Below, piece after piece: positions 1-64,000 of a DNA stretch of 64,000 nucleotides. The DNA lies in NCBI GenBank assembly GCA_041389885.1, contig JAWKRB010000006.1, positions 259,101 through 323,100 of the forward strand, given 5' to 3'. Within the stretch, counting starts at the first letter, position 1. Each line of letters opens with the position of its first letter. Source of the DNA: Polyangiales bacterium. GTDB lineage: Bacteria; Myxococcota_A; Polyangia; Polyangiales; Ga0077539. The notes under the pieces are model-generated. The model saw only the letters and a list, made by a program, of their open reading frames with translations. It was not told the origin of the DNA and ran no database searches. The translations under genes were made by a program, and so were the position numbers.

Positions 1-304
1 GATCGACCTCGCGAACCCCAAGAGCAACCGCGGCTCCCCGGGCTTCACCGACGAGGAGCGCGAGGACTTTCGCGGGTACCTCAAGGCCGGCCTGCGCGAC
101 GTGCTGCGCGACCGCCACCCCAACGAGAAGGGGCTGTACTCGTGGTGGTCGCAGCGCGGCGGCGCGAGGGCCAAGAACGTGGGCTGGCGCATCGACATGT
201 TCCTGGTCTCCGAGGCGCTGGCGGCGAAGGTGACCGACGCGAAGATCCACCCCGACGTCAAGGGCTCGGACCACTGCCCGATCTCCCTGGTGCTCGACCT
301 CTGA
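1..304 (+). CDS. xthA: Exodeoxyribonuclease III / AP endonuclease, C-terminal fragment; the 5' end lies outside the window
   Basis: Frame 2 is open from position 2 and stops at 302-304. The C-terminal motif ...WSQRGGARAKNVGWRIDMFLVS...GSDHCPISL matches the ExoIII/EEP family catalytic His region. Confidence 0.7.
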   Translation, partial: IDLANPKSNRGSPGFTDEEREDFRGYLKAGLRDVLRDRHPNEKGLYSWWSQRGGARAKNVGWRIDMFLVSEALAAKVTDAKIHPDVKGSDHCPISLVLDL

Positions 305-359
305 GTTCCGCGCCTTGTTGGCGGCGCGCCGCGCCGGGGTGCTACGACCGCCGGCGGCA

Positions 360-1013
360 ATGCTTCGGCGTGGAACCTGGATCGCGTGCGTCGGCCCCAT
401 CGGCGTCGGCAAGAGCACCCTCGCGGCGGTGGTGGCGCGGCGCACGAACGCGCGCTTCGTGCCCGAGCGCTTCGGCGACAACCCCTTTCTGCAGCGCTTC
501 TACGAGCCTGGCGGCATTCGCCGATGGGGCTTTCAGACCGAGGTGTCGTTCCTGACGCAGCGGGTGGAGCAGGTGCGGGAGATCTCCGCGATGCTCGCCC
601 GCGGCGAGTCGGTGGTCACCGACTTCGCGCCGCAGCAGAACCTGATCTTCGCGAAGATCACCGTCGACGCGCTGGAGTTCGACCTCTACGAGCGGCTCTT
701 TCACCAGCTCTTCGACGCCCTCCCGAGGCCGCAGCGGCTGATCTGCCTCGACGCCGACATGCGCAAGATCCGTCAGCGCATCCGCGCGCGCGGTCGGTCG
801 ATGGAGGACGGCATCTCGGTCACCTACCTCCGGCAGCTCCGCGAGGGCTACGCGGCCTGGCGCGAGCACCCGCCCGCGCCTGCGCTCTGGATCGACACGA
901 CCCGCATGCCCATCCCCAACGACCTCGTCGCGCGCGCGGCGGCCCTCGACGCCGTGATGCACTCGCTCGAGCCCGAGGTGCGCGACGCGCTCTTCGGCCG
1001 CACGGGCAGCTGA
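360..1013 (+). CDS. Deoxynucleoside kinase (dNK/dGK-dAK family)
   Basis: ATG at 360. P-loop GPIGVGKST, NPFLQRFYE motif and lid region are typical of deoxynucleoside kinases. Third codon positions are G/C-rich. Confidence 0.7.
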   Translation: MLRRGTWIACVGPIGVGKSTLAAVVARRTNARFVPERFGDNPFLQRFYEPGGIRRWGFQTEVSFLTQRVEQVREISAMLARGESVVTDFAPQQNLIFAKITVDALEFDLYERLFHQLFDALPRPQRLICLDADMRKIRQRIRARGRSMEDGISVTYLRQLREGYAAWREHPPAPALWIDTTRMPIPNDLVARAAALDAVMHSLEPEVRDALFGRTGS

Positions 1014-2150
1014 CTACAGGTCCTTCGTGTAGATCCGGTACTTCTTGTAGATCTTCGCGCCCATGTTCGCGATGCCGGCGTTGATGGGCGAGTCGTCCTC
1101 GCGGGTCCATGACAGCTCGCCCCAGGTGTAGCCCTTGGCCTTGCCGCGGGTGGCGACCTCGGCGTACATCGCCGCGCTCAGGCCCATGTACTGCCGCACG
1201 TTGCGCAGCTCGCTGCGAATGCCCAGGAGCATGAGCCGGGCGCTGCGCGGCGGGCGCTTCTGCACCTTGAGCCGCCAGCCCAGCTTCACCAGCGTGGTGA
1301 TCCAGTGGCTCCCCCGGAGCTCGTGGAGGATCTCGTTCACGTTCGGAAGCAGGATGCACATCCCCTGCGCCTTGCCGTCGACCTCGGCGATGAACGCCAG
1401 GTCGGGGTCGATGATCATCTCGAGGTCCTCGGCGATGGCCGTGATCTCGCTCGGCATCGTCGGCACGAAGATCCACTTGCCCTGCCAGGCGTCGTTGTAG
1501 ATGTCCATGACGAGCTTGAGCTCCTCGCGCATGCGCGAGGTGTCGATGGAGCGGAGCTTGACCTCGGGCATCTCCTTCACGTTGTTCCACGCGCGCTGCA
1601 CGCGGGCGGGGAGCTCGGTGACGTCGTAGCGCCAGGCCCAGAGGTCCTTCTCCTTCTCGAAACCCCAGGCCTCGGCGACGCGCGGCTGCCAGGTGCGCGA
1701 GTGCGCCATCATCAGCGCGGGGGGCGAGTCGAAGCCCTCGATGAGCATCCCGATCTCCTCGTTCGCGTAGAGCGAGAAGGGGCCGCTGATGGTCTTCACC
1801 CCTTTGCCCTTGAGCCAGGCCGCCGCGCGGTCGAGGAGCGCGGCGCCCACGGCGTCGTCGTCGATGGTGTCGAAGAAGCCGAAGAAGCCCCGGTCGTCCT
1901 TCCAGAGCTTGAGGTGCTCGGTGTCGATCGAGGCCGACACGCGGCCCACGAGCTCGCCGCCGCGCCAGGCCGTGAACAGCATCGCCTCGCCGCGCTCGAA
2001 GAACGGGTTCTTCTTCGGGTTGAGGCGCTTCTCGATGTCGATCTTCAGCGGCGGGACCCATTGCGGATCGTCGCGAAACACGACCTCGCCCGCGCGAAGA
2101 AAATCGCTGACGTCCCCACCCGGCGCGTGCTCGCGGATCTCGATATTCAT
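1014..2150 (-). CDS. Hypothetical GNAT/FemAB-like acyltransferase-domain protein
   Basis: 378-aa ORF with strong codon bias. No diagnostic motif could be confirmed by eye. Convergent with the deoxynucleoside kinase gene with zero gap. Confidence 0.45.
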   Translation of the reverse strand: MNIEIREHAPGGDVSDFLRAGEVVFRDDPQWVPPLKIDIEKRLNPKKNPFFERGEAMLFTAWRGGELVGRVSASIDTEHLKLWKDDRGFFGFFDTIDDDAVGAALLDRAAAWLKGKGVKTISGPFSLYANEEIGMLIEGFDSPPALMMAHSRTWQPRVAEAWGFEKEKDLWAWRYDVTELPARVQRAWNNVKEMPEVKLRSIDTSRMREELKLVMDIYNDAWQGKWIFVPTMPSEITAIAEDLEMIIDPDLAFIAEVDGKAQGMCILLPNVNEILHELRGSHWITTLVKLGWRLKVQKRPPRSARLMLLGIRSELRNVRQYMGLSAAMYAEVATRGKAKGYTWGELSWTREDDSPINAGIANMGAKIYKKYRIYTKDL

Positions 2151-2165
2151 GGTGTGCGGCGGATA

Positions 2166-3824
<1,659 letters not shown>

Positions 3825-3854
3825 GAGCCGGGCGGGATCGTATCATCGAAGGTC

Positions 3855-4859
3855 ATGCGCGCCGCACGTGCCTTCGTGATCGCGTCGTGCCTCGCCACGA
3901 CGGCCTGGGCGCAGCGCCCGCGGCTCCCCATCCCGATCCGCGGCGTCGCGTCCGAGCCCACCCCGGCGGAGCGCGAGTTCTCCGCGGGCGACGCGCTGCT
4001 GCGCCGCGGCGATTTCTCCGCCGCGCGGGCGCGCTTCGAGGCCGCGCGGCGGCTCGACGCCGCCGACCCGAGGCCGGTGTTCTACCTCGGCGAGGTCGCC
4101 TACCGCGAGGGTCGCTTCGCCGACGCCGAGCCGCTCTTTCGCGAGGCGATTCGCCTCCGCCCGACCATGGCCGAGGCCCACGCCGAGTTGGGCTCGACGC
4201 TGCGCGAGCTGGGCCGCCGCGACGACGCGGTGCGCGCGCTGCGTCAGGCCACCCGCTTGAGCCCCGGCCTCGGCGAGGCGCAGCTCAACCTCGGCATGTG
4301 CCTCGAAGACCAGGGCGACGCCGACGGGGCCCTCGCGGCCTACCGCGCCGCCGGGCGCAGCCTGCGCGACGACGCGGCGCCGATGGTGAACCTCGGGGTG
4401 CTCCTGGCCTCTCGCGGGCCCGCCGCGGGCTCTCCGGAGCACGTCGAGGCCCTTCGCGCCCTGAGGGAGGGAGCCCGCCGCGCCGACCGCGACGCCGCGA
4501 CCCTGGCGGCGGTGGGGCCGGCGCTTCGCAGGCTCGGTGACCCTCAAGGCGCGGTGCGGGCGCTGATTCGCGCGCGGGGGCTCACCGAGGCTCCCTCGGC
4601 GGCGCTCCTCACCGAGCTCGCGCAGGCGCACTACGCCGCGGGGCAGGCGCCCCTCGCGAGGGCTCGCATCGACGACGCGGTGCGCGTCGCGCCTCGAGAC
4701 GCTTCGGTGCACTACGTGCGCGCGCTGATTCGGGCCGCGGGGAGCGACCGCTCTGGGGCGGCGGCCTCGCTTCGAGAGGTGCTGCGCCTTTCGCCGACGG
4801 GGGAGCTGGCGACGCGGGCGCGGGCTCGGCTCGCGGCGCTGTCGCGCCCTGGGCCTTGA
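3855..4859 (+). CDS. Secreted TPR-repeat protein
   Basis: ATG at 3855 lies in frame within a long artefactual ORF. Signal peptide MRAARAFVIASCLATTAWAQ. Repeated A/L/R-rich 34-residue TPR-like units (AEAHAELGSTLRELGRRDDAVRALRQATRLSP...). Confidence 0.65.
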   Translation: MRAARAFVIASCLATTAWAQRPRLPIPIRGVASEPTPAEREFSAGDALLRRGDFSAARARFEAARRLDAADPRPVFYLGEVAYREGRFADAEPLFREAIRLRPTMAEAHAELGSTLRELGRRDDAVRALRQATRLSPGLGEAQLNLGMCLEDQGDADGALAAYRAAGRSLRDDAAPMVNLGVLLASRGPAAGSPEHVEALRALREGARRADRDAATLAAVGPALRRLGDPQGAVRALIRARGLTEAPSAALLTELAQAHYAAGQAPLARARIDDAVRVAPRDASVHYVRALIRAAGSDRSGAAASLREVLRLSPTGELATRARARLAALSRPGP

Positions 4860-4893
4860 GATCCTCGCGAAGGGGGACGATGTTTCGCGGGCG

Positions 4894-5817
4894 ATGAAGA
4901 CAGACCGCAGCTTCGCGAGGCTCGCGTCGGTGACCCTGGTGTTCAACCTCGGGGTGATCCTCTGGGGCGCCTTCGTGCGCGCGACGGGTTCGGGCGCGGG
5001 CTGTGGGGACCACTGGCCCACGTGCAACGGCCAGATCATCCCGCGCGCGCCGACGATTCAGACCGCCATCGAGCTGACGCACCGGGCGACCTCGGGTCTC
5101 GCGCTGATCCTCGTGGTCGCGATGGTGGTGCTCTCGCGCCGGCGCTTCGAGCGGGGCCACGCCGCGCGCACGGGCGCGCACTTCACGGGCGCGCTCATCG
5201 TGGTCGAGTCGCTCCTGGGCGCGGGCATCGTGCTGCTGCGCCTCGTCGCGGGGAACACCAGCACCACCCGCGGGTGGTACCTCGCCGCGCACCTCACCAA
5301 CACCTTTCTCCTGGTGGCGGCGCTGTCGCTCACGGTGTGGTGGGCCTGGGGCGGCGCGCGAATCCGCCGACCCCGCGGCGGCGTCGGCGCCGCGCTGGTC
5401 GTCGGGCTGGTCTCGACGGTGCTGCTCGCGGTGAGCGGCGGCATCGCCGCGCTGGGAGACACGCTCTTTCGCGCGAACTCCGTCGCCGAGGGCATCGCGA
5501 TGGACTTCTCGCCCTCGTCGCATGTCTTTCTTCGGCTGCGGCTCTGGCACCCCGTGCTCGCGGTGGGCGTCGGGATCTACCTCACCGTCATGGCCTGGAC
5601 GGTGCGGCACCTCCGTCCGACGCGGAGCAACGGGCACCTCGCGAGCGCGCTCACGGCGCTCTTCGTGACGCAGCTCGGCCTGGGCGTGGCGAACGTCTTC
5701 TTGCTCGCGCCGACCTGGCTGCAGCTGGTGCACCTGCTCGTGGCCGACCTCGTCTGGATCGCGCTCGTGCTCTTCGTCGCGTCGAGCCTGGGCGAGGACC
5801 CGTCCCCGGCGCGCTGA
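4894..5817 (+). CDS. ctaA: Heme A synthase (COX15/CtaA, type 2)
   Basis: Seven or eight TM helices. GCGDHWPTCNG Cys pair in the first loop. Conserved His residues in TM helices (ELTHRAT, AAHLTN, LWHPV, LVHLL). Confidence 0.75.
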   Translation: MKTDRSFARLASVTLVFNLGVILWGAFVRATGSGAGCGDHWPTCNGQIIPRAPTIQTAIELTHRATSGLALILVVAMVVLSRRRFERGHAARTGAHFTGALIVVESLLGAGIVLLRLVAGNTSTTRGWYLAAHLTNTFLLVAALSLTVWWAWGGARIRRPRGGVGAALVVGLVSTVLLAVSGGIAALGDTLFRANSVAEGIAMDFSPSSHVFLRLRLWHPVLAVGVGIYLTVMAWTVRHLRPTRSNGHLASALTALFVTQLGLGVANVFLLAPTWLQLVHLLVADLVWIALVLFVASSLGEDPSPAR

Positions 5818-5950
5818 CCCGCCGCGGGGACTCCAGGGCTCCCCTGCAACCAGGGGCCAGAACTTGTCGCCTTTCCATTCCGCCTGGGGTGACTATGCTT
5901 TCGCGACCGCGACCTCGGAGTCGTCGTCGCGAGGATACGGAGGTTGATCG

Positions 5951-6652
5951 ATGTACCAACAGCAGATCGCGAACGCTTACCGCACCCCCGCGCGCACGGG
6001 CCTGACCGCCGACGAGACCGAGACCTTTCTCGGGCAGGTCTACCGCTGGATGGCCGTGGGTCTCGGCATCACCGGCGCCACCGCGATGGGGGTGGCGTCG
6101 TCGCCCGAGGCCCTGGCGCTGATCTTCGGCACGCCGCTCTACCTCGGACTGATCATCGCCCAGTTCGTCCTGGTGATGGCGATCTCGCCCCTGGTCGGAA
6201 AGCTCAGCAAGCCGGTGGCCGGCGGTCTCTTCATGCTCTACTCGGCGCTCACCGGGGCGACGCTGTCGGTGATCTTCTTGCGCTACGAGATCGGCTCCAT
6301 CGCGACGACGTTCTTCGTCACCGCCGGGAGCTTCGCGGGGCTCAGCGCCTTCGGGCTGCTCACCCGCAAGAGCCTCACGAGCTGGGGTTCGTTCTTGTTC
6401 ATGGGGCTCTTCGGCATCGTGCTCGCGAGCGTGGTGAACCTGTTCATCGGCTCGGCGGCGATCCAGTGGGTCATGAGCGTCGCGAGCGTGGTGGTGTTCA
6501 CCGGGCTCATCGCCTACGACACCCAGCGCCTCAAGGACCTCGCGCCCGTCGCCGGTCGCAACGGCGCGATCCACGGCGCGCTGATGCTGTACCTCGACTT
6601 CATCAACCTCTTCCTCGCGCTGCTGCGCCTCTTCGGCTCGCGCCGCGACTGA
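5951..6652 (+). CDS. Bax inhibitor-1 / YccA family membrane protein
   Basis: Seven-TM topology. Conserved BI-1 family C-terminal region (YDTQRL...LYLDFINLF). GGAGG RBS upstream of ATG 5951. Confidence 0.75.
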   Translation: MYQQQIANAYRTPARTGLTADETETFLGQVYRWMAVGLGITGATAMGVASSPEALALIFGTPLYLGLIIAQFVLVMAISPLVGKLSKPVAGGLFMLYSALTGATLSVIFLRYEIGSIATTFFVTAGSFAGLSAFGLLTRKSLTSWGSFLFMGLFGIVLASVVNLFIGSAAIQWVMSVASVVVFTGLIAYDTQRLKDLAPVAGRNGAIHGALMLYLDFINLFLALLRLFGSRRD

Positions 6653-6661
6653 TCGCCTCGC

Positions 6662-7609
6662 TCACCCGCGCCGCCGCGCCCCGATCCTTCCCGTCATCGA
6701 CGCCGCCGCCAGCAGGGCCCTCACGCGCCTCGACGCGAGGGGGACCCTCGCGGGCCTCGGCGAGCCCGTGAGGGCGTCGAGCCAGGCCTCCGCGGAACCC
6801 CGACGCAGGACCCCCGCGTAGTCGAAGAGCGTGATGTCGTCGATGCCCTCGGCGGCGCAGAGCGCGACGTCGTCCGCGAGCTCGTCGGGCCCGCGGTAGG
6901 TGGGCTCGTCGCCAAGCGCTCCGGTGCCTACGGCGCCGAGCGAGACGCCTCCGCGGGGGCCGAAGCGGGCGCGGGCGCGACGGCAACCATCGACCAGGAG
7001 GTAGCGGGCGTCGTCGCGGGAGAGCGCGCCGCGCGACCACCCCTCGAAGATCGAGGTGTAGAGCATGACCGTGGCGCGGTCCCAGCCGACGTCGTCGACG
7101 GGGGTGCCCATGGCGCGCTGCCAGCCGCCGGTCTCGCGCTCGGGGTCGTAGAGGCACATCGGGACCACCGCCGCGAAGGCCTCCGCCCCCGCCGCGCGCA
7201 CCCGCCCCGCGAGGGCCTCGAAGCGCGAGACCGCGTCGCCCCACGCGACCGGTCCCCAGGCGTCTCCGAGGGGCCCCGAGCCCGCGCGGCGCGCGGAGAA
7301 CACCCGCGAGACCAGCCCGATCGGGGGCTCGAGGTCGAACGCGAGGTCGGGCGGCGCCACAGACGACGGAACCCGATCCAGGAGCCGCGACGCGTACTCC
7401 GAGAAGCGCGCGACGTTGGCGCGGCTCGGCCACCGCCCCTCGGCGTCGTCGAGCATGGGCCAGAGCCCGCACCGCACGCCCTCGCCGTCGCACGCGCGCA
7501 GCAGCTCGGGCACGTCGCTCGCCTCGTCGCCGCGCACGGCGGCGATGAGGTCAATTCCTCGGTCTCCGAGGGGCTTGAGCGCGCCCACGAGGGAGCGCGG
7601 CGGGAGCAT
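6662..7609 (-). CDS. Hypothetical protein, no confident domain; possibly carbohydrate-active given the divergent glycosyltransferase neighbour
   Basis: ORF 6662..7840. Start set to the internal ATG at 7609 so as not to overlap the divergent gene starting at 7665. Strong GC3 bias. Confidence 0.4.
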   Translation of the reverse strand: MLPPRSLVGALKPLGDRGIDLIAAVRGDEASDVPELLRACDGEGVRCGLWPMLDDAEGRWPSRANVARFSEYASRLLDRVPSSVAPPDLAFDLEPPIGLVSRVFSARRAGSGPLGDAWGPVAWGDAVSRFEALAGRVRAAGAEAFAAVVPMCLYDPERETGGWQRAMGTPVDDVGWDRATVMLYTSIFEGWSRGALSRDDARYLLVDGCRRARARFGPRGGVSLGAVGTGALGDEPTYRGPDELADDVALCAAEGIDDITLFDYAGVLRRGSAEAWLDALTGSPRPARVPLASRRVRALLAAASMTGRIGARRRG

Positions 7610-7664
7610 CTCGCACCAGATCCTTCGTCGCGTTCGGGGGGGCGTGAGAGGTAGCATCCCGGGC

Positions 7665-8759
7665 ATGAGGATCCTGTACGGCGTGGTGGGCGAGGGCATG
7701 GGGCACGCGATGCGCTCTCGGGTGGTGCTGGAGCACCTGATCGCGCAGGGCCACGAGATCGAGGTGATGGTCTCGGGGCGCGCGGCCGACTTTCTCCGCA
7801 AGCGCTTCGACGGCGTGCGCAAGATCCACGGCCTGCACATGATCTACGAGGAGAACCGCGTTCGAAAGGGGAGAACGCTCTGGTCCAACGTCGTCGCGGG
7901 GCTCACCGGGGTGCCCGAGAACATCGGCGCGTACTTCGACCTGCTCGGAGAGTTTCGGCCCGAGGTGGTGGTCAGCGACTTCGAGTCGTGGACCTGGCTC
8001 TACGCGAAGAACCACCGGCTGCCGGTGATCTCCGTCGACAACATGCAGATCATCAACCGCTGCGCGCACGAGCCCGAGATCATCGAGGGCGACGAGGTCG
8101 ACTTTCAGATCGCCAAGGCCTTCGTGAAGGCCAAGCTCCCGTGGTGCTCCTGGTACCTCGTGACGACCTTCTTTCGCCCGCCGATTCGCAAGTCACGCAC
8201 GAGCCTGCACCCGCCGATTCTTCGCCCGGAGATCCTCGCGGCGACGCCCACCCGCGGGGAGCACCTGCTGGTCTATCAGACCGCCGAGGGCAACGACGGG
8301 CTCCTCGACGCGCTCCGCGCGACGGGGATGCCCTGCAGGGTCTACGGCATGCGCCGCGGGATCACCGAGGACGTCGTCGAGGGCGCGCTGACGCACCGCC
8401 CCTTCAGCGAGGGCGGGTTCATCGACGACCTGAGCAGCTGCCGCGCGGTCGTCGCGGGGGGAGGCTTCACGCTGATGGGTGAGGCGGTGTTCCTCCACAA
8501 GCCGATGCTGGCCGTCCCCCTCGCGGGGCAGTTCGAGCAGATGATCAACGCGCGGTACCTCCAGCGCGAGGGCTACGGCCGCTGGGCGCGAGACCTCTCC
8601 GACCCCGCGACGCTGAGGGGATTCCTCGACGCCGTCCCCGCGTGCGAGGCGCGGCTCGCGGGCTACCGCCAGGACGGCAACCGCGACCTGCTCGGCGCCC
8701 TCGACGGGCTGCTGGCGAAGGCCGAGGCGGGCGACGAGCTCACCCGCGTCGGCGGCTGA
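7665..8759 (+). CDS. Glycosyltransferase, GT1 / UDP-glycosyltransferase (MJ1255-like) family
   Basis: ATG at 7665 in frame. N-terminal MRILYGVVGEGMGHAMRS G-rich nucleotide-sugar loop. Two Rossmann-like halves. C-terminal GGGFTLMGEA...HKPML matches the GT-B C-terminal signature. Confidence 0.65.
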   Translation: MRILYGVVGEGMGHAMRSRVVLEHLIAQGHEIEVMVSGRAADFLRKRFDGVRKIHGLHMIYEENRVRKGRTLWSNVVAGLTGVPENIGAYFDLLGEFRPEVVVSDFESWTWLYAKNHRLPVISVDNMQIINRCAHEPEIIEGDEVDFQIAKAFVKAKLPWCSWYLVTTFFRPPIRKSRTSLHPPILRPEILAATPTRGEHLLVYQTAEGNDGLLDALRATGMPCRVYGMRRGITEDVVEGALTHRPFSEGGFIDDLSSCRAVVAGGGFTLMGEAVFLHKPMLAVPLAGQFEQMINARYLQREGYGRWARDLSDPATLRGFLDAVPACEARLAGYRQDGNRDLLGALDGLLAKAEAGDELTRVGG

Positions 8760-8766
8760 GCGAGCG

Positions 8767-9516
8767 CTACACCTGGAGCATCGCGCGCAGCTTGCGCGAC
8801 GACTGACGCGACACCGCGAGGCGCGCGCCGGCCTGCGTGACCAGCACCGCGCGCCCGCCGGTCATGTCGTCGATGGCGGCGACGTGCTCGAGGTTCACCA
8901 GCAGCGCCCGGTGCGCCCGAAAGAAGCGCGCGGGGTCGAGGCGCGCCTCGAGGGCGGCGAGGGTGTAGTCGGTCGTGTGGCTGCCCCGGCTGGTGTGCAC
9001 CGTGACCAGCTCGTGCTCCACCACGCAGTGCGAGATCTCGCTCACGGGGATCAGCAGCACCCGCCCGCTCACGCCCACGGGGAGCTTGTCGGCGAGGGCG
9101 CGAGGCGTGGCGGAGCGCAGGGGCGCCAAGAGCTCCTCGGCCTGCGCGCGCATGCCCCGAGACTCGGCGCGCTCGACGGCGCGCACGAGGCGGCGCGTGT
9201 CGAAGGGCTTGAGCAGGTAGTCGATGGCGCCCGCGTCGAAGGCGTCGAGGGCGTAGCGGTCGTGCGCCGTGGTGAAGATGACGTAGGGCGCGGGCGAGGG
9301 GATGCGCGCGACGAGCCGGAGCCCGTCGTCGCCCGGCATCTGCACGTCGACGAAGGCCAGGTCGGGCGCGGCGCGCTCGATGAGCGCGAGCCCCGACTCG
9401 GCGTCGTCGGCCTCGCCCACCACCGTCACGCGCCCGGCGAGGGACTCGGCGATCAGCCGATGCAACCTCGCGCGCGCCGGCGCCTCGTCGTCGATGATCA
9501 CCGCCTTCGCGCTCAC
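8767..9516 (-). CDS. LytTR-family response regulator
   Basis: GTG start at 9516 with AGGAG 7 nt upstream. Receiver domain (IIDDE...DLAFVDVQMPGDDG...K) plus C-terminal LytTR DNA-binding domain. GTGA overlap with the upstream kinase. Confidence 0.8.
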   Translation of the reverse strand: MSAKAVIIDDEAPARARLHRLIAESLAGRVTVVGEADDAESGLALIERAAPDLAFVDVQMPGDDGLRLVARIPSPAPYVIFTTAHDRYALDAFDAGAIDYLLKPFDTRRLVRAVERAESRGMRAQAEELLAPLRSATPRALADKLPVGVSGRVLLIPVSEISHCVVEHELVTVHTSRGSHTTDYTLAALEARLDPARFFRAHRALLVNLEHVAAIDDMTGGRAVLVTQAGARLAVSRQSSRKLRAMLQV

Positions 9517-10598
9517 GTCGTGCTCCTGTCTGACCCGCCGAGCGGGCCGTGAATCGTCGCGGCGGTGGCGCCGCGGTCGGTCGCGATCTCGAAGCGCCCG
9601 GCCTCGCCCCAGGCGAGGGCCACGCGGCGCCGCACCAGGTCGACGCCGAGACCGCCCTCGCGGGGGCCGCGGTAGCCGCCGGGCGAGGTCACCGTGAGCA
9701 CGAGCTCGCCGTGCGCGGCCCGCGCCGAGACCCGCACGGGCCCGCGCGCGAGCTCGCCGTGGCGCACGGCGTTCTCGAGCAGCGGCTGCAGCAGCAGCGG
9801 GGGCACGAGCACTCCGCCCAGGGACTCGTCGGCGTCGGTCTCGACGCGCAGCTCGGGGAAGCGCGCCTGCAGCAGCGCGAGGTAGTCGGCGCAGAGGGCG
9901 AGCTCCTCGTCGAGGGGGTGCATCGCGCGGCGGCGCGTGTCGAGCACCGCCCGGAGCAGCGTCGCGAGCCGGCAGATGTTCTCCTCGGCGGCGCGCGCGT
10001 CGGTGGCGCACTGGCTCGCGATGGCGTTGAGCGCGTTGAAGAGAAAGTGGGGGTCGAGGTCGGCGCGGAGCGCGTCGCGCTGCGCCGCGGCGAGGGCGGC
10101 CTCGAGGCGCTCGCGAGACCCCTCGGCGCGGTCGTGCCGCTGCTCGAGCTGGATGTCGCGGGCCAGGCCCCATCCGCCGATGAGAAAGAGCAGCCACGCG
10201 ACGAGGAGCTCGCGGAGGTGCCCGAACACATAGACCCCCGACACCCGCGCCGCGGCCGCCGCGGTGCGGTAGAGCAGCACGAGCACGGCGAATTGCCCGG
10301 TCGCCACCGAGGCCGCGAGGAGCCAGGCGCGGAGCTTGCGCCCGCGGTCGCCGTCGGCCTCCAGGGGCACCAGCGCCCGCCAGGCGAGCGGGCCGATGAG
10401 CAGGGTGTAGAGCGACGAGAACGGGCCGAAGGCCGCGCCCAGCGGGTGCCCGGTGATGCTGTACTCCATCGCGCCGAAGCCCACGCCCAGGAGGAGCGTC
10501 GCGGGCAGGCGCCAGGAGCGCAGCGCCTCGCGCACGGTGTCTTCGACGAGGGGGCCGAGCTCGGAGGAGGCCGCGGGGTCGTCGGGCTCGGTGAGCAC
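9513..10598 (-). CDS. LytS/YehU-type sensor histidine kinase (His_kinase internal region)
   Basis: Five or six TM helices followed by the HFLFNALNAI His box and a HATPase-like C-terminus (LLLQPLLENAVRHG). Translationally coupled to the LytTR gene. Confidence 0.75.
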   Translation of the reverse strand: MLTEPDDPAASSELGPLVEDTVREALRSWRLPATLLLGVGFGAMEYSITGHPLGAAFGPFSSLYTLLIGPLAWRALVPLEADGDRGRKLRAWLLAASVATGQFAVLVLLYRTAAAAARVSGVYVFGHLRELLVAWLLFLIGGWGLARDIQLEQRHDRAEGSRERLEAALAAAQRDALRADLDPHFLFNALNAIASQCATDARAAEENICRLATLLRAVLDTRRRAMHPLDEELALCADYLALLQARFPELRVETDADESLGGVLVPPLLLQPLLENAVRHGELARGPVRVSARAAHGELVLTVTSPGGYRGPREGGLGVDLVRRRVALAWGEAGRFEIATDRGATAATIHGPLGGSDRSTT

Positions 10599-10675
10599 GG
10601 GGAGACTCTAATCCCCGCCGCGGCCGCGCGACGAGCGCCCTCGGGCGTCAGCGGCTCGCGGGGCGGGGCGAGCGG

Positions 10676-11101
10676 TCAATTCAGCTGGCTGGGGCGCGGG
10701 CCCTCGTCGGGGGGGAGCAGCTCGTCGGCCACGGGGGACGACTGGTGCAGCACGAGGCGCCACGCGCCGTCTTCGCGCACGAAGGCGTTGGTCGCGACGA
10801 AGACGCCGCGCTGGTTCTCCGAGGGGAGGGTCACGTGCTCCATGCAGATCACGTAGGCGACGTCGCCCAGGAGCGAGACCCTCGGCGACTCGCAGGAGAC
10901 CTCGGGCGAGCTCGGGTTCGCGAGGATCTCCAGCCACGAGCGCATCACGGCGTCTCGACCGACGATCGGACCCCAGCCCGGATGAATGCACGCCACGGGC
11001 GCGGTGCGGGACCACAGCCCGTCCATCGCGCCAAGGTCGCGTCGCTCGAAGGCGAGGTAGAAGCCCTCGTTGGAGCGCAGCACCTCGCCCTCGTCGAGCA
11101 T
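10676..11101 (-). CDS. SnoaL-like / NTF2-fold (DUF4440-like) protein
   Basis: 141-aa ORF. FYLAFERRDLGAMDGLWS...HPGWGPIVGRDAVMRSW is typical of the NTF2-like superfamily. TGATG overlap with the upstream DctP gene. Confidence 0.55.
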   Translation of the reverse strand: MLDEGEVLRSNEGFYLAFERRDLGAMDGLWSRTAPVACIHPGWGPIVGRDAVMRSWLEILANPSSPEVSCESPRVSLLGDVAYVICMEHVTLPSENQRGVFVATNAFVREDGAWRLVLHQSSPVADELLPPDEGPRPSQLN

Positions 11102-12093
11102 CAGCGGGACCGGCCCGCGTTGCGCACCCGGGTCATCCACGCCTCGTCGGAGACGGTGCCGATGAGCCGGCGGCGGGCGCGGTCGAAGAGGCCGTTCCAC
11201 TGGGTGCGCTCGGCGGGGGTGTACTGCACGAGCTGCACCCCGCGGCGGGTGAGCGAGGTGATCGCGTTGCGGTCGTCGCGGTCGACGTTGCGCTGAATGA
11301 GCCCGTTGAACTGCTGGATGACCTCGCGCAGGAGCGTCTGCTGCTCCGCGGGGAGGCCCTGGTAGGCGCGGTTCGAGAGCACGATGCCGCCGACGGAGTA
11401 GCTGTTGGCGCCCTCGGTCATGTGGGTCATGCGCGAAGCCCACTGGAGCGCGACCGCGGCGTAGGGCGGCGCGACGAGCGCGTTGATGCGGTTCGTCTGC
11501 AGCGCGCCGAGCACCTCGGGGAGCGCCAGGGGAACCCCGGTGGCGCCCGCCTCGCGGTAGAACGCCGGGAGGATCACGTCGTCGCGCCAGAGCCAGGGGT
11601 GCGCGCCGGCGAGGTCGCTCGGCGTGCGGATCGGCATGGTCGAGAAGAGCCGGGGCATTCCGCCGACGGCCCAGGAGATCAGCGAGAAGCCGTGAGACGA
11701 GAACTGCTGCTGCACCTCGGTGTCGAGGCTCGCCCTGGCGCGCTCGACCGAGGCCTGGCTGTCGAACATGCCCGGGAGCATGAAGGCCAGCACCGGGCGG
11801 TGGATGTTCCCGAGGCCGATGCCCGTGGCGACCACGCCGTCGAGGCGCCCGGCGCGCACCTTGCGGATCATCTCCGACTCGTCGCCCTGGATGCCGCCCG
11901 CGTAGAAGCGGATCGAGAGCTGCTGGTTCGAGCGGCGCCGGAGCTCGCGGTTCGCAGACTCGAGCCCGCGGATCCAGGTGGAGCCCGCCGGGGCGAGGGT
12001 GCCGATGGAGATCGTTCGCTGCGCCTGCGCCGCGCCGCCGAGCAGCGTGAGGCCAGAGACGAGCGCGAGCAGAGCCTTCGAGGGTGAGCGCAT
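11101..12093 (-). CDS. TRAP transporter solute-binding protein, DctP family (orphan; no DctQ/M adjacent)
   Basis: Signal peptide, then a DctP-like fold signature (RFYAGGIQGDESEMIRKVRAGRLDG...). No membrane-component genes nearby. Confidence 0.6.
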   Translation of the reverse strand: MRSPSKALLALVSGLTLLGGAAQAQRTISIGTLAPAGSTWIRGLESANRELRRRSNQQLSIRFYAGGIQGDESEMIRKVRAGRLDGVVATGIGLGNIHRPVLAFMLPGMFDSQASVERARASLDTEVQQQFSSHGFSLISWAVGGMPRLFSTMPIRTPSDLAGAHPWLWRDDVILPAFYREAGATGVPLALPEVLGALQTNRINALVAPPYAAVALQWASRMTHMTEGANSYSVGGIVLSNRAYQGLPAEQQTLLREVIQQFNGLIQRNVDRDDRNAITSLTRRGVQLVQYTPAERTQWNGLFDRARRRLIGTVSDEAWMTRVRNAGRSR

Positions 12094-12230
12094 GGGACGA
12101 GATCCTTCCTATGATCGTGCCGCGGGCGCAAGGGGCTCGGCCGCGCGTAGGCAGCTGGACGGCCCCGGGGCCCCTCGCATTCATCCCGCGCGTGCGGGCG
12201 GACGGGGTGTCGCGCTACGCTACGCGGCGG

Positions 12231-13496
12231 ATGTCGCCCCCAGAGAACAAGCCCGACGCGGTCGACCCCGACGACGCCGCGCAGAGCCTCGACGAGGTCG
12301 AGGAGCTGCTCAAGCGCATCCCAGGCGCCAAGAGCCTGCTCAAGGAGCTGAAGGAGCTCCGCGCCCTGCTCATCGACCGCCGCGCCCCGCGGGTGGCGTG
12401 CGTGGGCCGTCGCGGCGCGGGGAAGTCCTCGCTCGCGAACGCGCTGCTGGGCGAGGCCGTGCTCGCCGTCGGCCCCGTGGCCGACACCACGACGAAGCCC
12501 GGGTGGGTCGATCTGCGCGTGGCGCAGCGCTCGATGCGGTGGTTCGACACGCCGGGTCTAGGCGTGGGCGACGCCGAGGCGCGACGGCGAGAGGTGGCCC
12601 AGGCGCTTCGCCGCGAGCGCCCCGACGTGCTGATCTTTCTGTGCCGCGCGACGGAGGTCGACGCGGGCATCGACGACGACCTCGACGACCTGATCGAGGT
12701 GCGCCGCGCCACCACCGACGCGCGCGGCGCGCAGGTGCCCCTGGTCGCGGCGGTGACCAAGGTCGACGAGCTCGCGCCGCAGCACCTGCGCGCGCCGCCC
12801 TACGACGCCGACCCCGCCAAGCACGAGAACGTCGACGCCGCGGCCCGGCGGCTGCGAGAGCACCTCGAGCGAAAGGGCCTCGGGCAGGTCAAGGTCGTGC
12901 CCGTCGCGACCTACATGCGCTGGGAGGGCGACGCCCTCGAGGTCGACTGGCGCTGGAACCTCCCGGCCCTCGCCTCGGCGATCTTCTCGAAGCTCCCTGA
13001 GCCCGCGCAGGTCGAGGCCGCCCGCGCGTTCGTCGAGGCGAAGGCGCTGCGTCGGCGCGTCGCCATGCGCTTCGTGGGCACCGCCACCAGCGTCGCGGTG
13101 ATCGTCGGCGCGACGCCGCTGCCCTTCGCGGACGTCACGATCCTGCTGCCGCTGCAGTCGTTCATGCTCACGGCCATCGCCTACTCGTCGGGGCGCCCCG
13201 TCGGCCCGCGCGCGGTGAGCGCCTGGCTCGGCAGCCTCGGGCTCAACGTCGGCGCCGCGCTGGGGATGCGCGAGCTCGTGCGGGCGGTGTTGAAGGTGAT
13301 CCCCGGCGTGGGCGGGGCGCTCTCAGGCGCGGTGGCGGGCACCGGCACCTGGGCCCTCGGCGTCGCCGCGGTGCGCTTCTTCGTCGACGGCCAGACCGCG
13401 GCGCAGTCGCGCCAGGCCTTCGACGAGGCGCTGCGCGAAGGCCCAGACGAAGTCCCTGCGCCGCAGGGAGATCCGCCCGACGAAGGCGGGTCTTGA
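12231..13496 (+). CDS. Era/MMR_HSR1-like P-loop GTPase with C-terminal DUF697-like membrane domain
   Basis: G1 GRRGAGKSS, G2 DTTT, G3 DTPG, G4 TKVD. C-terminal hydrophobic helices (VGTATSVAVIVGATPLPFADVTILLPLQSFMLTAIAY...). ATG at 12231 chosen because it is divergent from the DctP gene. Confidence 0.65.
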   Translation: MSPPENKPDAVDPDDAAQSLDEVEELLKRIPGAKSLLKELKELRALLIDRRAPRVACVGRRGAGKSSLANALLGEAVLAVGPVADTTTKPGWVDLRVAQRSMRWFDTPGLGVGDAEARRREVAQALRRERPDVLIFLCRATEVDAGIDDDLDDLIEVRRATTDARGAQVPLVAAVTKVDELAPQHLRAPPYDADPAKHENVDAAARRLREHLERKGLGQVKVVPVATYMRWEGDALEVDWRWNLPALASAIFSKLPEPAQVEAARAFVEAKALRRRVAMRFVGTATSVAVIVGATPLPFADVTILLPLQSFMLTAIAYSSGRPVGPRAVSAWLGSLGLNVGAALGMRELVRAVLKVIPGVGGALSGAVAGTGTWALGVAAVRFFVDGQTAAQSRQAFDEALREGPDEVPAPQGDPPDEGGS

Positions 13497-14464
13497 GCGC
13501 GTGCCGCGAGGGCGTTCTCGGGGCCCTCGACGAGGTCGAGTCTCAGCTGGGCGAGCTGCCTGAGCTCGCGCGGGCGCGGGTCCGAGCGCGGGCGGGCGGC
13601 GCGGCGGCGCTGGCGGTGCTGGGGCGGCGGGGCGTGGGCAAGAGCAGCCTGCTCAACGCCCTCTCGCCCCGGGAGGTCGCGGCGGTGGGGCACGTCGTCG
13701 ACACCACGCGCGCCGCGAGCGCCCACGAGATCGACGGCGTGCGGGGCCTCCTCTGGGTCGACGGGCCGGGCCTCCGCGGCGCCCTCGAGGCGGTCTCGCC
13801 CGAGGCGGCGCTGGCCCCCTGGGACCCCTTCGCGACCCTCGTGGTGGTCGGGGCGACGGAGGTCGAGACGGGCCGCGAGGACCTGCGCCGCGCCGCGGCG
13901 TACCTCCACGCGCGGCCGAAGCGCCTGCGGCGCTGCGTGATCGTCGTGAACCGGGTCGACGAGCTCGACCCCGTCGACGACTACGCGCCGCCCTTTCGAA
14001 GCCCGAGGAAGGGGATCCACATCGCCGAGGCCTGCGCCCGCGCGCGCCGCGCGCTCGCGCGGGAGGGCGTCGACGCGGTCGAGGTGGTGCCGGTGAGCTC
14101 GGTGCTGGTGCGCGAGGGCGACGCGGTGACCTTCGACGGTCGCTGGAACCTCGAGGCGCTGCGCGCGGTGCTCCGCTCGCTGGCCGACGCCGACGCGGCG
14201 GCGCAGGGCGGCAGGGCGTTGGGGCGAGAGCTCGCGTCGATCGCGCTCCGTTACGCGGAGAGCCGGCGCGAGCTCTCGACGACGCCGACGGCGCCCGAGC
14301 GCGCGCTGGTGTGCGCGCTGTTGGGCGAGGAGCCCGCGCCGGGGGCCCTCGCGCGTCGGGTCTTCGGGGAGCGAGGGGCGTGGGTGCGGGCGGTCGCGAG
14401 CGCCGCGCGACGCGCGGGCGTCGACGCGCTCAGGCAGAGGGGCGTTCAGCGGGCGGGCGCGTAG
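13493..14464 (+). CDS. Paralogous Era-like P-loop GTPase without membrane domain
   Basis: G1 GRRGVGKSS, G3 DGPG, G4 NRVD. Shares the conserved segment VVPV...REGDA..DGRWNLEALRA with the upstream GTPase. TTG/GTG start overlaps the upstream stop. Confidence 0.6.
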   Translation: MSACREGVLGALDEVESQLGELPELARARVRARAGGAAALAVLGRRGVGKSSLLNALSPREVAAVGHVVDTTRAASAHEIDGVRGLLWVDGPGLRGALEAVSPEAALAPWDPFATLVVVGATEVETGREDLRRAAAYLHARPKRLRRCVIVVNRVDELDPVDDYAPPFRSPRKGIHIAEACARARRALAREGVDAVEVVPVSSVLVREGDAVTFDGRWNLEALRAVLRSLADADAAAQGGRALGRELASIALRYAESRRELSTTPTAPERALVCALLGEEPAPGALARRVFGERGAWVRAVASAARRAGVDALRQRGVQRAGA

Positions 14465-15345
14465 GCGCAGCGGACGCCGAGGTCGTAGTCGTGAAACGCG
14501 GGGTGCTGCCCCTCGCGAAAGGTCGTGCGCAGACGCTCGGTCTGGTCGTTGTTCCAGCCGCCGCCCCGGGTGACACGGGCCGAACCCTGCTCGGGGCCGA
14601 GGGGGTCTGACGCGCTGCCGGACGGATAGCTTCGCGCGTACCAGTCGGCGGTCCACTCCCAGACGTTGCCGCTCATGTCGAGCACGCCGAAGGGCGAGGC
14701 GCCCTGAGGAAAGCTCCCGACCGGGGAGGGGCCGACCCCGCGGCAGGAGTTTCCGCTCACGGTCCAGTCCGCGCGCTCGCAGTCGCTCGGCGCGTCTCCC
14801 CCCCAGGGAAAGAGCCGCCCGTCGGTGCCGCGCGCGGCGAACTCCCACTCGGCCTCGGTGGGCAGCCGTCCCCCCGCGAAGCGGCAGTAGCGCTCGCTCT
14901 GGTTCCAGTCGATGCTGGTGACGGGGACGTCTTCGGTGGGGCTCTGCGTGGCCGCGCGGGTGCACGCGCCCGCGGCGACGCAGCGGGTGTACTCGCGCGC
15001 CGAGACCTCGAGGCGGTCGATGCAGTAGTCGCTCAGCGACACCTCGTGCGCCGGTCGCTCGTCGGGCGGCGTGGACGGGTCGGCGGCGCCCATGGTGAAG
15101 GTCCCGCCGGGGATGTAGACCGCGCCGTCGGGGCACCGCGAGAGCGCCGCGGCCAGGGGGCCCTGCGCCGCCGGGGCCGCGTCGGCCGAGGGGGGCCCCG
15201 CGTCCTGGTGCGCGCGGATCGCGAGCCACCGGGGCGTGTCGTCGCGGGGCGCGCGGGGGCGCGCGGGGGGCGTCGCGCGAAAGATGCAGTGCGCGAGGGC
15301 GGCGGCTGCGAGGAGGGCGAGGGGAGCGCTGCGCGGCGCGGGCAT
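14446..15345 (-). CDS. FGE-sulfatase (SUMF1/formylglycine-generating enzyme-like) domain protein, secreted
   Basis: Signal peptide. Motifs GGTFTMG, RLPTEAEWEFAARG, GNVWEWT, RGGSW-like RGGGWNN characteristic of the FGE-sulfatase fold. Confidence 0.7.
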   Translation of the reverse strand: MPAPRSAPLALLAAAALAHCIFRATPPARPRAPRDDTPRWLAIRAHQDAGPPSADAAPAAQGPLAAALSRCPDGAVYIPGGTFTMGAADPSTPPDERPAHEVSLSDYCIDRLEVSAREYTRCVAAGACTRAATQSPTEDVPVTSIDWNQSERYCRFAGGRLPTEAEWEFAARGTDGRLFPWGGDAPSDCERADWTVSGNSCRGVGPSPVGSFPQGASPFGVLDMSGNVWEWTADWYARSYPSGSASDPLGPEQGSARVTRGGGWNNDQTERLRTTFREGQHPAFHDYDLGVRCAYAPAR

Positions 15346-15399
15346 GAGCGGCACTCTAACAGCGAGAGCGCCGCGCGCGTACACTCCCCGTCGCGGGGA

Positions 15400-18300
15400 T
15401 CAGCGGAGCGTGCCGTATCCGAGGATGCGAGACGCGTAGCGCGTGGCGTCGATCAGCCCGACGTAGTTGTGAAAGCGGGTGACCGCCTCGGCGTTGCGCT
15501 GCAGGTCGCGGTTGGCCGGCACCGGCTCGCGGGTGGTCGGGTCGAGCACCACGCGGTAGCTCCCGTCGGGGTTCTGCACCGGCCGACCGGAGAGGTCGAG
15601 CTCCACCTGGTAGGTGTCGCGCATGAGCAGGTTGGCGTGCGCGAGCATGCGCGAGGCGATGCCGCGGTCGGTCTCGACGCCGTCGACGCGGTCGGCCTCG
15701 AAGCGCCGCGCGACGTACACCACGCCGGTCTCGGGGTTGCGAAAGCGCACCCGCTCCTCCTCAGGCACGTCGACGGCCTCGGCGCCGCCCTCGGTCCAGA
15801 TGCGGAGCTTCTGGATCGTGGTGAGGTCCGAGTTGAGGGAGGAGAAGAGCATCGAGTAGACGACCGTCGGGAGCTCCTGGCGGTACCCGATGTTCGGGAA
15901 GAGAACGCGCGAGCCCGAGGGGCGCAGCGGCTCGCCGAAGGGGTCGCTGCGGGTCGGGGTGGTCCAGAGCGGCATGAGCTCGGGGGTGAGCGCGGTGAGG
16001 TTGCCCTCGCCGTCGATGCGCGGCGCCGTGGGCACGTGCATCGCCACCGCGTCCCAGTCCTCGGAGAGGATCCCGCCGAGGAGGCGGTCGTAGGCGCGCG
16101 GCATGTCGTTTCGGAAGTTCAGCTGGAACTCCCGGCCGTCGAGGAAGAGCGAGCGCGAGATGCTCGAGAAGGTCGGCCTCGTGTCGGTCAGCATGATCGC
16201 CGCGAGCGGCTTCTCGGGGTACGAGCCCGCGCGGCGCACGTACGAGTGGTAGTCCCACGAGCCGCCGATGGTGTTGTCGTACTCCTCGCCGATGAAGCGA
16301 CCGTCGCCGATGCTGATCTCAAACTGCGGCTCGTCGCCGGCGTTGTCGGGCACGTCGAAGAGAGGGCGGGTCTCCATCGGGAGCGGGCGGTTCGTCACCA
16401 GCTCGTAGTTGCCCGGCTCGGGTCGGAGCATCACGCCCGCGAAGAAGTCGAAGATCGCCGGGCCCGCCATGAGGTACGGGCGGAGCCAGTTGTCGTCGCG
16501 CGTGAGCCGCTCGTAGAGCCCCGACGAGAAGGCTTGCGAGTAGTACGCCGTGTCGCGGGCGACCGACCAGTGGTAGCCCCGCAGGCGGCGGAAGATCGTG
16601 CGCGCGAGGTAGTACGGGATGTTCATCCGGCCGAACTCGCGCTGGCCGCGGCGGAAGTACATCGACGCGTACGTCAGGTTGTACTTCTGGATCATCGACT
16701 GGGTGACCTCGTACGGGTCGGCCCCCTGGTCGAAGTAGTTGATGTGGGGGTAGCCCGTGGCGATGTCCCACCCCACGCGGTAGCCCCAGCGGAGCACCCC
16801 GCCGCCGGTGCGCGCGTCGCTGCGGGTGCGCCACATCGGGGCCACGCGGTCGGAGGTCGTGCTCGTGGGCGAGCTCTCGAAGTCGGTCATCGCCGCGTGG
16901 TCGCGGGGCGCGAACGAGCAGAGCTGGCCGTCGACGATGCGCCAGCGGTACCGAGCCTTCTCCTGCTCCGTCGCCGGGCGGCAGCGGCCGGGGTCGAACA
17001 CGCGCAGCTGCCGCGCGAGCTCGGTGTAGTGGATCGGGAGCACGCCGGTCTCGTTGAGCACCGGGTCGGTCCACTCGATCTGGTCGAGCTCAGAGAGCTG
17101 CGAGCGGAGCCTCGGCGCGAAGCGCTGCTGGTCCTCCGGCGCGAAGCCCCCGCGGGCGGTGTCGGGCTCCATGGTCTCGATGACGCGGCCGTAGAGCAGC
17201 CCCATCGCGTACACGTCGTACGAGCCGAGCCCCACGGTCTCGCCGAAGCGCTCCCACTGGTACTCCATCGTCGACGTGTTGCCGAAGTAGTTGATGCCCG
17301 CGTGGGGCGCGCTGCCCTCGGCGACGCCCTGCTCCTCGTCGCTGGGCGGGTCGATGTAGCGCGGGCCCATGCAGTTGTCGGCGTTGCGGTCCGCGTTGCG
17401 AATCGGGTTGCAGCTGTTCTGCGTGCAGCTCGGCAGGCAGGTCGAGGCGGCGGCGTTGTTGCGCGTGCGGAGCTGCCAGTACTGCGGGTTGTAGTTCATC
17501 GAGTCGTAGCTCGACGGGGGCATGTGGTAGAGCCCGAGCGAGTGGCCGATCTCGTGGAGCTGAATGCCCTTGTAGGCTTCGGTCAGCAGGTCGTCGTAGA
17601 TGCGCCGGGCGCGCTCCTCTCGGCTGAGCGTGCCGTAGCGCTGCTGAAACCACCGCGCGACGCCGCGCATGTCCTGGCTGCCCACGACCGCCGGTGCGCC
17701 GACGTCCTGGAAGCAGAAGCCGTGCCCCTCGAGGCGCTGCTGGAGCTGGTTGCGGGTGAGCTCCGCGGTGTCAGGGTCCATGCGGCGCAGGGGCGAGACC
17801 TGGTCGAGAAAGCTCGCTGACCGAGCCGCCGAGGGGTCGAAGCCGAGGTTCGAGAGCCAGTGCTCGTCGATCATGTCGGCCTCGATCGAGGTGTTCTGCA
17901 GCTGCGACGCGAGGGCGCGAAACTGCTGCGCGGAGCGGGTCGAGTCGGCCGACACGGGGCGCGCGGAGGCGAGGGCGCGGTCGTGGTTCTCCAGCGCCTG
18001 GCTCGCGTCTCGCGCCGCCGGCGCGCGAACGCCGGTGCTGGACGACAGGTTCGCGAGGTCGATGGCGCGGGCGCGCGCGCCCATCTCGGCGGGGGAGAGG
18101 GCGGGCGCGGCGGCCGCCGCGGGGTTGCGGAGGTTGCGCGCGAAGTTCTGCGCCGCGGCGCCTTCGACGTACTCGCTGACGTCGAGGTCGCCGATCATCA
18201 TCAGCACGTAGTCGCGCTGCTGCGCCGCCGCGAACTCCGCGGAGCGGCCCACGGTGAGCCCGCCGTTGGAGACCACCTCGCCGGTCAGGGGGTCGTAGCC

Positions 18301-19947
18301 CCAGTGGGTGATGCCGCCGAAGGGGGCGCGCGTGCGGCCGTTGACGTAGGTGATGTGGTTGTAGCGAATGTCGCCGAGGCGCGCGCGGTACCCGTCCTCG
18401 CGGCACGCGGGCTTCGGGTCGCTCGGGAGCACCGGGTTGTGACAGAGCACCACCGCCGGGCCGTTCGAGGCCTTCGGCCGCGGGCCGAGAAACGCGCCCA
18501 TCTCCTGCGCCTGCTCGCCCGAGTCGTAGAACTGCGCGTGGCAGGCGTCGCGCTCGCCCCCGGTGCGTCGGCACTCGACCTCTCGCGCGTCGGCGACGGC
18601 GCGCATGATGGCGACGTTCCAGGTGTCGATGATCTCTTCGGAGGGGCCGCGCACGATCGCGCTCGCCGCGTCTGCGGGCGTGACGAGCCTCCGCGCGCCG
18701 CCCTCGACCACGTGGTTCTGGAACTGCGCGGGCATGTCGGGGTTGACGTAGTACGCGATGGGGCGGACGCGGCGCTGACGGTAGGGCAGCGTGCACTTGT
18801 TCATCACCGTGTCGCACTGCGAGCCCGAGACCTGCTCGGCGGTGAAGCCCATGGTCATCGCGGCCTCGCACTGGTCGGCGGTGCCGTTGTTGTTCGCGTC
18901 GGCGTTCTCGGTGCACGACACGAACTGCGGCGGGGCCGTGCCCACGCGGCGCTGCAGGTGCGACTGCTCCCAGATGTTATGGATCATCTGGTAGCGATGA
19001 AAGTTCGAGTCGGTGGTGCCGTAGCCCGGGTCGTAGCCGTTGCGGTCGGCGCGCGGTCCGCCCACGAGGTCGTAGGGCGCGCGGGTCATCTCGAGCGGCT
19101 GAAAGTCACGGTCGACCACGCGGCGAAACGACGTGCGGATGGTCGTCTCTTGCTCGTTGCATGAGTAGACCGGGCCGTTGGCGAAGAAGTTGGCGATGAG
19201 GCAGGTGGGGAGGGGCTCGCCGAAGATGCGCGAGTTCTCCGGGCGCACCAGCCAGCGCGAGGTGATGTCGAAGTAGCCCGAGCTGAGCTCGGAGAGGTTG
19301 TTCGCGTCGGGGCTGCGGGGGTTCTCCTCGGTCCACGCCACGGGGGAGAACGAGAGGTCGCCGAAGACCGAGCCGTACCAGACCCACGCCCAGTCGGGGT
19401 TGGTCACCAGGTTGCGGGACCAGTCGACCCGGATGTACTCGCGGTCGTACCAGCGCCGGTCCGAGACGTTCTCCTCGACGATGTTGAGCTGCTCGCCCGT
19501 CGTCGGGTTGTACGACCGGCGGATGTCGAACTGGCTCTCGATGCGGTACGCGGCGACGATCATCCCGCGGTCGGTGCGCTGCGAGACGCGGGTGGAGCCG
19601 CTGTTCTCCTGCACGAACTCGTAGCTCTTGCGGGCCACGAGGAGGTTCTCTTGAATCTCCCAACGGATGCGGTCGACGTCGTCCCAGGTGCCGACGGGCA
19701 TCAGGGTCTGGTCGCTCGACCCTCCGACCACGTAGTTGTTCACGTAGAACTCGGGGTCGTCGTCGGTGTCGGTGTAGTTCTCACCGACGAAGAAGCGCTT
19801 GGGGAGCGCAGACTCCTGCACGCGGCTGATGGGATCGCGCTCCTGCGCGCAGTCCACTCCGCCGACGGCCAACGCGGCCAGCGCGAGCAGCGGCAGCGCG
19901 CGACGACCCGACGCCACGCGCCCGGGCCTCGACCTACGAGACGACAT
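15400..19947 (-). CDS. Very large (1515 aa) secreted Cys-rich zincin-like protein (HExxH metalloprotease motif)
   Basis: Signal peptide ALPLLALAALAVGG. LHEIGHSLGLYH zinc-binding motif. Many Cys pairs. Continuous GC3-biased frame; antisense ORFs judged artefactual. Confidence 0.6.
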   Translation of the reverse strand: MSSRRSRPGRVASGRRALPLLALAALAVGGVDCAQERDPISRVQESALPKRFFVGENYTDTDDDPEFYVNNYVVGGSSDQTLMPVGTWDDVDRIRWEIQENLLVARKSYEFVQENSGSTRVSQRTDRGMIVAAYRIESQFDIRRSYNPTTGEQLNIVEENVSDRRWYDREYIRVDWSRNLVTNPDWAWVWYGSVFGDLSFSPVAWTEENPRSPDANNLSELSSGYFDITSRWLVRPENSRIFGEPLPTCLIANFFANGPVYSCNEQETTIRTSFRRVVDRDFQPLEMTRAPYDLVGGPRADRNGYDPGYGTTDSNFHRYQMIHNIWEQSHLQRRVGTAPPQFVSCTENADANNNGTADQCEAAMTMGFTAEQVSGSQCDTVMNKCTLPYRQRRVRPIAYYVNPDMPAQFQNHVVEGGARRLVTPADAASAIVRGPSEEIIDTWNVAIMRAVADAREVECRRTGGERDACHAQFYDSGEQAQEMGAFLGPRPKASNGPAVVLCHNPVLPSDPKPACREDGYRARLGDIRYNHITYVNGRTRAPFGGITHWGYDPLTGEVVSNGGLTVGRSAEFAAAQQRDYVLMMIGDLDVSEYVEGAAAQNFARNLRNPAAAAAPALSPAEMGARARAIDLANLSSSTGVRAPAARDASQALENHDRALASARPVSADSTRSAQQFRALASQLQNTSIEADMIDEHWLSNLGFDPSAARSASFLDQVSPLRRMDPDTAELTRNQLQQRLEGHGFCFQDVGAPAVVGSQDMRGVARWFQQRYGTLSREERARRIYDDLLTEAYKGIQLHEIGHSLGLYHMPPSSYDSMNYNPQYWQLRTRNNAAASTCLPSCTQNSCNPIRNADRNADNCMGPRYIDPPSDEEQGVAEGSAPHAGINYFGNTSTMEYQWERFGETVGLGSYDVYAMGLLYGRVIETMEPDTARGGFAPEDQQRFAPRLRSQLSELDQIEWTDPVLNETGVLPIHYTELARQLRVFDPGRCRPATEQEKARYRWRIVDGQLCSFAPRDHAAMTDFESSPTSTTSDRVAPMWRTRSDARTGGGVLRWGYRVGWDIATGYPHINYFDQGADPYEVTQSMIQKYNLTYASMYFRRGQREFGRMNIPYYLARTIFRRLRGYHWSVARDTAYYSQAFSSGLYERLTRDDNWLRPYLMAGPAIFDFFAGVMLRPEPGNYELVTNRPLPMETRPLFDVPDNAGDEPQFEISIGDGRFIGEEYDNTIGGSWDYHSYVRRAGSYPEKPLAAIMLTDTRPTFSSISRSLFLDGREFQLNFRNDMPRAYDRLLGGILSEDWDAVAMHVPTAPRIDGEGNLTALTPELMPLWTTPTRSDPFGEPLRPSGSRVLFPNIGYRQELPTVVYSMLFSSLNSDLTTIQKLRIWTEGGAEAVDVPEEERVRFRNPETGVVYVARRFEADRVDGVETDRGIASRMLAHANLLMRDTYQVELDLSGRPVQNPDGSYRVVLDPTTREPVPANRDLQRNAEAVTRFHNYVGLIDATRYASRILGYGTLR

Positions 19948-20048
19948 TCTCGACCTCCTGAAATGACGGACGGTTCAAACAGGCCGTCGGCGCTGGGGTT
20001 TTCAGCGCCGACGCTTCGCGCGGACCCTACTACGATCCAGCACGGTCG

Positions 20049-21470
20049 TCAGGGCGAGACGCGGTGCTCTTCGCCGACCCGGCGGCCCTGGGCGTCGTAG
20101 CGGGCGAACCACACGTCCACGCCCCCGCCGCGCACGTCGGTCCACGCGATGCCGAACTCGCGGCCGTTCCACGCGACGCTGGGGAGGAGCCCCATGGAAT
20201 TGCGGGTGACCTGGGTGACGGCGCCCAGGGGCTTGCCCTCGCCGTCGAGCCGGGCGAGCCAGACGTCCAGGCCGTCGTCGCCGATGGTCGTCCACGCCAC
20301 CGCGTAGACCCCTCCGCCGAACGCGATCACGGGCTGCACCTGGAACCTGTCCCTCCGCGTGACCTCGCGGCGGGGCACGTCGACGCGGCCCGGCGACACC
20401 GCCGCGAAGGCCAGCCGGTTGAGGGGCGTGTCGTCGTCCTCGGCGGACATCTCGTCCTCCCAGATCACGCCGAAGTTCCTGCCCGACCACGCGAGGTTGG
20501 CGCTGCCGCACCGCTCGGCGCGCTGGGCGACCTTGAGCGGCGCCGAGGCCTCGCCGCCGGCGCCCACGCGGAGAAAGAGCGTCTCGGCGCGCTCGTCGCG
20601 CGGGATGTACGTGTTGAAGGCCACGCCGTACGCGTCGCCCGTGAACGCGAAGCCCAGCAGCCCGCTCGCGGCGAAGCGGCTGTGGAGGGTGGTGTCTCCG
20701 CCGACGCGGGCGCCGTCCTGGCCGTAGCGCGCGAAGCGCGCGCTCATCTGCGCCGCGACCGAGACGCCGTACCAGGCCGCGGCGTACTCGCGGCCGTTCC
20801 ACTCGACGCGCCCGCCGAAGTTGAAGCCGTCGCCGCCGAGGGTGATGGGCTGACCCTGCGCGGCGCCCTGCGCGTCGAGGCGGAGCACCCGCGTCGCGAG
20901 GTCGTTGTCGCCGATCTCGGTGTACGCGAGGGCGAAGCCCGCGGGGCCCGCGGCGAGGTCGGGCATGACCTTCACGGTGTCGGCGTTGGTGAGCCGACGC
21001 GCCGCGCCGACGCGCTTGCCGTCGGCCTGGAGCCGCGCGAACCAGACGTCGAGCCGCTCGTCTTCGATGCCGAGGAACGACAGCGCCCAGCCGTCGGCGG
21101 TGGGCGTGAGCGTCGGGGAGATCCACGCGTCGGCGTCGTCGGCGGCGGCGCGGAGGACGCGCGCGCTCATCCCCGTGACATCGACGCAGCGCTCGCCCGC
21201 GCCGCAGGTCAGGTCGCTGGCGCAGAAGGTCCCCGAGCGCGCGCACTGCCCCCCGGCGACGAGGATCGCGCGGGCGGGGCGTCGCGTCGCGGCGCGGGCG
21301 GGCTGAGGGTGCGGCGTCGGCGCGGCGCCGCGGGTCATCGCGAAGGGCGCGCTCAGGCCCAGGGCCGCGACGCAGAGACCGAGGGTCCTCCAGCGCCGGG
21401 GGTTGCGCGAGCGGTCGAGGCGCGCGAGGTGAAGGAGCATTCCAGCGATCGAGGTGGGACGACGGGACAT
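20049..21470 (-). CDS. Secreted repeat protein with W-x-G-R/W-x-G-x-x-F/Y-x-x-x-W motifs (beta-propeller-like)
   Basis: Internal repeats WNGREYAAAW / WSGRNFGVIW / AFGGGVYAVAW / WNGREFGIAW, each followed by DVWFARL-type strands. Paralogue at 35912..37195. Confidence 0.5.
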   Translation of the reverse strand: MSRRPTSIAGMLLHLARLDRSRNPRRWRTLGLCVAALGLSAPFAMTRGAAPTPHPQPARAATRRPARAILVAGGQCARSGTFCASDLTCGAGERCVDVTGMSARVLRAAADDADAWISPTLTPTADGWALSFLGIEDERLDVWFARLQADGKRVGAARRLTNADTVKVMPDLAAGPAGFALAYTEIGDNDLATRVLRLDAQGAAQGQPITLGGDGFNFGGRVEWNGREYAAAWYGVSVAAQMSARFARYGQDGARVGGDTTLHSRFAASGLLGFAFTGDAYGVAFNTYIPRDERAETLFLRVGAGGEASAPLKVAQRAERCGSANLAWSGRNFGVIWEDEMSAEDDDTPLNRLAFAAVSPGRVDVPRREVTRRDRFQVQPVIAFGGGVYAVAWTTIGDDGLDVWLARLDGEGKPLGAVTQVTRNSMGLLPSVAWNGREFGIAWTDVRGGGVDVWFARYDAQGRRVGEEHRVSP

Positions 21471-21586
21471 AGCGTGTGTTGCCTCCAGGAGGAGCGCCGG
21501 CGGGCACCGGGGGGCCCGGACGCCGTGGCTCGCAACGATACAGCGCCGCGCGCGGGACGCCAGCGTGGTAGAAGCATCCCACCGCC

Positions 21587-22426
21587 GTGAACGCCGATCG
21601 CGACCTCTCCCTTCGTGCCATGACCGACGACGGCTCGCTCCGCGTGATCGTCGTCGACGTGACTGAGACCGTGCGCGAGTCTGCTCGCGCCCAGCGCGCT
21701 GACGCCGCCGAGGCGAAGTGGCTCGGAGACCTGATCGCCGGCACCGTCATGATCCGCGAGACGATGTCGCCCGACCTGCGCGTGCAGGGGATCCTTCAGA
21801 TCGGCGCGGGCGCCTTCGTCGCCGACTCGCACCCCGACGGGGGCAGCCGGGGGCTGATCCAGCGCGGCTCGAAGGCCTCGTCCGCCGACGGCGCGCGGCT
21901 CCAGATGATGCGCACGCTCCCGCGGGGCAGCGTGCAGCAGGGGATCGTTCGCGTCGACGAGCGCGTCGGGGTCTCCGACGCGCTCATGCGCTACCTCCAG
22001 CACAGCGAGCAGGTCGAGTCGGCGCTGGCGGTCTCGACGCTGGTGCAGGGCGGCGAGGTGATCGCGGCCGGGGGCTACCTGATCCAGCTCCTCCCCGAGC
22101 TCGACGAGGCGACCCTCGCGCTCGTCACGGCGCGCCTGCAGGCCTTTCCGACGATGGAGGCGCTGCAGGGGGGCGCGGCCACCGTCGACGGGGTGATGGC
22201 CATGCTGCTCGAGCACCTGCCCTTCACCGAGCTGGCCCGGGGGCCGCTCCGCTTTCAGTGCCGCTGCGATCGGGCGCGGCTCATCCAGGCGCTCGCGTCG
22301 GTCGGGCGCGGCGAGCTCGAGTCGATGATCGCCGAGGCCAAGCCGCTCGAGATCGGCTGCGACTACTGCAACGCGCAGTACACCCTCGAGGTGAGCGAGC
22401 TGATCCCGCTGCTTCAGCCCAACTGA
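21587..22426 (+). CDS. hslO: Hsp33 redox-regulated chaperone
   Basis: C-terminal zinc centre CRCDR...CDYCN plus an Hsp33 N-terminal domain. Alternative start at 21620. Confidence 0.75.
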   Translation: MNADRDLSLRAMTDDGSLRVIVVDVTETVRESARAQRADAAEAKWLGDLIAGTVMIRETMSPDLRVQGILQIGAGAFVADSHPDGGSRGLIQRGSKASSADGARLQMMRTLPRGSVQQGIVRVDERVGVSDALMRYLQHSEQVESALAVSTLVQGGEVIAAGGYLIQLLPELDEATLALVTARLQAFPTMEALQGGAATVDGVMAMLLEHLPFTELARGPLRFQCRCDRARLIQALASVGRGELESMIAEAKPLEIGCDYCNAQYTLEVSELIPLLQPN

Positions 22427-22435
22427 CCCTGACGC

Positions 22436-23821
22436 TCAGCCGTCGTCGTCGCTCACGAAGGTCTCGACCTCGGTGAGCCGCGCGTCGATCTCGCTGAAGC
22501 GCTCGGCGAGGCTCCGCACGAAGCGCCCGAGCCACGCGTTGGCGCCGAGCTGCTCGGTGATCGACTCGCGGGTGAGCTCATAGGCGGTCACGGCGTCGAC
22601 GGCTTGAATGCTCGCGCTCCTCGGTCGGTTGGTGAGCACCGCGGTCTCGCCGAAGACGTCACCGGGACCGAGGTGGCGAAGGGTGCGCCGACGACCGTCG
22701 ACGGTCTTGAACACCTCGCAGTGGCCCGCCGTCACGATGTACGCGGTGACGCCAGGCTCGCCCTCGGCGACGATCATCTCGCCCGGCGCCCACTTGCGCA
22801 GCACGAAGCGGTCGGTCCCGCGGACGTAGCGCTCGATGTCCGCGCGGAGCTCGGCGACGGAGCCGTAGCGGTCGGCGGGCGAGGGCGCGAGGGCCTTCAT
22901 CGCGATGCGCGCCAGGGCGGGCGGGTAGTCGCCCTCGGCGACGACCTCGTCGATCGGGGTGACGTCGCCGCGGGTGGCGCGGAACACGGTCTCCCAGTAC
23001 GAGCCGCCGCCGTGCGGGGTGCAGCGGGTGATCATCTCGTAGAGCACGCCGCCGAGGAGGTACACGTCGGTGCGCGAGTCGATGTCGCGACGGTCGCCGG
23101 AGGACTGCTCGGGCGCGGCGTACGCGGGCGTGCCGACGAGGGTCTTTCGACCGCTGGGCTGCACCACGGAGCTGCGGGGATCGTCGACATCGAGGTGCCC
23201 GGCCGCGAGATCGGCGGCCTCGCCCCTCGGGTCGAGCCGCGCCATGCCCCAGTCCATGAGGTAGACCTGTCCGAAGGAGCCGACCATGATGTTCTGCGGC
23301 TTGATGTCGCCGTGGATCACCCCTCGGTTGTGCGCGAACGCGACGGCGTCGCAGACCTTGAGCAGCGCGTCGAGGAGCCCGTCGAGGCGGCCGCTGCGAA
23401 AGGGGAGCACCTCGTCTCGGTGGATCTCTCCCTCGAGGGTCTCGCCCGCGACGAGCTTCATCACGAAGTAGTGGCGCCCCGAGGCGTCGACCCCGAGCTC
23501 GTGCACCGGCACGATGTTCGGGTGGTCGAGCTGGCCGGTCACGCGGGCCTCGGCGATGAAGCGGTGCACCGCGTCGGAGTTCGTCTCGAGGGCGTCGTGG
23601 AGCACCTTCATCGCGACGCGACGCTGGAGCTCCTTGTCGATCACCCGGTGCACCGCGCCCATGCCACCGCGGCCGAGCACGCCGTCTTCGTCGAAGCGCA
23701 GCGACGCGCTCCGCAGCGGGACCGACCCGCCGCCCTCGGACTCGGCAGGCGCCAGGACCGTGTCGGTGTGGCGCGCGCTCAGGTGCTGCTTCGACTGTCG
23801 TTCGTCCGACACTGCACGCAC
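22436..23821 (-). CDS. Ser/Thr protein kinase fused to a C-terminal cyclic-nucleotide-binding (cNMP) domain
   Basis: Kinase motifs GRGGMGAVH, AMKVL, HGDIKPQNIMV, DWG. C-terminal cNMP fold FGETAVL...RSASIQA. Confidence 0.75.
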   Translation of the reverse strand: MRAVSDERQSKQHLSARHTDTVLAPAESEGGGSVPLRSASLRFDEDGVLGRGGMGAVHRVIDKELQRRVAMKVLHDALETNSDAVHRFIAEARVTGQLDHPNIVPVHELGVDASGRHYFVMKLVAGETLEGEIHRDEVLPFRSGRLDGLLDALLKVCDAVAFAHNRGVIHGDIKPQNIMVGSFGQVYLMDWGMARLDPRGEAADLAAGHLDVDDPRSSVVQPSGRKTLVGTPAYAAPEQSSGDRRDIDSRTDVYLLGGVLYEMITRCTPHGGGSYWETVFRATRGDVTPIDEVVAEGDYPPALARIAMKALAPSPADRYGSVAELRADIERYVRGTDRFVLRKWAPGEMIVAEGEPGVTAYIVTAGHCEVFKTVDGRRRTLRHLGPGDVFGETAVLTNRPRSASIQAVDAVTAYELTRESITEQLGANAWLGRFVRSLAERFSEIDARLTEVETFVSDDDG

Positions 23822-23869
23822 TTTTACGCGCGGGCCGGGGACGGCACAAGGGACCGAGGCGCTCGCGGG

Positions 23870-25030
23870 TCAGTCGAGGAACGAGGCGTGGTAGCCCGCG
23901 TCTTCGATGCCCGCGGCCGCGGCGGTGAGCTCGAGCGGGGCGAAGGTGTCGAGCATCACCGCCAGCTCCGAGGTCTCACAGCTGCCGATCGACGCCTCGT
24001 AGGCGCCGGGGTGCGGCCCGTGCGGGATGCCCATCGGGTGCAGGCTCACGCTGCCGGGCCCGACGCCGCGGCGCGAGGTGAAGTTCCCGCTGCAGTAGAA
24101 GAGGATCTCGTCGCAATCCACGCTGCTGTGGGGGTAGGGGCAGGGGATCGCCTCGGGGTGGAAATCGACCAGCCGCGGCACGAAGGAGCAGATCAGCGCG
24201 CCGCGTGTCGCGAAGGTGCCGTGCCAGGTCGGCGGCAGGTGCACGGTGCTCACCCGCGGCTGAAAATCGAGGATCGCGAAGGCCCAGGGGTAGCTGGTGC
24301 CGTCCCACCCGACGACGTCGAGCGGGCTGTGCTTCGAGCGCATGCCGTGGAACACCCCCCGGCGCTTGACCACCGTCTCGCGAATGCCTTCGTCGCGAGG
24401 GCCCTCGAAGACCGGGCGACGGAAGTCGCGGTGGCAGTAGGGCGCGTCCATGCGGAGCTGCCCCGTGGCGTTGCGCCACTGACGAGGGAGGTGCAGCCCG
24501 CCGAGGCACTCGACGCTCACCCAGTGCTGCTCGACCCCCGCGTCGACGAGGATGCGATGGGCGACCCCCTTGGGCACGTAGACGTAGTCCCCCTCGCCGA
24601 AGCGCACGTCCCCGAGGGTCGAGCGCACGGTGCCCCCGCCTCGAAAGACGTAGAACAGGTCGTCCGCGTCGCCGTTGACGAAGTACACCGGGTCGTCTCG
24701 ATCGGGCTTGAGCACGCCGAAGACCAGGTCGCCGTTGAACGCCAGCGGGACGCGCGCGTCGAGGGGCGCGCCGCCTCCAGACGGGAGCGCCAGCGTGAGC
24801 AGGTGACGCTTCGCCAGCGGCATCGGCGGCAGGGCGACGGGCGGCGCCCAGCCGTGGCGGGTGGGGGAGTGCGACTGCGCCTGCGGTCGGTGGAGGTGGT
24901 ACGCGAGGGTGTAGGGGCCGTCGAAGCCCTCGCGGGTGATGCACTCCTCGTAACGGAGCGCGCCGTCGGCGCCGCGGAGCTGGATATGGTGCTTGCGCGG
25001 GAGCTCGCCCGCGGACGTTCGATCGAGCAT
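23870..25030 (-). CDS. hmgA: Homogentisate 1,2-dioxygenase (short bacterial cupin type)
   Basis: HSPLDVVGWDG and PHGP motifs with cupin His residues. Operon context with maiA and FAH. The alternative antisense or other-frame ORFs are nonsense. Confidence 0.65.
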   Translation of the reverse strand: MLDRTSAGELPRKHHIQLRGADGALRYEECITREGFDGPYTLAYHLHRPQAQSHSPTRHGWAPPVALPPMPLAKRHLLTLALPSGGGAPLDARVPLAFNGDLVFGVLKPDRDDPVYFVNGDADDLFYVFRGGGTVRSTLGDVRFGEGDYVYVPKGVAHRILVDAGVEQHWVSVECLGGLHLPRQWRNATGQLRMDAPYCHRDFRRPVFEGPRDEGIRETVVKRRGVFHGMRSKHSPLDVVGWDGTSYPWAFAILDFQPRVSTVHLPPTWHGTFATRGALICSFVPRLVDFHPEAIPCPYPHSSVDCDEILFYCSGNFTSRRGVGPGSVSLHPMGIPHGPHPGAYEASIGSCETSELAVMLDTFAPLELTAAAAGIEDAGYHASFLD

Positions 25031-25061
25031 CGGGTCAACGCTCCCAGGCAGGAGTCGGGGA

Positions 25062-25709
25062 TCAGCCCTTCACCGCGTCGGGCTGCGCGTCGGGGTGCGC
25101 GGCCTGAAACGCGGCCATCGCGGCGCAGCGCGCCTCGACGCGCAGGAGGGTGGGAAAGTCGTCGAGGTCGACGCCGAAGCGCCGACACCCGAACAGCTGC
25201 GGCACCAGGCACACATCGGCCAGCGTCGGGGCGTCGCCGACGAGAAAGTCGCCCGCGGTCTGCGCCGCCGCCGCCTCGAGCGCGCGGGTGCCCCGGATCA
25301 GGAAGTGCCGGGTGAACGCCGCCGCGTCTCCCTTGAGCTCGTCGCGAATGAAGCGCTGCGCCTCGAGGTTCTGCATCGGCTGCATCCCTGCGTTGACGAT
25401 CTCGGCCAGGCTCCGCGCGCGCGCGCGCAGGAAGGGGTCGGCGGGGAGCAGCGGGGGTGAGGGGTGGGTCTCGTCGAGCCACTCCAAGATCGGCAGCGAC
25501 TGCGACAGCACGCGGGCCTCGCCGTCGTGCGACCACACCAGGGTGGGGACCTGCATCATCGGGTTGAGCGCGCGGTACGCGTCGCCGCGCTGCGCGCCCC
25601 CGTCGGCCACGAGGTTCACGGCGACGTACTCGTAGTCGATCCCCTTGAGCGCCAGGCCGATGCGCACGCGCCAGGACGCGGAGCTGCGCCAGTACCCGTA
25701 GAGCTTCAT
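25062..25709 (-). CDS. maiA: Maleylacetoacetate isomerase (GST zeta class)
   Basis: MKLYGYWRSSASWRVRIGLALKGIDYEYVAVNL...QVPTL zeta-GST signature. ATGA overlap with the FAH gene. Confidence 0.75.
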   Translation of the reverse strand: MKLYGYWRSSASWRVRIGLALKGIDYEYVAVNLVADGGAQRGDAYRALNPMMQVPTLVWSHDGEARVLSQSLPILEWLDETHPSPPLLPADPFLRARARSLAEIVNAGMQPMQNLEAQRFIRDELKGDAAAFTRHFLIRGTRALEAAAAQTAGDFLVGDAPTLADVCLVPQLFGCRRFGVDLDDFPTLLRVEARCAAMAAFQAAHPDAQPDAVKG

Positions 25710-26683
25710 CGCGCCTCCACGCGCTGACGAATCTCGCCGAAGATCGACCGCCCGGCGGGGTCGAGCATCTCGATGGCCACCTCGTCGCCGTCCTTCAGAA
25801 AGGGCGTGACCGCCGCGCCGCCGTCGATGATCTCGATCATGCGACGCTCGGCCAGGCACGAGATGCCGCGGGCTCGGTCCTCGTTCGACACCGTGCCGCT
25901 GCCGAGGATCGTGCCGGCCGTGTACGCCCGCGTGCGCGCGATGTGCTCGACCAGCTCGAAGAAGCTGAAGTGCATCTCCGGGCCGGCGTGGGGGTCACCC
26001 ACCAGCGCGCCGTTCAGCGTCACGCGCAGGGGGAGGTGCAGCCGCCCGCCGTGCCAGGCCTCGCCCAGCTCGTCTGGGGTCACCGCGAAGGGCGAGAAGG
26101 CGCTCGCGGGCTTGGACTGAAAGAACCCGAAGCCCTTCGCCAGCTCGTTCGGGATCAGGTTGCGCAGCGTGCAGTCGTTCACCAGCATCACGAGGCGCAC
26201 GTGCGCCCCGGCCTCGCTGGCCCGGGTGCCCTGCGGCGTGTCTCCGAGGATCACCGCGACCTCGCCCTCGAAGTCGAGGCCCCAGGACGGGTCGGCCAGG
26301 GGGATCGGCTGGGTCGGCGCGAGGAGCACCCCGCTGCCCCCCTGGTAGACCAGAGGGTCTGACTCGAGCGTCGGAGGGGGCTCGGCGCCGCGGGCCTTGC
26401 GCACCAGGCGCACGTGGTTGAGGTAGGCCGACCCGTCGACCCACTCGTAGGCTCGGGGCAGGGGGCTGTGCAGCGCCGAGACATCGAGCGGGCGCGAGTC
26501 GGCGACGCCCGCGGCGAGGTCGCGCGCGAGGGCCTCGAGCCGTGGAGAGAGCGCCTCCCAGTCGTCGAGCGCCGCCTGCAGCGTCGGGGCGATCTGCCCC
26601 GCGCTCGCGCAGCGGAGGCCGTCGGGAGAGACGACGAGGAGCGCGCCGTCGCGCGAGCCATTTCGAAGCGTCGCTAGCCGCAT
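25706..26683 (-). CDS. Fumarylacetoacetate hydrolase (FAH)-family protein, putative fumarylacetoacetase
   Basis: ATG at 26683 in frame within a long artefactual ORF. FAH-fold motifs (GDEVAIE..G, MLVNDCTLRN). Completes the homogentisate pathway with hmgA and maiA. Confidence 0.7.
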   Translation of the reverse strand: MRLATLRNGSRDGALLVVSPDGLRCASAGQIAPTLQAALDDWEALSPRLEALARDLAAGVADSRPLDVSALHSPLPRAYEWVDGSAYLNHVRLVRKARGAEPPPTLESDPLVYQGGSGVLLAPTQPIPLADPSWGLDFEGEVAVILGDTPQGTRASEAGAHVRLVMLVNDCTLRNLIPNELAKGFGFFQSKPASAFSPFAVTPDELGEAWHGGRLHLPLRVTLNGALVGDPHAGPEMHFSFFELVEHIARTRAYTAGTILGSGTVSNEDRARGISCLAERRMIEIIDGGAAVTPFLKDGDEVAIEMLDPAGRSIFGEIRQRVEAR

Positions 26684-26767
26684 GAAGCCGAAGGGGGTAG
26701 CACGCCCGCCGCTCGGGCGACAACCGCCGGTGGTGCGTCCGCGGCGCGAGGTGTTACGACTGCGCGG

Positions 26768-28345
26768 GTGCGGGTGCCGCTCCATATCAAGCTGGTGATC
26801 AGCTACATCCTGGTGGTGGGCCTCGCGCTCGTGCCCACCGCGGTCTACCTCCGCACGTCGCTGCAGAAGGAGCAGGTCGCGAGCGTTCGCCAGCAGCTCC
26901 GCGCCGACCTCACGGTGCTCTGCGGGAGGCTCCGGAGCGGGTCGCCGGCCGAGCTCGCCGCGCGAGCGGGCGCGTTTCGCTTCTCGGTGCTCACCCGCGT
27001 CACCGTGATGAACGCCTCGGGCGACGTGCTGGTCGACTCGGAGCGCCCCGACGTATCGCTCCCGAACCACGGAGACCGCGCGGAGTATCGAGACGCGCTG
27101 GCGAGGGGCGAGGGCTCGGCCGAGCGCGTCAGCGCGACCACCGGTCGGCGCATGCTCTACGTCGCGCGGCGCTGCGGGGACGCGGGCGCGCAGGCCTCCG
27201 TCGCGCGCCTCGCGGTGCGCCTCGACGGCATCGAGAGCGGCCGCGCGAAGATCGAGGGCGTGCTGCGCAACGCGGGCGCCGTGGCGCTCTCCGCGGCCGT
27301 GCTCCTCGGGCTGGTCGCGGCCCTCGTGGCCGTGCGGCCGCTGCGCGCCATCGCCTCGGCCGCGCACGCCATCGCGAAGGGAGATTTCGGCACCTCGCTG
27401 AGCGTCCACACGGGCGACGAGATCGAAGAGGTCGCGCACGCGATCAACTCGGTGGTCGACATGCTGCGCGACCGGCTGGTGGCCAGCGGCGCCGAGCGCG
27501 CGACGACCCAGGCGCTCCTCGACGAGCTGCCCGTGGGGGTGGTGGTGTACGACGCCGATCGACAGCCTACGCGGCTCAACCCCGCCGCGAGGCTGCTCTG
27601 CGGGCTCGAGCCCAACGTCGAGTCGGTGCGCTGCGCGGAGCTCGCTCGCCTCCCTGGGCAGCGCGCCGCGATGGAGCGCGCGGCGGTCGAGGCCAGGGGA
27701 GAGCCCGTCGCGCTGACGCTCCCGTGGATGCCCTCGGCGCGGCTCCGCGCGCGCTGGGTGCGCGTCTACGACGACGGCGGCGGCGACACCGCGGCGGTGA
27801 TCCTCGCGGACGCGTCGATCGAGCTCGCGCTGGAGGAGCGCGGCGCTCGGTTGCGGGAGGCCGCCTCGGCGCTCCGCCGCGTGGCGTCTTCGATCGCCGA
27901 CCCGATCGAGGCCACGTCGCTCCACCGCCTCGCCGACCGCTGCGGGGAGGTGGCCTCCTCGGGCGCTCCCGACGCGCCGCTGAGGGTCGAGGCCCTGGGC
28001 GCGCTCATCGACCGCGCGTGGTCCGAGCTCGGCGCGGTCGGCGGCGGCAGGGCGGTCGAGGTCGCGGGCGACGGCGCGGTCGACGTGTCGGTGGCCGAGC
28101 GAGGTGAGCGCTGCCTCGACGCGCTGCGCTCGCTGCTCCGCTGGGCGGCGGAGCCCCCTGGTGAGAGCGGGGTCGAGCTGAGGGTCACGCACGAGGGGGC
28201 GACGGTGCGCGTGAGCGCGAGGCGGCCCCTCGGGAGCGACGAGCCCTTCTTCGCCGCGCGGGCGCTCCGGGCGCTCTCGGGCGACGCGGGCCAGCGATTC
28301 GGAGAGGACCATGAAGAGCGCTGGCTCTCCCTCCCCTGCGCCTAG
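26768..28345 (+). CDS. Membrane sensor with HAMP domain and a degenerate histidine-kinase-like C-terminus (no clear H-box Asn/His)
   Basis: N-terminal TM, periplasmic-like region, second TM, HAMP (VRPLRAIASAAHAIAKGDFGTSLSVHTGDEIEEVAHAINSVVDMLRDRL). C-terminus resembles HATPase but lacks the N-box Asn. Confidence 0.55.
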   Translation: MRVPLHIKLVISYILVVGLALVPTAVYLRTSLQKEQVASVRQQLRADLTVLCGRLRSGSPAELAARAGAFRFSVLTRVTVMNASGDVLVDSERPDVSLPNHGDRAEYRDALARGEGSAERVSATTGRRMLYVARRCGDAGAQASVARLAVRLDGIESGRAKIEGVLRNAGAVALSAAVLLGLVAALVAVRPLRAIASAAHAIAKGDFGTSLSVHTGDEIEEVAHAINSVVDMLRDRLVASGAERATTQALLDELPVGVVVYDADRQPTRLNPAARLLCGLEPNVESVRCAELARLPGQRAAMERAAVEARGEPVALTLPWMPSARLRARWVRVYDDGGGDTAAVILADASIELALEERGARLREAASALRRVASSIADPIEATSLHRLADRCGEVASSGAPDAPLRVEALGALIDRAWSELGAVGGGRAVEVAGDGAVDVSVAERGERCLDALRSLLRWAAEPPGESGVELRVTHEGATVRVSARRPLGSDEPFFAARALRALSGDAGQRFGEDHEERWLSLPCA

Positions 28346-28955
28346 CGGCGGGCGCTCGACCGCGCGCTCCAAGCCGGGGCGTCGCAAGCGCGAGGGGCTC
28401 GTCGTGCAGGCCGAGGTGCACGACCGCCACCAGCTCGAGCTCCGCTTCAACCACCCCCTCGACGACGAGGGCGGCTGGCGCCTCGACATCGACGCGTTCT
28501 TCTTCGTCCCGCGCAACGTGGGCCTCAACCCCGGCAACTATTCGCGCGAGCAGTTCTACGCAGATTTCACCGCCCTGATGCGGGTCGACGCGCAGCCCAT
28601 CCCCCTGGACGTGCTCGCCGACGAGGGCGACCCCGCGTCGCCGCTCTACCGCTTCGTCGAGGCGCTGGAGCGCGCGCGGCGCGAGGCGCGTCCGCCCCCG
28701 ATGAGCCCGGTGAGCGTGCAGATTCGTCTCTTCGCGAACCTCTTTGCCACAGGCGTTCGAGAGGAGCTGCGGCGGCTCGAGCGCGCCCTCGAGCGAGAGC
28801 TCGGCGAGGCGGGGCTCTTTCGCGCCCGTCGTCTGAGCTCGCGGACGAGTCGACCCGACCTTCGCTCGAGCGCTCGTTCGAGGCCGACTCCGTCTCCGCG
28901 CGCTGAACCGCGCGGGGGGCGCTCTGGGCGTTTCCGCAAGGTCCGCGCGCGCTGA
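28311..28955 (+). CDS. Hypothetical protein; the C-terminal ~40 aa look out of frame (possible frameshift near 28820-28830)
   Basis: The first ~170 aa have protein-like composition and then degenerate into an R/S/P tail. An alternative frame gives acidic ...SELADESTRPSLERSFEADSVSAR* ending at 28906. Confidence 0.35.
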   Translation: MKSAGSPSPAPSGGRSTARSKPGRRKREGLVVQAEVHDRHQLELRFNHPLDDEGGWRLDIDAFFFVPRNVGLNPGNYSREQFYADFTALMRVDAQPIPLDVLADEGDPASPLYRFVEALERARREARPPPMSPVSVQIRLFANLFATGVREELRRLERALERELGEAGLFRARRLSSRTSRPDLRSSARSRPTPSPRAEPRGGRSGRFRKVRAR

Positions 28956-28993
28956 GGCCCTTCGAGCGCCTCTGCCCGCAGCAGCTCGCCGAC

Positions 28994-30097
28994 GTGATGC
29001 GGGCCTGCGACGAGTACATGTCCCTGGTGCTCGAGGAGCGCCTCGCGCAGCTCTCACAGCGCGTGGGCGCCGACCCGCGCCGCTTCGACGGCAGCGGCTT
29101 CGTGCCCGGCGTGCGCGGCCAGATCGTGGCGCTCGCGGAGCAGGAGCGGGTCTACCGCGCGCGCTACGGCTACCTCACCCTCGACGAGGGCTCGGCGCGC
29201 GGGGAGACCGACGCGTTTCAGCGCTCGCAGGGGGTGGTGGGCGCCGGGGAGTACTTCACCTACCGCGCCTCGCTGCTGAAGAAGCACGTGCAGCAGGCGC
29301 TCTACCTCGACGTGCGCGGATCGCGCGGAGACACGTACATTCGCAACGCGGTGAGCGCCGTCGGCGCCGCGCTGGCCGCGATCTGGGCCCTCGCCGCGCA
29401 GGTCCCGACGCAGATCGCGGGCCTGCCGACCCGAACGCAGTTCGCGCTCTTCGGCGGCGCGGTGCTCGCATACGTCATGAAGGACCGGATCAAGGCCAAC
29501 ACCAGCGAGTTTCTGCTCAAGCGCGCCCGCACCTTCGACCACGTCTCGTGGGTGCGCGGCGAGAGCCTGGGCGAGCTGGGCCTGGGCTCGCTCAAGGTGA
29601 AGGTCTCGGAGGCCGTGCGCTTCGTGAGCGTCGACGCCCTCGAGGCCCCCGTGCGGGCGGTGCGCGCTCAGCGGCGCACCGTACGCCACGCGGGCGTCGC
29701 GCAAGAGGAGGTGATTCACTACCGCAAGCGCATCGCCTCGGCGGGCCGCGCGGGGCAGGCGGCGGCGCCGGAGGGGTACCGGCTGCGCGACCTGCTGCGC
29801 ATCAACATCCGGCACTTTCTCATTCGCCTCGACGACCCCGAGGACCGGGTCGACTACTACGACCTCAGCACCCGCACGTTTCGCTCGGCGCTGCTCCCCA
29901 AGGTCTACCACGTGAACCTGGTGATCCGCCTGCGCCGCACCGTGGGGGGCGAGCGGCGGGAGCGCCTCGTTCACCTGCGCATCGTGCTCAACAAGGACCG
30001 CATCGTGCGGTGCGACGAGATTCGCGCCCGCGGCGACGGGCGCGCCCAGGGGGCGAAGGGCGCGAAGGGCGAGAAGGGGGCAAAGAAGAAGGGCTGA
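28994..30097 (+). CDS. Hypothetical protein with a central two-TM hairpin and Lys-rich C-terminus
   Basis: GTG/ATG at 28994/28997. TM segments AVSAVGAALAAIWALAAQV and FALFGGAVLAYVM. C-terminal GAKGAKGEKGAKKKG. No recognised family. Confidence 0.45.
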   Translation: MMRACDEYMSLVLEERLAQLSQRVGADPRRFDGSGFVPGVRGQIVALAEQERVYRARYGYLTLDEGSARGETDAFQRSQGVVGAGEYFTYRASLLKKHVQQALYLDVRGSRGDTYIRNAVSAVGAALAAIWALAAQVPTQIAGLPTRTQFALFGGAVLAYVMKDRIKANTSEFLLKRARTFDHVSWVRGESLGELGLGSLKVKVSEAVRFVSVDALEAPVRAVRAQRRTVRHAGVAQEEVIHYRKRIASAGRAGQAAAPEGYRLRDLLRINIRHFLIRLDDPEDRVDYYDLSTRTFRSALLPKVYHVNLVIRLRRTVGGERRERLVHLRIVLNKDRIVRCDEIRARGDGRAQGAKGAKGEKGAKKKG

Positions 30098-30258
30098 GCC
30101 CCGCGGGGCTCAGAGCGTGTCAGATCGGTCTCGCTGGGACGCCGTGGTCGAGGTGCGGGTTCGGCAGGGACGCTCGACCGCCGCGCAAGCGAGAGCGGAC
30201 GACGACGCGCGAAGCAGATCGGCCGCGAGCTGACGGAGAAATCCTCGCCAACAGCCTC

Positions 30259-32405
30259 TCAGTCCTCGGCGTCGGGGACGGTCTCGCCCCGCTCGCGGAG
30301 CCACTTGCGCATCTCGTCCTTGTCGATGGCCTTCTCGAGCGCGGCGGTGCCCTCGATGAGTCCGTCGTCCGCGAGCTTTCGCAGCGCGTCGTCCATGGCG
30401 ATCATCCCGGCCTTCTTGCCCAGCTTGATGAGGCCGCCGATCTGGTGGGTCTTCCCGTCTCGGAGCAGGGAGGACATGGCGGGGTTCGCGAACAAGATCT
30501 CGACCGCCGCGCACCGCCCGCCCCCCTTCTTGCGCAGCAGCTGCTGCGCGACGACGGCCTTCGTCACCGACGCGAGCGTGCCCCGCACGCCGGCCTGCTT
30601 GTCGGCGGGAAAGACGTTGATGATCCGGTCGAGGGTCTTGGCCGCGGAGTTCGTGTGCAGGGTGCCGAAGACGAGCACGCCCGTCTCCGCCGCCGAGAGC
30701 GCCATCGAGATGGTCTCGAGGTCGCGCATCTCCCCCACGAGGATCGCGTCGGGGTCCTCGCGCACCGCGGCGCGGAGCGCGGTGGAGAAAGCTCCGCGAG
30801 TGCGGCCCGACTCGCGCTGGGTCATCAGCGAGCTTGTTGGGGTGCACAGAGTCGATGGGGTCCTCGATGGTCACGAAGTGCACTGCGCCGCGTGGCGTTC
30901 ATCTCGTTGATGATCGCCGAGAGCGTGGTGCTCTTGCCCGAGCCCGTCGGCCCGGTGACCAGCACCAGGCCCGAGCGCATCGACACGATCTGCTTGATCG
31001 CCTCGGGTAGCCCGAGCTGCGCCACCGTCATCAGCTTCGTCGGGATGATCCGAAACACCGCGCCCATGCCCCGCTCCTGCTTGAACAGGTTGACGCGAAA
31101 GCGCGAGAGCCCTGGGACTTCGTAGGCGAAGTCCATGTCGCCAGACGCGAGGTACTCGGCCCAAAGGTGCGGCGGCGCGATCGGCTGCACCAGGCCGCGA
31201 AAGTCGTCGTTGTCGAGGGTGCGGTACCGAATGGGCTCCATGCGACCGCTGAGGCGAAAGATCGGCGGCCGCCCCACGGAGAGGTGCAGGTCGCTCGCGC
31301 CGCGGTCGTTCATGAGCTTCAAGAAGCGGTCGATGCGGTTCTGACCAGGCGCGCCGGGCGCGATGCTCGCCGCGGGCTTCGCCGACTTCGCCGTCGGCGC
31401 GTCGCCCAGCAGGGCGCTGAGCGCCGTAGGGTTCGCCGCGAGGGCCTCGAGGGTCTGCAGCACCTCGGGCGCCAGACGGGGGACCGCGGGCGCGCGTGGC
31501 GAGTCGGCTCCGAACTCCTGGCCGGGCGCCGCGGGCGGGGCCTGCGGAGCGAGGGGCGGGGCCTGCGGAGCCAGGGGCGGGGCCTGCGGTGGAGCCGCGC
31601 GCGGCGGCGTCGGTCGGGGCTCCGCCGCGGGGAGTTCGGGCTCCGTCGGACGCGCGCCCATCGCCACGGGCGGCGGGCGGTCGAAGGCGACCTCGATCTC
31701 CTCGACGGCGCGCGTGGCCTCGGCCACGAAGGTCGGGCTGGGGGGAGGCTTTGAGTCGGGGAGGACGACCCACTCCTGCACGAGGGACATCGGATCGGTC
31801 CACAGCGGTCGAATCGGCCGCTCGGGCGCGTGCGCCTCGATGATCGGAGCCACCTCGACCTCGACCGGCGCCGCGGAGGGGCGGCGCTCCGGCGGGCGTG
31901 AGTCCTTCTCTTCGATGAGGTTCAGCTCCAGGGGCTCGACGTCGTCTGGGATCTGCACCCACGACGTGCGAGTGAAGGTCGGCTCGATCGGGAGCTCCTC
32001 GTGCGCGATGGACGGCGGCGGCACCTGCACCCTCGCGATGACGCTCTCGTCCTTGATGCGCCCCTGGGGCGTCGCGGCGTCGGGAAAGAACACGGGCTCA
32101 GACGGCCGCGGCGGGCGCGCGCTCCCCGGCGCCCCGCGCTCCTCGCGGACACGGGGGCGGACGAACGGCTCCTCCGCCGTCGGGCGCCGCTCGACGCGCT
32201 CCTCGACGACCGGCCGACGTCGGAGTCGATCCTCCGCGCCGGAGGGGATCGAGACACGCTCCTCGACGATGGCCCTCCGAGGCGCCCGGTCGGGCGGCGA
32301 GGGGCGCGCGTCGAACGACTCCGGCGACGGCGCCCCGTCGTCTTCGCGCCTGGGGTCGAGGCCGCGGCTCGGCCTCGCGCCGAGGGGTGGCTTGCTCCCG
32401 CTCAC
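30259..32405 (-). pseudogene. PilT-family (type IV pilus retraction-like) ATPase with ~350-aa Pro/Glu/Arg-rich N-terminal extension; two apparent frameshifts inside the ATPase core (pseudogene or sequencing errors)
   Basis: Frame A gives the N-terminal extension plus ASDLHL...GPTGSGKSTTLSAIINEMNATRR, then garbage. Frame B gives HFVTIEDPIDSVHPNK. Frame C gives LMTQRES...REDPDAILVGEMRDLETI...GTLHTNSAAKTLDRIINVFP to the stop at 30259. The GTG at 32405 overlaps the upstream TGA (GTGA). Confidence 0.5.
31530..31600. repeat. Three imperfect ~21-bp direct repeats (gggcggggcctgcggagc-) encoding (PQAPPLA)n in the PilT-like N-terminal extension
   Basis: Read directly: cgggcggggcctgcggagcgag / gggcggggcctgcggagccag / gggcggggcctgcggtggagc. 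Confidence 0.5.
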
Positions 32406-34849
32406 GACGCCGCCCCCGTGAGCCGGGCCTCGAACTGCTCCTTGTTCTCCGCTCGCATGTAGGCCGTCTCCGCCGTGATGAGCCCGGCGTCCAGCAGGTC
32501 TGCCAGGCTCTGATCGAGCGTCTGCATCCCCTGCGCGCGAGAGATCTGCATCAGGCTCGGGAGCTGGTAGGTCTTGCAGTCGCGAATGAGGGTGCTGACG
32601 TTCATCGAGCCCTTGAGCACCTCGAAGACGGCCACCCGCCCCTTGCCGTCGGCGCGGGGGACGAGCGACTGCGAGACCACGAACTTCAAGCTCTCTGAGA
32701 GCCCCATGCGCACCTGCTGCTGCTCGTCGGGGGGAAAGCTCTCGATGAGCCGGTCGATCGTCGCGACGCAATTGGTGGTGTGCATCGTCGCGATCACGAG
32801 GTGCCCCGTCTCGGCCGCCATGAGCGACATGCGGATCGTCTCGATGTCGCGCATCTCGCCCACCATGATCACGTCGGGGTCCTCGCGGAGCGCCGCGCGC
32901 AGCGCGCGGCTGAAGCTCTCGGTGTTGCGCCCGACCTCGCGCTGATTGACCAGCGACTGCTTCGAGGGGTGCACGAACTCGATGGGGTCCTCGAGCGCGA
33001 TGATGTGGTCGCTCTTGCTCTCGTTCACGAGGTTGATGATCGCCGCGAGGGTCGTGCTCTTGCCGCCGCCCGCGGGGCCCGTCACCAGGATGATCCCCTG
33101 GTGGTAGTCGAGGAGCTGGGTGAGCTGGCCGGGGATGCGGAGGTCGGCGAAGGTCGGCGGGAGGTTCGGGATGCTGCGAAACGACGCGCAGGTGCCCAGC
33201 CGCTGCACGAAGGCGTTCGCGCGGTACCGCCCCACGCCGGGGATGGCGTGGCAGAAGTCGATCTCGCCGTGCTCCTCGAAGGACGCGCGGCGGGTCGGGT
33301 CGAGGATCTCGAGCACCCACTCCCGGGTCGTCTTGGCGTCGAGGGGCGGGTGCTCGACGCGCTCGAGCTGACCGTTGAGCCGAAACCACGGAGGCTCGCC
33401 CACGGTGAGGTGCACGTCCGACGCCCCGCGCTCCCTCGCGTCGGCGAGGAGACGGTCGAGGGGGCGCGAGAGGTCGCCTGAGACCACTGTCGACGTCGCC
33501 GCGTCGAGGCCGGCGCCGGTGTCTCCCTTCGCCCGCAGAATCTCCGCCGCCCGCATGCGCACGTCCTGGCTCGGGTCGCTCTCGACCACCTTGCGGAACA
33601 GCTTCGAGAGCCGCGGGTCGGTCGAGCGCGCGCAGGCCTGGAGCACTTCCATGCGCACCTCCTGCCGGTCGTCGTTGAGCAGCCCCACCAGCGCCCGGAG
33701 CGCCTGCTCCCCGCCGATCACCCCCAGCGCGTCGATGGCCGCCCAGCGCGTGTCCTTGTCGTCGAGCGCCTTCACCAGGTGCGGCGTGACCCGCTCGTCC
33801 TTGAGCTTCGCCAGCGTCTCGCAGGCGGTGATGCGGAGCCACCAGTCCTCGTCGTCGAGGAGCTTCACCACGGGGCCGACGAGCCTCGGGTCCTCGAAGT
33901 GCTCGCAGAGCACCAGCGCCTGCATCCGAATGTCGTCGTCGGGGTGCCCGAGCATCTCCACCGCGGGGCGCAGCACCTCGTCGCCGAAGGTGCGCAGGGT
34001 GTTCAAGATCCGGGTGCGGAGCCAGCCCAGCAGCGTGCGGCAGTGGTGGAGGATCTCCGCGATGACCTCCGAGGGAGAGCCCGTGCTCAGCAGCAGCTCC
34101 ACCGCGGTCCTCCGGATCGAGTCGTCGCCCTCGGAGAGCATCTTGAGCAGCCTCGGGCGAACGCGCGCCGGCATCGCCGCCGCCGCCGCCCGCACGGAGG
34201 TCAGTGCGTGTGAGCGCACCGTCGCGTTGTCGTTCGCGAAGCGGTCGAGCATCACGTCGAGCACCTCTTCAGACGGCGGCAATTGCGCGAGGAGCTCGAT
34301 GACACGCTCGCGCAGCCGGTCCTCGGGGTCGGCTACCAGGCTCATGAGCAGCGGCGCCAGCTGCTCGGGGCTCCGGTCCGCCGCGAGGCGCTGCAGCGCC
34401 GCGACGCGAATCGGCCCGGGGGCCTCGCGAATCGCGCGCTCGGCGAAGGTCGCGCGCGCGTCGCCGCCGAGCTCCAGCGCCACCTCCCAGCCCAGGCGCT
34501 TGCGCATCGCCGAGGCGTCCTTCAGCAGCACCTCGAGGCCCGGACCGACCACCTCGGGGCGAACGCGACCGAGCACCCGCACCGAGAAGGCGCGGGCGGC
34601 GGCGTGCTGCCCCGGCATCTCCCCGAGCAGCGCGGTCACCGCCTTCGCGTCGGCGCGCGACGCGAAGACGGTCGCCGCCGCGTTGCGCACCGTGTTGTCG
34701 CTCATCGAGAGGAGCGGGATCACGTCCGCGGCCCGCACCCCGGCGTCTTCGCGCAGCGAGTCCAGGAGCTGAGCCTTCTCGTCGTCGCTCTTCCACTGCT
34801 GCTGGACGAGCCGTTGCAGCGGCGAGCGTGAGGTGCCGAACAGGGCCAT
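32402..34849 (-). CDS. HEAT-repeat (PBS-lyase-like) domain fused to a complete PilT-type ATPase
   Basis: N-terminal ~450 aa of HEAT-like repeats (…VRMEVLQACARSTDPRL…, DDDIRMQALVLCEHF…). C-terminal ASDVHLTVGEPPWFRLNG...GPAGGGKSTTLAAIINLVN...HIIALEDPIEFVHPSKQSLVNQREVG...REDPDVIMVGEMRDIETI...ATMHTTN. Start set to ATG 34849 to avoid overlapping xerC. Confidence 0.65.
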   Translation of the reverse strand: MALFGTSRSPLQRLVQQQWKSDDEKAQLLDSLREDAGVRAADVIPLLSMSDNTVRNAAATVFASRADAKAVTALLGEMPGQHAAARAFSVRVLGRVRPEVVGPGLEVLLKDASAMRKRLGWEVALELGGDARATFAERAIREAPGPIRVAALQRLAADRSPEQLAPLLMSLVADPEDRLRERVIELLAQLPPSEEVLDVMLDRFANDNATVRSHALTSVRAAAAAMPARVRPRLLKMLSEGDDSIRRTAVELLLSTGSPSEVIAEILHHCRTLLGWLRTRILNTLRTFGDEVLRPAVEMLGHPDDDIRMQALVLCEHFEDPRLVGPVVKLLDDEDWWLRITACETLAKLKDERVTPHLVKALDDKDTRWAAIDALGVIGGEQALRALVGLLNDDRQEVRMEVLQACARSTDPRLSKLFRKVVESDPSQDVRMRAAEILRAKGDTGAGLDAATSTVVSGDLSRPLDRLLADARERGASDVHLTVGEPPWFRLNGQLERVEHPPLDAKTTREWVLEILDPTRRASFEEHGEIDFCHAIPGVGRYRANAFVQRLGTCASFRSIPNLPPTFADLRIPGQLTQLLDYHQGIILVTGPAGGGKSTTLAAIINLVNESKSDHIIALEDPIEFVHPSKQSLVNQREVGRNTESFSRALRAALREDPDVIMVGEMRDIETIRMSLMAAETGHLVIATMHTTNCVATIDRLIESFPPDEQQQVRMGLSESLKFVVSQSLVPRADGKGRVAVFEVLKGSMNVSTLIRDCKTYQLPSLMQISRAQGMQTLDQSLADLLDAGLITAETAYMRAENKEQFEARLTGAAS

Positions 34850-34937
34850 CGCGGCAGTATCCGTCAGGGGCGCGGCCCAGCGAAAGGCTCTCGCGAAGAC
34901 TTTGCGCGCGCGCCTCGGGGACCTACCCTGCGCGGCG

Positions 34938-35918
34938 ATGAGCACGGGGATGGCCGAGGCGCTGAGCGATTTCGAAACCTACCTCGCTCACGAACAGCGC
35001 GCGTCGCCGCGCACCGTCGAGCACTACCTCCGCGACCTGCGCACGCTGGAGACCTTTCTGCAGCGAGGCCGCGACGTCGCGCCGACCCTCGGCGACGTGA
35101 CCCTGCTCGCGCTGCGCGCCTGGCTCGGCGAGCGCGCGAAGGGGCGCGAGGGATCTACGATCGCGCGAAACGTCGCGAGCGTTCGCGCGCTCTTTCGTTG
35201 GGCGCGCAAGACAGGACGGGCCGAGCAAGACCCCTCGGCCACGCTGCGCTCGCCCAAGCTGCGACGCCCCCTCCCAGATCTGCTGTCGGTCCCCGACGCA
35301 GGGCGCCTGATGGAGACGCCGGGCACCCGCAGGATCGCCCGACCGGAGGGGGTGGTGCTCCGCGCCACGAGGGCGCGGATCGCGTTGCGCGACAAGGCGA
35401 TGCTCGAAGTCGTCTACGGGAGCGGGCTCCGTATCTCCGAGGCGGTGGGGCTCTCGCTGAACGACATCTCGCTCTCGCCCCGCGCCGCGCGGGTGCTGGG
35501 CAAGGGCTCGCAGGAGCGGATCGTTCCTCTCGGTCGCTCCTGCGTCGAGGCCCTCGAGGCCTGGCTCGCGGTGCGCCACGAGATGGTCGACCCCCGTACT
35601 GGCGCCCAGGACCCCGACGCGCTCTTTCTCACCCGCGCGGGGAGGCGAATCACGGTGCGGCAGGTTCAGCTCTCCTTCGCGGCCTACGGAGAGCTCGCCA
35701 CGGGCACCCCCGGGGTGCACCCGCACCAGCTCCGGCACGCCTGCGCCACGCACCTCCTCGACGCCGGGGCCGACCTGCGAGCGATTCAAGAGCTCTTAGG
35801 TCACTCGTCGCTCTCGACCACCCAGCGGTACACCCACGTCTCCATGGACCAGGTCATGAAGGTCTACGACGGCGCCCACCCCCTCGCGCGCTCTGCCGCC
35901 GAGGGCGACGATCAGTAG
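34938..35918 (+). CDS. xerC: Tyrosine recombinase XerC/XerD family
   Basis: N-terminal core-binding domain (FETYLAHEQRASPRTVEHYLRDL). Catalytic R...HxxR...Y (LRHACATHLL, TQRYTHV). Alternative start at 34950. Confidence 0.7.
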   Translation: MSTGMAEALSDFETYLAHEQRASPRTVEHYLRDLRTLETFLQRGRDVAPTLGDVTLLALRAWLGERAKGREGSTIARNVASVRALFRWARKTGRAEQDPSATLRSPKLRRPLPDLLSVPDAGRLMETPGTRRIARPEGVVLRATRARIALRDKAMLEVVYGSGLRISEAVGLSLNDISLSPRAARVLGKGSQERIVPLGRSCVEALEAWLAVRHEMVDPRTGAQDPDALFLTRAGRRITVRQVQLSFAAYGELATGTPGVHPHQLRHACATHLLDAGADLRAIQELLGHSSLSTTQRYTHVSMDQVMKVYDGAHPLARSAAEGDDQ

Positions 35919-37195
35919 CCCCGAATCGGGCACGGCCCGAGCGCCACCCGGTGCAGCGTGAGCGACCCGGCCGCGGCGGAGATCAACGCGAGGGTGTCTC
36001 CCCCCACGGTGACCACCGGGCGCCCCGCGCTGCCGTCGTGGTCCTGGACCTCGACGCGGCCTTCCTGCAGGCGCGAGCTCGCGTCGAGGGTGCGCACGCG
36101 CAGCCGCGCCCGGCCCTCTCGCGACACCAGCCACGCGGCGACGACCGAGCCCTCGCCCGCGGGCGCGAGGGCGGGGGTGTCGGCCGACTCGCCCTCCTCC
36201 CGAAGGTCGAGGGCGTCGCCGATCAGGTTGCCCCGCGCCGTCGCCCTGCGAACAAAGACGTGCGACGCGCCCGCGGTGACCTCGCTCCACGCGACGAAGA
36301 AGCCCGAGCCGTCCCAGGCGATGGCGTAGCGACCGCGGGGGTCGATGCCGCCGATGGCATGCGGCGTCAGGCGGTTGAGGGAGCCCAGGGTGTACCCGCG
36401 AGCGTCCATGCGGGCGAACTCCACGCGCAGCACCTCGCTCTGCACGCCGAGCGCGCTGACGCCCCACTGCGACCCCGTCCACACCAGGCCCGTCTCGGCG
36501 AGCGACACGCCGGTCTCAAGCAACATCGCGGGGAACGCCCGGGGCGCGTCGAAGGCGTCGAGCGCCTGCGCGTAGAGCCGCCATCGGCCGACCGAGGTGC
36601 GCGACACCCAGGCGATGCCGAAGCCCTGCGCCGTGCTCTCGATGCGCGGCTGGAGGTCGGTGCGGCGGCGCTCGCGGGTCATGCGCCAGGGGCGCCCCGC
36701 CGCGGTGCCCCGCGCGTCGACGCGGCCCTGGTAGATGTCCTCGGGCTCGCGCAGCCCGCCGCTCCACACGACGACCCAGCTCGTGCCGTTCCAGGTGATC
36801 GCGGGGTCGGCGGCCTGGGTGTGCGTCTCGCTCAGGCGCAGAGGGCTCCCGAGGAGCGCGCCGTTCGCGGCGACCCTCGCGAAGCGCACCATGCGCTCAC
36901 CGTCGACGGTGTCGCCCCAGACCACGCCGAAGTGCGTCCCGCTCCACGCCACCGACACGCCCGCGAGCGCCTCGACGTCGGCGATCGGCGTCGGGGGCGA
37001 GGCCCGCAGCGCGCAGCGTCGGGACGCGTCGAAGCGCGGCGCCGGCGCGTCGACCGCGGGCTCGACGACCCTCCGGTGCGACGCGGGCGCGCGGCGGTCG
37101 CAGCCCGGCCCGGCCGACAGCGTCAGCAGCGCGAGCGCTGCGCACGAGCCGGCGCGGCGGGGGCGGGGGCGGGCCCTGTTGCGTGGTGCGGTCAT
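35912..37195 (-). CDS. Secreted W-x-G repeat (beta-propeller-like) protein, paralogue of 20049..21470
   Basis: ATG at 37195. Repeats VAWSGTHFGVVWGD / ITWNGTSWVVVWSGG / QGFGIAWVSR / LVWTGSQWGVSALG / IAWDGSGFFVAWSEV. Signal-like N-terminus. Confidence 0.5.
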   Translation of the reverse strand: MTAPRNRARPRPRRAGSCAALALLTLSAGPGCDRRAPASHRRVVEPAVDAPAPRFDASRRCALRASPPTPIADVEALAGVSVAWSGTHFGVVWGDTVDGERMVRFARVAANGALLGSPLRLSETHTQAADPAITWNGTSWVVVWSGGLREPEDIYQGRVDARGTAAGRPWRMTRERRRTDLQPRIESTAQGFGIAWVSRTSVGRWRLYAQALDAFDAPRAFPAMLLETGVSLAETGLVWTGSQWGVSALGVQSEVLRVEFARMDARGYTLGSLNRLTPHAIGGIDPRGRYAIAWDGSGFFVAWSEVTAGASHVFVRRATARGNLIGDALDLREEGESADTPALAPAGEGSVVAAWLVSREGRARLRVRTLDASSRLQEGRVEVQDHDGSAGRPVVTVGGDTLALISAAAGSLTLHRVALGPCPIRGY

Positions 37196-37228
37196 CGCGG
37201 CGAACGCCCGTGGTGTATACGATCGCTC

Positions 37229-37576
37229 ATGCCGACGCGTGAACGATATGTGTGGGTGTGCACCAACCGCCGCCCCGATGGTCACCCCAAGGGGTCCTGC
37301 GGCGAGCGCGGCGCCGAGTCGCTGAAGGACGCGCTGAAGATCGCCTGCGCCAAGGCGGGCCTCGCGCCCCGGGTTCGGGTGATGCACTCCGGGTGCATCG
37401 ACCTGTGCGAGCGCGGCGTCGCCGTCGCGGTGATGCCCGACGACGCGCTGCTGGGAGGGGTGACCCTCGACGACGTCCCCGAGCTCGTCACGGCGCTCGC
37501 GGAGGGCGGCGTGCGGGCGTCGGCGGCGATGCGTGGACGCTCGATCCGCGACGAGGACCCGGGCTCGGGGACATGA
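37229..37576 (+). CDS. Thioredoxin-like [2Fe-2S] ferredoxin-family protein
   Basis: Four Cys with the spacing C-x13-C-x~32-C-x3-C (VWVCTN...GSCGE...SGCIDLCE). Confidence 0.55.
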   Translation: MPTRERYVWVCTNRRPDGHPKGSCGERGAESLKDALKIACAKAGLAPRVRVMHSGCIDLCERGVAVAVMPDDALLGGVTLDDVPELVTALAEGGVRASAAMRGRSIRDEDPGSGT

Positions 37577-38406
37577 GGGCCGCGCTCGCCGCCGCGGTGC
37601 TGTTTGGGTGCGCCTCGCGCCCCCTCCCGCGCGCGTCGGAGCCCGCGCCATCGCGGGCGCCGCTCGACGAGGCCGCAGCCCGGCGCGAGCTCACCGCGCT
37701 CGCGACCTCCCTCGTGGGCGAGAGCCCCGCGGCGCGCGCGGCGGCGAGGGAGCTCGGGGTCGCCCTCGAGGACGCCTCCGGCGAGACGAACCTCGCGGGC
37801 GAGCGAGAGGCCGACGACCAGGTGCGCGGCGCGGAGCTCGTGGTGTGCGCCGGGGGCGTCGGCGCCCTGCTCGTGACGACGCGCTGCGGCAACGCGCAGC
37901 TGGTGTCGCTCCGACGCACCGACCGCTGGCGCGTCGCGCGCAGGGTCGCGCTCATCGACGAGGCGAGGCTGGGCGCGTGCCTGCTGAGCGCCGCACGCGC
38001 CGAGCCCGCCGCGGTGATGGGCGCCGCGGCGACGGAGATCCTCGCGGCCTGGAGCGCCGAGCGCGAGGACGGCGACAGCGAGCGCGCGACGGTCTTCGGC
38101 GTGTTTCGCGTCGACGCCGAGGGCGGGCTGGTCGACCTCACCGGGCGCGTGCCCTTCGGGGGGGAGGACGACGCGACCGGCGCCGCGCGCGAAGGGCGCT
38201 GGTTCGTCGACGACGTGCTGCCCCCGCCGAGGGACGTCGTGCTCGAGATCCGACCCGCGCGCCGTGGCGTCGACGGCGTCGCGCTCACCCAGATCGAGCG
38301 CCAGGTCTGGAGGCCCTCGGGGCACAGGCTCGTTCGGGTGCTCGCGGAGTCTACCCCGATGCAGCCCCCCGCGACGTCGTCGACGCGCCTCGCGCCGTCG
38401 CCCTGA
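37573..38406 (+). CDS. Hypothetical lipoprotein
   Basis: ATGA coupling with the upstream gene. Signal plus lipobox LFGCAS. No recognised domain. Confidence 0.45.
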   Translation: MRAALAAAVLFGCASRPLPRASEPAPSRAPLDEAAARRELTALATSLVGESPAARAAARELGVALEDASGETNLAGEREADDQVRGAELVVCAGGVGALLVTTRCGNAQLVSLRRTDRWRVARRVALIDEARLGACLLSAARAEPAAVMGAAATEILAAWSAEREDGDSERATVFGVFRVDAEGGLVDLTGRVPFGGEDDATGAAREGRWFVDDVLPPPRDVVLEIRPARRGVDGVALTQIERQVWRPSGHRLVRVLAESTPMQPPATSSTRLAPSP

Positions 38407-38429
38407 GTTGCTATAAACCCCTGTCGACC

Positions 38430-39329
38430 ATGCGCTTATCTTGGATGTTGATCGCGGGCCTCGCCGCAGGGTGCGCTGAAGAGCGCGCCTCCCCGACCGC
38501 CGACGCCGCGGTCGACGCCGCGGGGCAGCCCGCCTACGACACCGCCGCGGCGGGCGACGTCGCCCCCTCGGAGCCCTGCTCCCTCGGCGGCACGGGTCGC
38601 CTGCGCGTGGCCGTCACCCTCGACCCGCTGCTGATGCGGCGCGCGCCCGAGGTGTGGCTCTCGGCGCGCTGCGGCAGCGACGACCGCGAGCTCCGGGTCG
38701 TGCGGTGGGATCGCTCGCCGTCGATGGTCCTCGATGGCTTCGGCCCCGGCGCGTACTCCGTGGTCGCTTCGTCGTTCATCGCGGCCCCGGCCCGCACCGC
38801 GCGCATCGACCTCGACCCCCGCTCGACCGCGTCGCTCAGCGTCACGCTCCCGGGTGAGCCCGCCGCCCTCGCGGTGGTGCGCGCGGGGGGCGCGGGCGCC
38901 GCCGACGCCGGGCTCGCGCGCCCGGACGGCGCCGTCGTTGAAGGCGACGGCGGGGCGCGCCCGAGCTGGTCGGGGCGCGTGGCCATCGACGGTACGCCCG
39001 GCGCGGCCGCCCTCGGGAGCGTCGAGGTCGACGCCGTGCAGGCCTCCGAGAGCGCCATCGAGCTCCGGGTCGTCGTGCGAAACACCTGCGCGACCTCGGC
39101 GTGCCCGGCGATTGTGCTCGCCGGGGCCGAGGCGCGGGCGCTCCTCGGCGACGTCCCCACGGGCGTGGCGGAGGGTCGCTTCGACCGCCCGCAGATCCTC
39201 GCGGGGGAGTCTTCGGCGCTCGTCGAGCCGATCTCGCTTCGCGGCGCGCTGCCGGGGGCCCAGGGCGCGCTGCACCTCGCGGTCTACGGCGTCGTGCGGG
39301 CGCCCGGAGCCGCGGCGATGCGACCCTGA
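38430..39329 (+). CDS. Hypothetical lipoprotein
   Basis: ATG at 38430, preceded by an unusual AT-rich gctataaacc. Signal plus lipobox LAAGCAEE. Confidence 0.45.
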   Translation: MRLSWMLIAGLAAGCAEERASPTADAAVDAAGQPAYDTAAAGDVAPSEPCSLGGTGRLRVAVTLDPLLMRRAPEVWLSARCGSDDRELRVVRWDRSPSMVLDGFGPGAYSVVASSFIAAPARTARIDLDPRSTASLSVTLPGEPAALAVVRAGGAGAADAGLARPDGAVVEGDGGARPSWSGRVAIDGTPGAAALGSVEVDAVQASESAIELRVVVRNTCATSACPAIVLAGAEARALLGDVPTGVAEGRFDRPQILAGESSALVEPISLRGALPGAQGALHLAVYGVVRAPGAAAMRP

Positions 39330-39386
39330 ACGCCGCCGTCGCGCGGCGTGGACGCGCGGGGCCCCGTGCGCAATGATGCGCGCGAA

Positions 39387-40673
39387 ATGGCAGATGAAAT
39401 TTCCCGATCCCTTCACGCGCGAGCGGTCCAGAGAATCCCCGGAGGGGTGAACTCCCCGGTGAGGGCCTTCAGGGCCGTCGGCGGCGAGCCGATCTACATC
39501 CAGCGCGCCGAGGGGGCGCACCTCATCGGCGCCGACGGCGCGCGCTACATCGACTACGTGGGCTCCTGGGGCCCGATGCTCCTCGGCCACGCCCGCGCCG
39601 AGGTCGTTCGCGCGATCTGCGACGCGGCCGCGTCGGGCACCAGCTTCGGCGCGCCTACGGAGCGAGAGGTGGTCTTCGCCGAGCGGCTCTGCGAGATGAT
39701 CCCCTCGCTGGAGATGGTGCGGCTGTGCTCCAGCGGCACCGAGGCGTGCATGAGCGCGATGCGCCTGGCGCGCGGGGCCACGGGGCGGGAGAAGATCTTG
39801 AAGTTCGAGGGCTGCTACCACGGCCACGCGGACTTTCTCCTCGTGAAGGCGGGCAGCGGCGCGGCGACCTTCGGGGTGCCCGACAGCGCGGGCGTCCCCG
39901 CGGATGTCGCGCGGCACACCCTCACCGCGCGCTACAACGACCTCGCGGCGGTCGACGCGCTGCTCGCCGAGCACGGCGCCGACCTCGCCGCGATCATGCT
40001 CGAGCCCGTGGTCGGGAACATGGGCTGCGTGCCCCCGGCCCCTGGCTTTCTCGAGGGGCTCGCGGAGCGCTGCCGTCGCGTCGGCGCGCTGCTGGTCTTC
40101 GACGAGGTGATGACCGGCTTTCGAGTCGCGCGCGGCGGCGCGCAGGCGCGCTACGGCGTGCGGCCCGACCTCACGACCCTCGGCAAGATCGTGGGCGGGG
40201 GGATGCCCCTCGCGGCCTTCGGCGGTCGGCGCGACGTGATGCAGCACCTCGCGCCCGTCGGCCCGGTCTACCAGGCGGGCACGCTGTCGGGGAACCCGGT
40301 GGCCACGGCCGCGGGGCTGAAGACGCTGGAGCTCTTGTCGGAGGACGCGGAGCTCTACGACCGCTTGGAGCGCACCGGCGCCGCGCTCGAGGAGGGGCTC
40401 CGGGCCGAGGCGAAGCGCGCGGGGGTGAAGGTCACCGTGCAGCGCGTGGGCGCCATGTGGACGGTGTTCTTCGGCGTCGATCAGGTCACCGACTGGGACA
40501 GCGCGCGCCGCGCCGACAGCGCCGCCTTCGGGCGATTTCACCAGGCGATGCTGGCGCGGGGCGTCTACCTCCCGCCGTCGCAGTTCGAGGCCGCGTTCCA
40601 CGGCGCGCTGCACGACGAGGTCCTCGTCGAGCAGACGCTGCGCGCGGCGCGCGAGTCGTTCGCGCAGGTCTGA
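39387..40673 (+). CDS. hemL: Glutamate-1-semialdehyde 2,1-aminomutase
   Basis: GGVNSPVRAF, the PLP-lysine region TLGKIVGGGMP, and overall class-III aminotransferase architecture. Confidence 0.85.
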   Translation: MADEISRSLHARAVQRIPGGVNSPVRAFRAVGGEPIYIQRAEGAHLIGADGARYIDYVGSWGPMLLGHARAEVVRAICDAAASGTSFGAPTEREVVFAERLCEMIPSLEMVRLCSSGTEACMSAMRLARGATGREKILKFEGCYHGHADFLLVKAGSGAATFGVPDSAGVPADVARHTLTARYNDLAAVDALLAEHGADLAAIMLEPVVGNMGCVPPAPGFLEGLAERCRRVGALLVFDEVMTGFRVARGGAQARYGVRPDLTTLGKIVGGGMPLAAFGGRRDVMQHLAPVGPVYQAGTLSGNPVATAAGLKTLELLSEDAELYDRLERTGAALEEGLRAEAKRAGVKVTVQRVGAMWTVFFGVDQVTDWDSARRADSAAFGRFHQAMLARGVYLPPSQFEAAFHGALHDEVLVEQTLRAARESFAQV

Positions 40674-40686
40674 GCGAGCCCGAGCG

Positions 40687-42339
40687 ATGCCCTCCGTGAT
40701 CACCGCCTTCAAGGACCTCGACCGCCTCCGGCAGATCGCCGTGGTGCTCGGCCGGCACGGGTTCGGGGAGGTGGTGCAGCGCATCGGCCTCGATGACCTG
40801 CTCATCGGCGCGAGGAGCGAGAGCGACCTGCGCACACAGTCGATCGGGCAGCGGCTTCGCCTGGTGCTCCAAGACCTCGGCCCGAGCTTCGTGAAGCTCG
40901 GGCAGATCGCGTCGACGCGCGCGGACCTCCTGCCCCCCGACGTGATCACCGAGCTCAAGGTGCTGCAAGACGACGTGCGGCCCGTCGCGTGGTCCGAGGT
41001 GCGCAAGGAGATCGAGGCCGACCTCGGCGCGTCGGTCAGCGACGTGTTCCAGTCCATCGACGAGCGCCCGCTCGCGAGCGCGTCGATCGCGCAGGTGCAC
41101 AAGGGGATCTACCTGCGCGAGGGGGTGGAGCACGCCGTCGCGGTGAAGGTGCAGCGCCCGGGCATTCGCGACACCGTCGAGCGCGACGTTGACCTGCTGT
41201 ACTGGTTCGCGCGCGCCCTCGAGCGCGCCGTGCCCGAGTCGCGGCGGTACTCGCCGGTCGACCTGGTGACCGAGTTCGACCGATCCATCAAGGCCGAGCT
41301 CGACTTCATGCAGGAGGCGGATCACGCCGAGCGCTTCGCCAAGAACTTCGAGGGCGACACCCGGGTTCGCTTCCCCGGCGTGTTTCGGGAGGCGAGCGGC
41401 AAGCGGGTGCTCACCCTCGAGTTCCTGGAGGGCAAGCGCCTCGACGAGGCCATTCGCGACGGCATGGACGGCCGTCGCCTCGCCGAGATGTCGGTGGGCG
41501 TGGTCATCAAGATGATCTTCGAGGACGGCTTCTTTCACGCCGACCCGCACCCCGGGAACATCGTGGTGATGGGCGACGCCGAGCGCCCCGTCCTCGGGCT
41601 CCTCGACCTCGGCCTCGTCGGCCACCTCTCGGGGCCCATGCGCGACAAGGCCATCGACCTCATGGTGGCCGCGGTGCGCGAAGACTTCTCGGGGGTCGCC
41701 GAGGCGCTGCACGCGCTCGGCCGACCCTCGCGCAAGGTCGACATGGACGTGTTCCGCTCGGACGTCGAGACCCTCGGGCGCAAGTACCTCGGGCGGCGCC
41801 TCCAGGAGATCGAGCTCGCCGGCTTCGTGCGCGACCTGACCTGGGGCGCGGTGAAGCACGGCATCGACATGCCCGCCGACTTCATGCTGGTGGGCCGCTC
41901 GCTGATGACCATGGAGGGCACCGGGCGGCAGATTCACCCGAACCTCGACATCGTGGGCGAGGCGCGCCCCCACTTTCTGCGCCTGGTCGCGCGGCGCTAC
42001 GCGCCCGACCGACTCACGGGAGATTTCGTGCGCACGGCGATGCGCGTGTCGAGCATGGCAGGCTCGATGCCCGAGCAGGTCAACGAGATCCTCGAGGACC
42101 TGCGCAAGGGCCACCTCACGCTGAAGTCGAGCGACCCCGAGCTGCCGCCGGCGCTCGATCGACTGGGTCGACGCGTGTACTCAGGGCTCACCGTGTCGGC
42201 CCTGCTCGGCGGGGGCGCGCTGCTCATCGCCCTCGATCGCCACCCCCTGGTGGGCGTGGCGATGTTGAGCGCCGCGGCGGTCACGGCGAGCGGCCACGTG
42301 ATTCGCGACTGGTGGCGCGCGCTCGGGATTCGCAGGTAG
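40687..42339 (+). CDS. ubiB: UbiB/ABC1-family atypical kinase
   Basis: ABC1 motifs (ASIAQVHKG, HADPHPGN, DLGLVG) plus a C-terminal TM. Confidence 0.8.
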   Translation: MPSVITAFKDLDRLRQIAVVLGRHGFGEVVQRIGLDDLLIGARSESDLRTQSIGQRLRLVLQDLGPSFVKLGQIASTRADLLPPDVITELKVLQDDVRPVAWSEVRKEIEADLGASVSDVFQSIDERPLASASIAQVHKGIYLREGVEHAVAVKVQRPGIRDTVERDVDLLYWFARALERAVPESRRYSPVDLVTEFDRSIKAELDFMQEADHAERFAKNFEGDTRVRFPGVFREASGKRVLTLEFLEGKRLDEAIRDGMDGRRLAEMSVGVVIKMIFEDGFFHADPHPGNIVVMGDAERPVLGLLDLGLVGHLSGPMRDKAIDLMVAAVREDFSGVAEALHALGRPSRKVDMDVFRSDVETLGRKYLGRRLQEIELAGFVRDLTWGAVKHGIDMPADFMLVGRSLMTMEGTGRQIHPNLDIVGEARPHFLRLVARRYAPDRLTGDFVRTAMRVSSMAGSMPEQVNEILEDLRKGHLTLKSSDPELPPALDRLGRRVYSGLTVSALLGGGALLIALDRHPLVGVAMLSAAAVTASGHVIRDWWRALGIRR

Positions 42340-42348
42340 CGACCCGAG

Positions 42349-43137
42349 CTACGCCGGGTCGCCGTCGTCGAGGAGCCTCAGCTCGAAGGCGTCGGCGTCG
42401 GCGCCCTCGAGGGGGATCGGCGGCATGGAGGCCGACGCGCCGGGCCGGTCGAGCATGCGCAGGAACACCTTGGCCGCCCGGTTCTTCGGCTCGAGCTCGA
42501 GCGCGCGCTCCCAGGCGCTGCGCGCCTCGTCTCGGCGACCGAGGGCGAGCAGGCTGAGCCCGCGAGAGGCGTGCGCGCGCGCGTACTCGGGGGCGTGGAG
42601 CACCGCCACGTCGAGCTCACGCAGGGCGGCCTCGTGCTCGCCCATCGCGCGCAGCACCGCGGCGCGACGCGTTCGGAGGTCGGCGAAGGAGGGGCACAGC
42701 GCGAGGGCGCGCTCGTACTCGTCGGCCGCCTCGGGGTTGAGTCCCAGCTCCTCGTAGGCGCGGGCGACGACGCCGTGGAGGTTCGCGAGCTTGCCTCGCG
42801 CGAAGGGGTCGATGCGGTCGCTCTGTCGGGTGCGCTGCGAGATGCCCACGGAGACCGCGCGCGCCTCGGTGTATCGCCCGAGCTCGTTGCACGTGATCGA
42901 GAGGCTCAGGGCGGCGTCGGTGTACTCGGGGTTGATCTCCAGCGCGCGCTCGAAGCACTCCCGCGCCTCGGCGAGCTCTCCGCGGTCGTGGTGAATCACC
43001 CCGAGCATGAAGTGCACGTCTGCCATCGCGGGGACCTTCTCGACGCAGGTGCGGAGGGGGACCTCCGCGGAGCGAAAATCGTTGCGGGCGAAGTGCTCGC
43101 GCCCGAGGGAGAGCAGGTGCTTGATCGAAGAGTCCAC
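42349..43137 (-). CDS. TPR-repeat protein
   Basis: Repeated TPR units (DVHFMLGVIHHDRGELAEARECFERALEINPEY...). Confidence 0.6.
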   Translation of the reverse strand: MDSSIKHLLSLGREHFARNDFRSAEVPLRTCVEKVPAMADVHFMLGVIHHDRGELAEARECFERALEINPEYTDAALSLSITCNELGRYTEARAVSVGISQRTRQSDRIDPFARGKLANLHGVVARAYEELGLNPEAADEYERALALCPSFADLRTRRAAVLRAMGEHEAALRELDVAVLHAPEYARAHASRGLSLLALGRRDEARSAWERALELEPKNRAAKVFLRMLDRPGASASMPPIPLEGADADAFELRLLDDGDPA

Positions 43138-43177
43138 GGCGTCGTTCTCCCTGTTAACCCGCGCGCCCGGCGCCGCC

Positions 43178-44077
43178 TCAGCGCCCGCCGCGCGGCGCCG
43201 TCTCCCTCACCCTCGGACGCGCTCCCGGCTCGGGCCGACGCGTCGGGCCGCGGTCGACCGCGACCACGGGGCCTTCGCCCGCGACCGCGAGGTACCGCCG
43301 CGCCGCGGCGACCTCGTTCGAGTCGGGGTGCCCGTCGATGAGCTCGCGAAAGGCCCCGCGCGCCTCGGGCTGCTGCCCCGTGCGGAGCAGGATCTCGCCC
43401 AGGGCCAGCAGCGCCCTCGGCTCGACCCCGGAGCCCTCGTACCCGTCGAGCAGCCCGCGGAGACGGCTCACGGCCGCGGTCCATCGCTCGCGAGAGGCGT
43501 AGAAGTTCGCGACGTAGAGCTCGTGCTGCGCGAGCATACGCCTCACGTCGCCCAGCACGCGCCTGGCCTCGGTCGCGTGCTCGGAGTCGGCGTGGTCGCG
43601 GAGAAAGCGCGTGAGCGCGCCCTCGGCGTCGTGCGCCGAGGAGAGGTCACGCTCGTAGGAGGGCGGGGTCAGGAACCAGTCGTCGGGGAGCTGCGCGACG
43701 TGGCAGCGGGCGATCATGAAGTGCGCGTAGGTCGCCTCGGACTGCGACGCGTGGTAGCGGATCCAGGCGCGAAACCCCGACAGCGCCTCGGTGTAGCGCT
43801 CCTGCTTGAAGTCGATGTCGGCGATGCGTAGCTCTGCCAGCCAGCCCCAGCGCGACGAGCTGTACTCCTGCCGCACGCGACGCATGGCCTCGAGCGCCTC
43901 GGGCCACGACTCGTCGCGGTAGAACACCATCGCGTCTTCGTAGGCCTGCTGCGCCTCGTCGCTGTAGTGCATGGCCGAGCGCCCGCTCGCGGCGCCGGTC
44001 GACGCGCAGCCCGCCCCCGCGAGGCAGAGTGCGACGAGGGTCAGCGCCGGCGCGCGCGCTGTGCGGGGTGCGTCCAT
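43178..44077 (-). CDS. TPR lipoprotein, BamD/YfiO-like
   Basis: ATG at 44077. Lipobox LAGAGC. The motif YEDAMVFYRDESWPEALEAMRRV...YHASQSEATYAHFMIARCHV resembles BamD. Confidence 0.5.
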   Translation of the reverse strand: MDAPRTARAPALTLVALCLAGAGCASTGAASGRSAMHYSDEAQQAYEDAMVFYRDESWPEALEAMRRVRQEYSSSRWGWLAELRIADIDFKQERYTEALSGFRAWIRYHASQSEATYAHFMIARCHVAQLPDDWFLTPPSYERDLSSAHDAEGALTRFLRDHADSEHATEARRVLGDVRRMLAQHELYVANFYASRERWTAAVSRLRGLLDGYEGSGVEPRALLALGEILLRTGQQPEARGAFRELIDGHPDSNEVAAARRYLAVAGEGPVVAVDRGPTRRPEPGARPRVRETAPRGGR

Positions 44078-44127
44078 CGCGCGGACCCTATCCGATGCGC
44101 GGGGTTGCTTCAACGTCGGCGGGGGGA

Positions 44128-45558
44128 TCAGGGTGACAGACGGAGCGGCCGAAAGAACGGCCAGACCAGCTGCGCCCAGTTTGGCGGGACGGCGTGACCC
44201 TCGCCGTCGAAGAGCGTCGTCTGCACGGGCATGCCGAGCGCGAGCATGCGCGCCTGCAGGGTGCACGTGTAGTAGACCGAGACGAGGGGGTCGTTGGTGC
44301 CGTGGGTGAGCAGTCCCGGCACGCGGCGCCCAGAGGTCGCGAGGGGGATCGGGAGCTCGGGGCCCGCGCAGTTGCACCACCCGCTGCGGGTGGCGAGGGT
44401 CGAGCAGGTGGTCCCGGCGCCACGAAAGCGGCAGGAGGTGGTGCGCGCGCAGGTCACGAGTCCTCCGGAGTTCTCCGAGAAGGCCGCGACGCGATCGCGC
44501 AGCAGCGTCGCGACGAACACCGCGAAGAACGCGCCGTTGGAGTGGCCCATGACGTACACGCGCGACGGGTCGACGTTGTACACGCGCTGCGCCTCGACCA
44601 GGATCGCGCGCACCAGCAGCACGTCCTCATTCGAATCCGGGTTCGGGTTGCGCTGGGTCTCCCAGTAGGTCTCTTCGGTGGCGTGGTCGAAGTCGCCCAC
44701 GCCGAGCCAGCGCGACGACGGCGCGGCGACGATCACGCCCTCGGCGCTGGCCAGGGCGGCGGCGTTCGACTCGGTCATGATCTGCGAGCCGTCTCCGTTG
44801 GTCCCATGAAAGAGCAGCAGGAGCGGCGGCGACGAGCCTGCGCTGGTGGGCACCGACAGTCGCACCGAGCGCGGGTTGCCGTTGATCCGCAGCGTCGCGG
44901 TGAAGTTCCCCGTGCGCGCGGCGAAGGTGCCCCCGTACGCAACCGGATCGTTCCCGGTGGCCCCGCTGTCCATGACGGTGACCACATCGGGGCGGTCGAC
45001 GGTGACCACATCGGGGCGGTCGACGGTGACCACATCGGGGCGGTCGACGGTGACGACATCGGGGCGGTCGACGGTGACCACATCGGGGCGGTCGATGGTG
45101 ACGACATCGGGGCGGTCGATGGTGACCACGTCGGGGCGGTCGACGGTGACCACGTCAGGAGCCGGCGGGACGACCACATCGGGGCGATCGAGGGTGACCA
45201 CGTCGGGAGGCGGCGGAACGACCACGTCGGGGCGGTCCATCCAGGGCGCGCTCGCGTCTTCTCCGCGAGTCACGTCGGGGAGGATGATGTCCCAACGCGC
45301 GGCGGAATCGCTGGCGTCGCTCGCGTCGCCTGCGTCTCCCGCGTCTCCCGCGTCTCCCACGTCTCCCGCGTCGCCTGCGTCTCCCGCGTCGCCTGCGTCT
45401 CCCGCGTCGAGGGGCTGGCTCGCGTCCGAGCTGGGCGCGCTCAGGTCTCCGTCAGGGGCCCCCATCGAGACCCCGTCTGCGCAGCCCGAAACGCCCAAAA
45501 GGAGACCAAGCATAAGACCGATTCGGTGCACGCCGGCAGTGGACGACGCCGTGCGCAC
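44128..45558 (-). CDS. Lipoprotein with (DAG)n and (VTVDRPDV)n tandem repeats and a C-terminal alpha/beta-hydrolase (esterase/PHB-depolymerase-like) domain
   Basis: Lipobox LLGVSGC. The repeats sit in the N-terminal half. GHSNG nucleophile elbow (VMGHSNGAFF). Confidence 0.6.
   Translation of the reverse strand: MRTASSTAGVHRIGLMLGLLLGVSGCADGVSMGAPDGDLSAPSSDASQPLDAGDAGDAGDAGDAGDVGDAGDAGDAGDASDASDSAARWDIILPDVTRGEDASAPWMDRPDVVVPPPPDVVTLDRPDVVVPPAPDVVTVDRPDVVTIDRPDVVTIDRPDVVTVDRPDVVTVDRPDVVTVDRPDVVTVDRPDVVTVMDSGATGNDPVAYGGTFAARTGNFTATLRINGNPRSVRLSVPTSAGSSPPLLLLFHGTNGDGSQIMTESNAAALASAEGVIVAAPSSRWLGVGDFDHATEETYWETQRNPNPDSNEDVLLVRAILVEAQRVYNVDPSRVYVMGHSNGAFFAVFVATLLRDRVAAFSENSGGLVTCARTTSCRFRGAGTTCSTLATRSGWCNCAGPELPIPLATSGRRVPGLLTHGTNDPLVSVYYTCTLQARMLALGMPVQTTLFDGEGHAVPPNWAQLVWPFFRPLRLSP
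44976..45235. repeat. 24-bp tandem repeat, ~10.8 copies (ggtgaccacatcggggcggtcgac), in-frame coding VTVDRPDV
   Basis: Visible directly in the sequence. Copies differ at one to three positions (cac/gac, atc/gtc). Confidence 0.85.
45316..45410. repeat. 9-bp tandem repeat (gcgtctccc/gcgtcgcct), ~10 copies, coding (DAG)n
   Basis: Visible directly in the sequence. Confidence 0.8.
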
Positions 45559-45576
45559 GGTGTCAATCCGCAGCGA

Positions 45577-46107
45577 TCAGCGCGCTGTGAAGAGGTGCTC
45601 CCACTCCCTCGGGAGCGGAGAGCCCAGGTAGGCGCCGGCCTTCTCGACGTCGGGGAGCATGAAGGTCACCGTCCCCATCGCCGCCGTGCGCCCGCCCTGT
45701 CGAAGCGTGACGTCGAGCGCGACGATGTTGCCGTTGTGCGCGCCGATGCTGGCCCGCGCCTCGACCTCGACTCCGACGCGCACCGGGCGAAGAAAGCGGA
45801 TGTTCAGCGAGGTGGTGAAGCCCATGCGCCCCAGCAACCCCACCAGCGCCCACCCCGCGACCTCGTCGGCGAGGGTTGACTGCAGGCCGCCGTGAAACAC
45901 CCCGGGAGGACCCTCCCAGCCCTCGGGCGGAGTGAAGCGGGTGACGACCGCGTCGCCGTCGCGCTCGAAGCGTAGCCGCATGCCCACAGGGTTGTTCGGA
46001 CCGCATCCGAAGCACCGCTGCTCGGTGCCGAAGGTGTGCGGGTCCAGCGCGACGACCTCGCCGGCGTGCGGATGCGCGGCTGCGTGAGGATGCTTGTGCG
46101 GGCTCAT
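45577..46107 (-). CDS. PaaI/4HBT-type hotdog-fold thioesterase with His-rich N-terminus
   Basis: ATG at 46107 with AAGGGA RBS (alternative start at 46125). Hotdog motif FHGGLQSTLADEVAG. Confidence 0.65.
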   Translation of the reverse strand: MSPHKHPHAAAHPHAGEVVALDPHTFGTEQRCFGCGPNNPVGMRLRFERDGDAVVTRFTPPEGWEGPPGVFHGGLQSTLADEVAGWALVGLLGRMGFTTSLNIRFLRPVRVGVEVEARASIGAHNGNIVALDVTLRQGGRTAAMGTVTFMLPDVEKAGAYLGSPLPREWEHLFTAR

Positions 46108-46210
46108 CGCCGGATCCCTTATCATCCCGAGGGCCCCATCGGCCTCGAGGTGACCCCGCGCCACGCGAAATTTGCGGGCCAGGAAGGCTCGCGGGGAGCC
46201 CTCACGGGCT

Positions 46211-46254
46211 TGACGCGCCGCGTTGCCATCACTAAAACTGAATGGCCATTCAGT
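46211..46254 (+). promoter_or_regulatory. Putative promoter (-35 TTGACG, 17-bp spacer, -10 TAAAAC) overlapped by a perfect 18-bp palindrome ACTGAATGGCCATTCAGT
   Basis: Palindrome at 46237..46254 read directly. Sits in a locally AT-rich island inside a ~72% GC genome, 47 bp upstream of the acyl-CoA dehydrogenase start. Confidence 0.55.
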
Positions 46255-46300
46255 GCGCAGGGCGGCTGGTACTCTGCGCCACTTTCGGAGGTGATTCCCC

Positions 46301-48148
<1,848 letters not shown>

Positions 48149-48158
48149 CCCCCTGAAC

Positions 48159-49460
48159 CTACCGACGCGGCCTGCGCACGGGGCGCTCGAGCTCCGCGCG
48201 CAGCGTCGCGATCGCCTCGGCGCTGACCCCCGGCCGCCCGTTCGCCGCGTCGAGCGCCTGTCGCGCCGTCGCGCGGTCGCCCTCGGCCAGCGCGATGCGC
48301 GCGCGGAGGAGCTGCGCGGGGCCGCTGTCGGGGTGGTCCTGAAGCACGCGCTCGAGCTGCGCGCGGGCCAAGGGGTACTGCGTCGTGCGGGCGGCGAGCT
48401 CGGCCGCGCGCAGCCGACCCTCGACCTCGGTGGGGCTGCGGTCGATCGCCGCGTCCCACGCCTGCATGGCCTCCGCGGCGCGGTCGGTGTGCTCGAGCAC
48501 GTCGGCGAGCGATCGCCACGCGAGCGCGTCGTTGTCGACCTGGCGAATCGCCTCGCGGAGCGGCGCCTCGGCCTGCGTGTACTGCCCCACGGCGATGCGC
48601 GCGCGCCCCAGCGCGTTCTGCACGCCCGGGGTCGTCGGCGAGAGCCGAGCGGCCTCTTCGGCGGCCCCGAGGGCCTCGTTCGGGGCGCCGCCGTCGAGCT
48701 GTGCCTGCGCGAGCAACGCGAGCGCCTCGGGCCAGTGCAGGCGCCCGGCGGTGGCCGCGCGGAGGTGCGGGAGGGCAGCGGCCGCGTCGCCCCGACGACG
48801 CAGCAAGAAGCGCCCGAGGGCGAGCTGCGCCGAAGGGTCGGCGGAGTCGACCTCGACCGCGCGGTGGTACGCCGCGCCCGCTTCGTCGAAGCGACGGCCG
48901 ATCTCGTAGAGCGCGCCCAGCCCGGTGTAGGGCTCAGATCGACCCGGAAGTGATTGCGCCGCAAGGCGATAGGCCGCCTCGGACGCCGGCACCTCCGAGG
49001 CGAGCCGCCTCGCGTCGGCGATCACGAGCTGCAGCTCCCCGTCGTTGGGCGCGATGGCCCCGGCGAGGCCGATGGCTCGGTTCGCGAGGGCCACGCGCTG
49101 CCAGACGAGGTACGCCCGCGCCATGCACACGTGCTGAGCGAGGTTGCGAGGATCGGTCGCCGCGCGCGCCAGGGGAAAGGCGCGGCACGCGGCCTCGGCG
49201 GCGCGAAAGTTCCCTTGATCGAAGCGCACGCGGGCGATCTCCCACGCCGCGTCGGCGCGGGTGGCGGGCGAGCGCGTCGCGGGTTGAAGCGCGCGCACGG
49301 CCTCGTCGAAGCGACCCGCTCTGCGCAGCGCCCGACCCAGCGCGACGGCGCCAGACGGGGTGCTGGCGCCGCCCTGCGCCGAGGCGACCGCCGACTCCTG
49401 GGCGTTCGCGGCGAGGGGCAGTGCGGAGAGGGCGAGGGTAAGAATCGCGCGACGAACCAT
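48159..49460 (-). CDS. Secreted TPR-repeat protein
   Basis: Signal peptide MVRRAILTLALSALPLAANAQ. More than eight TPR units. Confidence 0.6.
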   Translation of the reverse strand: MVRRAILTLALSALPLAANAQESAVASAQGGASTPSGAVALGRALRRAGRFDEAVRALQPATRSPATRADAAWEIARVRFDQGNFRAAEAACRAFPLARAATDPRNLAQHVCMARAYLVWQRVALANRAIGLAGAIAPNDGELQLVIADARRLASEVPASEAAYRLAAQSLPGRSEPYTGLGALYEIGRRFDEAGAAYHRAVEVDSADPSAQLALGRFLLRRRGDAAAALPHLRAATAGRLHWPEALALLAQAQLDGGAPNEALGAAEEAARLSPTTPGVQNALGRARIAVGQYTQAEAPLREAIRQVDNDALAWRSLADVLEHTDRAAEAMQAWDAAIDRSPTEVEGRLRAAELAARTTQYPLARAQLERVLQDHPDSGPAQLLRARIALAEGDRATARQALDAANGRPGVSAEAIATLRAELERPVRRPRR

Positions 49461-49498
49461 GAAGAGACCTCCGTGCCGCGGGGCGTCGCCCGCGCGGC

Positions 49499-50269
49499 TC
49501 ACAAGGGAACCGGACTGAGACGTGCGACCGAGGGGTGTTCCTTCATCGCCTCGAGCAGCGTCGGCCGCGGATGGACCAGCAGCGGGAGCGCGCTCCCGCT
49601 CAGAAAGCTCGCGTCCCAGCCCCCGTCGCCCATCGCGACCGCGGCGGGCCAGCGACCGGCCGCCCGCAGCGCCTCGACCTTTCCCCCGTGGAGCGGGATC
49701 GGCTGCGCCAGCGTCGGCAGCACCTGCCCGTCGTGAACGCGCAGTGATCCGCCGCTCACGGCGTCGACGACCAGGCCCGCCGCGCGCAGCGTCGCCTCGA
49801 CCAACGCCCCGAGGCTGCCGGTGACCACGTGCACCGCGAAGCCGTCTCCCCGGAGGCGGGTGAGCAGCTCGACGCTCTCGGGGCGCATCCGCGCCGCGAA
49901 CGATCCGCCCACCTCGGCGAGGAAGGCGTCGAGCTCGGCGATCGACCGCCCCCCAGCCGCCTCGGCCTCGAGGTCGCAGAGCGGCTCGATGGGGACGAGG
50001 CCGGCGGCGTGTCCCGCGATCAGCGCCTCGGCCTGCGCGGAGAGCCCCTCGGGGACGCGCGGGAGATAGCGGGCGCAGAGCTCCCGGGTGGCCTCACGCG
50101 CCCTCGCGTCCACGGCGTCGCGCGCGATGAGGTGGCGAAAGAGCGCGTCTCCCACGTCGCCGTCCCAGAGCGTGCCGTCGGCGTCTGTCGCGACCACGCG
50201 GAGAAATCCCGCGGGCGGCGAGCGCATCTCGTCGCACACCTCGTCGACCGTCATCTCTCGAATGGCCAT
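49499..50269 (-). CDS. HAD-superfamily hydrolase
   Basis: ATG at 50269 with GGGAGG RBS. Motif I DADGTLW. TGATG overlap with the upstream gene. Confidence 0.6.
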   Translation of the reverse strand: MAIREMTVDEVCDEMRSPPAGFLRVVATDADGTLWDGDVGDALFRHLIARDAVDARAREATRELCARYLPRVPEGLSAQAEALIAGHAAGLVPIEPLCDLEAEAAGGRSIAELDAFLAEVGGSFAARMRPESVELLTRLRGDGFAVHVVTGSLGALVEATLRAAGLVVDAVSGGSLRVHDGQVLPTLAQPIPLHGGKVEALRAAGRWPAAVAMGDGGWDASFLSGSALPLLVHPRPTLLEAMKEHPSVARLSPVPL

Positions 50270-51165
50270 CAGAACCTCCCGCTGGCGGTGAGCATGGCGC
50301 CGCTCGGGATCGGCGTCACGGCGGCCGCCACGGGAACGCGCCTGGGCCGCAGCCCGTCGACCAGGAGGAAGACGCCCGCGCCCACCGCCGCCGCGCCGGC
50401 TCCGACCCAGACCCAATTCAGGTCCGACGGTCGTTCGACCAGGAGTCGGTCATCGCTGAGCGTCTGGCTCACGCGCTCGCTCCCGGTGAGGCCCACCGTG
50501 CCCACGGTCACGGCGCCGACGCCGAGGGTGATCGCCGCGACGCCCGCGATCACCTCCGCGGTGTTGCGGCGCCCGCGCGCCTGCGCGGGTCGGGGCGCGG
50601 TGGGGGGCGCGGTGGGGGGCGCCGCGACGGGAGCCGCGGGCGGGTCGACGGGAGCCGGGGCGGGCGGATCCACCGGCGCCGGCTCGCGGGCGCGGATCGC
50701 CTCCGCGAGCGTGCCCGCGGCGAGGCGGGCGAGGGCGATGAGCTCGGCGGTGGTCGGCGCGAGGTCCTGCTCCGCGCGCTCGGCGATGACCTCTCCGCGG
50801 AGGTTTACGTATCTCGCCTCCACGCGCGCGGCGCCGTCCCGACCGCGGCTGACGCGCACGAGCACCAGCGCGCGCGCGTGCAGCGGGAGCGTGATCGAGG
50901 TGATGCACTCGAGCCCGTCGCAGTGCGCGGCCGAGGGGTTCAGCGCGTCGAGGCGGGTTCGGGTGTCGGTGGCGCTGAGCACGTCGGTCGTCACCCCCCG
51001 GATCACCTCGGCGACGGCGTCGGCGACGGCGATGCGCTCGGCGTTGGCCGCGGCGCCGCTCCGTCCCGCGGCGCGCACCGCGGCGACGTGAACGGGCACG
51101 GGATCGGCGCGCGCGGGCAGCGAGGCGAGACCGAGCGAGGCGACGACGAGGGCAACGCGCATCGG
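50269..51165 (-). CDS. Secreted hypothetical protein with Pro/Ala-rich linker and C-terminal TM segment
   Basis: Signal peptide MRVALVVASLGLASLPARA. Linker PAPVDPPAPAPVDPPAAPVAAPPTAPPTAP. TM segment VIAGVAAITLGVGAV. Confidence 0.4.
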   Translation of the reverse strand, partial: PMRVALVVASLGLASLPARADPVPVHVAAVRAAGRSGAAANAERIAVADAVAEVIRGVTTDVLSATDTRTRLDALNPSAAHCDGLECITSITLPLHARALVLVRVSRGRDGAARVEARYVNLRGEVIAERAEQDLAPTTAELIALARLAAGTLAEAIRAREPAPVDPPAPAPVDPPAAPVAAPPTAPPTAPRPAQARGRRNTAEVIAGVAAITLGVGAVTVGTVGLTGSERVSQTLSDDRLLVERPSDLNWVWVGAGAAAVGAGVFLLVDGLRPRRVPVAAAVTPIPSGAMLTASGRF

Positions 51166-51208
51166 GCGGGATCGTCGCACCGTGCCAGCAGAACTTGCAA
51201 CGAAGCCG

Positions 51209-51568
51209 TCAGCGCCGCGGCGGGCGCGCCTGGCGAAGGCGCTCGGCCTTGCGGGCCTTGCGCGCGGCGACGTCTTCGACCTCGGGCACCTCGACGTGCA
51301 CCTCGCCCTCGCCGTCGCAGCGCGCCTGGCACGCGAGCCGTAGGCCGACGATCTTGGCGATGGAGCCCAGGTGAACCAGCTCACCGTCGCCGAGGGGCGT
51401 GAGGTGCTCGCGGCCTGAGCGCACGGTGACCCTGCACAGCGCGCAGGTGGCGACTCCTCCGCAGGAGGTCGCGATGGGCAGGCGCGCGGCCTGGAGCACT
51501 TCGAGGAGCGAGGCGCCGGCGGCTGCGTCGAGGGGCTCCGCGACGCCGGCGACGTGAACGCGGGTCAT
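51209..51568 (-). CDS. Plant-type [2Fe-2S] ferredoxin
   Basis: C-x4-C-x2-C...C motif (SCGGVATCALCRV...CQARC). Confidence 0.65.
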   Translation of the reverse strand: MTRVHVAGVAEPLDAAAGASLLEVLQAARLPIATSCGGVATCALCRVTVRSGREHLTPLGDGELVHLGSIAKIVGLRLACQARCDGEGEVHVEVPEVEDVAARKARKAERLRQARPPRR

Positions 51569-51600
51569 CGGGCCATCTTCGCACGCGCGCCGAGGCGTCG

Positions 51601-52233
51601 TCAGCGCGCCTCGTCACGCTCGCGGAGAAACTTCTGGGTCAGGGCGAGGATCATCTCTCGCGCCACGGCGTTCTCGCCGCCCTCGGGGATGATGATGTCG
51701 GCGAAGCGCTTGGAGGGCTCGACGAACGCCAGGTGCATCGGCCGCACGGTCTCGTAGTACTGCTGCCGAATCTGCGCGAAGGTGCGCCCGCGCTGCTCGA
51801 TGTCGCGGCGCACGCGGCGCATGAGCCGGATGTCGGGGTCGGTGTCGACGAAGAGCTTGACGTCGAGGCGCGCGCGAATCGCCGGGAGGGCGAGCACGAG
51901 GATGCCCTCGACGACGATCACCGCCGAAGGCTCGACGCGGTCGGTGGTCGCCTCGCGCGCGTGCCGCGAGAAATCGTAGCGGGGCTTCTCGACCGCGCGC
52001 CCGGCGCGGAGCGCGTCGAGGTGCGCGACGAAGAGCTCGTTGTCGAGCGAGTCGGGGTGGTCGAAGTTGACCTGCGCGCGCTCTTCGATCGAGAGGCCCG
52101 TGAGGTCTTTGTAGTACGCGTCGTGCTCGACGAGCGAGACGCTCTCCACCGGCAGCGAGGCCACGATGGCGCGCGCGATGGTGGTCTTACCTGATCCGCT
52201 GCCGCCTGAGACGCCGACGAGAAGTACCGACAC
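51601..52233 (-). CDS. udk: Uridine kinase
   Basis: P-loop GVSGGSGSGKTT plus a uridine kinase/PRK family body. Alternative start at 52290. Confidence 0.8.
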   Translation of the reverse strand: MSVLLVGVSGGSGSGKTTIARAIVASLPVESVSLVEHDAYYKDLTGLSIEERAQVNFDHPDSLDNELFVAHLDALRAGRAVEKPRYDFSRHAREATTDRVEPSAVIVVEGILVLALPAIRARLDVKLFVDTDPDIRLMRRVRRDIEQRGRTFAQIRQQYYETVRPMHLAFVEPSKRFADIIIPEGGENAVAREMILALTQKFLRERDEAR

Positions 52234-52249
52234 GACGGCGCCGGTCGTA

Positions 52250-53131
52250 CTACACCCGGCCCCGCCGGGAGAAGCGCCGACGCGCGACAAGCAACGTCGA
52301 GAGGGCGAGGAGCCACCCTGCGCGGCCTCGCCGGGGCGCCGGGGAGGTCGAGCAGCCAGCGAAATAGTTTCCGAGGCTGGGGTTGACGCAGCGCTCGACG
52401 CGGTTGCCGTCGTCGCGTCCCGAGGGGTCGACCGCGAGCATGGTCAGGCACAGCGGCCCGCTGGTGTAGGCGCCGGGCACGCGCACGGTGCGCTGCGCCG
52501 AGCGGTCCCCCGCGAAGCCTGAGCCCTGCACGCGCGCGCGCTCGAGCACCCGCGGACCCGACACGCCCGCGCCGCGGGTGATGTAGAGCACGTACTCGAT
52601 GTCCGTGTCGGGCCAGCCCACGTCGCCGAAGGCCGACGCGCGCTGCGCCCGCTCGAAGCGGACCGTCACGTCGACCGCGCCGGGGTCACAGAGGTCTTCG
52701 GGCGCGCCCGCGAGGGTCGCCGAGGTCAGCCCGCCGAAGCGCGGGGGCGTCGAGCTGAGCCCCGTGCCCGTGCGAAAGCGAATGAGGTTGGAGCCCCCGA
52801 CCGTGTCGGAGAAGGTCGCGACGTAGTCTGTGAGGGCCTCGAGGGGGGCGAGGGCCTGCCACACGACCTCATCGCCGATGATCGACGCGCGCCCCTCGAC
52901 GCATCCGTCGCGGTCGCGTCGCCGCAGGCACACCGTGGCAGGCTCGGGCGGGCGCTCGAGGTACCGGAGGCGAATGAGCCCGTCGGTCGGCACCTCGGTC
53001 CCGAGGTCGGCGGGGAAGGTCTCTTGCAGCGTGCCGATCTCGTGAATCGGCGTGCCCGCGTCGCACTGCGCGCGGGCGGTCGCGGCGCACAAGAAGGCCG
53101 CTGCGAAGAGGGGGGTGACGGCGCGGAGCAT
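52250..53131 (-). CDS. Secreted protein with MYXO-CTERM-like C-terminal sorting tail
   Basis: Signal peptide. C-terminus has Cys (AGCSTSP), a hydrophobic stretch WLLALSTLLVA, then RRRFSRRGR. Confidence 0.45.
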   Translation of the reverse strand: MLRAVTPLFAAAFLCAATARAQCDAGTPIHEIGTLQETFPADLGTEVPTDGLIRLRYLERPPEPATVCLRRRDRDGCVEGRASIIGDEVVWQALAPLEALTDYVATFSDTVGGSNLIRFRTGTGLSSTPPRFGGLTSATLAGAPEDLCDPGAVDVTVRFERAQRASAFGDVGWPDTDIEYVLYITRGAGVSGPRVLERARVQGSGFAGDRSAQRTVRVPGAYTSGPLCLTMLAVDPSGRDDGNRVERCVNPSLGNYFAGCSTSPAPRRGRAGWLLALSTLLVARRRFSRRGRV

Positions 53132-53198
53132 CGGGTCGCGGTGAGGGTGCCCCCGCGCAGGGATCGCCGCAAGCGCGGCGGTGCTACCGTCCCCGGTC

Positions 53199-53777
53199 AT
53201 GCGCATCGGAACCGTCGCGACCGCACTGGCCCTGAGCGTCTTCGCGGGCGCGCCCCGCGGAGGGGCGCAGAGCGGATCGAGGGTCGAAGCCTCGATTCGT
53301 ATGCGACAGGGCGCCGCCGCGGCGCGTCGGGGAGAGTGGGAGGAGGCCCAGCGCCTCTTGCAGAACGCCGCGGACCTCGGCGCGCCTCCGCAGGTCTACC
53401 GCGCCCTCGCCGAGGCCTCGGAGGCGTTGGGGCAGCTCCGGGCCGCGTCCGAGGCGCTCTCGCGCTACGTCGCGCTGGCCACGGGCGCTGCCGATCGGGA
53501 GGAGGCCGCCGCGCGGCAGGAGCAGCTCCGTCGAACGCTGGGAGAGCTGCTCGTCGAGGTTCGTCCGGGCCTCGCGGGTCGAGCCGCGCGGGTGTGGGTC
53601 GACCGCGACGGCCCGCGGCCGTATCCCGCCGGAGGCCTTCGCGCGATGGTGGAGGGGGGGACGCACCGGGTGAGGGTGGAGTCGCAGGGGTGGCAGACCT
53701 TCGAACAGAGGGTCACGACGGGCTACGGCGAGCCGCTCGCGGTGCGGGTGCAGCTCACCGCGGTCGCGCCTCGCTGA
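53199..53777 (+). CDS. Secreted hypothetical protein with TPR-like middle and PEGA-like beta C-terminus
   Basis: Signal peptide MRIGTVATALALSVFAGA. C-terminal VEVRPGLAGRAARVWVD...HRVRVESQGWQTFEQRV. Confidence 0.4.
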   Translation: MRIGTVATALALSVFAGAPRGGAQSGSRVEASIRMRQGAAAARRGEWEEAQRLLQNAADLGAPPQVYRALAEASEALGQLRAASEALSRYVALATGAADREEAAARQEQLRRTLGELLVEVRPGLAGRAARVWVDRDGPRPYPAGGLRAMVEGGTHRVRVESQGWQTFEQRVTTGYGEPLAVRVQLTAVAPR

Positions 53778-53781
53778 TCGC

Positions 53782-55077
53782 TCAGCGGGGCTCCCAGCGC
53801 AGGGTCTCGCCGCCGCCGCCGAGGATCCGCTGTTGATTCAGCCCGTCCTGGTTCATCAGGTAGATGCCGCCGCGGCTGGAATTGAAGGCGATGAGCCGAC
53901 CGTCGGGCGAGAAGGTGGGATCGGTGTTCGTGCCCTGGTTCTCGGTGAGCCGGCGCGTCGCGCCGCTCGCGACGTTGACGGTGTAGATGTCGGTGCTGCC
54001 GCCGACGCGCCCTGAGTACACCAGCAGCTGGCCATCGGGGGACCACGAGGGCGAGGTGTTGTAGGTCCCGGTGAAGCTCACCCGCCGCGCGCCGCCGCCG
54101 CTGGCGCTCATCACGTAGATCTGCGGTCCGCCCGCGCGATCGCTCACGAACGCGATGCGGGAGCCGTCGGGGGACCACACCGGCGAGACGTCCGCGCCAG
54201 CGTCGTTGGTGACGCGCCGGAGGTTCGCGCCGTCGGTGCCCCCCACGTAGATCTCGCTGTTGCCGTCGCGCGTGAGCACCACGGCCATGCGCGACCCTGA
54301 GAACGCCGCGCCCATGACCAGCCCGTCGGCGCGGAGGATCGGCTCCCGCGAGCCCTGACGGAACAGCGCGAGGAATCCCTCGGGCGTCTGCGATGAGAAG
54401 TAGATCCCGCCCGGGCCCCACGCGGGGAGGAACGAGAGCCTTCGCCCCGACGAGACCTGCGCGAGGTTCTCTCCGTCGCAGTCGACGGTGAACACGGCCT
54501 TGCGCCCTCGGCCCGTGCGCCGCGCGAAGGCGATGCGGGTGCCGAAGATCCCCGGGGTCTGGGTGTAGAGCTGGATCAGGTCGTTGGCGATGCGGTGCGC
54601 CACCGCGCGGGGGCTCGCTGGACCGTACGAGCGAGAGAGCCGCGGCGCAGAGGGGGCGCCGGGCTCCCACACCCGCAGCTCGACGCGCGTCGCGTCGCCG
54701 CTGCCGGTGCTGCTGCCCTTCACCACGGCGGTCGCGCCCACGCCCGCCCAGGAGCCGGCGTTGATGTTCAGCCCCTCGGCGTCGAGGTCGGCGGTGAACG
54801 AGTGCGGGTCGAGCACGCGAAAGAGCGACGAGAGCCGCAGGTCGTTGGAGAGAACCGCCGAGATCTGGTCGCCGCCGGGGCCGCGGAGCGCGGGGATCGC
54901 GACCGGAAGGAGCCGCGACTCCAAGCCCTGCAGCGAGACCGTGATGTCGCCACCCCCCGCGGGGACCTGCGGCGCGGGCGCTTGAGGCGCCGGCTGGGCG
55001 ACGGAGATGTAGGGGGGGAGCAGGGCCAGTCCCGCGGCGACGCCGACCAGCGACCAGGATTGGAGGGTTCTCTTCAC
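53782..55077 (-). CDS. tolB: TolB periplasmic beta-propeller protein
   Basis: Signal peptide, TolB N-terminal domain, and repeated SPDG/SWSPDG beta-propeller blades. Confidence 0.8.
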   Translation of the reverse strand: MKRTLQSWSLVGVAAGLALLPPYISVAQPAPQAPAPQVPAGGGDITVSLQGLESRLLPVAIPALRGPGGDQISAVLSNDLRLSSLFRVLDPHSFTADLDAEGLNINAGSWAGVGATAVVKGSSTGSGDATRVELRVWEPGAPSAPRLSRSYGPASPRAVAHRIANDLIQLYTQTPGIFGTRIAFARRTGRGRKAVFTVDCDGENLAQVSSGRRLSFLPAWGPGGIYFSSQTPEGFLALFRQGSREPILRADGLVMGAAFSGSRMAVVLTRDGNSEIYVGGTDGANLRRVTNDAGADVSPVWSPDGSRIAFVSDRAGGPQIYVMSASGGGARRVSFTGTYNTSPSWSPDGQLLVYSGRVGGSTDIYTVNVASGATRRLTENQGTNTDPTFSPDGRLIAFNSSRGGIYLMNQDGLNQQRILGGGGETLRWEPR

Positions 55078-55116
55078 GGCTTCAACTCTAACGGACGGCG
55101 CGAGGGGGCGCGATCT

Positions 55117-55980
55117 TCATTGCGACTCGGGCTCGACGTTCACGTTGATGTTCCGGTCCGCGAGCTGCGCGAGCTCCTCGGGCGACAGGCCCGGGATCTC
55201 CGCGTGCTGCGCGACCAGCCGCTGCGCCTGCGCGACGTAGTCGTTGTCGAGGCTCTCGTTGCCCGAGGGCTGAGACAGCTCGGCGCCCACGATGGTGCCC
55301 GACCCGCTGATGCGCAGGCGAAATCGAACGCGGCGGCGGTCGCTGCCCGTGAGGGTCTGCGTGCGGTGAATGTTGCGCTGCAAGAACTCCTGCAGCTTCG
55401 CGATGGCGCCGTGGCTGGCCTGGCTCGGGTCGGTGGTGGTGCCCACCGCGCTGCCCGTCGCGGCGCCGGGACCCGCCGCGGTCGGGTCGGCGGCCTGCTC
55501 CGCCGCGGCCATCTGGGCGATGCGGTCCATGGTCTCCGCGAGGTCCTGGTTGCCCCGGCCGCGCACGGTGCGTCGGGTGATCGCGGCCATGTAGTCCTGC
55601 GCGCCGGCGTCGGGTCGCAGCGCCACCGCGGTGGGGTCTCGCACCGGGGTGATCGCCGCCGGCGCCGCCCGCTCGGCGCGCACGGGCGCCTCGCGATGAA
55701 TCACGCGCCTCGGGTCAAAGCTCCCGCCCCCGCGTCGCAGCAGCTGGGTCGAGACCACCAGCTCGTCGCGGCGGGGCGGCGGGGTGCGCGCGACGTTGCC
55801 CTCGTCACGGCCAAGGCGAAGCGCCGCCCCCGCGACGGTCGCGTGCACCAACACCGCGAGGAACACCCCCGTCGCCACGCCCCCACGGTCGTTCGTCCCT
55901 GTCTCCACCCCGCCGCGGCGAAGAGGAGAAGGCGGAATCGACGGCGACGACGGGAGCGAAGGCGGAATCGAGGGCGTCAT
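55117..55980 (-). CDS. tolA: TolA/TonB-family protein (energy transducer)
   Basis: Pro/Ser-rich N-terminus, a TM segment, a long charged central region, and a TonB/TolA-like C-terminal domain. Position between tolR and tolB. Confidence 0.5.
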   Translation of the reverse strand: MTPSIPPSLPSSPSIPPSPLRRGGVETGTNDRGGVATGVFLAVLVHATVAGAALRLGRDEGNVARTPPPRRDELVVSTQLLRRGGGSFDPRRVIHREAPVRAERAAPAAITPVRDPTAVALRPDAGAQDYMAAITRRTVRGRGNQDLAETMDRIAQMAAAEQAADPTAAGPGAATGSAVGTTTDPSQASHGAIAKLQEFLQRNIHRTQTLTGSDRRRVRFRLRISGSGTIVGAELSQPSGNESLDNDYVAQAQRLVAQHAEIPGLSPEELAQLADRNINVNVEPESQ

Positions 55981-56033
55981 GAGGCCTCCTGAGCCTGTCA
56001 GGGTCTGTACCAGAATCCCGGTCACCCTTGGGA

Positions 56034-56197
56034 TGTGTACAAACTGTGTACAAAGCTGGTCCGTTGACGGGGGAGATGGTCAAAAAATGATGCACATGGG
56101 CAAAAATTGATGCTCTACAGACGAGGCCGAGATCGCGGATTCTCCGCAAATACTGGGTGTCGGACCCTTGGCATCGTCCATGCACAATGATTGTGCA
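56034..56197. promoter_or_regulatory. AT-rich divergent intergenic control region: tandem TGTGTACAAA x2 (56034-56054), TTGACG, direct repeats GGNCAAAAA(A/T)TGATGC(A/T)C x2 (56078-56115), and the 17-bp palindrome TGCACAAT-G-ATTGTGCA (56181-56197)
   Basis: Read directly. The region is strongly AT-enriched relative to the ~72% GC background and lies between tolA (-) and the ECF sigma gene (+). Confidence 0.5.
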
Positions 56198-56228
56198 ACA
56201 CGGCCCCTACGCCGACGGAGATTACGCC

Positions 56229-56822
56229 ATGGATGCCCAGACGACCGCTTCAGCCCGTTCGACCGACCTGATCCCTGTGACAGCCGACATTCGTAAGACG
56301 GTCGAAGCTGCCTTTCGATCCTACGAGTCCCGGCTGTTTCACACGGCGCTTCGCATCACCCGCAACGACCAGGACGCGTGGGACGCCGTGCAGGAGGGCA
56401 TGGTCAGCGCCCTCCGCAACGCCGAGCGCTTTCGCGGCGACTCGGCCGTCGCGAGCTGGCTGTACAGCATCGTGGTCAACGCCGCGCTCTACCAGCGTCG
56501 CCGCGCCACCTCGCGCCGCCGCGGCATGGACCGCTTCGTCGAGAAGGTCTGGCCCGACGCCGAGCTCTCCCTCGAGGCGGGTACGGTGCAGCACGACCCC
56601 GAGGCGCACCTGATGGCCAAGATCGACCTCGACCGGGTCTCCGACCGCATCGCCGAGCTCCCCGCCGACCGCCGCGAGCTCCTCGAGCGCGCGCTGGGCG
56701 GCGACTCGTTTCAAGACATCGCCGACTCCATCGGCGAGCCGGTCGCGGCGGTGAAGAGCCGCGTGTGGCGCACCCGGGTCGGTCTCCGCGCGGAGTTCGG
56801 CGAGACCCTCGCGGCGGCCTGA
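56229..56822 (+). CDS. ECF (sigma-70 family group IV) sigma factor
   Basis: Region 2 (AAFRSYESRLFHTALRITRNDQDAWDAVQE) and region 4 (LPADRRELLERALGGDSFQDIADSIGEPVAAVKSRVWR). ATG at 56229 chosen; the upstream extension contains the palindrome. Confidence 0.7.
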   Translation: MDAQTTASARSTDLIPVTADIRKTVEAAFRSYESRLFHTALRITRNDQDAWDAVQEGMVSALRNAERFRGDSAVASWLYSIVVNAALYQRRRATSRRRGMDRFVEKVWPDAELSLEAGTVQHDPEAHLMAKIDLDRVSDRIAELPADRRELLERALGGDSFQDIADSIGEPVAAVKSRVWRTRVGLRAEFGETLAAA

Positions 56823-56825
56823 GCG

Positions 56826-57266
56826 CTACTGAGAAGAGACGGGGTCGGTGACGATCCCGAGCTTCTCGACCCCCGCCTCGCGCATCATCGCGAGCACCCG
56901 CACCACCACCCCGTACGACACGCTCTCATCGGCCTGCAGGTAGGCCTCGTGGTCTCGCTGCACGATGGCGTTGGCTCGCAGTCGCTCGGTGAGGCGCTCG
57001 ATGGGCACCTGGTCCTGCCCGACCCAGATCACGATGGGCGAGCGGGGGTTGTTGAGCTCTTGATGCCCGAGGGTGATCTGGAGCTTCTGGTCCCCGACCT
57101 GCATCTCGGGCGCGTTGGCGTTGGGGAGGTCGACCTTCATGCCGGCCTGCACGAGCGGCGCGGTCACCATGAAGATGATCAGCAGCACGAGCATGACGTC
57201 GACCAGCGGCGTCACGTTGATATCGCTCATGGGGCCGCCGCCCCCGCCTCCGGATGTGAACGCCAT
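56826..57266 (-). CDS. tolR: ExbD/TolR biopolymer transport protein
   Basis: Single N-terminal TM (VTPLVDVMLVLLIIFM) plus an ExbD periplasmic domain. Confidence 0.8.
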   Translation of the reverse strand: MAFTSGGGGGGPMSDINVTPLVDVMLVLLIIFMVTAPLVQAGMKVDLPNANAPEMQVGDQKLQITLGHQELNNPRSPIVIWVGQDQVPIERLTERLRANAIVQRDHEAYLQADESVSYGVVVRVLAMMREAGVEKLGIVTDPVSSQ

Positions 57267-57285
57267 CGGTCGCCTGCCTCTCAGC

Positions 57286-58020
57286 TCACTTGAGGATGTG
57301 CCGACGGACGATGTTCAGGAAGTCGTTCCCGAAGATGTCCATCTCGTTGGAGATCACGCGGATCTGCCGCACGAAATAGTTGAAGCCGATCACCGCGGGG
57401 ACCGCGGCGACGAGGCCGACGGCGGTGGTGAACAGCGCCTCGGCGATGCCCGGGCCGACCCGGTCGATGGTGCTCGACCCCTGCGCGCCCGTGAGCTGCA
57501 AGAACGCATGCATGATCCCGTACACCGTGCCGAACAGCCCGATGAAGGGCGCCGTGCTGCCCGTGGTCGCGAGGAAGGGCACCATGCTCTCGAGGATGGT
57601 CGTCTGCCGCGAGGTCGCCCGGCGCAGCGCCCTCTCGATGTTGCCGATGTCCGCCGCGGCCTCGTCGTCGGTCGACGCGGCCTTGACCCGCAGCAGCTCC
57701 TCGTAGCCGGCCTTGTACATCTGGGCGACGGGGCTGCGCGTGAAGCGCGTCGCGGCTTCGGCGGCGATGTTGAGCTGCCGGGTGTCTTCGAACACCTTCA
57801 AGAACGACTCGTTCTCCGCGAAGGCCCGCCGGATGTACAGCCACTTGTAGCCGATGATGTACCAGCAGATCACCGAGAACAGCAGCAGGATGAAGAGCAC
57901 GACCTTCACCGGCAGCGTCGCCTGCCAGATCAGGTCGAAGGTGCCGGGGATCGCGGTCGGCGCCCGACCCCCCTGCTGCTGGTGCATGTGGACCAGGTAC
58001 CCGTAGATCACATGGTTCAT
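57286..58020 (-). CDS. tolQ: MotA/TolQ/ExbB proton-channel protein
   Basis: Three TM helices. Conserved C-terminal TAPFIGLFGTVYGIMHAF motif. Confidence 0.8.
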   Translation of the reverse strand: MNHVIYGYLVHMHQQQGGRAPTAIPGTFDLIWQATLPVKVVLFILLLFSVICWYIIGYKWLYIRRAFAENESFLKVFEDTRQLNIAAEAATRFTRSPVAQMYKAGYEELLRVKAASTDDEAAADIGNIERALRRATSRQTTILESMVPFLATTGSTAPFIGLFGTVYGIMHAFLQLTGAQGSSTIDRVGPGIAEALFTTAVGLVAAVPAVIGFNYFVRQIRVISNEMDIFGNDFLNIVRRHILK

Positions 58021-58166
58021 GAAGGTCGCACGGGGGTATCGCCGCAGGTGCACCGCTGTCAATGCGTGGCGACGCTTGCGACGGCGACTCGGTACGGTTC
58101 AGACTGCGCCGGGTGCGCGGAGACGAAGAGAGAATTCGGTACCAGACGCCCACGGTGACCCGAACC

Positions 58167-58817
58167 ATGAAGGTCCTGTCGGCGGCCCTCGTGGGGATCT
58201 GGCTCCTCCAGGTGTTGACGAACTCCGCCGAGGTCCCCTTTGGCGCGTTTCGCTGGCTGACCCTCAAGCCCAGCGCGGTGCTCGAGGGGCACGAGCTGTG
58301 GCGCGTCGCGACCTACGCCGTGCTCGGCAACCCCGCCGATGTCGTCGCCATCCTCCTCGACGTGATGATCCTGCTGATCTTCGGCTCGGCGCTCGAAGAG
58401 CGCGCGGGGAGGGGGCGGGCCCTCGCCGCGATGTTCGCGGTCAGCGTCTTCGGCGCCCTCGCCGTGCTCGCCGCCAGCCGCGTCGACCTGTCGCTCCTGC
58501 ACGCCCAGGTGGTGGGGTCCTCGGCGGCGATGTCTGCGCTCATCGTCGCCTGGGGCGTGCAGCGCGCCGAGGAGCGCCTGAGCTTCTTCGGCGCCTTCGA
58601 GCTGCGCGGCAAGCACTTCGCCATGGTCGTCGCGGCGATGACGGTCGTGAGCTTTCTGCTCAACCGCAGCGGCGCGCACGTCGCGTCGGTCGCCGGGCTC
58701 GTGGCGGGACTCTTCGTCGCGCGCCTCGGTCCCCGCACGCCCAAGGCGCCGCCGCGCAAGCGGGTCGGGGGCCACCTGCGGGTCGTGCCCGAAGACCCCA
58801 AGCGCTACCTGAACTGA
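58167..58817 (+). CDS. Rhomboid-family intramembrane serine protease-like protein
   Basis: Six TM helices. GSSAAMSAL (GxSG-like) and AHVASVAGLVAG (catalytic His helix). Confidence 0.55.
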   Translation: MKVLSAALVGIWLLQVLTNSAEVPFGAFRWLTLKPSAVLEGHELWRVATYAVLGNPADVVAILLDVMILLIFGSALEERAGRGRALAAMFAVSVFGALAVLAASRVDLSLLHAQVVGSSAAMSALIVAWGVQRAEERLSFFGAFELRGKHFAMVVAAMTVVSFLLNRSGAHVASVAGLVAGLFVARLGPRTPKAPPRKRVGGHLRVVPEDPKRYLN

Positions 58818-58826
58818 GCGCGGCGG

Positions 58827-61101
58827 TCAGGCGTCGCCGCGCCAGGGGCGGTCGGACTCGTACTCCTCCTCGAGGTCGTCGGCCAGGGCCGCGCGCACCT
58901 GCGCGGGCAGGTCGTCGAGCGCGATGCGGGTGCCCTTCGCGCGCCGCACCGCGTGCTCGATCGCGGCGTCGAGCTCGTCGAGGTTGCCCGGCCAGCGGTA
59001 GCTCCGGAGCGCGAGCGCGGCCTCAGGGCCGACCCCCAGCGCCGCGCGGCCGTGCACCCGGCACGCGCGGTCGATCGACAGCAGCGTGAGCGACTCGAGG
59101 TCCTCGATCCGCTCGCGGAGCGGGGGCACCCGCACCGTGCGCTCGGAGAGCATGTCGAGCAGCGCGCGAGGGAGGTCGAAGCGCTCGGGTCGGTCGCGCA
59201 TCGTCACGACGACGCGCACGTCGACCGCGTAGCCGTGCTCGGCGCCCAGGCGCCGCGACGTGCCCGTGCGAAGCGCGTCGACGAGGGCGACCTGGGCGTC
59301 GTGTCCCAGCGCCGGGAGGTCTTCGAGGACCAGCGTTCCGCCCGCGGCGTGCTCCAGCCAGCCCGCGCGCTCGGGGCTCTCGCGGGCGTCGCCCACCAGC
59401 GCCGCGAGCAGCCCGTCGAGGCGCGCGCCCCCGGCGTCGAGGATCACGAACGGAGACGCCGCGCCGGGGCCCTGGTCGTGCAGCACCTTCGCGATCGCCG
59501 CCGCGCCCGCTCCTCCCTCCGACACGAGCGCCACAGGACCCCGCATCGAGAGCGCGATCGCCTTGTCTCGCAGCGACCTCGACGTCGCCGCGTACGCCGT
59601 CCAGCGCTCGTCGCGCTCGCCCAGCGCCCGCATGCGCCTGGCGCCCTCGTGGAGCGCGACGAGCCGCTGGGTCTCTCGCGACGCCTCGACCGCGAGGCGG
59701 TCTGCGCCCTCGGCGCGGGTCACGGCCTCGTCGGCGCGGGCGCGCGCGGTCGAGCGCCGCCAGCATCGAGACCACGCCCTCGACGCGCAGCGCGAGGGCC
59801 TCGACCCGGAGCTGCTCCTCGTAGCTCGGCACGGCGGTGCGCGCGCCGCGAGGGATGAGGATCGCCCCCACCAGCTCCTCCCCCTCGCGCAGCGGCACCG
59901 CGCCGAGCGCGCCGAGCTCGTCGAGCGCGGAGACCAGCGGGCGCAGCTCCGCGCGGCGCACCTCGTAGGGGCGGAGCGTGTCGGTGAACACCGCGCCGGG
60001 GCGCGCGCGCATCCACGACAGCACCGGCCGCGCGGTGTCGAGCCCCAGGGTCGCGCGCCGGGCCCCGCCGCTCACGTCGATGTGCAGCGCCTCGCGCTTG
60101 TTCAAGAGCCAGATCGCCGCGGGGGCGCGGAGGTTGCGGGCCGCCGCGCGGAGCGGGTCGAGCACGGCCGCCGCGAGGTCGATCTCGTCGCGGACCGCGG
60201 GCAACAGGCGCTCGACCTCGTCGCACGCGTCCAGCAGCCGGCCGTCGTCAGGGCGGAGCCGCCTCTCGAGCACCGGGATGAGCGCGAAGGTGGTCGCCAG
60301 GGCCACGCAGACCGCGAGCAGCGGCACCGAGGGGAGCGCGAGCGCCAGGGCGCCCCCCGCGAAGAGACCCGCCAGCGCGGCCGCGCTGCGACGCGCGAGG
60401 AGGGCCGAGCGGTCGAGGCCGAGGGCGCCGGTGCCGGCGGTGAGGCCGATGACCTGCGCCGAGGCGCCTGCCGCGAGCACGAGGGGGGAGACGTCGCGGC
60501 CCCACATCGCCCGCACGAGCATCGCCGCCGCGAGGATCGCCGCGCCGACGCCCGGCGCGATGAGCCGCGCCCGCTCCATGGGCATGAGGGGTCGGCGCAC
60601 GGCGTGGAGGTGGTAGAGCGCGCCGAACGCGCTCGCGCCGAACGCGCTGTACGCGCCGAGGGACCAGTCTCGCGTTGCGGCTGGCCACATGGCCAGGGTC
60701 GCGAAGCCGCCCACCAGCAGTCCCGGCAGCGCCGCGCGGCGAAGCGTGTCGACGCGCAGGGGGAGCGCCGCGGCCATCGCCGTCGCCACCCCGAGCACCT
60801 CGCCGAACAGGATCGCCTGCACCACCCGGAGCGCGTGCGTCGGGGGAACGGTGCCGGCCACGGTGGTCGCGACCAGCGAGGCCGCGAGGGCGCCGGTGAT
60901 CAGCGCGGCCTCCGCGGCGACGGGCGCGATGGCCGCGGCGGCGCGTCGGGGCGCGAGGGCGCACACGCCCGCGAGCGCGAGCGTGGCGGCGCCCTCGAGG
61001 GTCACGGGCCGACCCGAGAGCGACCACGCGGAGACGGCGACCCCCGCGCTCATCAGCGCGGCGAGCTCGCTCCAGGGCGCTCTCTCTCGTAGGGGTGACA
61101 T
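58827..61101 (-). CDS. Membrane (~8 TM) - GAF-like - degenerate sigma-54-activator-type AAA+ domain protein; frameshift in a (CG)n tract near 59738-59752; no DNA-binding domain
   Basis: ATG at 61101 with GAGGAG RBS. Frame A runs to ...VVSMLAALDRAR. Frame B runs from ...ADEAVTRAEGADRL... to the stop at 58827. AAA+ motifs: Walker B GGTLVLEDL, RFDLPRAL, PPLRERIEDL, YRWPGNLDELD. Walker A is SEGGAGAAA with no Lys, and there is no GAFTGA. Confidence 0.5.
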
Positions 61102-61169
61102 CGCGGGGCTCCTCGCTTGCCCGGCCGACGCTATGCCGACTCAGGGGCGCGCGCAAAGCACGCGCACGG

Positions 61170-62420
61170 TCAGGCGGGCTCGGCGACCATCGATGAGGCG
61201 GCGTGGTCGGTCTGCGCGTGAAAGCGGATCTCGGCCATGGTGCCGAGCTCCGTGAGCGCGTCGACGGCGTGCTGGAGCTCTTCCCAGGTGTGCCCGCGGG
61301 TGACGTTCACGCGCAGGCGCTCCTCGCCCACCTTCACGCCGGGATAGGTGATGGGGACCATGTGCAGCCCCTGCTCGAAGAGCAGGTGGTGGAGCATCAT
61401 GGCCTTGCGCTCGTCCTTCACCATCACGGGCATGATGTGGGTGTCGCTGGTCCCGAGGTCGAAGCCCCGCTCGACGAGGCGCGCGCGGAGCCACGCGGCC
61501 TTCTCGTGGAGCTCCGCCACGAGCGCGGGGCCGTCGTCTTCGAGCATCGTGAGGATCGTCGCCGCCGCGGCGACCACCGGCACCGGGAGCGTGGCCGAGA
61601 AGACGAAGCTGCGGGCGGTGTGCTTGATGAGGTCGATGACCTCCTCGCTCCCGAGGATGATCCCGCCGATGCCGCCGAAGACCTTGGAGAAGGTCGACAC
61701 CACCACCGGCGCGCGGCCCTCGAGGTCGAGGTCCTCGAGCACGCCGCGGCCGTGCTTGCCGAGGGTCCCCGAGCCGTGCGCGTCGTCGACCACGAGCGCG
61801 GCGCCGTAGCGGTCGCAGACCTCGATGATCGGCGCCAGCGCGCCCTTGTCGCCGTCGAGGGAGTAGATCCCCTCGACCAGCACCAGGGCGTTGGGGCGCT
61901 CGCGGCTCTTGAGCACGCGCTCGAGGGAGCGCGCGGAGTTGTGGTTGAAGAACCGAACCTCCGCTCCCCGCCCCGGCACCCCCGCCGCGAGGAACGACCC
62001 GTCGAGGATGCAGGCGTGCGAGAGGTTGTCGAGGATCAGCGTGGTGTCCTTGTCGGCCAGGGACATCACCGTCGCCACCATCGCTTGGTACCCCGTGGTG
62101 GTGACCAGGCAGGCGGGGAAGCCGAAGAACTTCGCGAGCCGCGCCTCGATCTCGACGTGCGCCGTGGTCGTGGCCTGCACGCGCGACGACGACAGCCCGC
62201 ACGCGAACTCGTCGACCGCGCGCTTCGCGGCCTCCTTCACGTCGGGGTGGTTGGTCAGCCCGAGGTAGTCGTTGGAGCTGAAGTTCACGAAGGGGTGACC
62301 GGCGACGGTGGTCCTGAGCCCGCCGGTCTCAAAGGCGCGAAAGAAGGGGTAGACCCCGGCCTCGCGGGCCTCGCGCACGCGGGCCAGATCCCGGTGGGCC
62401 TTGTCGTCGATCCAACTCAT
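61170..62420 (-). CDS. Alpha-oxoamine synthase family PLP enzyme (AONS / serine palmitoyltransferase / KBL-like)
   Basis: ATG at 62420 with GAGGAAG RBS. PLP-lysine motif STFSKVFGGIGG. DDAHGSG and NDYLGL motifs. Confidence 0.75.
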   Translation of the reverse strand: MSWIDDKAHRDLARVREAREAGVYPFFRAFETGGLRTTVAGHPFVNFSSNDYLGLTNHPDVKEAAKRAVDEFACGLSSSRVQATTTAHVEIEARLAKFFGFPACLVTTTGYQAMVATVMSLADKDTTLILDNLSHACILDGSFLAAGVPGRGAEVRFFNHNSARSLERVLKSRERPNALVLVEGIYSLDGDKGALAPIIEVCDRYGAALVVDDAHGSGTLGKHGRGVLEDLDLEGRAPVVVSTFSKVFGGIGGIILGSEEVIDLIKHTARSFVFSATLPVPVVAAAATILTMLEDDGPALVAELHEKAAWLRARLVERGFDLGTSDTHIMPVMVKDERKAMMLHHLLFEQGLHMVPITYPGVKVGEERLRVNVTRGHTWEELQHAVDALTELGTMAEIRFHAQTDHAASSMVAEPA

Positions 62421-62427
62421 CGCTTCC

Positions 62428-63606
62428 TCACTTTGCGCGCCGCACCACGAGGGCCGACGCATTGCCATAGAACCCGAGGGCGGTGATCACCACCGTGTCG
62501 ATCCTGGGAGGGATCTCCCCCGAGACCCCGTCCCTCACCGCCGCGCCCTCGAACCACCCGAGCGCGCAAGCCAGCGCCAGCGCGCCGCTCGCGCCGAAGG
62601 TCTCGCCGAGCCGCGCCTTGGGCGCGCACACCGCCGCCGCGGGGAGCGCCGCGGCGATCGCCGCCCGCTCGGCCTCGTCCAGCGCCGGCTGACCGCAGAG
62701 CCCGCTCACCACCAGGTCGACCTCGCCCGGCGCGACGCCCGCGTCGTCGAGCGCCTCGCGAATCGCCCGAGCCAGCGCCGTCGACGAGGGCGCGACCAGG
62801 TGCGGCGCCGCGGCGTCGTGGTCGAACTGGGAGCCGTAGCCCACGAGCTCCCCCAAGACCCTCGCGCCCCGCGCCGCGGCGTCAGCGGGCGACTCGAGCG
62901 CGAAGAGCGCGGCGCCCTCGCCGAGGGTGATCCCCGCGTTGGGAGGGTGGCGCTCGTCGCCCTCGCAGGCCAGCGCGCCGACGCGCAGCAGGCTCTCCCA
63001 CAGCAGCTCGCTCGACGCCTCGGCGCCGCCCGCGACGATCGCCCGCGCGCGGCCCGCGTCGAGGTAGACCCCCGCGCAGCTCATCGCGTCGAGGGGCCCC
63101 GTGGGCCCGTTGGTGACGGTCACGTTGAGCGCGCGCAGCTCCTCCCAGATGCTCACGTACCCGAAGGCCGAATTGATCACCGTGTTGGGGAAGCGCGCGG
63201 GGTTCAGGTACCGCGGGTCTTCGGTCTTCGCGATGCGGTTGTTCTCCGCGACGGCCTCGGTGCTGCCGTAGGCCGTCGACGCCACGACGCCCACGCCGTC
63301 GCCGTCGTACGACGTGAACGCGCCGCCGGCCTTGATCGCTGCGTGCTCGAGGCAGAGCCGGGCGGCGACGATCGAGAGCCGGGTGAGCCGGTCGTTGTTG
63401 CGCAGGCCCTTGTCGCCGACGTACCGCGCGGCGTCGAAGCCCGCGACCTCGGCGACGCGGAGCGCGGGGTGCGGCGAGCGCGGCACCGTCGCGGGCGCGC
63501 GCGAGAACTCCGCCGGGGCAGGGGAGCCGAGGGCCTCGACGAAGGCCGACCAGCCCACGCCGAGGCTCGACACGACGCCGACGCCGGTGATCGCGACGGG
63601 CTTCAC
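62428..63606 (-). CDS. Beta-ketoacyl synthase-like protein lacking the Cys-His-His triad (chain-length-factor/KS-beta-like partner)
   Basis: Thiolase/KAS fold (GVGVVSSLG...; AIVAGGAEA). At the active site it has TNGPTGPLDAM where Cys is expected. The His motifs are replaced (SGLCGQPALDE; KARLGETFGASGAL). ATGA coupling with the upstream KAS. Confidence 0.6.
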   Translation of the reverse strand: MKPVAITGVGVVSSLGVGWSAFVEALGSPAPAEFSRAPATVPRSPHPALRVAEVAGFDAARYVGDKGLRNNDRLTRLSIVAARLCLEHAAIKAGGAFTSYDGDGVGVVASTAYGSTEAVAENNRIAKTEDPRYLNPARFPNTVINSAFGYVSIWEELRALNVTVTNGPTGPLDAMSCAGVYLDAGRARAIVAGGAEASSELLWESLLRVGALACEGDERHPPNAGITLGEGAALFALESPADAAARGARVLGELVGYGSQFDHDAAAPHLVAPSSTALARAIREALDDAGVAPGEVDLVVSGLCGQPALDEAERAAIAAALPAAAVCAPKARLGETFGASGALALACALGWFEGAAVRDGVSGEIPPRIDTVVITALGFYGNASALVVRRAK

Positions 63607-64000
63607 GACCGCGCTCCAAAGGCCGGCAGGCGACCGGGGCGGGCGATGCAGAGCACCGCGTCGTATCCGCCGAACGCGAGGGCGTTGTTGAGCACGACAT
63701 CGACCCTCGCCTCGCGCGCCGCGTTGGCGACGAGGTTCAGGTCACACTCGGGGTCGGGCGTCTCGTAGTTCATCGTGGGGGGGATGATCCCGGTGAGGAG
63801 CGTCTCGACGCAGCTCACGGCCTCGAGGGCAGAGGACGCGCCCATGCAGTGCCCGATGACGCTCTTGACGCTGCTCACGGGGGGCCGGCGCGCGCCGAGC
63901 ACCTCGGCGATGACCTTGGACTCGACGCTGTCGTTCGCGGCGGTGCCGGTGCCGTGCGCGTTCACGAAGTCGACCTCGGAGGGGTCGAGCCCCGAGCGCG
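63603..64000 (-). CDS. Beta-ketoacyl-ACP synthase (KAS I/II type), C-terminal part; the 5' end lies beyond the window end
   Basis: MNAHGTGTAANDS (first His motif) and SVKSVIGHCMGASSALE (Lys/His motif). Open frame to position 64000. Confidence 0.7.
   Translation of the reverse strand, partial: RSGLDPSEVDFVNAHGTGTAANDSVESKVIAEVLGARRPPVSSVKSVIGHCMGASSALEAVSCVETLLTGIIPPTMNYETPDPECDLNLVANAAREARVDVVLNNALAFGGYDAVLCIARPGRLPAFGARS

What the first reader, a model, noticed from the sequence alone, without database searches (positions are those of the whole stretch)
12231..14464. Tandem pair of paralogous small Era-like GTPases, one with a DUF697-like membrane anchor
Both ORFs carry complete G1-G4 motifs (GRRGAGKSS/GRRGVGKSS, DTPG/DGPG, TKVD/NRVD). 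They share a conserved post-GTPase segment (VVPV..REGDA..DGRWNLEAL). They are translationally coupled. Only the first has C-terminal transmembrane helices. Paired GTPase systems in bacteria often form heterodimeric membrane-remodelling or localisation switches. This pair sits next to an orphan TRAP binding protein and a LytS/LytTR system, and has no characterised function that I can recognise.
Basis: partly seen in the sequence, partly recalled or inferred. Interest (0 to 1): 0.65.

Follow-up and report, generated by a model that had tools for sequence, protein, structure and literature searches.

The report
Membrane GTPase with soluble paralogue partner
Two overlapping genes in a myxobacterial genome encode a membrane-anchored GTP-binding protein from a widespread but unstudied family, plus a soluble duplicate of it found only in this lineage; the duplicate probably pairs with and regulates the membrane protein, and what the pair does is unknown.

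Summary
ORF1 (12231-13496, 421 aa) and ORF2 (13493-14464, 323 aa) are real, overlapping (TTGA) paralogous GTPase genes. They share 36% identity (E 1e-19) and both have intact G1-G4 motifs. ORF1 belongs to a broad, uncharacterised family found in Bacillota, Acidobacteriota, Chloroflexi, Bacteroidota and Myxococcota. The family has an N-terminal helix pair, a G domain distantly related to E. coli YfjP/YeeP, and a C-terminal DUF697 membrane domain. About 435 clusters at 50% identity match at E<=1e-30. Outside one Polyangiales-type Myxococcota clade the gene is solitary. In all 21 loci of that clade that have downstream sequence, a membrane-less paralogue follows directly. The partners form one clade whose branching largely mirrors ORF1's, which points to a single old tandem duplication. 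ORF1 orthologues keep every catalytic motif. Several partner lineages have lost the P-loop lysine, the G3 aspartate or switch I. That asymmetry is what a homodimer turned heterodimer with a regulatory subunit would show. The nearest solved structures are dimerisation-activated membrane GTPases (Toc34, IRG, GIMAP, LeoA, IniA, mitofusin), matched at G-domain level only. My best reading is a GTP-gated heterodimer at the inner membrane. The interaction and the output are inferred, not shown. Interest is moderate.

The parts
12231..13496 (+). ORF1: membrane GTPase, 421 aa (two N-terminal helices + YfjP-like G domain + DUF697 membrane domain)
   Evidence: ORF and start. Pfam MMR_HSR1 56.7 bits. 73 homologues. 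AF2 model pLDDT 87.9, pTM 0.86.
12390..12986 (+). ORF1 G domain (residues 54-252). G1 GRRGAGKSS 12405-12431; G2 DTT 12483-12491; G3 DTPG 12546-12557 followed by Leu (a hydrophobic residue at the Ras Gln61 position); G4 TKVD 12756-12767; family motif DWRWN 12945-12959 in a post-G5 beta-hairpin.
   Evidence: Motifs and invariant columns. Secondary structure.
13047..13421 (+). ORF1 DUF697-type membrane domain (residues 273-397). Hydrophobic helices at about 276-294, 300-319 and 361-385.
   Evidence: Pfam DUF697 E 1.2e-4, below cut-off. 16 of 27 family members match. Hydropathy. Helices in the AF2 model. No solved structural relative.
13493..13496 (+). TTGA overlap of the ORF2 start (TTG) with the ORF1 stop (TGA); probable translational coupling.
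   Evidence: Sequence. In the related loci, gene calls and longest-ORF starts also overlap.
13493..14464 (+). ORF2: soluble paralogue, 323 aa. G1 GRRGVGKSS 13622-13648; G2 DTT 13700-13708; G3 DGPG 13760-13771; G4 NRVD 13949-13960; DGRWN 14135-14149; C-terminal helical domain of residues 233-316 at 14189-14440.
   Evidence: AF2 model pLDDT 89.9, pTM 0.88. No hydrophobic segment.
12094..12230 (.). 137-bp divergent intergenic region between the DctP gene and ORF1; presumed promoter region.
   Evidence: Coordinates. No sigma-70 consensus found.
11101..12093 (-). Orphan DctP-type TRAP solute-binding protein, divergently transcribed. A semi-conserved neighbour, not shown to be part of the system.
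   Evidence: Pfam DctP 114.9 bits. Same divergent position in 9 distinct loci at 61-67% identity. No DctQ/M gene beside it in the window or in L003.

Best explanation
ORF1 is an orthologue of a widespread, uncharacterised inner-membrane GTPase. It has two N-terminal helices, a YfjP/YeeP-like Era-class G domain with Leu at the Ras Gln61 position, and a C-terminal DUF697 membrane domain. In an ancestor of one Polyangiales-type Myxococcota clade this gene duplicated in tandem, and the downstream copy (ORF2) lost the membrane domain.

I propose that the ancestral protein cycles through GTP-dependent G-domain homodimers, as its nearest structural relatives do. In this clade the homodimer would have been replaced by a heterodimer. 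ORF1 is the membrane-bound catalytic subunit. ORF2 is a cytosolic subunit recruited to it in the GTP state, which sets ORF1's hydrolysis rate.

Shown: paralogy, gene coupling, clade-wide conservation, largely parallel divergence of the two copies, and asymmetric motif decay. Inferred: the physical heterodimer, which subunit hydrolyses GTP, and any effect on the membrane through DUF697.
For: Paralogy and intact motifs. The genes overlap in the window and in related loci.

In every locus of the paired clade that has downstream sequence (21 distinct loci), the paralogue follows directly. In all loci from other phyla, and in the one solitary-type Myxococcota locus with downstream sequence (L084), the GTPase-DUF697 gene stands alone with non-conserved neighbours.

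In the NJ tree the partners form one clade and the paired ORF1 orthologues another, with largely matching internal groupings. Partners share the Myxococcota-specific DTPGLRAG and T[KR]VDEL states rather than the solitary DTRGLG and TQVDEL states. This indicates a single duplication inside the lineage.

ORF1 orthologues keep G1-G4 everywhere. Partners do not: the P-loop reads GRS instead of GKS and G3 has Asp changed to Glu in L003, L013 and L016. Switch I is lost in the L007/8/11/44 group and in P0085-88. So the partner's own catalysis is dispensable while the gene is retained.

The best solved-structure matches are GTPases that work by nucleotide-dependent G-domain dimerisation on membranes: Toc33/34, Irga6, GIMAP7, LeoA, IniA and Mfn1/2. 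Literature notes that Toc34/Toc159 and AIG1/GIMAP use R-fingers, and that a Chlamydomonas septin homodimerises through its G interface (10.1101/2024.03.25.586683).

Against: The window's own ORF2 has fully intact motifs and could act as an independent GTPase. The DUF697 match is below Pfam's cut-off in this protein, and hhalign against E. coli YcjF found nothing. No conserved third gene gives a functional clue. The NJ tree is midpoint-rooted and has no bootstrap support.
Confidence: 0.5

Rival explanations
1. A minimal dynamin- or mitofusin-like membrane-remodelling pair. The two GTPases would tether, fuse or cut inner membrane through GTP-driven G-domain dimerisation and helical-bundle movement, like DynA, IniA/IniC, LeoBC or mitofusin.
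Against: The Dynamin_N match covers only profile positions 1-33 of 168, the P-loop. The proteins are 323-421 aa and have no stalk or paddle. TM-scores are 0.3-0.45 with rmsd above 9 Å on the long alignments. Most of the family is solitary.
Confidence: 0.15
2. The two paralogues are independent GTPases that stay adjacent only because of the duplication. There is no heterodimer, and ORF2 has acquired a separate cytosolic role.
For: The window's ORF2 has intact G1-G4. Its C-terminal helical domain has no detectable similarity to ORF1's. ORF2 evolves faster: about 30-38% identity against about 57% for ORF1 at similar depth.
Against: The genes have stayed adjacent, with overlapping longest-ORF or called starts, in 21 loci across deep divergence. 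Tree groupings largely match. Catalytically dead partners are still retained next to ORF1.
Confidence: 0.15
3. Ribosome- or RNA-associated Era-class GTPases. ORF1 would be a membrane-tethered assembly or translation factor and ORF2 its cytosolic counterpart.
For: The best sequence matches in PDB and NCBIfam are Der/EngA, Era, MnmE and YsxC. An RluA-type pseudouridine synthase gene lies near the solitary family member in 13 of 89 loci from several lineages.
Against: Scores are far below every equivalog cut-off, for example 40 against 306.7 bits. There is no KH or other RNA-binding domain. No RluA gene lies beside the paired version. Neighbours are variable.
Confidence: 0.1
4. A mobile-element or anti-phage module: a YeeP/YfjP-type prophage GTPase or an Eleos/Leo dynamin-like defence system.
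For: The G domain is distantly related to E. coli YfjP of cryptic prophage CP4-57. There are weak PADLOC LeoA/LeoBC hits.
Against: Flanking synteny is conserved across divergent genomes (DctP, FGE-sulfatase, a 1515-aa protein). No integrase or phage gene was seen in the flanks examined. GC content is even across the region. The PADLOC hits cover the G domain only.
Confidence: 0.03

Closest known systems
Solitary 'GTPase family protein / DUF697 family' proteins (for example Peribacillus P0090, 415 aa; also Thermoanaerobaculia, Chloroflexi, Bacteroidota)
   Same: Full-length collinear homologues of ORF1 at 31-41% identity. Same N-terminal helices, GRRGxGKSS P-loop, PP[FY]...K and RWN motifs, and DUF697 domain.
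   Different: They are solitary genes with no downstream paralogue. G3 reads DTRGL and G4 reads TQVD, against DTPGL and T[KR]VD here. They are also uncharacterised.
E. coli YfjP / YeeP / YkfA cryptic-prophage GTPases
   Same: The G domain, N-terminal helix and post-G5 W-x-L...LP segment align (hhalign 98.2% with the ORF1 family, 96.7% with the ORF2 family). YfjP is soluble and about 287 aa, the same overall architecture as ORF2.
   Different: Only 21-26% identity. YfjP has no RR in the P-loop and no PP[FY] motif in the hhalign alignments. It has no DUF697 partner and sits in a prophage. Its function is unknown.
Toc33/34-Toc159 chloroplast import GTPases, and AIG1/GIMAP
   Same: Toc34 is the best Foldseek hit for ORF1 (E 2.5e-6, 20-24% identity). 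AIG1 Pfam hits occur in 26 of 27 family members. From my own knowledge, these form a membrane-anchored GTPase paired with a paralogue through G-domain dimers.
   Different: TM-score is only 0.34/0.54. The AIG1 score is below cut-off (20.1 against 27). The membrane domain is DUF697, not a single tail anchor. No translocon genes are nearby.
E. coli YcjX-YcjF (DUF463 P-loop GTPase plus DUF697 membrane protein)
   Same: A DUF697 membrane protein coupled to a P-loop GTPase, as overlapping genes in E. coli and as a fusion here. ycjXF is sigma-32-linked and often lies near psp genes (PMC3041696).
   Different: hhalign finds no significant similarity of the ORF1 family to E. coli YcjF (probability 0.1%) or to YcjX (6.7%). 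The GTPase is of a different family.
Bacterial dynamin-like proteins (LeoA/LeoBC, IniA, DynA)
   Same: G-domain fold similarity and flanking helices. From my own knowledge, these often occur as paralogue pairs acting on membranes.
   Different: No stalk or paddle, half the length, and the Dynamin_N match is limited to the P-loop.

Membership tests
P-loop GTPase, Pfam MMR_HSR1 (TRAFAC Era/EngA/TrmE/septin-like class) | Score above Pfam's gathering cut-off, with G1 GxxxxGK[ST], G3 DxxG and G4 [NT]KxD present | tested here: met
   56.7 and 37.6 bits against 21.9. Motifs present in both ORFs.
DUF697 (PF05128) | Score above Pfam's gathering cut-off (27.7 bits) in the protein itself | tested here: not met
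   ORF1 scores 22.3 bits, E 1.2e-4, over residues 273-397.
DUF697 (PF05128) | Family-level support: homologues match the model, and there is collinear homology to proteins that carry the domain | tested here: met
   16 of 27 homologues match, best E 1.5e-6. Bacillota homologues with precomputed PF05128 align over the whole C-terminal domain.
GTPase Era / Der (EngA) | Equivalog score above the NCBIfam cut-off; a KH domain (Era) or two tandem G domains (Der) | tested here: not met
   Era 35.1 bits against 237. Der 40 bits against 306.7. Matches cover the G domain only.
YfjP/YeeP/YkfA-like GTPases | Profile similarity across the G domain and its flanking family-specific segments | tested here: met
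   hhalign 98.2% (E 3.5e-14, 210 columns) and 96.7% (E 3.3e-10) against E. coli YfjP. The relationship is distant, at 21-26% identity.
YfjP/YeeP/YkfA-like GTPases | Prophage or mobile-island context | tested here: not met
   Conserved chromosomal synteny and no phage genes in the flanks examined.
Bacterial dynamin-like proteins / Eleos (LeoA, LeoBC) | Full Dynamin_N G domain plus a helical stalk, in proteins of 550 aa or more | tested here: not met
   Dynamin_N is matched only at positions 1-33 of 168. The proteins are 421 and 323 aa. The LeoA and LeoBC PADLOC hits cover the G domain only.
Toc34 / AIG1 / GIMAP (paraseptin group) | AIG1 Pfam score above cut-off; close G-domain fold | tested here: inconclusive
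   AIG1 20.1 bits against 27, but 26 of 27 family members hit. Toc34 is the top Foldseek hit with TM 0.34/0.54.
DO-GTPase conflict systems (Kaur et al. 2020, PMC7159879) | Glutamate in Walker B, a GAP1 partner gene, and often N-terminal zinc ribbons | tested here: not met
   Walker B/G3 has Asp (DTPG, DGPG). There is no Cys-rich N-terminus. The operon holds only the two GTPases, flanked by the DctP and FGE-sulfatase genes.
YcjX-YcjF module | Detectable homology of the membrane domain to YcjF and of the NTPase to YcjX | tested here: not met
   hhalign probability 0.1% against YcjF and 6.7% against YcjX. Each E. coli template was a single sequence, so sensitivity was low.
Heterodimeric GTPase pair (functional class) | Physical, nucleotide-dependent interaction of the two G domains | not testable with these tools
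   No heteromer structure prediction is available. Only evolutionary indicators could be gathered.

The most novel reading that the evidence does not exclude
The pair is a minimal bacterial counterpart of eukaryotic membrane-anchored, dimerisation-activated GTPases of the Toc33/159, GIMAP or mitofusin type. A membrane-integrated GTPase and a soluble paralogue, catalytically dead in some lineages, would form an asymmetric GTP-gated heterodimer. That heterodimer would drive a conformational change in the DUF697 domain to remodel, tether or gate the inner membrane. The conserved, divergently encoded orphan TRAP binding protein could be a periplasmic input. This would give the first function for DUF697 and a natural series of steps from GTPase to pseudo-GTPase.
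Probability: 0.15. Interest if true: 0.7.

Novelty: new variant of a known kind. Interest (0 to 1): 0.4.

Why it matters
The fused GTPase-DUF697 family occurs in many phyla (about 435 clusters at 50% identity with E<=1e-30). In the literature I could search, neither it nor its nearest named relatives (YfjP/YeeP, YcjF) has a known function.

The myxobacterial pair works as a natural experiment. One lineage split the protein's role between a membrane subunit and a soluble subunit, and the soluble one shows successive loss of catalytic residues. This gives a concrete, testable hypothesis for how the whole family works: G-domain dimerisation at the membrane. It also offers a set of natural variants for studying how pseudo-GTPases arise.

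It is not a new kind of system, and nothing here points to a specific cellular process.

Tried and rejected
- **Source contig.** The look-up of encoding contigs for the window's own ORF2 (P0074) found no record. ORF1's exact sequence was not among the protein hits; the best was 79% identical.
- **Literature.** A DUF697 search gave only incidental mentions. YcjX/YcjF papers give stress-regulon context but no mechanism. A YeeP/YfjP/YkfA search found no functional study.
- **Membrane-domain homology.** hhalign of the ORF1 family against E. coli YcjF and YcjX was not significant. The C-terminal domains of ORF1 and its partners were compared alone, to test whether the partner's tail is a degenerate DUF697. 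Probability was below 1%, so this is rejected or undetectable.
- **DO-GTPase systems** were considered and rejected.
- **Defence system** was considered. There were only weak G-domain hits to Leo proteins.
- **Promoter and terminator scan.** No sigma-70 consensus was found. The four weak terminator-like hits lie inside coding sequence or are unconvincing.
- **Third component.** A search for a conserved third gene by clustering all neighbour ORFs across 20 loci found only clade-local synteny.
Full report

Yes. The window is about 73% GC. ORF1 runs 12231-13496 on the + strand (ATG, 421 aa). ORF2 runs 13493-14464 (TTG, 323 aa). The ORF2 start codon overlaps the ORF1 stop codon in the sequence TTGA, and a GAAGG stretch lies 6 nt upstream. 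NCBI's deposited protein for ORF2 (P0074, 'MAG: GTPase [Polyangiales bacterium]', on a 356-kb contig) is identical in sequence and length, so the TTG start is also the annotators' choice. ORF1's start at 12231 agrees with the N-termini of 26 homologues. The longer upstream extension would run into the divergent DctP gene.

GC3 is 0.94 for ORF1 and 0.96 for ORF2, against 0.76 for the long antisense shadow ORF. Both proteins pass Pfam MMR_HSR1 (56.7 and 37.6 bits, cut-off 21.9). They are 36% identical over 253 residues (E 1e-19). Only ORF1 has hydrophobic segments, at residues 277-317 and 352-385. No further paralogue lies in the window.

**2. What family is ORF1?**

The DUF697 match in ORF1 itself is sub-threshold (22.3 against 27.7 bits). 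Three other results support it. Sixteen of 27 homologues match the model, best E 1.5e-6. JGI annotates several homologues as 'predicted GTPase/uncharacterized protein (DUF697 family)'. A scan of one genome per species found 240 relatives. These include full-length collinear homologues at 31-41% identity in Bacillota (Peribacillus, Lederbergia, Virgibacillus and others), Thermoanaerobaculia and other Acidobacteriota, Chloroflexi, Bacteroidota, Ignavibacteriota and Gaiellales. The Peribacillus proteins carry PF01926+PF05128 and are named only 'GTPase family protein'.

A profile search of 1.84 billion cluster representatives found 435 with E<=1e-30. So ORF1 belongs to a real, moderately large, cross-phylum family with no functional annotation. 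The literature search on DUF697 returned only incidental mentions.

**3. What kind of G domain is it?**

NCBIfam equivalogs for Era, Der, MnmE, HydF, YlqF and YsxC match the G domain only, at a tenth of their cut-offs. These are therefore not orthologues of any ribosome-biogenesis GTPase. Profile comparison with E. coli YfjP, the cryptic-prophage CP4-57 GTPase that is a paralogue of YeeP and YkfA, is significant for both families. It gives 98.2% (E 3.5e-14, 210 columns, 26% identity) for the ORF1 family and 96.7% (E 3.3e-10) for the ORF2 family. The alignments include the N-terminal helix and the post-G5 'W-x-L ... LP' segment. The G domain is thus a distant member of the YfjP/YeeP-like branch of Era-class GTPases. 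That branch has no functional study in the searchable literature.

Several family signatures are shared by ORF1, ORF2 and the solitary proteins:
- a GRRGxGKSS P-loop, with both arginines invariant or nearly so;
- Leu directly after DxxG, a hydrophobic residue at the Ras Gln61 position;
- a PP[FY]...K segment after G4;
- a D-x-R-W-N motif in a beta-hairpin after G5 (hairpin seen in the models).

**4. Structure.**

AlphaFold2 gave confident models. ORF1 scored pLDDT 87.9 and pTM 0.86; ORF2 scored pLDDT 89.9 and pTM 0.88. Both begin with two helices, followed by the G domain and the extra hairpin. ORF2 ends in four helices (residues 233-316). ORF1 ends in seven helices (257-403), and three of these coincide with the hydrophobic segments.

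**5. The pair is lineage-specific and old.**

tblastn of both proteins against all fetched loci separated two situations:
- In every locus of one Myxococcota clade that has downstream sequence, a second G-domain paralogue starts at or within the end of the GTPase-DUF697 gene. These are 21 distinct loci: the window, L001, L003-L005, L007-L013, L016-L021, L040, L044 and L086. By gene calls or longest-ORF starts the genes overlap by 4-62 nt.
- In all loci from other phyla, and in the solitary-type Polyangiaceae locus L084, there is no second copy within ±8 kb. Neighbours differ from locus to locus. The other solitary-type Myxococcota locus, L066, ends about 330 bp after the gene and is uninformative.

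A neighbour-joining tree of G domains gives three clades: the partners, the paired ORF1 orthologues, and the solitary proteins. The internal groupings of the partner clade largely mirror those of the ORF1 clade. Partners share the Myxococcota-specific states DTPGLRAG, T[KR]VDEL and DTT rather than the solitary states DTRGLG, TQVDEL and x-T-G. The simplest history is one tandem duplication within this lineage, loss of the membrane domain from the downstream copy, and co-inheritance since then. The tree is NJ, midpoint-rooted and has no bootstrap, so this history is likely rather than proven.

**6. Asymmetric decay.**

ORF1 orthologues keep G1-G4 without exception. Partners do not:
- L003_B has GRSGSGRST and EIPG. 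L013_B has GRARSGRST and ELPG. L016_B has GRRGSGRSV and EPAG. In each, the P-loop Lys is replaced by Arg and the G3 Asp by Glu.
- The L007/8/11/44 partners lack the switch I threonine region, and their G4 reads H-R-[IV]-D.
- Four close relatives of the window's ORF2 (P0085-P0088) have a 6-residue deletion that removes switch I.

The window's own ORF2 is intact. Partner length varies from 257 to 396 aa. Partner C-terminal helices show no detectable similarity to DUF697. A gene that stays glued to ORF1 while repeatedly losing catalytic residues is the usual signature of a regulatory or structural subunit of a heteromer.

One small oddity: the window's ORF1 lacks the near-invariant Arg after G3 (DTPGLGVG against DTPGLRAG), while ORF2 keeps it (DGPGLRGA). 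I cannot interpret this.

**7. Neighbourhood.**

Only part of it is conserved. The divergent orphan DctP gene recurs in 9 distinct loci at 61-67% identity, across several sub-clades. The FGE-sulfatase-like gene plus a protein of about 1515 aa recur downstream in 6. The LytS/LytTR genes occur only in the window. Other sub-clades have a HYDIN/ASH Ig-like protein, or a 185-aa protein plus an alcohol dehydrogenase, upstream instead. Only the two GTPases are universal. Nothing suggests a mobile element or defence island. PADLOC gave only weak G-domain hits to LeoA and LeoBC.

**8. Mechanism (inference).**

I think the ancestral solitary protein works through GTP-dependent G-domain dimers at the inner membrane. 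This would resemble the Toc, GIMAP, IRG and dynamin-type proteins it most resembles. Literature notes R-fingers in Toc34/Toc159 and AIG1/GIMAP and G-interface homodimerisation of a Chlamydomonas septin. In this clade the homodimer would have become an ORF1:ORF2 heterodimer, in which ORF1 hydrolyses GTP and ORF2 tunes the cycle. The invariant P-loop arginines are candidates for a cis or trans catalytic role, by analogy with hGBP1 and atlastin (my own knowledge, untested).

What the DUF697 domain then does is unknown. The only hint is that E. coli ycjF overlaps the P-loop GTPase gene ycjX in a sigma-32-linked unit often found near psp genes. However, I found no significant direct similarity to YcjF. 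I put 0.5 on the heterodimer model. The rivals are dynamin-like remodelling (0.15), independent paralogues (0.15), a ribosome-linked function (0.1) and mobile or defence origin (0.03).

**9. Verdict.**

The finding is real and carefully described. It is a lineage-specific two-gene variant of a known-but-uncharacterised family, so I rate it a new variant of a known kind. It is moderately interesting. It gives a testable handle on an unstudied cross-phylum membrane GTPase family and a natural series of GTPase-to-pseudo-GTPase steps. It is not a new type of system, and no cellular role can be assigned yet.

Noticed in passing
L047 4895-5581, L060 6975-7922 (-), L084 3361-4266 (-), and 10 further loci: An RluA-type pseudouridine synthase gene lies within ±8 kb of the solitary GTPase-DUF697 gene in 13 of 89 loci. 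These come from several separate lineages: Thermoanaerobaculia, other Acidobacteriota, two Bacillota groups and a Polyangiaceae MAG. It is not found next to the paired version. This could hint at an RNA or ribosome link, or it could be chance; no statistics were done.
   Followed up: partly
window 15400-19947 (-): A 1515-aa protein with no Pfam match carries HEIGHSLGLYH, the metzincin HExxHxxGxxH zinc-binding consensus. In 6 loci it lies next to the FGE-sulfatase-like gene; in L003 a PHP-domain gene also lies between the GTPase pair and that gene. It may be an uncharacterised giant metalloprotease.
   Followed up: partly
window 11101-12093 (-): A DctP-type TRAP solute-binding protein with a signal peptide but no DctQ/DctM gene beside it. 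It is conserved divergently upstream of the GTPase pair in 9 distinct loci at 61-67% identity, higher than the GTPase itself.
   Followed up: partly
window 14446-14464: The 3' end of ORF2 overlaps the 3' end of the convergent FGE-sulfatase-like gene by 19 nt.
   Followed up: no
L017 7371-7928, also L018-L021 and L086 4060-4605: In one sub-clade a conserved protein of about 185 aa with no Pfam match sits directly upstream of the GTPase pair on the same strand. It could be a clade-specific third component.
   Followed up: no
window 12546-12566 (ORF1 residues 106-112): The window's ORF1 has Gly where more than 90% of orthologues have Arg, right after G3 (DTPGLGVG against DTPGLRAG). Its partner ORF2 keeps the Arg. 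This is unexplained.
   Followed up: no
window 8767-11050 (-): A LytS-type histidine kinase, a Response_reg+LytTR regulator and a SnoaL_3 protein lie upstream of DctP. The kinase and regulator occur only in this window, and the SnoaL gene also occurs in L013. They are not linked to the GTPase pair.
   Followed up: yes

Follow-up and report, generated by a model that had tools for sequence, protein, structure and literature searches.

According to the part of the literature cited here, DivL of Caulobacter crescentus is a pseudokinase of histidine-kinase fold, and its output domain is used for binding and sensing rather than for phosphotransfer (PMC4211667). By analogy, DivL can be regarded as the closest precedent for signalling by a dead DHp/CA module such as the one that we describe here in a sensor protein of a Polyangiales bacterium. 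DivL retains a recognisable HisKA/HATPase_c core, in which a tyrosine stands in place of the histidine, and it is a cytoplasmic or polar protein with several PAS domains. In contrast, the core of the present sensor is degenerate beyond recognition by HMMs and is attached to a two-TM periplasmic sensor; the two proteins are likened here by fold and role. LapD is reported to be a two-TM receptor with a periplasmic domain, a HAMP domain and catalytically dead enzyme-fold domains, which signals purely by conformational change and partner binding (PMC3032553). The dead output of LapD is of the GGDEF/EAL type, whereas that of the sensor is of the DHp/CA type. Moreover, LapD signals inside-out to a periplasmic protease, whereas the sensor is paired with a protein predicted to be hairpin-anchored and to face the cytoplasm. 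The NCBIfam LapD model matched the sensor weakly and in the HAMP region only (E 0.004).

With regard to domain order, the sensor is arranged like WalK (YycG), VicK and PhoR, with a TM helix, a PDC/sCache-like domain, a second TM helix, and HAMP, PAS, DHp and CA regions. Unlike these kinases, it has no phospho-acceptor histidine and no N, G1 or G2 box, its CA domain is short and has no ATP lid, it gives no HisKA/HATPase_c match, and there is no response regulator nearby. WalH and WalI (YycH and YycI) are membrane proteins that act on WalK by contacting it within or at the membrane. The partner protein of the present sensor resembles them in being a membrane protein encoded beside a WalK-type sensor, and the top structural match of the sensor is a WalK-YycH model. 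Nevertheless, WalH and WalI possess one N-terminal TM helix and extracellular domains, whereas the partner possesses a central hairpin and large, probably cytoplasmic N- and C-terminal domains, and neither sequence nor fold similarity is observed between them.

The two genes lie in a window of 64 kb, which is the whole stretch of DNA analysed, and the coordinates of their features are given in Table 1.

Table 1. Features of the sensor-partner locus (positions are those of the window; L004 is the locus of the closest relative, P0001-P0003 are homologues of the partner protein)
Feature	Position	Strand	Basis
Putatively kinase-dead WalK-like sensor gene, 525 aa	26768..28345	+	ORF, GC3 frame, Pfam/NCBIfam, AF2, Foldseek, dN/dS vs L004
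HAMP domain, aa 188-235	27329..27472	+	Pfam PF00672, E 1.6e-12
PAS-like domain, aa ~243-348	27494..27811	+	Weak PAS_8/PAS/PAS_4 Pfam matches, AF2 secondary structure
Degenerate DHp-like hairpin (aa 350-395) and CA-like domain (aa 405-524)	27815..28339	+	Alignment, HMM negatives, fold matches
Intact 5' part of partner gene: N-terminal beta domain and first helices	28311..28797	+	tblastn, frameshift-aware alignment to P0001-P0003, dN/dS 0.10
Lesion zone	28798..28955	+	Differences vs L004 and frameshift-aware alignments
3' part of partner gene, ORF3 frame: helical bundle, TM hairpin, C-terminal beta sandwich	28956..30097	+	Homologues, alignments, dN/dS 0.11
Hydrophobic helical hairpin 'NAVSAVGAALAAIWALAAQV-PTQIAGLPTRTQ-FALFGGAVLAYVM', ORF3 aa ~118-162	29345..29479	+	Sequence, AF2 helices
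Gly/Lys/Ala-rich C-terminal tail GAKGAKGEKGAKKKG, probably disordered	30032..30094	+	Unaligned in P0001-P0003
Palindromic GC-rich hairpin CTGAGCCCCGCGGGGCTCAG	30094..30113	.	Consensus scan only

The sensor is a HAMP-domain TM receptor, in which two TM helices enclose an extracytoplasmic domain and the HAMP domain follows directly after TM2, as indicated by Pfam, hydrophobicity and AF2; the two-TM periplasmic architecture proposed by the first-pass annotation, which had been made from the DNA letters of the window, thus holds. TM1 (aa ~5-28) is followed by a periplasmic sCache/PDC-like domain (~30-165), TM2 (~166-189), the HAMP domain, a PAS-like domain, a DHp-like hairpin and a truncated CA-like alpha/beta domain. 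Weak Pfam matches to sCache_like and dCache were found in the sensor and its orthologues, and the NCBIfam WalK model aligns to residues 5-290 only. Within the PAS-like region, there is a weak Pfam PAS match at aa 248-286, and an alignment of 20 family members exhibits the conserved block 'LLDELPVGVV...LPW...RARWV'. For the AF2 model of the sensor (pLDDT 79), the best Foldseek match was to WalK, over the full length (9a5d_A, E 3e-23). VicK (4i5s), YF1 (4gcz), KinB (3d36) and YycG (4zki) came next, with ZraS also among the matches; the PAS-DHp-CA part of the model aligns with VicK, YF1, KinB, YycG and ZraS at E 1e-12 to 1e-5. A DHp hairpin followed by an alpha/beta CA fold of the Bergerat type therefore appears to be kept in the predicted structure. 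The dN/dS of the sensor gene relative to L004 is 0.23, showing that purifying selection is still acting on it.

The catalytic motifs, in contrast to the predicted fold, are missing. Pfam gave no HisKA or HATPase_c match in the 525-aa sensor even at E<=1, and none was found in 10 further, diverse orthologues; no complete HisKA+HATPase module could be assigned, even though a DHp/CA fold is predicted. In the alignment of 20 orthologues, no histidine is invariant or near-invariant in the DHp-like region, including its helix 1, and the N, G1 and G2 boxes and the ATP lid are absent from the C-terminal half. The CA-like domain, which spans only ~120 aa, lacks DxGxG and GxGxGL motifs. At the N-box position, the sequence is 'SLLRWA', and the conserved end of the domain reads '..LGGDAG...E.W..LP.A'. 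The DHp-like segment is deleted in some orthologues (P0133, P0134 and P0139), and the orthologue in locus L005 is devoid of most of the C-terminus. The description of the C-terminus as pseudokinase-like, made earlier from this one protein, can therefore be extended to the family, from which the H-box histidine and the N, G1 and G2 boxes are missing throughout. We conclude that the sensor, an inner-membrane protein, descended from a histidine kinase of the WalK/PhoR type, whose sensing and transmission regions (the sCache-like, HAMP and PAS domains) and DHp/CA fold it retains, and that its catalytic residues were lost family-wide. Given the loss of the phospho-acceptor histidine and of the ATP-binding motifs, the sensor would be unable to act as a kinase. 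In five related contexts, none of the genes called within ~7 kb carries a Response_reg domain. In the window, the pair is flanked by FAH, GST and HgmA genes upstream and by T2SSE ATPase genes downstream.

Directly downstream of the sensor gene, the first-pass annotation had reported two ORFs of unknown family, 28311..28955 (ORF2) and 28994..30097 (ORF3), and had suggested that they might encode a single protein of ~580 aa. Both ORFs are present as described, and neither of them gave a Pfam or NCBIfam match. In more than 130 homologues, 91-97% of the in-silico fusion of the two ORFs is covered by one single protein (520-610 aa), and the closest relative (L004, 91% nucleotide identity) carries an uninterrupted ORF across the break. 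Two independent conserved genes with the same boundaries were not seen, as these 130+ relatives span both ORFs. Judged from the sequences, ORF2 and ORF3 are one gene, with a predicted repaired length of ~595 aa. The ATG of this partner gene overlaps the end of the HAMP gene by 35 nt, exactly as in the gene call of L004, whereas the annotated start of ORF3 (28994/28997) is an artefact of the break; the resulting NCBI product is the 366-aa 'hypothetical protein' R3A48_03325 (P0004).

A genuinely split gene, which would yield two separate functional polypeptides, namely an N-terminal beta/helical fragment (~170-214 aa) and a membrane fragment (367 aa), is very improbable. Possible starts do exist in both ORFs (ATG at 28311; GTG at 28994 or ATG at 28997) and each conserved part is intact, but no such split was seen in the more than 130 close relatives or in ~1,860 clusters, the shorter database entries looking like fragments. 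In addition, the conserved 'ALWAFRRVRARWWPFERL' helix would be lost from both products, and the codon bias of the ORF3 frame starts ~170 nt upstream of the sole available start codon.

The break itself is real, but it is both wider and more complex than the single frameshift region previously placed at 28820-28906, since it covers the whole lesion zone of Table 1 and comprises several frame hops and a stop codon. Relative to L004, the lesions are -2 at ~28798, +1 at ~28818, -2/+2 at 28852/28860, +3 at 28888, -1 at 28898, -2 at 28910, +1 at 28934 and -1 at 28954, with a net length change of -1, and an in-frame TGA is located at 28904 between two frame hops. The patch thus holds at least five frame-disturbing indels and one TGA. 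At ~28790-28820, the GC3 periodicity leaves the ORF2 frame and takes up that of ORF3; beyond this point, ORF2 continues as an R/S/P-rich tail and the other frame reads 'SSELADESTRPSLERSFEADSVSAR', confirming the protein-like alternative frame noticed earlier. By hopping frames, frameshift-aware alignments recovered the motif 'ALNRA..ALWAFRKVRAR.WPFERL', and the patch still contains the codons of invariant residues, for instance R208 and R211 of 'FRRVRAR', although these codons are out of frame. The overlap of the two frames and the net shift of -1 would fit the production of a full-length protein by programmed ribosomal frameshifting or stop-codon readthrough. Nevertheless, at least four frame hops and passage through the TGA would be needed for the conserved sequence, there is no single slippery site, and the relatives encode the protein in one frame, which makes this explanation negligible.

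The lesions are strongly concentrated. The alignment with L004 (12.3 kb) contains 20 gap events, nine of which sit in these 157 nt. All other unpaired indels are intergenic, and the chance of six independent neutral indels falling in one 157-nt stretch of this 1.79-kb gene was estimated at ~5e-6. Relative to L004, dN/dS is 0.10 for the 5' part and 0.11 for the 3' part of the gene, compared with 0.09-0.15 for hmgA, GST and FAH. As both halves behave like their housekeeping neighbours, the damage is either very recent or technical. A long-standing pseudogene was rejected, because these values are not near 1 and the lesions are not scattered but all lie within 157 nt.

We infer that, in the patch, the consensus or the assembly of this metagenome-assembled genome is locally wrong, a reading that we consider fairly probable and favour over pseudogenisation. 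The sequence comes from a 356-kb contig of an NCBI MAG, and identical proteins were found in no other assembly. Two more conserved genes of the window are frameshifted, in GC-rich repeat contexts, namely a T2SSE ATPase gene, which is split into three frames within 55 nt, and a sigma-54-type AAA+ gene. Over 12 kb, the window otherwise shows no coding indel when compared with L004, so any sequence errors would have to be patchy, and a real localised mutational event, such as an error-prone repair patch, would give the same picture. Only 2 kb separate the two broken genes (at 28.8 kb and 30.85 kb), and this proximity might also mean that a functional neighbourhood is truly decaying. Very recent pseudogenisation of the partner gene by a single localised event (for example error-prone repair or a recombination patch) may have left the HAMP sensor as an orphan, with the neighbouring T2SSE ATPase gene decaying too. 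This scenario is compatible with the presence of the lesions in the deposited sequence, with the frameshifted T2SSE gene 2 kb away and with the lack of other coding indels relative to L004, from which the assembly does not seem generally error-prone. Still, we consider it rather unlikely, given that dN/dS of ~0.10 in both halves leaves no period of relaxed selection, that at least six indels in 157 nt and none in the remaining 1.63 kb are unlike independent neutral decay, that the invariant codons of the patch are kept and merely out of frame, and that the HAMP gene is under purifying selection.

With regard to the partner protein, the AF2 model of the homologue P0001 is confident (pLDDT 86, pTM 0.81) and predicts a beta domain at the N-terminus, followed by a long helical bundle, a hydrophobic hairpin and, at the C-terminus, a beta sandwich. 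The hairpin, formed by helices 341-367 and 373-405 in this model, probably anchors the protein in the inner membrane, with both soluble parts in the cytoplasm. Conserved basic segments ('LLKKxVQQALYLD' and 'KDRIKA') lie on its two sides, and the residues W358, A359, Y387, K390, D391, R392 and K394 are invariant. The central TM hairpin and the GAKGAKGEKGAKKKG tail listed in the first-pass annotation are both present, but the Lys/Gly tail is not conserved in the homologues, and the equivalent end of the P0001 model has a pLDDT <50. The family comprises ~1,860 clusters at 50% identity from several phyla. Pfam searches with 4 + 59 + 10 members gave scattered noise and no recurrent weak match, the PADLOC defence models gave one marginal match only (PDC-S05, E 0.02), the family profile gave only noise against PDB sequences (E>0.1), and there was no match among solved structures. 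We conclude that the partner belongs to an undescribed family that has no Pfam model.

The association of the two genes is highly conserved. The HAMP gene is found directly upstream, on the same strand and at a distance of -35 to +4 nt from the partner gene, in loci L001-L005 and in a JGI contig, and directly upstream in ~50 of the 52 Myxococcota-type loci with enough upstream sequence; the pair is kept across Myxococcota down to 30% identity between partners. It is this synteny that supports the proposal that the downstream protein is a signalling partner. The locus is thus a two-gene operon conserved in Myxococcota, and the fact that the partner gene overlaps or abuts the HAMP gene suggests translational coupling. 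The CTGAGCCCCGCGGGGCTCAG hairpin overlaps the partner stop codon and lies between the operon and the convergent T2SSE ATPase gene; it may be a bidirectional terminator. A sigma-70 promoter scan gave no match, as expected at this GC content. Members of the partner family that have no HAMP neighbour are widespread, occurring in other phyla and in two Polyangiales loci, which indicates that the basic function of the family does not require the sensor. No consistent functional neighbours were found for the distant, HAMP-less members. Among their loci, ruvAB is located upstream in two of Oligoflexia type, a GDT1-like gene occurs in others and a PP2C gene in one.

Taking the operon structure and the missing catalytic motifs as a basis, phosphorylation-independent signalling by direct contact is the likeliest mode of action of the pair. 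A periplasmic signal would pass via the HAMP and PAS domains to the dead DHp/CA module, which would serve as a docking or allosteric surface. Through direct contact, and with no phosphotransfer involved, this module would control in which state the hairpin-anchored partner is or how it assembles. More tentatively, the pair may constitute an undescribed phosphorylation-independent TM signalling module, in which a dead histidine kinase has recruited, as its direct output, a widespread stand-alone membrane protein (~570 aa) with a domain combination unmatched among solved structures.

The split itself is probably not biology, but it flags a wrong MAG annotation, that of the 366-aa 'hypothetical protein', and read-level correction is needed for at least three genes of the window. 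As all known carriers of the pair are uncultured, testing it would need heterologous expression. The pair provides one more clear example, extending over a whole family, of how the fold of a histidine kinase can be kept for signalling without catalysis. Furthermore, the strong synteny ties this kinase fold to a large uncharacterised membrane-protein family and thereby provides that family with its first testable functional hypothesis.

This analysis revealed that the two ORFs downstream of the HAMP gene, ORF2 and ORF3, are to be read from sequence comparison as one gene, the partner gene. As the window has ~72% G+C, coding frames are clearly marked by third-codon-position G+C. ORF and codon-position G+C frame analysis recovered the ORFs and the split as described in the first-pass annotation, whose reading of a HAMP pseudo-kinase followed by a single split partner gene was essentially right. 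Viterbi segmentation on codon-position G+C gave a + strand gene (26764..28371) and then + frames 28372..28819 and 28820..30094, which adjoin at the 28819/28820 switch without any non-coding sequence between them. Past ~28820, the ORF2 frame yields an Arg/Ser/Pro-rich tail ending at 28955, and the ORF3 frame is already protein-like, with a TGA at 28904 and an earliest possible start at 28994.

An in-silico fusion gave hits to over 130 proteins, 520-610 aa long, that span 91-97% of its length, the best being P0001 (78% identity, 602 aa), P0002 (76%) and P0003 (67%). The sole exact match, the 366-aa NCBI entry 'MAG: hypothetical protein R3A48_03325 [Polyangiales bacterium]', is ORF3. Aligned with the DNA (tblastn and frameshift-aware alignment), P0001-P0003 track ORF2 up to ~28800, after which several hops are needed: into the ORF3 frame, past the TGA, back into the ORF2 frame ('FRKVRAR') and into the ORF3 frame again ('PFERLCPQ'). 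L004, a short-read contig of the closest relative with 91% DNA identity over window 17242..29508, shows the identical 35-nt overlap between the HAMP and partner genes, and its partner ORF is unbroken for 399 codons, up to the contig end. The lesions relative to L004 change the net length by -1, and several make short runs of G, C or T longer or shorter.

Features of the window around the HAMP/partner pair and of other genes discussed
Feature	Coordinates	Strand	Details
Homogentisate-degradation cluster (HgmA-like dioxygenase, GST-type maleylacetoacetate isomerase, fumarylacetoacetate hydrolase)	23870..26691	-	divergent from HAMP operon
HAMP gene	26768..28345	+	525 aa
ORF2	28311..28955	+	partner gene, first piece
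ORF3	28994..30097	+	partner gene, second piece
Lesions, window vs L004	-2 at 28798; +1 at 28818; -2/+2 at 28852/28860; +3 at 28888; -1 at 28898; -2 at 28910; +1 at 28934; -1 at 28954	+	base-level comparison
Palindrome, perfect, GC-rich	30094..30113		CTGAGCCCCGCGGGGCTCAG; overlaps partner-gene stop codon, between convergent genes
PilT-like T2SSE ATPase gene, frameshifted	30262..~32419	-	long Pro-rich N-terminal extension; frame switches ~30830, ~30884
Second T2SSE ATPase gene, intact	32402..34945	-	N-terminal ~450-aa HEAT repeats; T2SSE E 9e-45; HEAT_2 E 1e-38
Membrane-bound sigma-54-type AAA+ gene	58827..61101	-	one-base shift near 59740, frame switch ~59735-59745

With regard to the origin of the break, the 12.3-kb L004 alignment has 20 gap events, of which 9 sit within the 157-nt lesion zone (28798..28955), the others being intergenic or compensated pairs a few bases apart. 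The partner dN/dS against L004 (0.10 for 28347..28796, 0.11 for 28958..29508) equals that of the neighbouring genes hmgA (0.09), GST (0.13) and FAH (0.15), and the gene has therefore been under full constraint for essentially the whole divergence. Family-invariant residues (R208 and R211 of P0001) are still encoded in the patch, only in the wrong frame. Long-standing gradual decay was rejected, given that the lesions are clustered rather than scattered, dN/dS is ~0.10 and the invariant codons are kept; by our own estimate, independent neutral decay would place six lesions in one 157-nt stretch of this 1.79-kb gene with P ~5e-6. Since such decay would scatter lesions, the cluster calls for one local cause, be it a technical one or a rare mutational patch.

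A very recent, real inactivation of the partner gene would be such a patch, and we rank it second, as possible though rather unlikely. We lean towards a patchy consensus error, because other genes of the window are frameshifted, the sequence comes from a MAG (356-kb contig), and the window's exact proteins were found in no other assembly of the collection searched. Uncorrected long-read sequence in a hybrid assembly is one speculative origin of such an error.

The frameshifted T2SSE gene passes through three frames within 55 nt ('INEMNATRR', then VHFVTIEDPIDSVHPNK, then 'SLMTQRESG'), Pfam T2SSE positions 93-168 and 195-281 lie on separate ORFs, and it adds two frameshifts just 2 kb from the partner-gene break. 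The HEAT-fused ATPase in tandem with it has an architecture unusual for a PilT-type ATPase. The sigma-54-type gene, with a multi-TM N-terminal half and Sigma54_activat and AAA_lid_14 in its C-terminal half, changes frame between 'LDRAR' and 'ADEAVTR' in a GCGCGC context, and its upstream frame is stop-free for 700 nt further; this break is probably a one-base deletion or sequence error. The palindrome may act as a bidirectional terminator.

Pfam assigned the HAMP protein a HAMP domain (aa 188-235, E 1.6e-12) and, weakly, a PAS domain, with no further domain at E<=1, and the NCBIfam WalK alignment is limited to residues 5-290. Some 20 orthologues in the database (450-545 aa, 35-89% identity) are annotated as HAMP only; the hits ranking after them align over no more than the N-terminal 42-48% and are true kinases (HAMP-PAS-HisKA-HATPase_c). 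The 20-orthologue alignment contains no invariant His in the C-terminal half and no G1 or G2 motif; the helix at the expected N-box position reads 'ALRxLLRWA', and the C-terminal end is conserved ('..LGGDAG....E.W..LPRA'). The AF2 model (pLDDT 79) comprises a TM, a mixed alpha/beta periplasmic domain, a second TM, HAMP, PAS, a hairpin of two helices and an alpha/beta domain of ~120 aa. In Foldseek, the best match to this AF2 model was a full-length WalK model (E 3e-23), followed by VicK, YF1, KinB, YycG-CA and ZraS. Given these WalK-type structural matches and the lack of His, G1 and G2 motifs, the protein is predicted to keep the histidine-kinase fold without its chemistry. Ten far more distant orthologues from syntenic loci are likewise HAMP only with the same C-terminal signature, so the dead state is ancestral to the clade. 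The C-terminal half of the gene is under purifying selection (dN/dS 0.27 vs L004).

One Myxococcota MAG encodes a paired HAMP protein of only 370-388 aa (L005 5884..6996, the same region as L032 2689..3855) that lacks the DHp-like part and most of the CA-like part yet retains the terminal 'AWLDVPRT', and P0133, P0134 and P0139 have ~45 aa of the DHp-like segment deleted, so part of the dead kinase core can be dispensed with. Relative to L004, the window's gene also carries a compensated -1/+1 pair, 5 nt apart (27892..27897), in the variable DHp-like region, where local identity drops to 82%; this may stem from the alignment or be a genuine compensated shift.

The partner family is large: with clustering at 50% identity, a profile search matched 1,863 clusters for a cut-off of E<=1e-3 and 839 for E<=1e-30, almost all of them 480-600 aa long and matching over full length, with no sequence match in Pfam, NCBIfam, PADLOC or PDB. 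The confident AF2 model of P0001 (116 sequences; pLDDT 86, pTM 0.81) shows beta strands (29-91), a helix bundle (108-328, helices up to ~40 residues), two long helices with hydrophobic centres (341-367 and 373-405) and a beta sandwich (410-570). The lesion zone maps onto a variable loop (~170-177) and the start of helix 178-220. Invariant charged residues flank the hairpin (K323, K324 and D340 before; K390, D391, R392 and K394 after) and a signal peptide is lacking, which suggests that both large domains face the cytoplasm.

Five related contigs and a JGI contig have a gene for a HAMP-only protein (370-545 aa) directly upstream on the same strand (gap -35 to +4 nt). A species-representative genome scan for the partner family yielded 79 loci, every one from MAGs; ~50 of the 52 Myxococcota-type loci with enough upstream sequence have an upstream homologue of the window's HAMP protein (tblastn), down to ~28% partner identity. 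The exceptions, L018 and L020 (Polyangiales MAGs), carry 54% identity members with no HAMP homologue in 4 kb upstream and may be unpaired paralogues within Polyangiales. No response regulator was found among called genes within about 7 kb of the pair in five related contexts. Synteny of the upstream hmgA-GST-FAH cluster is confined to close relatives; its arrangement with the HAMP operon is kept in L001-L004, not in more distant relatives.

The HAMP gene is absent beside distant partner members (Oligoflexales and other Bdellovibrionota, Cloacimonadota, a Bacteroidota MAG, Parcubacteria), whose neighbours are unrelated and inconsistent; the loci examined outside Myxococcota share no consistent functional neighbourhood. 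The family gene in the Oligoflexia-type L069 and L075 (~1480..3900) directly follows metK, an unknown gene and genes resembling ruvA and ruvB by eye, whereas a GDT1/UPF0016-like membrane gene precedes it in L080 and L085.

As the sensor cannot phosphorylate and the pair shows tight, probably translationally coupled co-expression and long co-inheritance, the data argue for signalling through direct contact. In this model, a periplasmic cue would pass via HAMP and PAS to the dead DHp/CA module, whose altered state would lead either to binding or to release of the hairpin-anchored partner, or else would alter partner assembly. DivL (PMC4211667) and LapD (PMC3032553) provide precedents for dead enzyme folds that signal by contact. 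The partner family also occurs in other phyla where the sensor is missing, and so has a function independent of it. The partner's role might be that of a scaffold, channel or membrane-remodelling protein. The two ORFs hold up as one gene, whereas the conspicuous split most likely reflects a sequence defect and not biology; beyond it lies a conserved, uncharacterised two-gene module of moderate interest.

What the first reader, a model, noticed from the sequence alone, without database searches (positions are those of the whole stretch)
30259..34849. Tandem, translationally coupled PilT-family ATPases with atypical N-terminal fusions (HEAT-repeat-PilT, then IDR-PilT)
Canonical PilT/PilU proteins are ~350-390 aa and start directly with the N-terminal PAS-like domain. 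Here the first gene (32402..34849) places ~450 aa of HEAT/PBS-lyase-like repeats in front of a complete PilT ATPase core. The second gene (30259..32405) places ~350 aa of Pro/Glu/Arg-rich low-complexity sequence in front of another PilT core; this sequence contains VEERV and (PQAPPLA)n repeats. GC3 bias supports that this low-complexity stretch is coding. The two genes overlap by GTGA. No pilus structural genes (pilA/B/C/M-Q) are nearby. They may therefore be retraction-type ATPases recruited to a non-pilus function, with the extensions acting as scaffold or localisation modules.
Basis: partly seen in the sequence, partly recalled or inferred. Interest (0 to 1): 0.8.

Follow-up and report, generated by a model that had tools for sequence, protein, structure and literature searches.

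The report
HEAT-fused PilT plus partner PilT pair
Two adjacent pilus-motor (PilT-type) ATPase genes, the first fused to a large HEAT-repeat domain, form a two-gene module conserved in many uncultured myxobacteria-like genomes that I found described in no paper; in this window the second gene is broken by a small cluster of frameshifts.

Summary
It is one intact 815-aa ORF: a ~440-aa HEAT solenoid, a short linker, and a complete PilT core.

Gene 2 (30259..32405) is not an intact ORF here. Its length is not a multiple of three. Four indels within 98 nt (30788..30885) split it across three reading frames, and the public record annotates only a 526-aa truncated product. When repaired, it is a ~350-aa Pro/Glu/Arg-rich disordered extension followed by a full PilT core.

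The pair is a real, conserved module.
- More than 160 HEAT-PilT protein clusters exist.
- In 72 of 81 related loci the g2-type PilT follows immediately.
- In 51 of those 72, an ATGA/GTGA start-stop overlap is present.
- No other neighbouring gene is conserved.

The HEAT domain is conserved end to end (dN/dS 0.25). The disordered extension occurs only in the nearer clade and varies from 100 to 350 aa.

The g2 family has replaced the first His-box histidine with V, L or T.

The most likely function is an accessory, co-expressed pair of pilus-retraction-type motors, with the HEAT domain acting as a docking module. I rate it a new variant of a known kind, of moderate interest.

The parts
32402..34849 (-). 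Gene 1: HEAT-PilT fusion, 815 aa, intact ORF (ATG 34849, TGA 32404..32402)
   Evidence: ORF and start codon. GC3 0.88-1.00. 100% identical to P0001, annotated 'PilT/PilU family type 4a pilus ATPase [Polyangiales bacterium]'. The N-terminus MALFG is conserved across the family.
33515..34849 (-). N-terminal HEAT / alpha-solenoid domain of gene 1 (aa 1 to about 445)
32438..33460 (-). Complete PilT ATPase core of gene 1 (aa 464-804)
32402..32405 (-). GTGA overlap: the gene 2 start codon overlaps the gene 1 stop codon
   Evidence: Sequence GGCGTCGTGAGCGGG. The same ATGA/GTGA overlap, in frame with the g2 core and free of stops, occurs in 51 of 72 related loci. The N-terminal motif SKPPLGARP is shared with P0122, P0123 and P0125.
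31356..32405 (-). Disordered N-terminal extension of gene 2 (about 350 aa, rich in Pro, Glu, Arg and Ala)
   Evidence: Composition and motifs. GC3 0.82-0.97 in this frame. Intact orthologues are 67-74% identical over their full length, with conserved blocks KDESVIARVQVPP and APERPIRPLWTDPMSLVQEWVVLP. In the AF2 model of orthologue P0122, residues 1-258 have pLDDT below 50 and a short helix pair at 261-280 has pLDDT about 82.
31533..31589 (-). 21-nt tandem repeat that encodes (PQAPPLA)x3 inside the extension
   Evidence: Tandem Repeats Finder: period 21, 2.7 copies, 97% matches. Peptide repeats at aa 273-293.
30825..31355 (-). N-terminal half of the gene 2 PilT core, in the frame of the GTG start; this frame stops at 30825..30827
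   Evidence: The translation ends ...GPTGSGKSTTLSAIINEMNATRR and then runs out of frame to a stop. This frame is the 526-aa GenBank product P0121.
30788..30885 (-). Patch of four indels and clustered substitutions that breaks gene 2 at the Asp box
   Evidence: Three-frame translation. DNA alignment with L001, L003 and L010. GC3 phase switches at 30884 and 30830. The family consensus ...TR.MHFVTIEDPIEFVHPNKKSLMSQREIGPHSKSFS... is recovered only by hopping between frames.
30259..30830 (-). C-terminal part of the gene 2 PilT core, in a third frame (Walker B, His box, C-terminal domain; stop at 30259..30261)
   Evidence: 188-aa ORF with REDPDAILVGEMRD and AAETGVLVFGTLHTN. GC3 0.95-1.00. 89% aa identity to L001. 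dN/dS is 0.09.
30094..30113 (-). Terminator-like hairpin downstream of gene 2, in the 160-nt gap between convergent genes
   Evidence: Consensus scan: 8-bp stem with 6 GC pairs. Three sites were found in the region against 1.2 expected, so this is weak evidence.

Best explanation
This is one member of a conserved two-gene module encoding two diverged PilT-family hexameric motor ATPases. The module is found in many uncultured Myxococcota-like genomes; this window comes from a MAG labelled Polyangiales.

Gene 1 fuses a ~440-aa HEAT solenoid, through a flexible linker, to a complete and catalytically equipped PilT. Gene 2 starts on gene 1's stop codon, so the two are probably made together in fixed proportion.

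Gene 2 is a second PilT paralogue, about 45% identical to the gene 1 core. In its whole family the first His-box histidine is replaced by V, L or T. In the Polyangiales-like subclade it has also acquired a disordered N-terminal tail of variable length, built from [VI]REER-type repeats and Pro-rich spacers.

Inferred mechanism (not shown): the pair works as accessory type IVa pilus retraction-type motors, comparable to a PilT/PilU pair or to the M. xanthus paralogues MXAN_6706/6705. The six HEAT arms of the gene 1 hexamer would serve as a protein-docking platform for localisation or regulation. The gene 2 tail would be a lineage-specific tether.

In this window gene 2 is interrupted by four indels in 98 nt. 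This is most likely a consensus or assembly error, or a very recent lesion, rather than long-standing loss.
For: Identity of the two proteins (shown).
- TIGR01420 scores 428 bits for gene 1 and 403 bits for repaired gene 2, against a cutoff of 319, both with full profile coverage.
- The closest solved structure for both is P. aeruginosa PilT, at 337 and 328 bits. PilU 9n32 scores 269 and 231.

HEAT domain (shown).
- It is conserved over its full length without gaps.
- dN/dS is 0.25.

The module (shown).
- A g2-type PilT (63-86% identical) lies directly downstream in 72 of 81 related loci (80 from the scan with the HEAT region alone, plus L001); most of the rest are cut by contig ends.
- The overlap is conserved in 51 of 72 loci.
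- Only these two genes are shared by 78 loci. The next most frequent neighbour is shared by 11.
- Two of three further g2-type proteins looked up by context sit behind a HEAT-PilT with the same overlap; the third (L088) sits behind an overlapping T2SSE gene that is cut by the contig start.

His-box change (shown).
- The g2 family reads AAETG[VLT]LVFGTLHTN. The g1 family keeps His.

Extension (shown).
- It is called as one product of 460-702 aa in other assemblies.
- It has a coding GC3 signature in 16 of 18 relatives.
- It is predicted to be disordered.

Artefact or recent lesion in gene 2 (partly shown).
- dN/dS is 0.09 in the part downstream of the frameshifts.
- The indels are confined to 98 nt.
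- The next gene downstream is also frameshifted, between about 28796 and 28874.
- The sister MAG L001 has its own separate frameshifts in gene 2.

Analogy from the literature.
- M. xanthus has adjacent PilT paralogues MXAN_6705/6706, conserved across Myxococcales. MXAN_6705 has a long disordered N-terminus. Deletion of the paralogues gives S-motility defects of varying degree, strongest for MXAN_0415 and MXAN_6706 (PMC13584747).
Against: No experiment or expression data link these genes to pili.

Whether these genomes encode a T4aP machine or a canonical PilT could not be checked.

Six 50-kDa N-terminal solenoids might hinder docking under PilC inside the PilM ring. This is an inference from established T4aP architecture.

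The AIRNLIRE motif of PilT is only partly kept (VSTLIRDCK in gene 1, MSSLLRDGK in gene 2).

The best non-HEAT PilTs are only about 50% identical to the gene 1 core. HEAT-PilT is therefore its own deep clade, not a close orthologue of any studied PilT.

Orthology to MXAN_6705/6706 was not tested.

Eight other neighbouring genes are intact against L001, so a real lesion in gene 2 cannot be excluded.
Confidence: 0.6

Rival explanations
1. One reading: the pair are PilT-type motors recruited to a non-pilus task, such as another envelope machine or a substrate-remodelling role. The HEAT solenoid and the disordered tail would provide new partner specificity.
Against: Context is uninformative, because T4aP genes are dispersed in Sorangiineae and Nannocystineae (PMC6060248). 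Both cores score well above the PilT/PilU family cutoff and far below the DotB cutoff (151 against 463). No alternative machine is encoded next to the pair in any locus examined.
Confidence: 0.15
2. Gene 2 is a genuine, recently formed pseudogene in this organism. Only the HEAT-PilT would still be functional. The indel patch would be biological, not technical.
For: The frameshifts are in the deposited sequence, and the record annotates a truncated 526-aa product. Eight neighbouring genes are intact relative to L001. The closest relative, L001, also has a disrupted gene 2, at different positions. That could mean relaxed selection on gene 2 in this sublineage.
Against: dN/dS is 0.09 and GC3 is 0.95-1.00 downstream of the breaks. 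Four indels plus clustered substitutions within 98 nt, flanked by clean sequence, look like a local consensus error. An adjacent unrelated gene is also frameshifted. Gene 2 is intact in all but two of the other 70 loci that carry it; it is split in L043, as gene 1 is in L071.
Confidence: 0.25
3. Gene 2 is a catalytically attenuated regulatory partner that forms mixed rings with, or docks onto, HEAT-PilT. Its REER-repeat tail would be a ligand for the HEAT groove.
Against: The HEAT domain is equally conserved in the many lineages whose g2 has no tail, so the tail cannot be its main ligand. In the g2 family, Walker A, the Asp box, Walker B and the second His are intact. In Vibrio cholerae, PilT and PilU are reported to be homohexamers (PMC6821130, title and abstract only). 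No interaction was tested here.
Confidence: 0.15
4. The HEAT region is a separate upstream gene, or the fusion is an annotation or assembly artefact.
For: None found.
Against: There is no stop codon between aa 1 and 815, and the GC3 phase is continuous. The same ~815-830-aa architecture is present in more than 120 independent assemblies and in 80 species-representative genomes. The AF2 model is confident across the junction.
Confidence: 0.01

Closest known systems
PilT / PilU retraction ATPases of type IVa pili (P. aeruginosa PilT 3jvu, A. aeolicus PilT 2ewv, PilU 9n32); tandem pilT-pilU operons
   Different: Gene 1 carries a ~440-aa N-terminal HEAT solenoid that no studied PilT or PilU has. 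Neither gene is PilU-like; both score higher against PilT than against PilU. The g2 family lacks the first His-box histidine. The AIRNLIRE motif is degenerate. The two genes overlap by 4 nt.
Myxococcus xanthus PilT paralogue pair MXAN_6706 / MXAN_6705 (PMC13584747)
   Same: They are adjacent PilT paralogues, conserved across Myxococcales and located away from the main pil cluster. One of them (MXAN_6705) has a long N-terminus predicted to be disordered. Deleting the three additional paralogues gives S-motility defects of varying degree, strongest for MXAN_0415 and MXAN_6706.
   Different: The paper describes no HEAT domain in any M. xanthus paralogue. Orthology was not tested here. No protein from a cultured organism appeared among the HEAT-PilT hits or among g2 relatives at 60% identity or more.
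Secretion/pilus extension ATPases with N-terminal accessory domains (PilB, GspE, MshE)
   Same: The design principle is the same: a hexameric T2SSE-type motor with an extra N-terminal domain that mediates partner or ligand binding (general knowledge of these families).
   Different: The core here is of PilT type, not PilB/GspE type: PilB and GspE models score 135-143 bits against cutoffs of 630-676. The added domain is a HEAT solenoid, not an N1E/MshEN fold.
PBS-type HEAT repeat proteins (alphaRep scaffolds, E. coli YibA, bilin lyases CpcE/F, NblB)
   Different: Those are stand-alone repeat proteins or lyases. Here the solenoid is covalently fused to a motor ATPase and has its own invariant motifs (GWLRTRIL, DWWLRITAC, RWAAIDAL).
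Tandem PilT-PilT single-chain fusions (e.g. Chondromyces apiculatus, 751 aa, P0221)
   Same: This is another way in which Myxococcota-like genomes link two PilT cores. In L061, L072 and L074 such a fusion sits in the same gene cluster as the HEAT-PilT pair.
   Different: Its halves are only 38-47% identical to either gene 1 or gene 2, so they are not orthologues. It has no HEAT domain.

Membership tests
PilT/PilU family type IVa pilus ATPase (TIGR01420) | Whole-protein score above the curated cutoff, with full-length profile coverage | tested here: met
   Gene 1 scores 428 bits and repaired gene 2 scores 402.7 bits, against a cutoff of 319.1, covering profile positions 2-342/343 and 2-343/343. 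The gene 2 score applies to a frameshift-corrected sequence, not to the window as written.
PilT/PilU family type IVa pilus ATPase (TIGR01420) | Walker A, Asp box, Walker B and His box | tested here: inconclusive
   Gene 1 has all four (GPAGGGKST, LEDPIEFV, DPDVIMVGEMRD, AAETGHLVIATMHTT). Gene 2 has Walker A and Walker B intact. Its His box lacks the first His (AAETGVLVFGTLHTN), which is a family-wide feature. Its Asp box reads IEDPIDSV, inside the indel patch.
PilT/PilU family type IVa pilus ATPase (TIGR01420) | PilT fold (PAS-like N-domain plus RecA-like C-domain) | tested here: met
PilT/PilU family type IVa pilus ATPase (TIGR01420) | Canonical size (~345-400 aa) with no accessory domains | tested here: not met
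   Gene 1 is 815 aa with a HEAT domain. Gene 2 is about 714 aa with a disordered extension.
PilT/PilU family type IVa pilus ATPase (TIGR01420) | AIRNLIRE motif (specific to PilT) | tested here: not met
   Gene 1 reads NVSTLIRDCKTYQL and gene 2 reads AMSSLLRDGKTHQI, against AIRNLIREDK in P. aeruginosa PilT. Only L-x-R-[DE]-x-K is kept.
PilT/PilU family type IVa pilus ATPase (TIGR01420) | Powers pilus retraction; hexameric ATPase activity | not testable with these tools
   This requires genetics and biochemistry.
HEAT repeat proteins (Pfam HEAT_2, PF13646) | Score above the gathering threshold and a repeated antiparallel helix-pair solenoid | tested here: met
pilT-pilU type tandem (PilT followed by a PilU-type paralogue) | The second gene is of PilU type (closer to PilU than to PilT) | tested here: not met
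   Gene 2 scores 328 bits to P. aeruginosa PilT and 231 to PilU 9n32. Gene 1 scores 337 and 269.
M. xanthus MXAN_6706/6705 paralogue pair | Orthology of each gene to the M. xanthus gene | not tested
   M. xanthus sequences could not be retrieved. Only the shared layout is known from PMC13584747.
Conserved HEAT-PilT + g2-type PilT module (defined here) | HEAT-PilT followed immediately by a His-box-variant PilT, usually with a 4-nt overlap | tested here: met
   The window has the same order, strand and GTGA overlap. The module occurs in 72 of 81 loci, with the overlap in 51 of those 72.

The most novel reading that the evidence does not exclude
HEAT-PilT and its obligate His-box-variant partner form a dedicated two-motor complex that is distinct from the canonical PilT. 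The six HEAT arms would recruit a specific cargo, polarity factor or alternative envelope machine. If so, this deep, uncultured-lineage clade is a PilT-type motor repurposed for, or regulated by, something other than standard T4aP retraction.
Probability: 0.15. Interest if true: 0.75.

Novelty: new variant of a known kind. Interest (0 to 1): 0.48.

Why it matters
PilT-family motors are among the strongest molecular machines known. How bacteria with several paralogues divide the work among them is an open question; M. xanthus has five, and most of their roles are unresolved (PMC13584747).

This pair has three features that make testable predictions about partner recruitment, co-assembly and catalytic asymmetry:
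- a HEAT docking domain;
- conserved translational-coupling geometry;
- a family-wide His-box substitution in the partner.

The module is widespread: at least 60 clusters at 50% identity. I found it described in no paper in the searchable library.

For genome annotation, the result also flags a problem in the deposited record. Gene 2 of this MAG is recorded as a 526-aa truncated product, probably because of local indel errors.

Tried and rejected
- The look-up of encoding contigs for the window's own gene 1 product: not on record.
- afdb50 fold library: unavailable.
- Supplement of PMC13584747, wanted for M. xanthus sequences: not held.
- The listing of cluster members on 10 distant HEAT-PilT representatives: almost no organism names.
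- Literature searches combining PilT with HEAT: no paper describing the fusion.
- PADLOC: only generic HEAT-ARM and P-loop hits, so no defence-system membership.
- The 720-770-aa PilT-PilT single-chain fusions (Chondromyces and others) were considered as Rosetta-stone evidence for a g1-g2 interaction. I rejected this because their halves are only 38-47% identical to either gene.
- A conserved third gene in the module was considered. I rejected this because xerC is shared by only 11 of 78 loci, and the convergent downstream gene by a subset of the near clade.
- Programmed frameshifting or phase variation was considered as the cause of the gene 2 breaks. I rejected this for three reasons: there are four non-compensating indels (net -1), no repeat tract is involved, and they lie in the invariant Asp-box region.
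- A weak FHA annotation on a gene convergent to gene 2 in relative L083: a Pfam scan of the window's convergent downstream ORF found no FHA match, and that ORF is orthologous to a different L083 gene, the 580-aa protein.

Full report
**What is in the window**

On the minus strand, 32402..34849 is a single 815-aa ORF that starts at ATG 34849. Third-position GC is 0.88-1.00 along its whole length. The product is 100% identical to a GenBank protein from a MAG labelled Polyangiales bacterium, on a 356-kb contig (P0001).

Pfam finds HEAT_2 (E=4e-38, with HEAT, HEAT_EZ and HEAT_PBS) in the N-terminal half, and T2SSE (E=8e-45) in the C-terminal half. NCBIfam TIGR01420, the PilT/PilU family, scores 428 bits against a cutoff of 319. 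It covers profile positions 2-342 of 343 at aa 464-804.

**Gene 2 is not an intact ORF here**

- The frame that starts at GTG 32405 overlaps gene 1's TGA by GTGA. It runs through the low-complexity region and the first half of a PilT core, then stops at 30825. That gives 526 aa.
- The next conserved segment, HFVTIEDPIDSVHPNK, is in a second frame.
- The C-terminal 188 codons, down to 30259, are in a third frame.
- The GC3 phase switches at the same places.

Alignment to three orthologous loci, plus three-frame translation, shows four indels within 98 nt:
- +1 near 30885;
- -2 between 30833 and 30832;
- -1 between 30811 and 30810;
- +1 near 30788-30790.

The net change is -1. The invariant Asp-box EF also reads DS. 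The public record annotates only the 526-aa truncated product (P0121).

After repair, the protein is about 714 aa and scores 403 bits on TIGR01420.

**Artefact or pseudogene?**

Several observations favour a consensus or assembly error, or a very recent lesion.
- Downstream of the breaks, the sequence still has GC3 of 0.95-1.00. It has dN/dS of 0.09 against the closest relative L001, at dS 0.40.
- The damage is confined to 98 nt.
- The convergent gene just downstream is also split across two frames, between about 28796 and 28874. It is the orthologue of a 580-aa protein in L083.
- L001 has its own separate frameshifts in gene 2.
- Gene 2 is intact in all but two of the other 70 loci that carry it; it is split in L043, as gene 1 is in L071.

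One observation points the other way: eight other neighbouring genes are intact. Only read-level data can settle the question.

**The HEAT-PilT fusion is a large, conserved family**

A search of 5.8 billion proteins returned 162 hits. The 120 listed are 50-87% identical and nearly all span the full length, at mostly 812-880 aa, and all carry HEAT_2 plus T2SSE. Their alignment shows the N-terminal 460 residues conserved almost without gaps. Residues 276-400 are as conserved as the ATPase core.

An exhaustive HMMER scan of 1.84 billion cluster representatives found at least 33 clusters at 50% identity that align over residues 1-810, at 32-55% identity. About 29 more have larger HEAT arrays, at 850-1336 aa. 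The best non-HEAT PilTs are only about 50% identical to the core. HEAT-PilT is therefore a deep clade of its own.

dN/dS of the HEAT domain between the window and L001 is 0.25.

AlphaFold2 with a 65-sequence alignment gave mean pLDDT 85. It predicts three parts:
- about 28 helices over aa 10-440, with pLDDT about 90;
- a lower-confidence linker at aa 441-462;
- a PilT core.

**The two genes form a module**

A scan of one genome per species (GTDB) with the HEAT domain alone returned 104 loci. The best 80 were kept, and all are MAGs.
- With L001, that gives 81 related loci. In 72 of them a g2-type PilT (63-86% identical to the window's gene 2 core) follows directly. Most of the rest are cut by contig ends.
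- In 51 of those 72, an ATGA or GTGA start/stop overlap is in frame with the g2 core and has no intervening stop.
- Clustering of all flanking ORFs showed that only the two PilT genes are shared by 78 loci. The next neighbour, xerC, is shared by 11.
- Two of three further g2-type proteins checked by context sit behind a HEAT-PilT with the same overlap. The third, L088, sits behind an overlapping T2SSE gene cut by the contig start.

**The extension of gene 2**

In the nearer, Polyangiales-like clade, the g2 frame stays open from gene 1's stop to the core. The extension there is 100-336 aa, against about 350 aa in the window. Gene callers in other assemblies give single products of 460-702 aa. 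More distant relatives have a plain ~360-aa PilT.

In 16 of 18 relatives the extension has GC3 of 0.82-0.98. In all 18 it is 12-29% Pro, and 16 of the 18 carry 1-14 REER-like motifs.

The four closest intact orthologues (P0122-P0125) are 67-74% identical to the repaired window protein: three align over its full length and P0124 over 86%. They share the blocks SKPPLGARP, KDESVIARVQVPP and APERPIRPLWTDPMSLVQEWVVLP, and a helix pair just before the core.

An AF2 model of P0122 gives pLDDT below 50 and no secondary structure for residues 1-258. A short helical hairpin at 261-280 has pLDDT about 82.

The window's (PQAPPLA)x3 repeat is a 21-nt tandem repeat at 31533..31589.

The tail is therefore coding and disordered. 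It is specific to one lineage and evolves quickly.

**Catalytic motifs**

The g1 family keeps Walker A, the Asp box, Walker B and both His-box histidines. In the g2 family, AAETG[VLT]LVFGTLHTN replaces the first histidine in 47 of 57 members scanned (no His-box match in the other 10). The other boxes are intact. Neither family keeps the PilT AIRNLIRE motif intact. Both cores score higher against PilT than against PilU.

**Function**

No pilus structural genes lie within about 15 kb. The neighbours are:
- Hsp33;
- a Ser/Thr kinase;
- a protein with weak matches to the homogentisate dioxygenase N-terminal and cupin domains;
- fumarylacetoacetase;
- a HAMP sensor;
- XerC;
- an aminotransferase;
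- UbiB;
- a TPR protein.

This does not argue for a non-pilus role. In Sorangiineae and Nannocystineae only pilMNOPQ cluster, and the other T4aP genes are scattered (PMC6060248).

The nearest studied analogue is the M. xanthus pair MXAN_6706/6705. These are adjacent paralogues conserved across Myxococcales. MXAN_6705 has a long disordered N-terminus. Deleting the three additional paralogues gave S-motility defects of varying degree, strongest for MXAN_0415 and MXAN_6706 (PMC13584747). That paper describes no HEAT domain, and I could not test orthology.

My best-supported reading is an accessory, co-expressed pair of T4aP retraction-type motors. The HEAT arms would act as a docking or regulatory platform. 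The family identity and the module are shown. The pilus role, the docking function and the co-assembly are inferred.

**Novelty**

No paper in the searchable library mentions a HEAT-PilT fusion. Databases label these proteins generically as PilT/PilU family. Accessory N-terminal domains on sister ATPases (PilB, GspE, MshE) are well known, and so are multiple PilT paralogues. I therefore rate this a new variant of a known kind, of moderate interest.

Noticed in passing
window 28311..30097 (+), break between about 28796 and 28874: The gene convergent to gene 2 is also frameshifted. It is the orthologue of a 580-aa protein with no Pfam match in L083. Residues 12-155 align in one frame (28356..28796) and residues 185-573 in another (28874..30034). 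The 367-aa and 214-aa ORFs here are therefore two pieces of one gene.
   Followed up: partly
L001 12445..13600: The closest relative (GCA_046351575.1, 86% identical gene 1) has several frameshifts of its own in the extension and N-terminal core of gene 2, at positions different from the window's. It also carries four copies of an ITEERVGRPA repeat.
   Followed up: partly
L061 4270..11584 (also L072, L074): In three distant loci the HEAT-PilT + PilT pair is preceded by a 745-aa single-chain PilT-PilT fusion and a 480-aa DcuC-type C4-dicarboxylate carrier, again with 4-nt overlaps. That gives four PilT cores in one gene cluster.
   Followed up: partly
P0221 / L085 8001..10256 (Chondromyces apiculatus) and dozens of 720-770-aa hits: There is a widespread family of tandem PilT-PilT fusion proteins with two T2SSE domains. 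It occurs in Chondromyces, Byssovorax, Eremiobacterota and others. It is not orthologous to either gene here.
   Followed up: partly
window 35918..37230 compared with L001 6274..7707: L001 has a sigma-54 response regulator (477 aa) between the 373-aa hypothetical gene and the 111-aa gene. The window has no equivalent at that position.
   Followed up: no
window 15400..19974 (-): A 1524-aa ORF with GC3 of 0.96 has no Pfam match at E<=0.001. A 565-aa ORF with no Pfam match lies next to it (20049..21746).
   Followed up: no
window 22436..23869 (-): A Ser/Thr protein kinase is fused to a cyclic-nucleotide-binding domain.
   Followed up: no
record titles of loci L025, L032, L037, L039, L043, L075 and others: Many MAGs that carry this module have implausible taxon labels: uncultured Enterobacterales, Rickettsiales, Bifidobacterium breve, Cognaticolwellia. 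Their sequence is high-GC and Myxococcota-like. The labels are probably placeholders or errors in the records.
   Followed up: no

Follow-up and report, generated by a model that had tools for sequence, protein, structure and literature searches.

Two adjacent PilT-family genes at the locus

The window analysed here is the whole 64,000-nt stretch of a Polyangiales contig; its GC content is 72.5%, and it also holds a resolved tandem array of about 11 copies of a 24-nt unit, which is too weak a clue to identify the sequencing platform. The source is a metagenome-assembled genome, and the three products relevant here were deposited as MEZ4390105-07 ('MAG: ... Polyangiales bacterium') on a 356,633-bp contig. 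The minus strand carries two pilT-like genes in tandem next to a divergent recombinase gene (Table 1). The upstream member encodes a fusion protein that scores 427.9 bits against TIGR01420 and aligns in a single block with its orthologue in contig L001 (86.7% identity over 815 aa), and its TGA stop overlaps the GTG start of the downstream gene at 32405 (GTGA). The downstream gene is disrupted: it has an N-terminal Pro/Arg/Glu-rich extension of ~350 aa, for which a Pfam search gave no match, followed by a PilT ATPase domain of ~345 aa. Its third-codon-position GC (GC3) phase is unbroken from 30890 to ~32350, and orthologues P0002-P0005 (598-671 aa) cover 86-100% of it. The adjacent pair is syntenic in four Polyangiales contigs. 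We read the disrupted locus as an ordinary PilT-family ATPase gene, conserved in myxobacteria, and as the downstream member of that pair.

The M. xanthus genes MXAN_6705 and MXAN_6706 also form an adjacent pair, for which high conservation across the Myxococcales is reported, and the N-terminus of MXAN_6705 is longer and predicted to be intrinsically disordered (PMC13584747). Our locus resembles that arrangement, a likeness drawn from the published description: both have two pilT-like genes side by side, and the long N-terminus of MXAN_6705 matches, by description, the low-complexity long N-terminus of our downstream gene. In contrast, our upstream partner has a HEAT-repeat N-terminal domain of ~490 aa that is absent from the description of MXAN_6706 in the same report (PMC13584747). 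Deletion of the three extra M. xanthus paralogues gave varying degrees of S-motility defect only, and the strongest phenotypes were those of the MXAN_0415 and MXAN_6706 deletions, not that of MXAN_6705 (PMC13584747).

Table 1. Features of the pilT-paralogue locus (window coordinates).
Feature	Position	Strand	Remarks
Disrupted PilT/PilU-family ATPase paralogue, whole gene	30259..32405	-	715 aa after frame joining
Frame A ORF, MEZ4390106.1, 526 aa	30825..32405	-	NCBI annotation
Frame B segment HFVTIEDPIDSVHPNK with Asp box	30833..30880	-	Outside both annotated CDS
Frame C ORF, MEZ4390105.1, 188 aa	30259..30825	-	NCBI annotation
Walker A GPTGSGKST, intact	30927..30953	-	Frame A; aligned to 3JVU
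Walker B DAILVGEMRD	30750-30721	-	Frame C; aligned to 3JVU
Lesion 1, +1 nt	30882..30885	-	Window CGGCGCAGTGCAC vs CGGCG-GATGCAC in five orthologues
Lesion 2, GAGTTC to GACTCT, three window-unique changes	30848..30851	-	GAGTTC in 6/6 orthologues
Lesion 3, 2-nt deletion between bases	30832..30833	-	AAGCTCTCGCTG to AAGCTCGCTG, CTCTC contraction
Lesion 4, 1-nt deletion between bases	30810..30811	-	GAG[A/G]TCGG to GAGTCGG
Lesion 5, one extra T	30788..30790	-	AGCTTCTCC to AGCTTTCTCC, back to frame C
Seven out-of-frame codons SGRTRGA replacing IGPHS(K/R)S	30790..30810	-	Flanked by lesions 4 and 5
Intact upstream paralogue, PilT ATPase fused to HEAT repeats, 815 aa, MEZ4390107.1	32402..34849	-	Pfam HEAT_2 + T2SSE
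Divergent XerC/D-type tyrosine recombinase gene	34938..35894	+	Synteny kept in L001, L158, L159

One PilT-like protein in three reading frames

Three-frame translation of 30700-31000 shows that the minus-strand reading frame switches twice, near 30883 and near 30832: frame A reads ...SAIINEMNATRRSALRDHRGPHRLCAPQQAR and ends at a stop at 30827-30825, frame B reads HFVTIEDPIDSVHPNK (30880-30833), and frame C reads (S)LMTQRESGRTRGAFSTALRAAVREDPDAILVGEMRD and continues to its stop at 30259. This pattern is not a product of chance, because the GC3 signal (>0.9) jumps from phase 0 to 2 to 1 exactly at the frame switches; a 7-state frame segmentation places the switches at 30883/30884 and 30829/30830. 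The claim of the first-pass annotation, that a PilT ATPase core is spread over three frames by closely spaced indels, is thus borne out. The frame A ORF is true coding sequence to about 30885 and then runs through 19 wrong-frame codons to its TGA; it is 100% identical to database protein P0001 ('MAG: ATPase, T2SS/T4P/T4SS family [Polyangiales bacterium]'). The frame C ORF, whose ATG overlaps the frame A stop (TGATG), holds the Walker B motif, the C-terminal domain and a His box, TGVLVFGTLHT, in which a His-to-Val change is common to the intact orthologues.

When the frames were joined by dropping one extra base and adding one X placeholder, with the scrambled residues kept, the protein scored 408.8 bits against TIGR01420 pilT_fam (cutoff 319.1) over model positions 2-343 of 343, a full-length match that holds only after joining, and it was colinear and ungapped with P. 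aeruginosa PilT (3JVU, 332.9 bits). This is the check that the first-pass annotation had asked for, an alignment of the indel-corrected translation along all of PilT. The Walker A, Walker B and His box motifs are common to the disrupted gene and PilT/PilU proteins; canonical PilT, by contrast, lacks the ~350-aa Pro/Arg-rich extension found here and in the intact orthologues, and the deposited gene occupies three frames, with the frame A stop and four indels relative to six orthologues, and its Asp box lies in frame B as EDPIDS where all orthologues have EDPIEF. The P. aeruginosa PilT segment AIRNLIRE is replaced by AMSSLLRD, which marks the protein as a paralogue rather than canonical PilT. 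The further proposal that the three frames together rebuild the conserved PilT segment holds for the joined profile match, and fails at 'ESGRTRGAF', which is a translation of seven out-of-frame codons.

Five lesions in 98 nucleotides

Lesions were called from a seven-way DNA alignment of the window and six single-frame orthologues. The 98-nt patch at 30788-30885 contains four window-only indels and one 3-nt substitution cluster, more than the two indels previously counted, and the gene is not 'otherwise intact' as had been stated, since the Asp-box EF has become DS and the QRE-IGPHSxSF motif has lost its frame over seven codons. Lesion 1 shifts frame A to frame B, so that R-M-H becomes R-S-(G)-H (the sixth orthologue differs from the other five here only at the Arg/Lys codon); lesion 2 turns EDPIEF into EDPIDS; and lesion 3 shifts frame B to frame C with loss of the Leu codon of NK-L-SLMTQRE. 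Lesions 4 and 5 cancel in frame; with the A put back and one T taken out, the sequence reads MNATRRMHFVTIEDPIEFVHPNKLSLMTQREIGPHSRSFSTALR. The orthologue-like states across the patch are CGC ATG CAC..., GAGTTC, CTCTCG, GAGATCGG and AGCTTCTCC. The patch falls where the ATPase core is most conserved, from the Asp box to the QRE-IGPHSxSF motif, and the ~50 nt just before it (Walker A to INEMNATRR) are identical to L001 and L159. It is less GC-rich than the 72.5% window average, which weakens the earlier suggestion that a high-GC region was to blame.

How local is the damage? Beyond the listed lesions, comparison with the six orthologues showed no further indel in the patch region, and comparison with four orthologues showed none in the other ~990 nt aligned for the ATPase domain; given the first indel, the chance that three more fall within ~96 of 1088 nt is about 7e-4. 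The dN/dS values are 0.06-0.12 upstream and 0.08-0.17 downstream of the patch, at dS of about 0.35-0.67, and the gene is thus under strong purifying selection on both sides, with no decay alongside the lesions.

Several local causes were considered. The patch contains short inverted repeats (CGCGAGT/ACTCGCG at 30795-30816), and the base inserted at lesion 1 creates an 8-nt palindrome, AGTGCACT; a quasi-palindrome or template-switch origin is not supported, however, as the DNA folding energy is -27.4 kcal/mol for the observed and the repaired patch alike. The TCC AAG to TCG CGG change that aids one stem belongs to the normal K/R variation of this position, where the sequence in L160 is TCA CGG. 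Gene conversion from the adjacent paralogue is likewise not supported, the segments being ~78-79% identical and the paralogue having a normal EDPIEF, and a GAGATC left unchanged at another place in the gene speaks against a GAGNTC-like methylation motif as the cause. Phase variation was rejected too: no lesion site has a tract of at least 5 units, the repeats there being CTCTC (2.5 units) and TT/TTT and the other sites being free of repeats.

Orthologues, sister assemblies and database searches

At both shift sites all six orthologues, which come from independent assemblies, keep a single frame, and they carry E(I/V)GPHS(K/R)SF where the window reads ESGRTRGAF, so the orthologue comparison called for by the first-pass annotation places the lesions in the window only. 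None of the orthologues is split at the position of the patch. The same gene is also broken in two relatives. In the sister MAG GCA_046351575.1 (L158) it has lost single nucleotides at three places within ~80 nt, and neighbouring genes are fragmented; clustered indel artefacts are thus present in public MAGs from this clade. In another population (L159/P0246) the gene is split in the Pro-rich linker, and there the JGI and Logan assemblies agree.

Searches for an independent assembly of the same species were negative within their scope. Exact-protein look-ups of an 847-aa ORF and of P0001 returned no encoding contig; among GTDB species representatives and JGI metagenome contigs nothing exceeded 55% identity over the full N-terminal query, higher identities being limited to its conserved C-terminal ~50 residues; and the closest ATPase domain, P0147, has a 90%-identity cluster of 12 members, none of them a same-species sequence. 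No second assembly carrying the patch was found, P0001 and P0143 being singleton clusters among ~15 billion proteins.

Frame integrity in the rest of the window

A second conserved gene, encoding a sigma-54 regulator, has lost its frame through a 2-nt deletion at 59746, within a CG-rich run; it is single-frame in an orthologous contig (92% DNA and 93% protein identity) and in 16 more distant orthologues of 754-767 aa. All other same-strand frame switches in the window coincide with normal gene boundaries, where a stop lies within ~40 nt, and no further coding indel was found in about 13.5 kb compared with close orthologous contigs. Among the indel contexts are two dinucleotide-repeat contractions (CTCTC and the CG-rich run at 59746) and a homopolymer lengthened from TT to TTT; the lesion 1 base, the A deletion of lesion 4 and the GAGTTC to GACTCT change lie outside homopolymers.

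Origin of the lesions

Could the gene be functional as deposited? The first-pass annotation had offered programmed frameshifting as one explanation, which here would require the ribosome to shift by +1 twice in succession, or transcription to slip, to restore full-length PilT. Its sole favourable point is that both frame changes are +1 and ~50 nt apart, and that direction is all that the locus has in common with prfB/RF2-type frameshifting, from which it differs in having no in-frame stop, hungry codon, upstream Shine-Dalgarno-like stimulator or conserved site. The unshifted state of all six orthologues means that no shift site is conserved; by inspection, site 1 (CGG CGC AGT GCA) and site 2 (AAC AAG CTC GCT) have no stop, hungry-codon or slippery configuration, +1 P-site re-pairing is possible at neither, and there is no A or T run on which transcription could slip. 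The doubly shifted product would still have DS for EF, be one residue short and keep seven scrambled residues in an invariant motif, and the compensating -1/+1 pair of lesions 4 and 5 shows that the changes lie in the DNA rather than in its decoding. We therefore give recoding virtually no credence. It is also highly improbable that the 526-aa and 188-aa ORFs are translationally coupled through the TGATG at 30827-30823 and reassemble into an active, split motor. The one-base overlap of the frame A stop with the frame C ATG, and the annotation of both ORFs as CDS by NCBI, would suit such an arrangement, but that ATG is merely the conserved Met of SLMTQRE, the Asp box is in frame B and hence in neither product, the 188-aa product opens with a scrambled motif, and no orthologue is split at the same place. 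With programmed frameshifting gone, the other two explanations originally offered, recent pseudogenisation and an assembly or sequencing error, both stay live.

A genuine and very recent pseudogene, in which one complex event introduced all of the lesions and the gene is now dead in the population, is a substantial possibility, though we would not bet on it. Such an event might have been a template switch between short inverted repeats, or a tract left by error-prone repair or translesion synthesis, and the sigma-54 regulator at 59746 would then be a second young pseudogene. The lesions are, after all, present in the deposited sequence while the window is otherwise of high quality, and indels outside homopolymers together with a 3-nt substitution cluster are unusual in polished assemblies. 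Short inverted repeats, including the palindrome made by the inserted base, are at hand in the patch, though repeats of this size are common in GC-rich DNA and the unchanged folding energy means that the lesions bring no overall gain in hairpin formation. The linker split in L159/P0246 may mean that the paralogue is dispensable, and the limited motility defects of the M. xanthus paralogue deletions (PMC13584747) count on the same side. Against this, a gene that carries five lesions in one 98-nt stretch and no others, with dN/dS around 0.1 on both sides, demands a rare single multi-lesion event, and the patch has been seen in no second assembly.

We think that the patch is probably a local consensus error of sequencing or assembly rather than the organism's DNA. 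In favour are the confinement of all lesions to 98 nt, the strong constraint without decay on either side, the MAG origin of the contig, the second frameshift at 59746 and the clustered deletions of L158. The organism itself would then have an undamaged gene for a PilT paralogue of ~716 aa, and the error could have arisen in an unpolished or mis-polished stretch, in a patch of low read coverage, or in a mixed-haplotype pile-up where co-occurring relatives are nearly identical; cross-mapping of reads from relatives would be expected to be worst next to the most conserved segment of ~50 nt. Dinucleotide contractions and homopolymer extensions are taken to be typical contexts of consensus errors. 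In published work, indel frameshifts split genes in long-read or hybrid metagenome assemblies, and residual errors concentrate where read alignment is unreliable (10.1101/2021.08.23.457338; PMC8812927). Conserved genes there are split into adjacent ORFs in different frames, as they are here and in L158; our window differs from such assemblies in its low error density elsewhere and in that several of its lesions are not homopolymer-length errors. The lesions outside homopolymers are not of the classic long-read or Illumina error types and so count against a consensus error, as does the cleanness of the rest of the window, which shows that the assembly is accurate overall and makes a seven-base error patch an outlier.

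Significance

The main value of the finding is as a quality flag: MEZ4390106.1 and MEZ4390105.1 are fragments of one PilT-paralogue gene, and they should not be treated as distinct proteins or cited in support of recoding or of an ATPase that is truncated or split. It is rather unlikely, in our judgement, that the patch is real and that a single multi-lesion event has just inactivated a widely conserved MXAN_6705-type paralogue, in which case the split in L159/P0246 could indicate recurrent loss of this auxiliary ATPase in nature. If so, the locus would illustrate cleanly how a clustered multi-lesion mutation can kill an auxiliary pilus motor, and would be of modest interest for mutational mechanisms and for the dispensability of PilT paralogues.

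The disrupted gene and its neighbourhood

Third-position GC and start-codon positions place the start of the disrupted gene at a GTG that overlaps the upstream stop codon, TGA, in the string GTGA, and the protein obtained by joining its frames is 715 aa long. Residues ~358-698 match the NCBIfam PilT/PilU family TIGR01420 (model positions 2-343 of 343), scoring 408.8 bits where the cutoff is 319.1; Pfam T2SSE likewise matches, and an alignment of the ATPase domain with P. aeruginosa PilT (PDB 3JVU) is gap-free. The N-terminal ~350 residues are Pro/Arg/Glu-rich, and a domain search with them gave no match. Identity among orthologues is 61% in the N-terminal alignment block versus 91% in the C-terminal part of the ATPase domain, and the linker is their most variable part. 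Here the Pro-rich linker carries three tandem 21-nt units.

The upstream gene, translationally coupled through the GTGA overlap, is intact and joins a HEAT-repeat part of ~490 aa to a full PilT ATPase domain; it is 87% identical to its counterpart on the related contig L001. Beyond it lies a divergent gene for an XerC/D-type recombinase, and L001, L158 and L159, three other Polyangiales-type contigs, keep the order recombinase, HEAT-PilT, long-N-terminus PilT. The pair resembles the adjacent M. xanthus paralogues MXAN_6705/6706, reported to be highly conserved in Myxococcales, of which MXAN_6705 has a long, disordered N-terminus (PMC13584747).

Five lesions in 98 nucleotides

The first-pass annotation had described a PilT-like ATPase core split over three frames by two frameshifts within ~50 bp, and three-frame translation of 30700-31000 recovers all three pieces on the minus strand (table below). 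At the window's 72.5% GC, the coding frame stands out clearly in third-position GC, which is at least 0.87 in phase 0 between ~32350 and 30890, peaks in phase 2 at roughly 30800-30860, and reaches 0.9 or more in phase 1 between ~30760 and 30260. A 7-state frame segmentation puts the switches at 30883/30884 and 30829/30830. The three-frame pattern is real and far beyond chance.

Coordinates of the genes, frames, lesions and repeats in the window
Feature	Position	Strand	Detail
HEAT-PilT gene	34849..32402	-	815 aa
Disrupted PilT-family gene	32405..30259	-	GTG start
Linker repeats	~31520-31600	-	3 units of 21 nt encoding APPLAPQ
Frame A	to 30827-30825	-	ends ...GPTGSGKSTTLSAIINEMNATRR, then 19 wrong codons to TGA
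Frame B	30880-30833	-	HFVTIEDPIDSVHPNK
Frame C	to 30259	-	(S)LMTQRESGRTRGAFSTALRAAVREDPDAILVGEMRD, on to stop
Lesion 1	30882-30885	-	+1 base; window CGGCGCAGTGCAC, orthologues CGGCG-GATGCAC
Lesion 2	30848-30851	-	GAGTTC to GACTCT; Asp box EF to DS
Lesion 3	between 30833 and 30832	-	2-nt deletion, CTCTCG to CTCG; NK-L-SLMTQRE minus its Leu
Lesion 4	between 30811 and 30810	-	1-nt deletion, GAG(A/G)TCGG to GAGTCGG
Lesion 5	30788-30790	-	one extra T, AGCTTCTCC to AGCTTTCTCC
24-nt tandem array	44926-45255		~11 copies of GACGGTGACCACATCGGGGCGGTC
Sigma-54 regulator gene	58827-61101	-	junction ~59746
Deletion in regulator gene	59746		2 nt; window GACCG--CGCGCGCC, L155 GACCGCTCCCGCGCC

The lesions were listed by aligning the window with the DNA of six orthologues from independent assemblies (intact orthologous proteins are P0002, 661 aa; P0003, 657; P0004, 598; P0005, 671; and P0236, 659), and all five are unique to the window relative to 6/6 orthologues. 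Lesions 4 and 5 cancel, so the seven codons between them are out of frame; they read SGRTRGA where orthologues have IGPHS(K/R)S, and the earlier reading of this stretch as conserved does not hold. With all five lesions reversed the sequence becomes MNATRRMHFVTIEDPIEFVHPNKLSLMTQREIGPHSRSFSTALR, which matches the orthologue consensus exactly. An extra 3-nt difference, TCC AAG versus TCG CGG (K to R), is ordinary variation, because the related contig L160 has TCA CGG.

In 1088 aligned ATPase-domain columns, all window-specific gaps fall within 30788-30885; given one indel, the chance of three more inside ~96 of 1088 nt is ~7e-4. Outside this patch dN/dS is 0.06-0.12 on the upstream side and 0.08-0.17 on the downstream side (dS ~0.35-0.67). 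The part downstream of the frameshifts is thus as constrained as the part upstream, and any inactivation is therefore extremely recent, or not real. That five lesions crowd into 98 nt, in a gene otherwise undamaged and under strong constraint, points to a single local event.

Other frame breaks in the window and in related assemblies

A scan of the entire window for frame switches on the same strand, with no intergenic gap between, gave 21. For 18 of these a stop lies within ~40 nt, and they are normal gene boundaries; that leaves the two PilT junctions and a second frameshift near 59733. This last break leaves two ORFs of a gene for a membrane-sensor and sigma-54-interaction AAA regulator: one of 692 aa, genuinely coding no further than ~59740, and one of 298 aa (MEZ4390133.1). 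The fused 758-aa protein has 16 orthologues of 754-767 aa, covering 96-100%, and an intact 758-aa relative (P0146, contig L155) is 93% identical; across the 5.3 kb that align at 92% nucleotide identity, the 2-nt deletion, in a CG-rich run, is the sole coding indel. No other frame break occurs in the ~8 kb shared in synteny with L001, and from this and the scan the assembly is generally accurate. Of roughly 55 genes in the window, two conserved ones are broken. The 24-nt tandem array lies within 44137-45258, assigned minus-strand coding by the segmentation, and so would encode an 8-residue protein repeat.

In the sister MAG GCA_046351575.1 (L158; JAXLYH010000012.1, locus coordinates 8955-11053 and 14496-17311) the orthologous PilT gene has lost one nucleotide at each of three places within ~80 nt, close to the 5' end of its ATPase-coding part; the result is a scrambled stretch, ATCTSRWDARRSSPQRAHGADPLPH, in its protein P0242. 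No gene is called for the N-terminal part of this PilT, and an esterase-family gene of ~950 aa next to it is in pieces of 152, 73 and 203 aa. This looks like a clear case of error-rich assembly, so such artefacts occur in this clade's public MAGs. In another population (L159; JGI 3300056626, Ga0558126_13911, 9145-11125) a frameshift in the Pro-rich (C/G-rich) linker splits the orthologue into 272-aa and 374-aa ORFs; the same truncated 272-aa product is also called on a Logan contig (P0246), and the otherwise matching P0236 is intact. Either a real polymorphism or a systematic error could account for this break.

Origin of the lesions

Programmed frameshifting, offered by the first-pass annotation beside error and pseudogenization, is excluded, and recoding of any kind is barely conceivable: orthologues are single-frame at both junctions, the junctions (CGG CGC AGT GCA and AAC AAG CTC GCT) show no slippery or stop-adjacent configuration and no A/T run, and the doubly shifted product still lacks invariant residues. 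Phase variation was rejected, as no lesion site has a long repeat tract. The two annotated ORFs overlap at TGATG, as two halves of a split functional ATPase might, but this ATG codes for the conserved Met in SLMTQRE, and neither product would contain the Asp box; the overlap is incidental and a split enzyme highly improbable.

The other two explanations are still live. We modestly favour a local technical artefact in the MAG contig consensus as more probable than real mutation, because it would fit the contig's derivation from a MAG, the further 2-nt repeat contraction elsewhere in the window and the behaviour of the sister MAG, although the window is clean overall and several lesions are non-homopolymer. 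An uncorrected or mis-corrected consensus stretch would produce such a patch, which begins just past the ~50 nt that vary least between related genomes; cross-mapping of relatives' reads would occur there. A real, recent pseudogene made by a single complex mutation, such as an error-prone repair patch or template switch, is possible, if somewhat doubtful: short inverted repeats occur in the patch, but the sequence folds no better as observed than as repaired (-27.4 kcal/mol for both), which therefore gives this reading no positive support.

We found no independent same-species assembly in GTDB representatives, JGI metagenomes or the 12-member cluster of P0147, the protein with the nearest ATPase domain (95% identical); in the first two, nothing was nearer than 55% over the full N-terminal query. 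The 356,633-bp contig carries, as NCBI proteins, the fragments MEZ4390106.1 (526 aa) and MEZ4390105.1 (188 aa) and the upstream MEZ4390107.1, all under the label 'MAG: ... [Polyangiales bacterium]'; in a set of ~15 billion proteins each is a singleton. All of this fits within known biology, and the two deposited fragment records are pieces of one PilT-paralogue gene.
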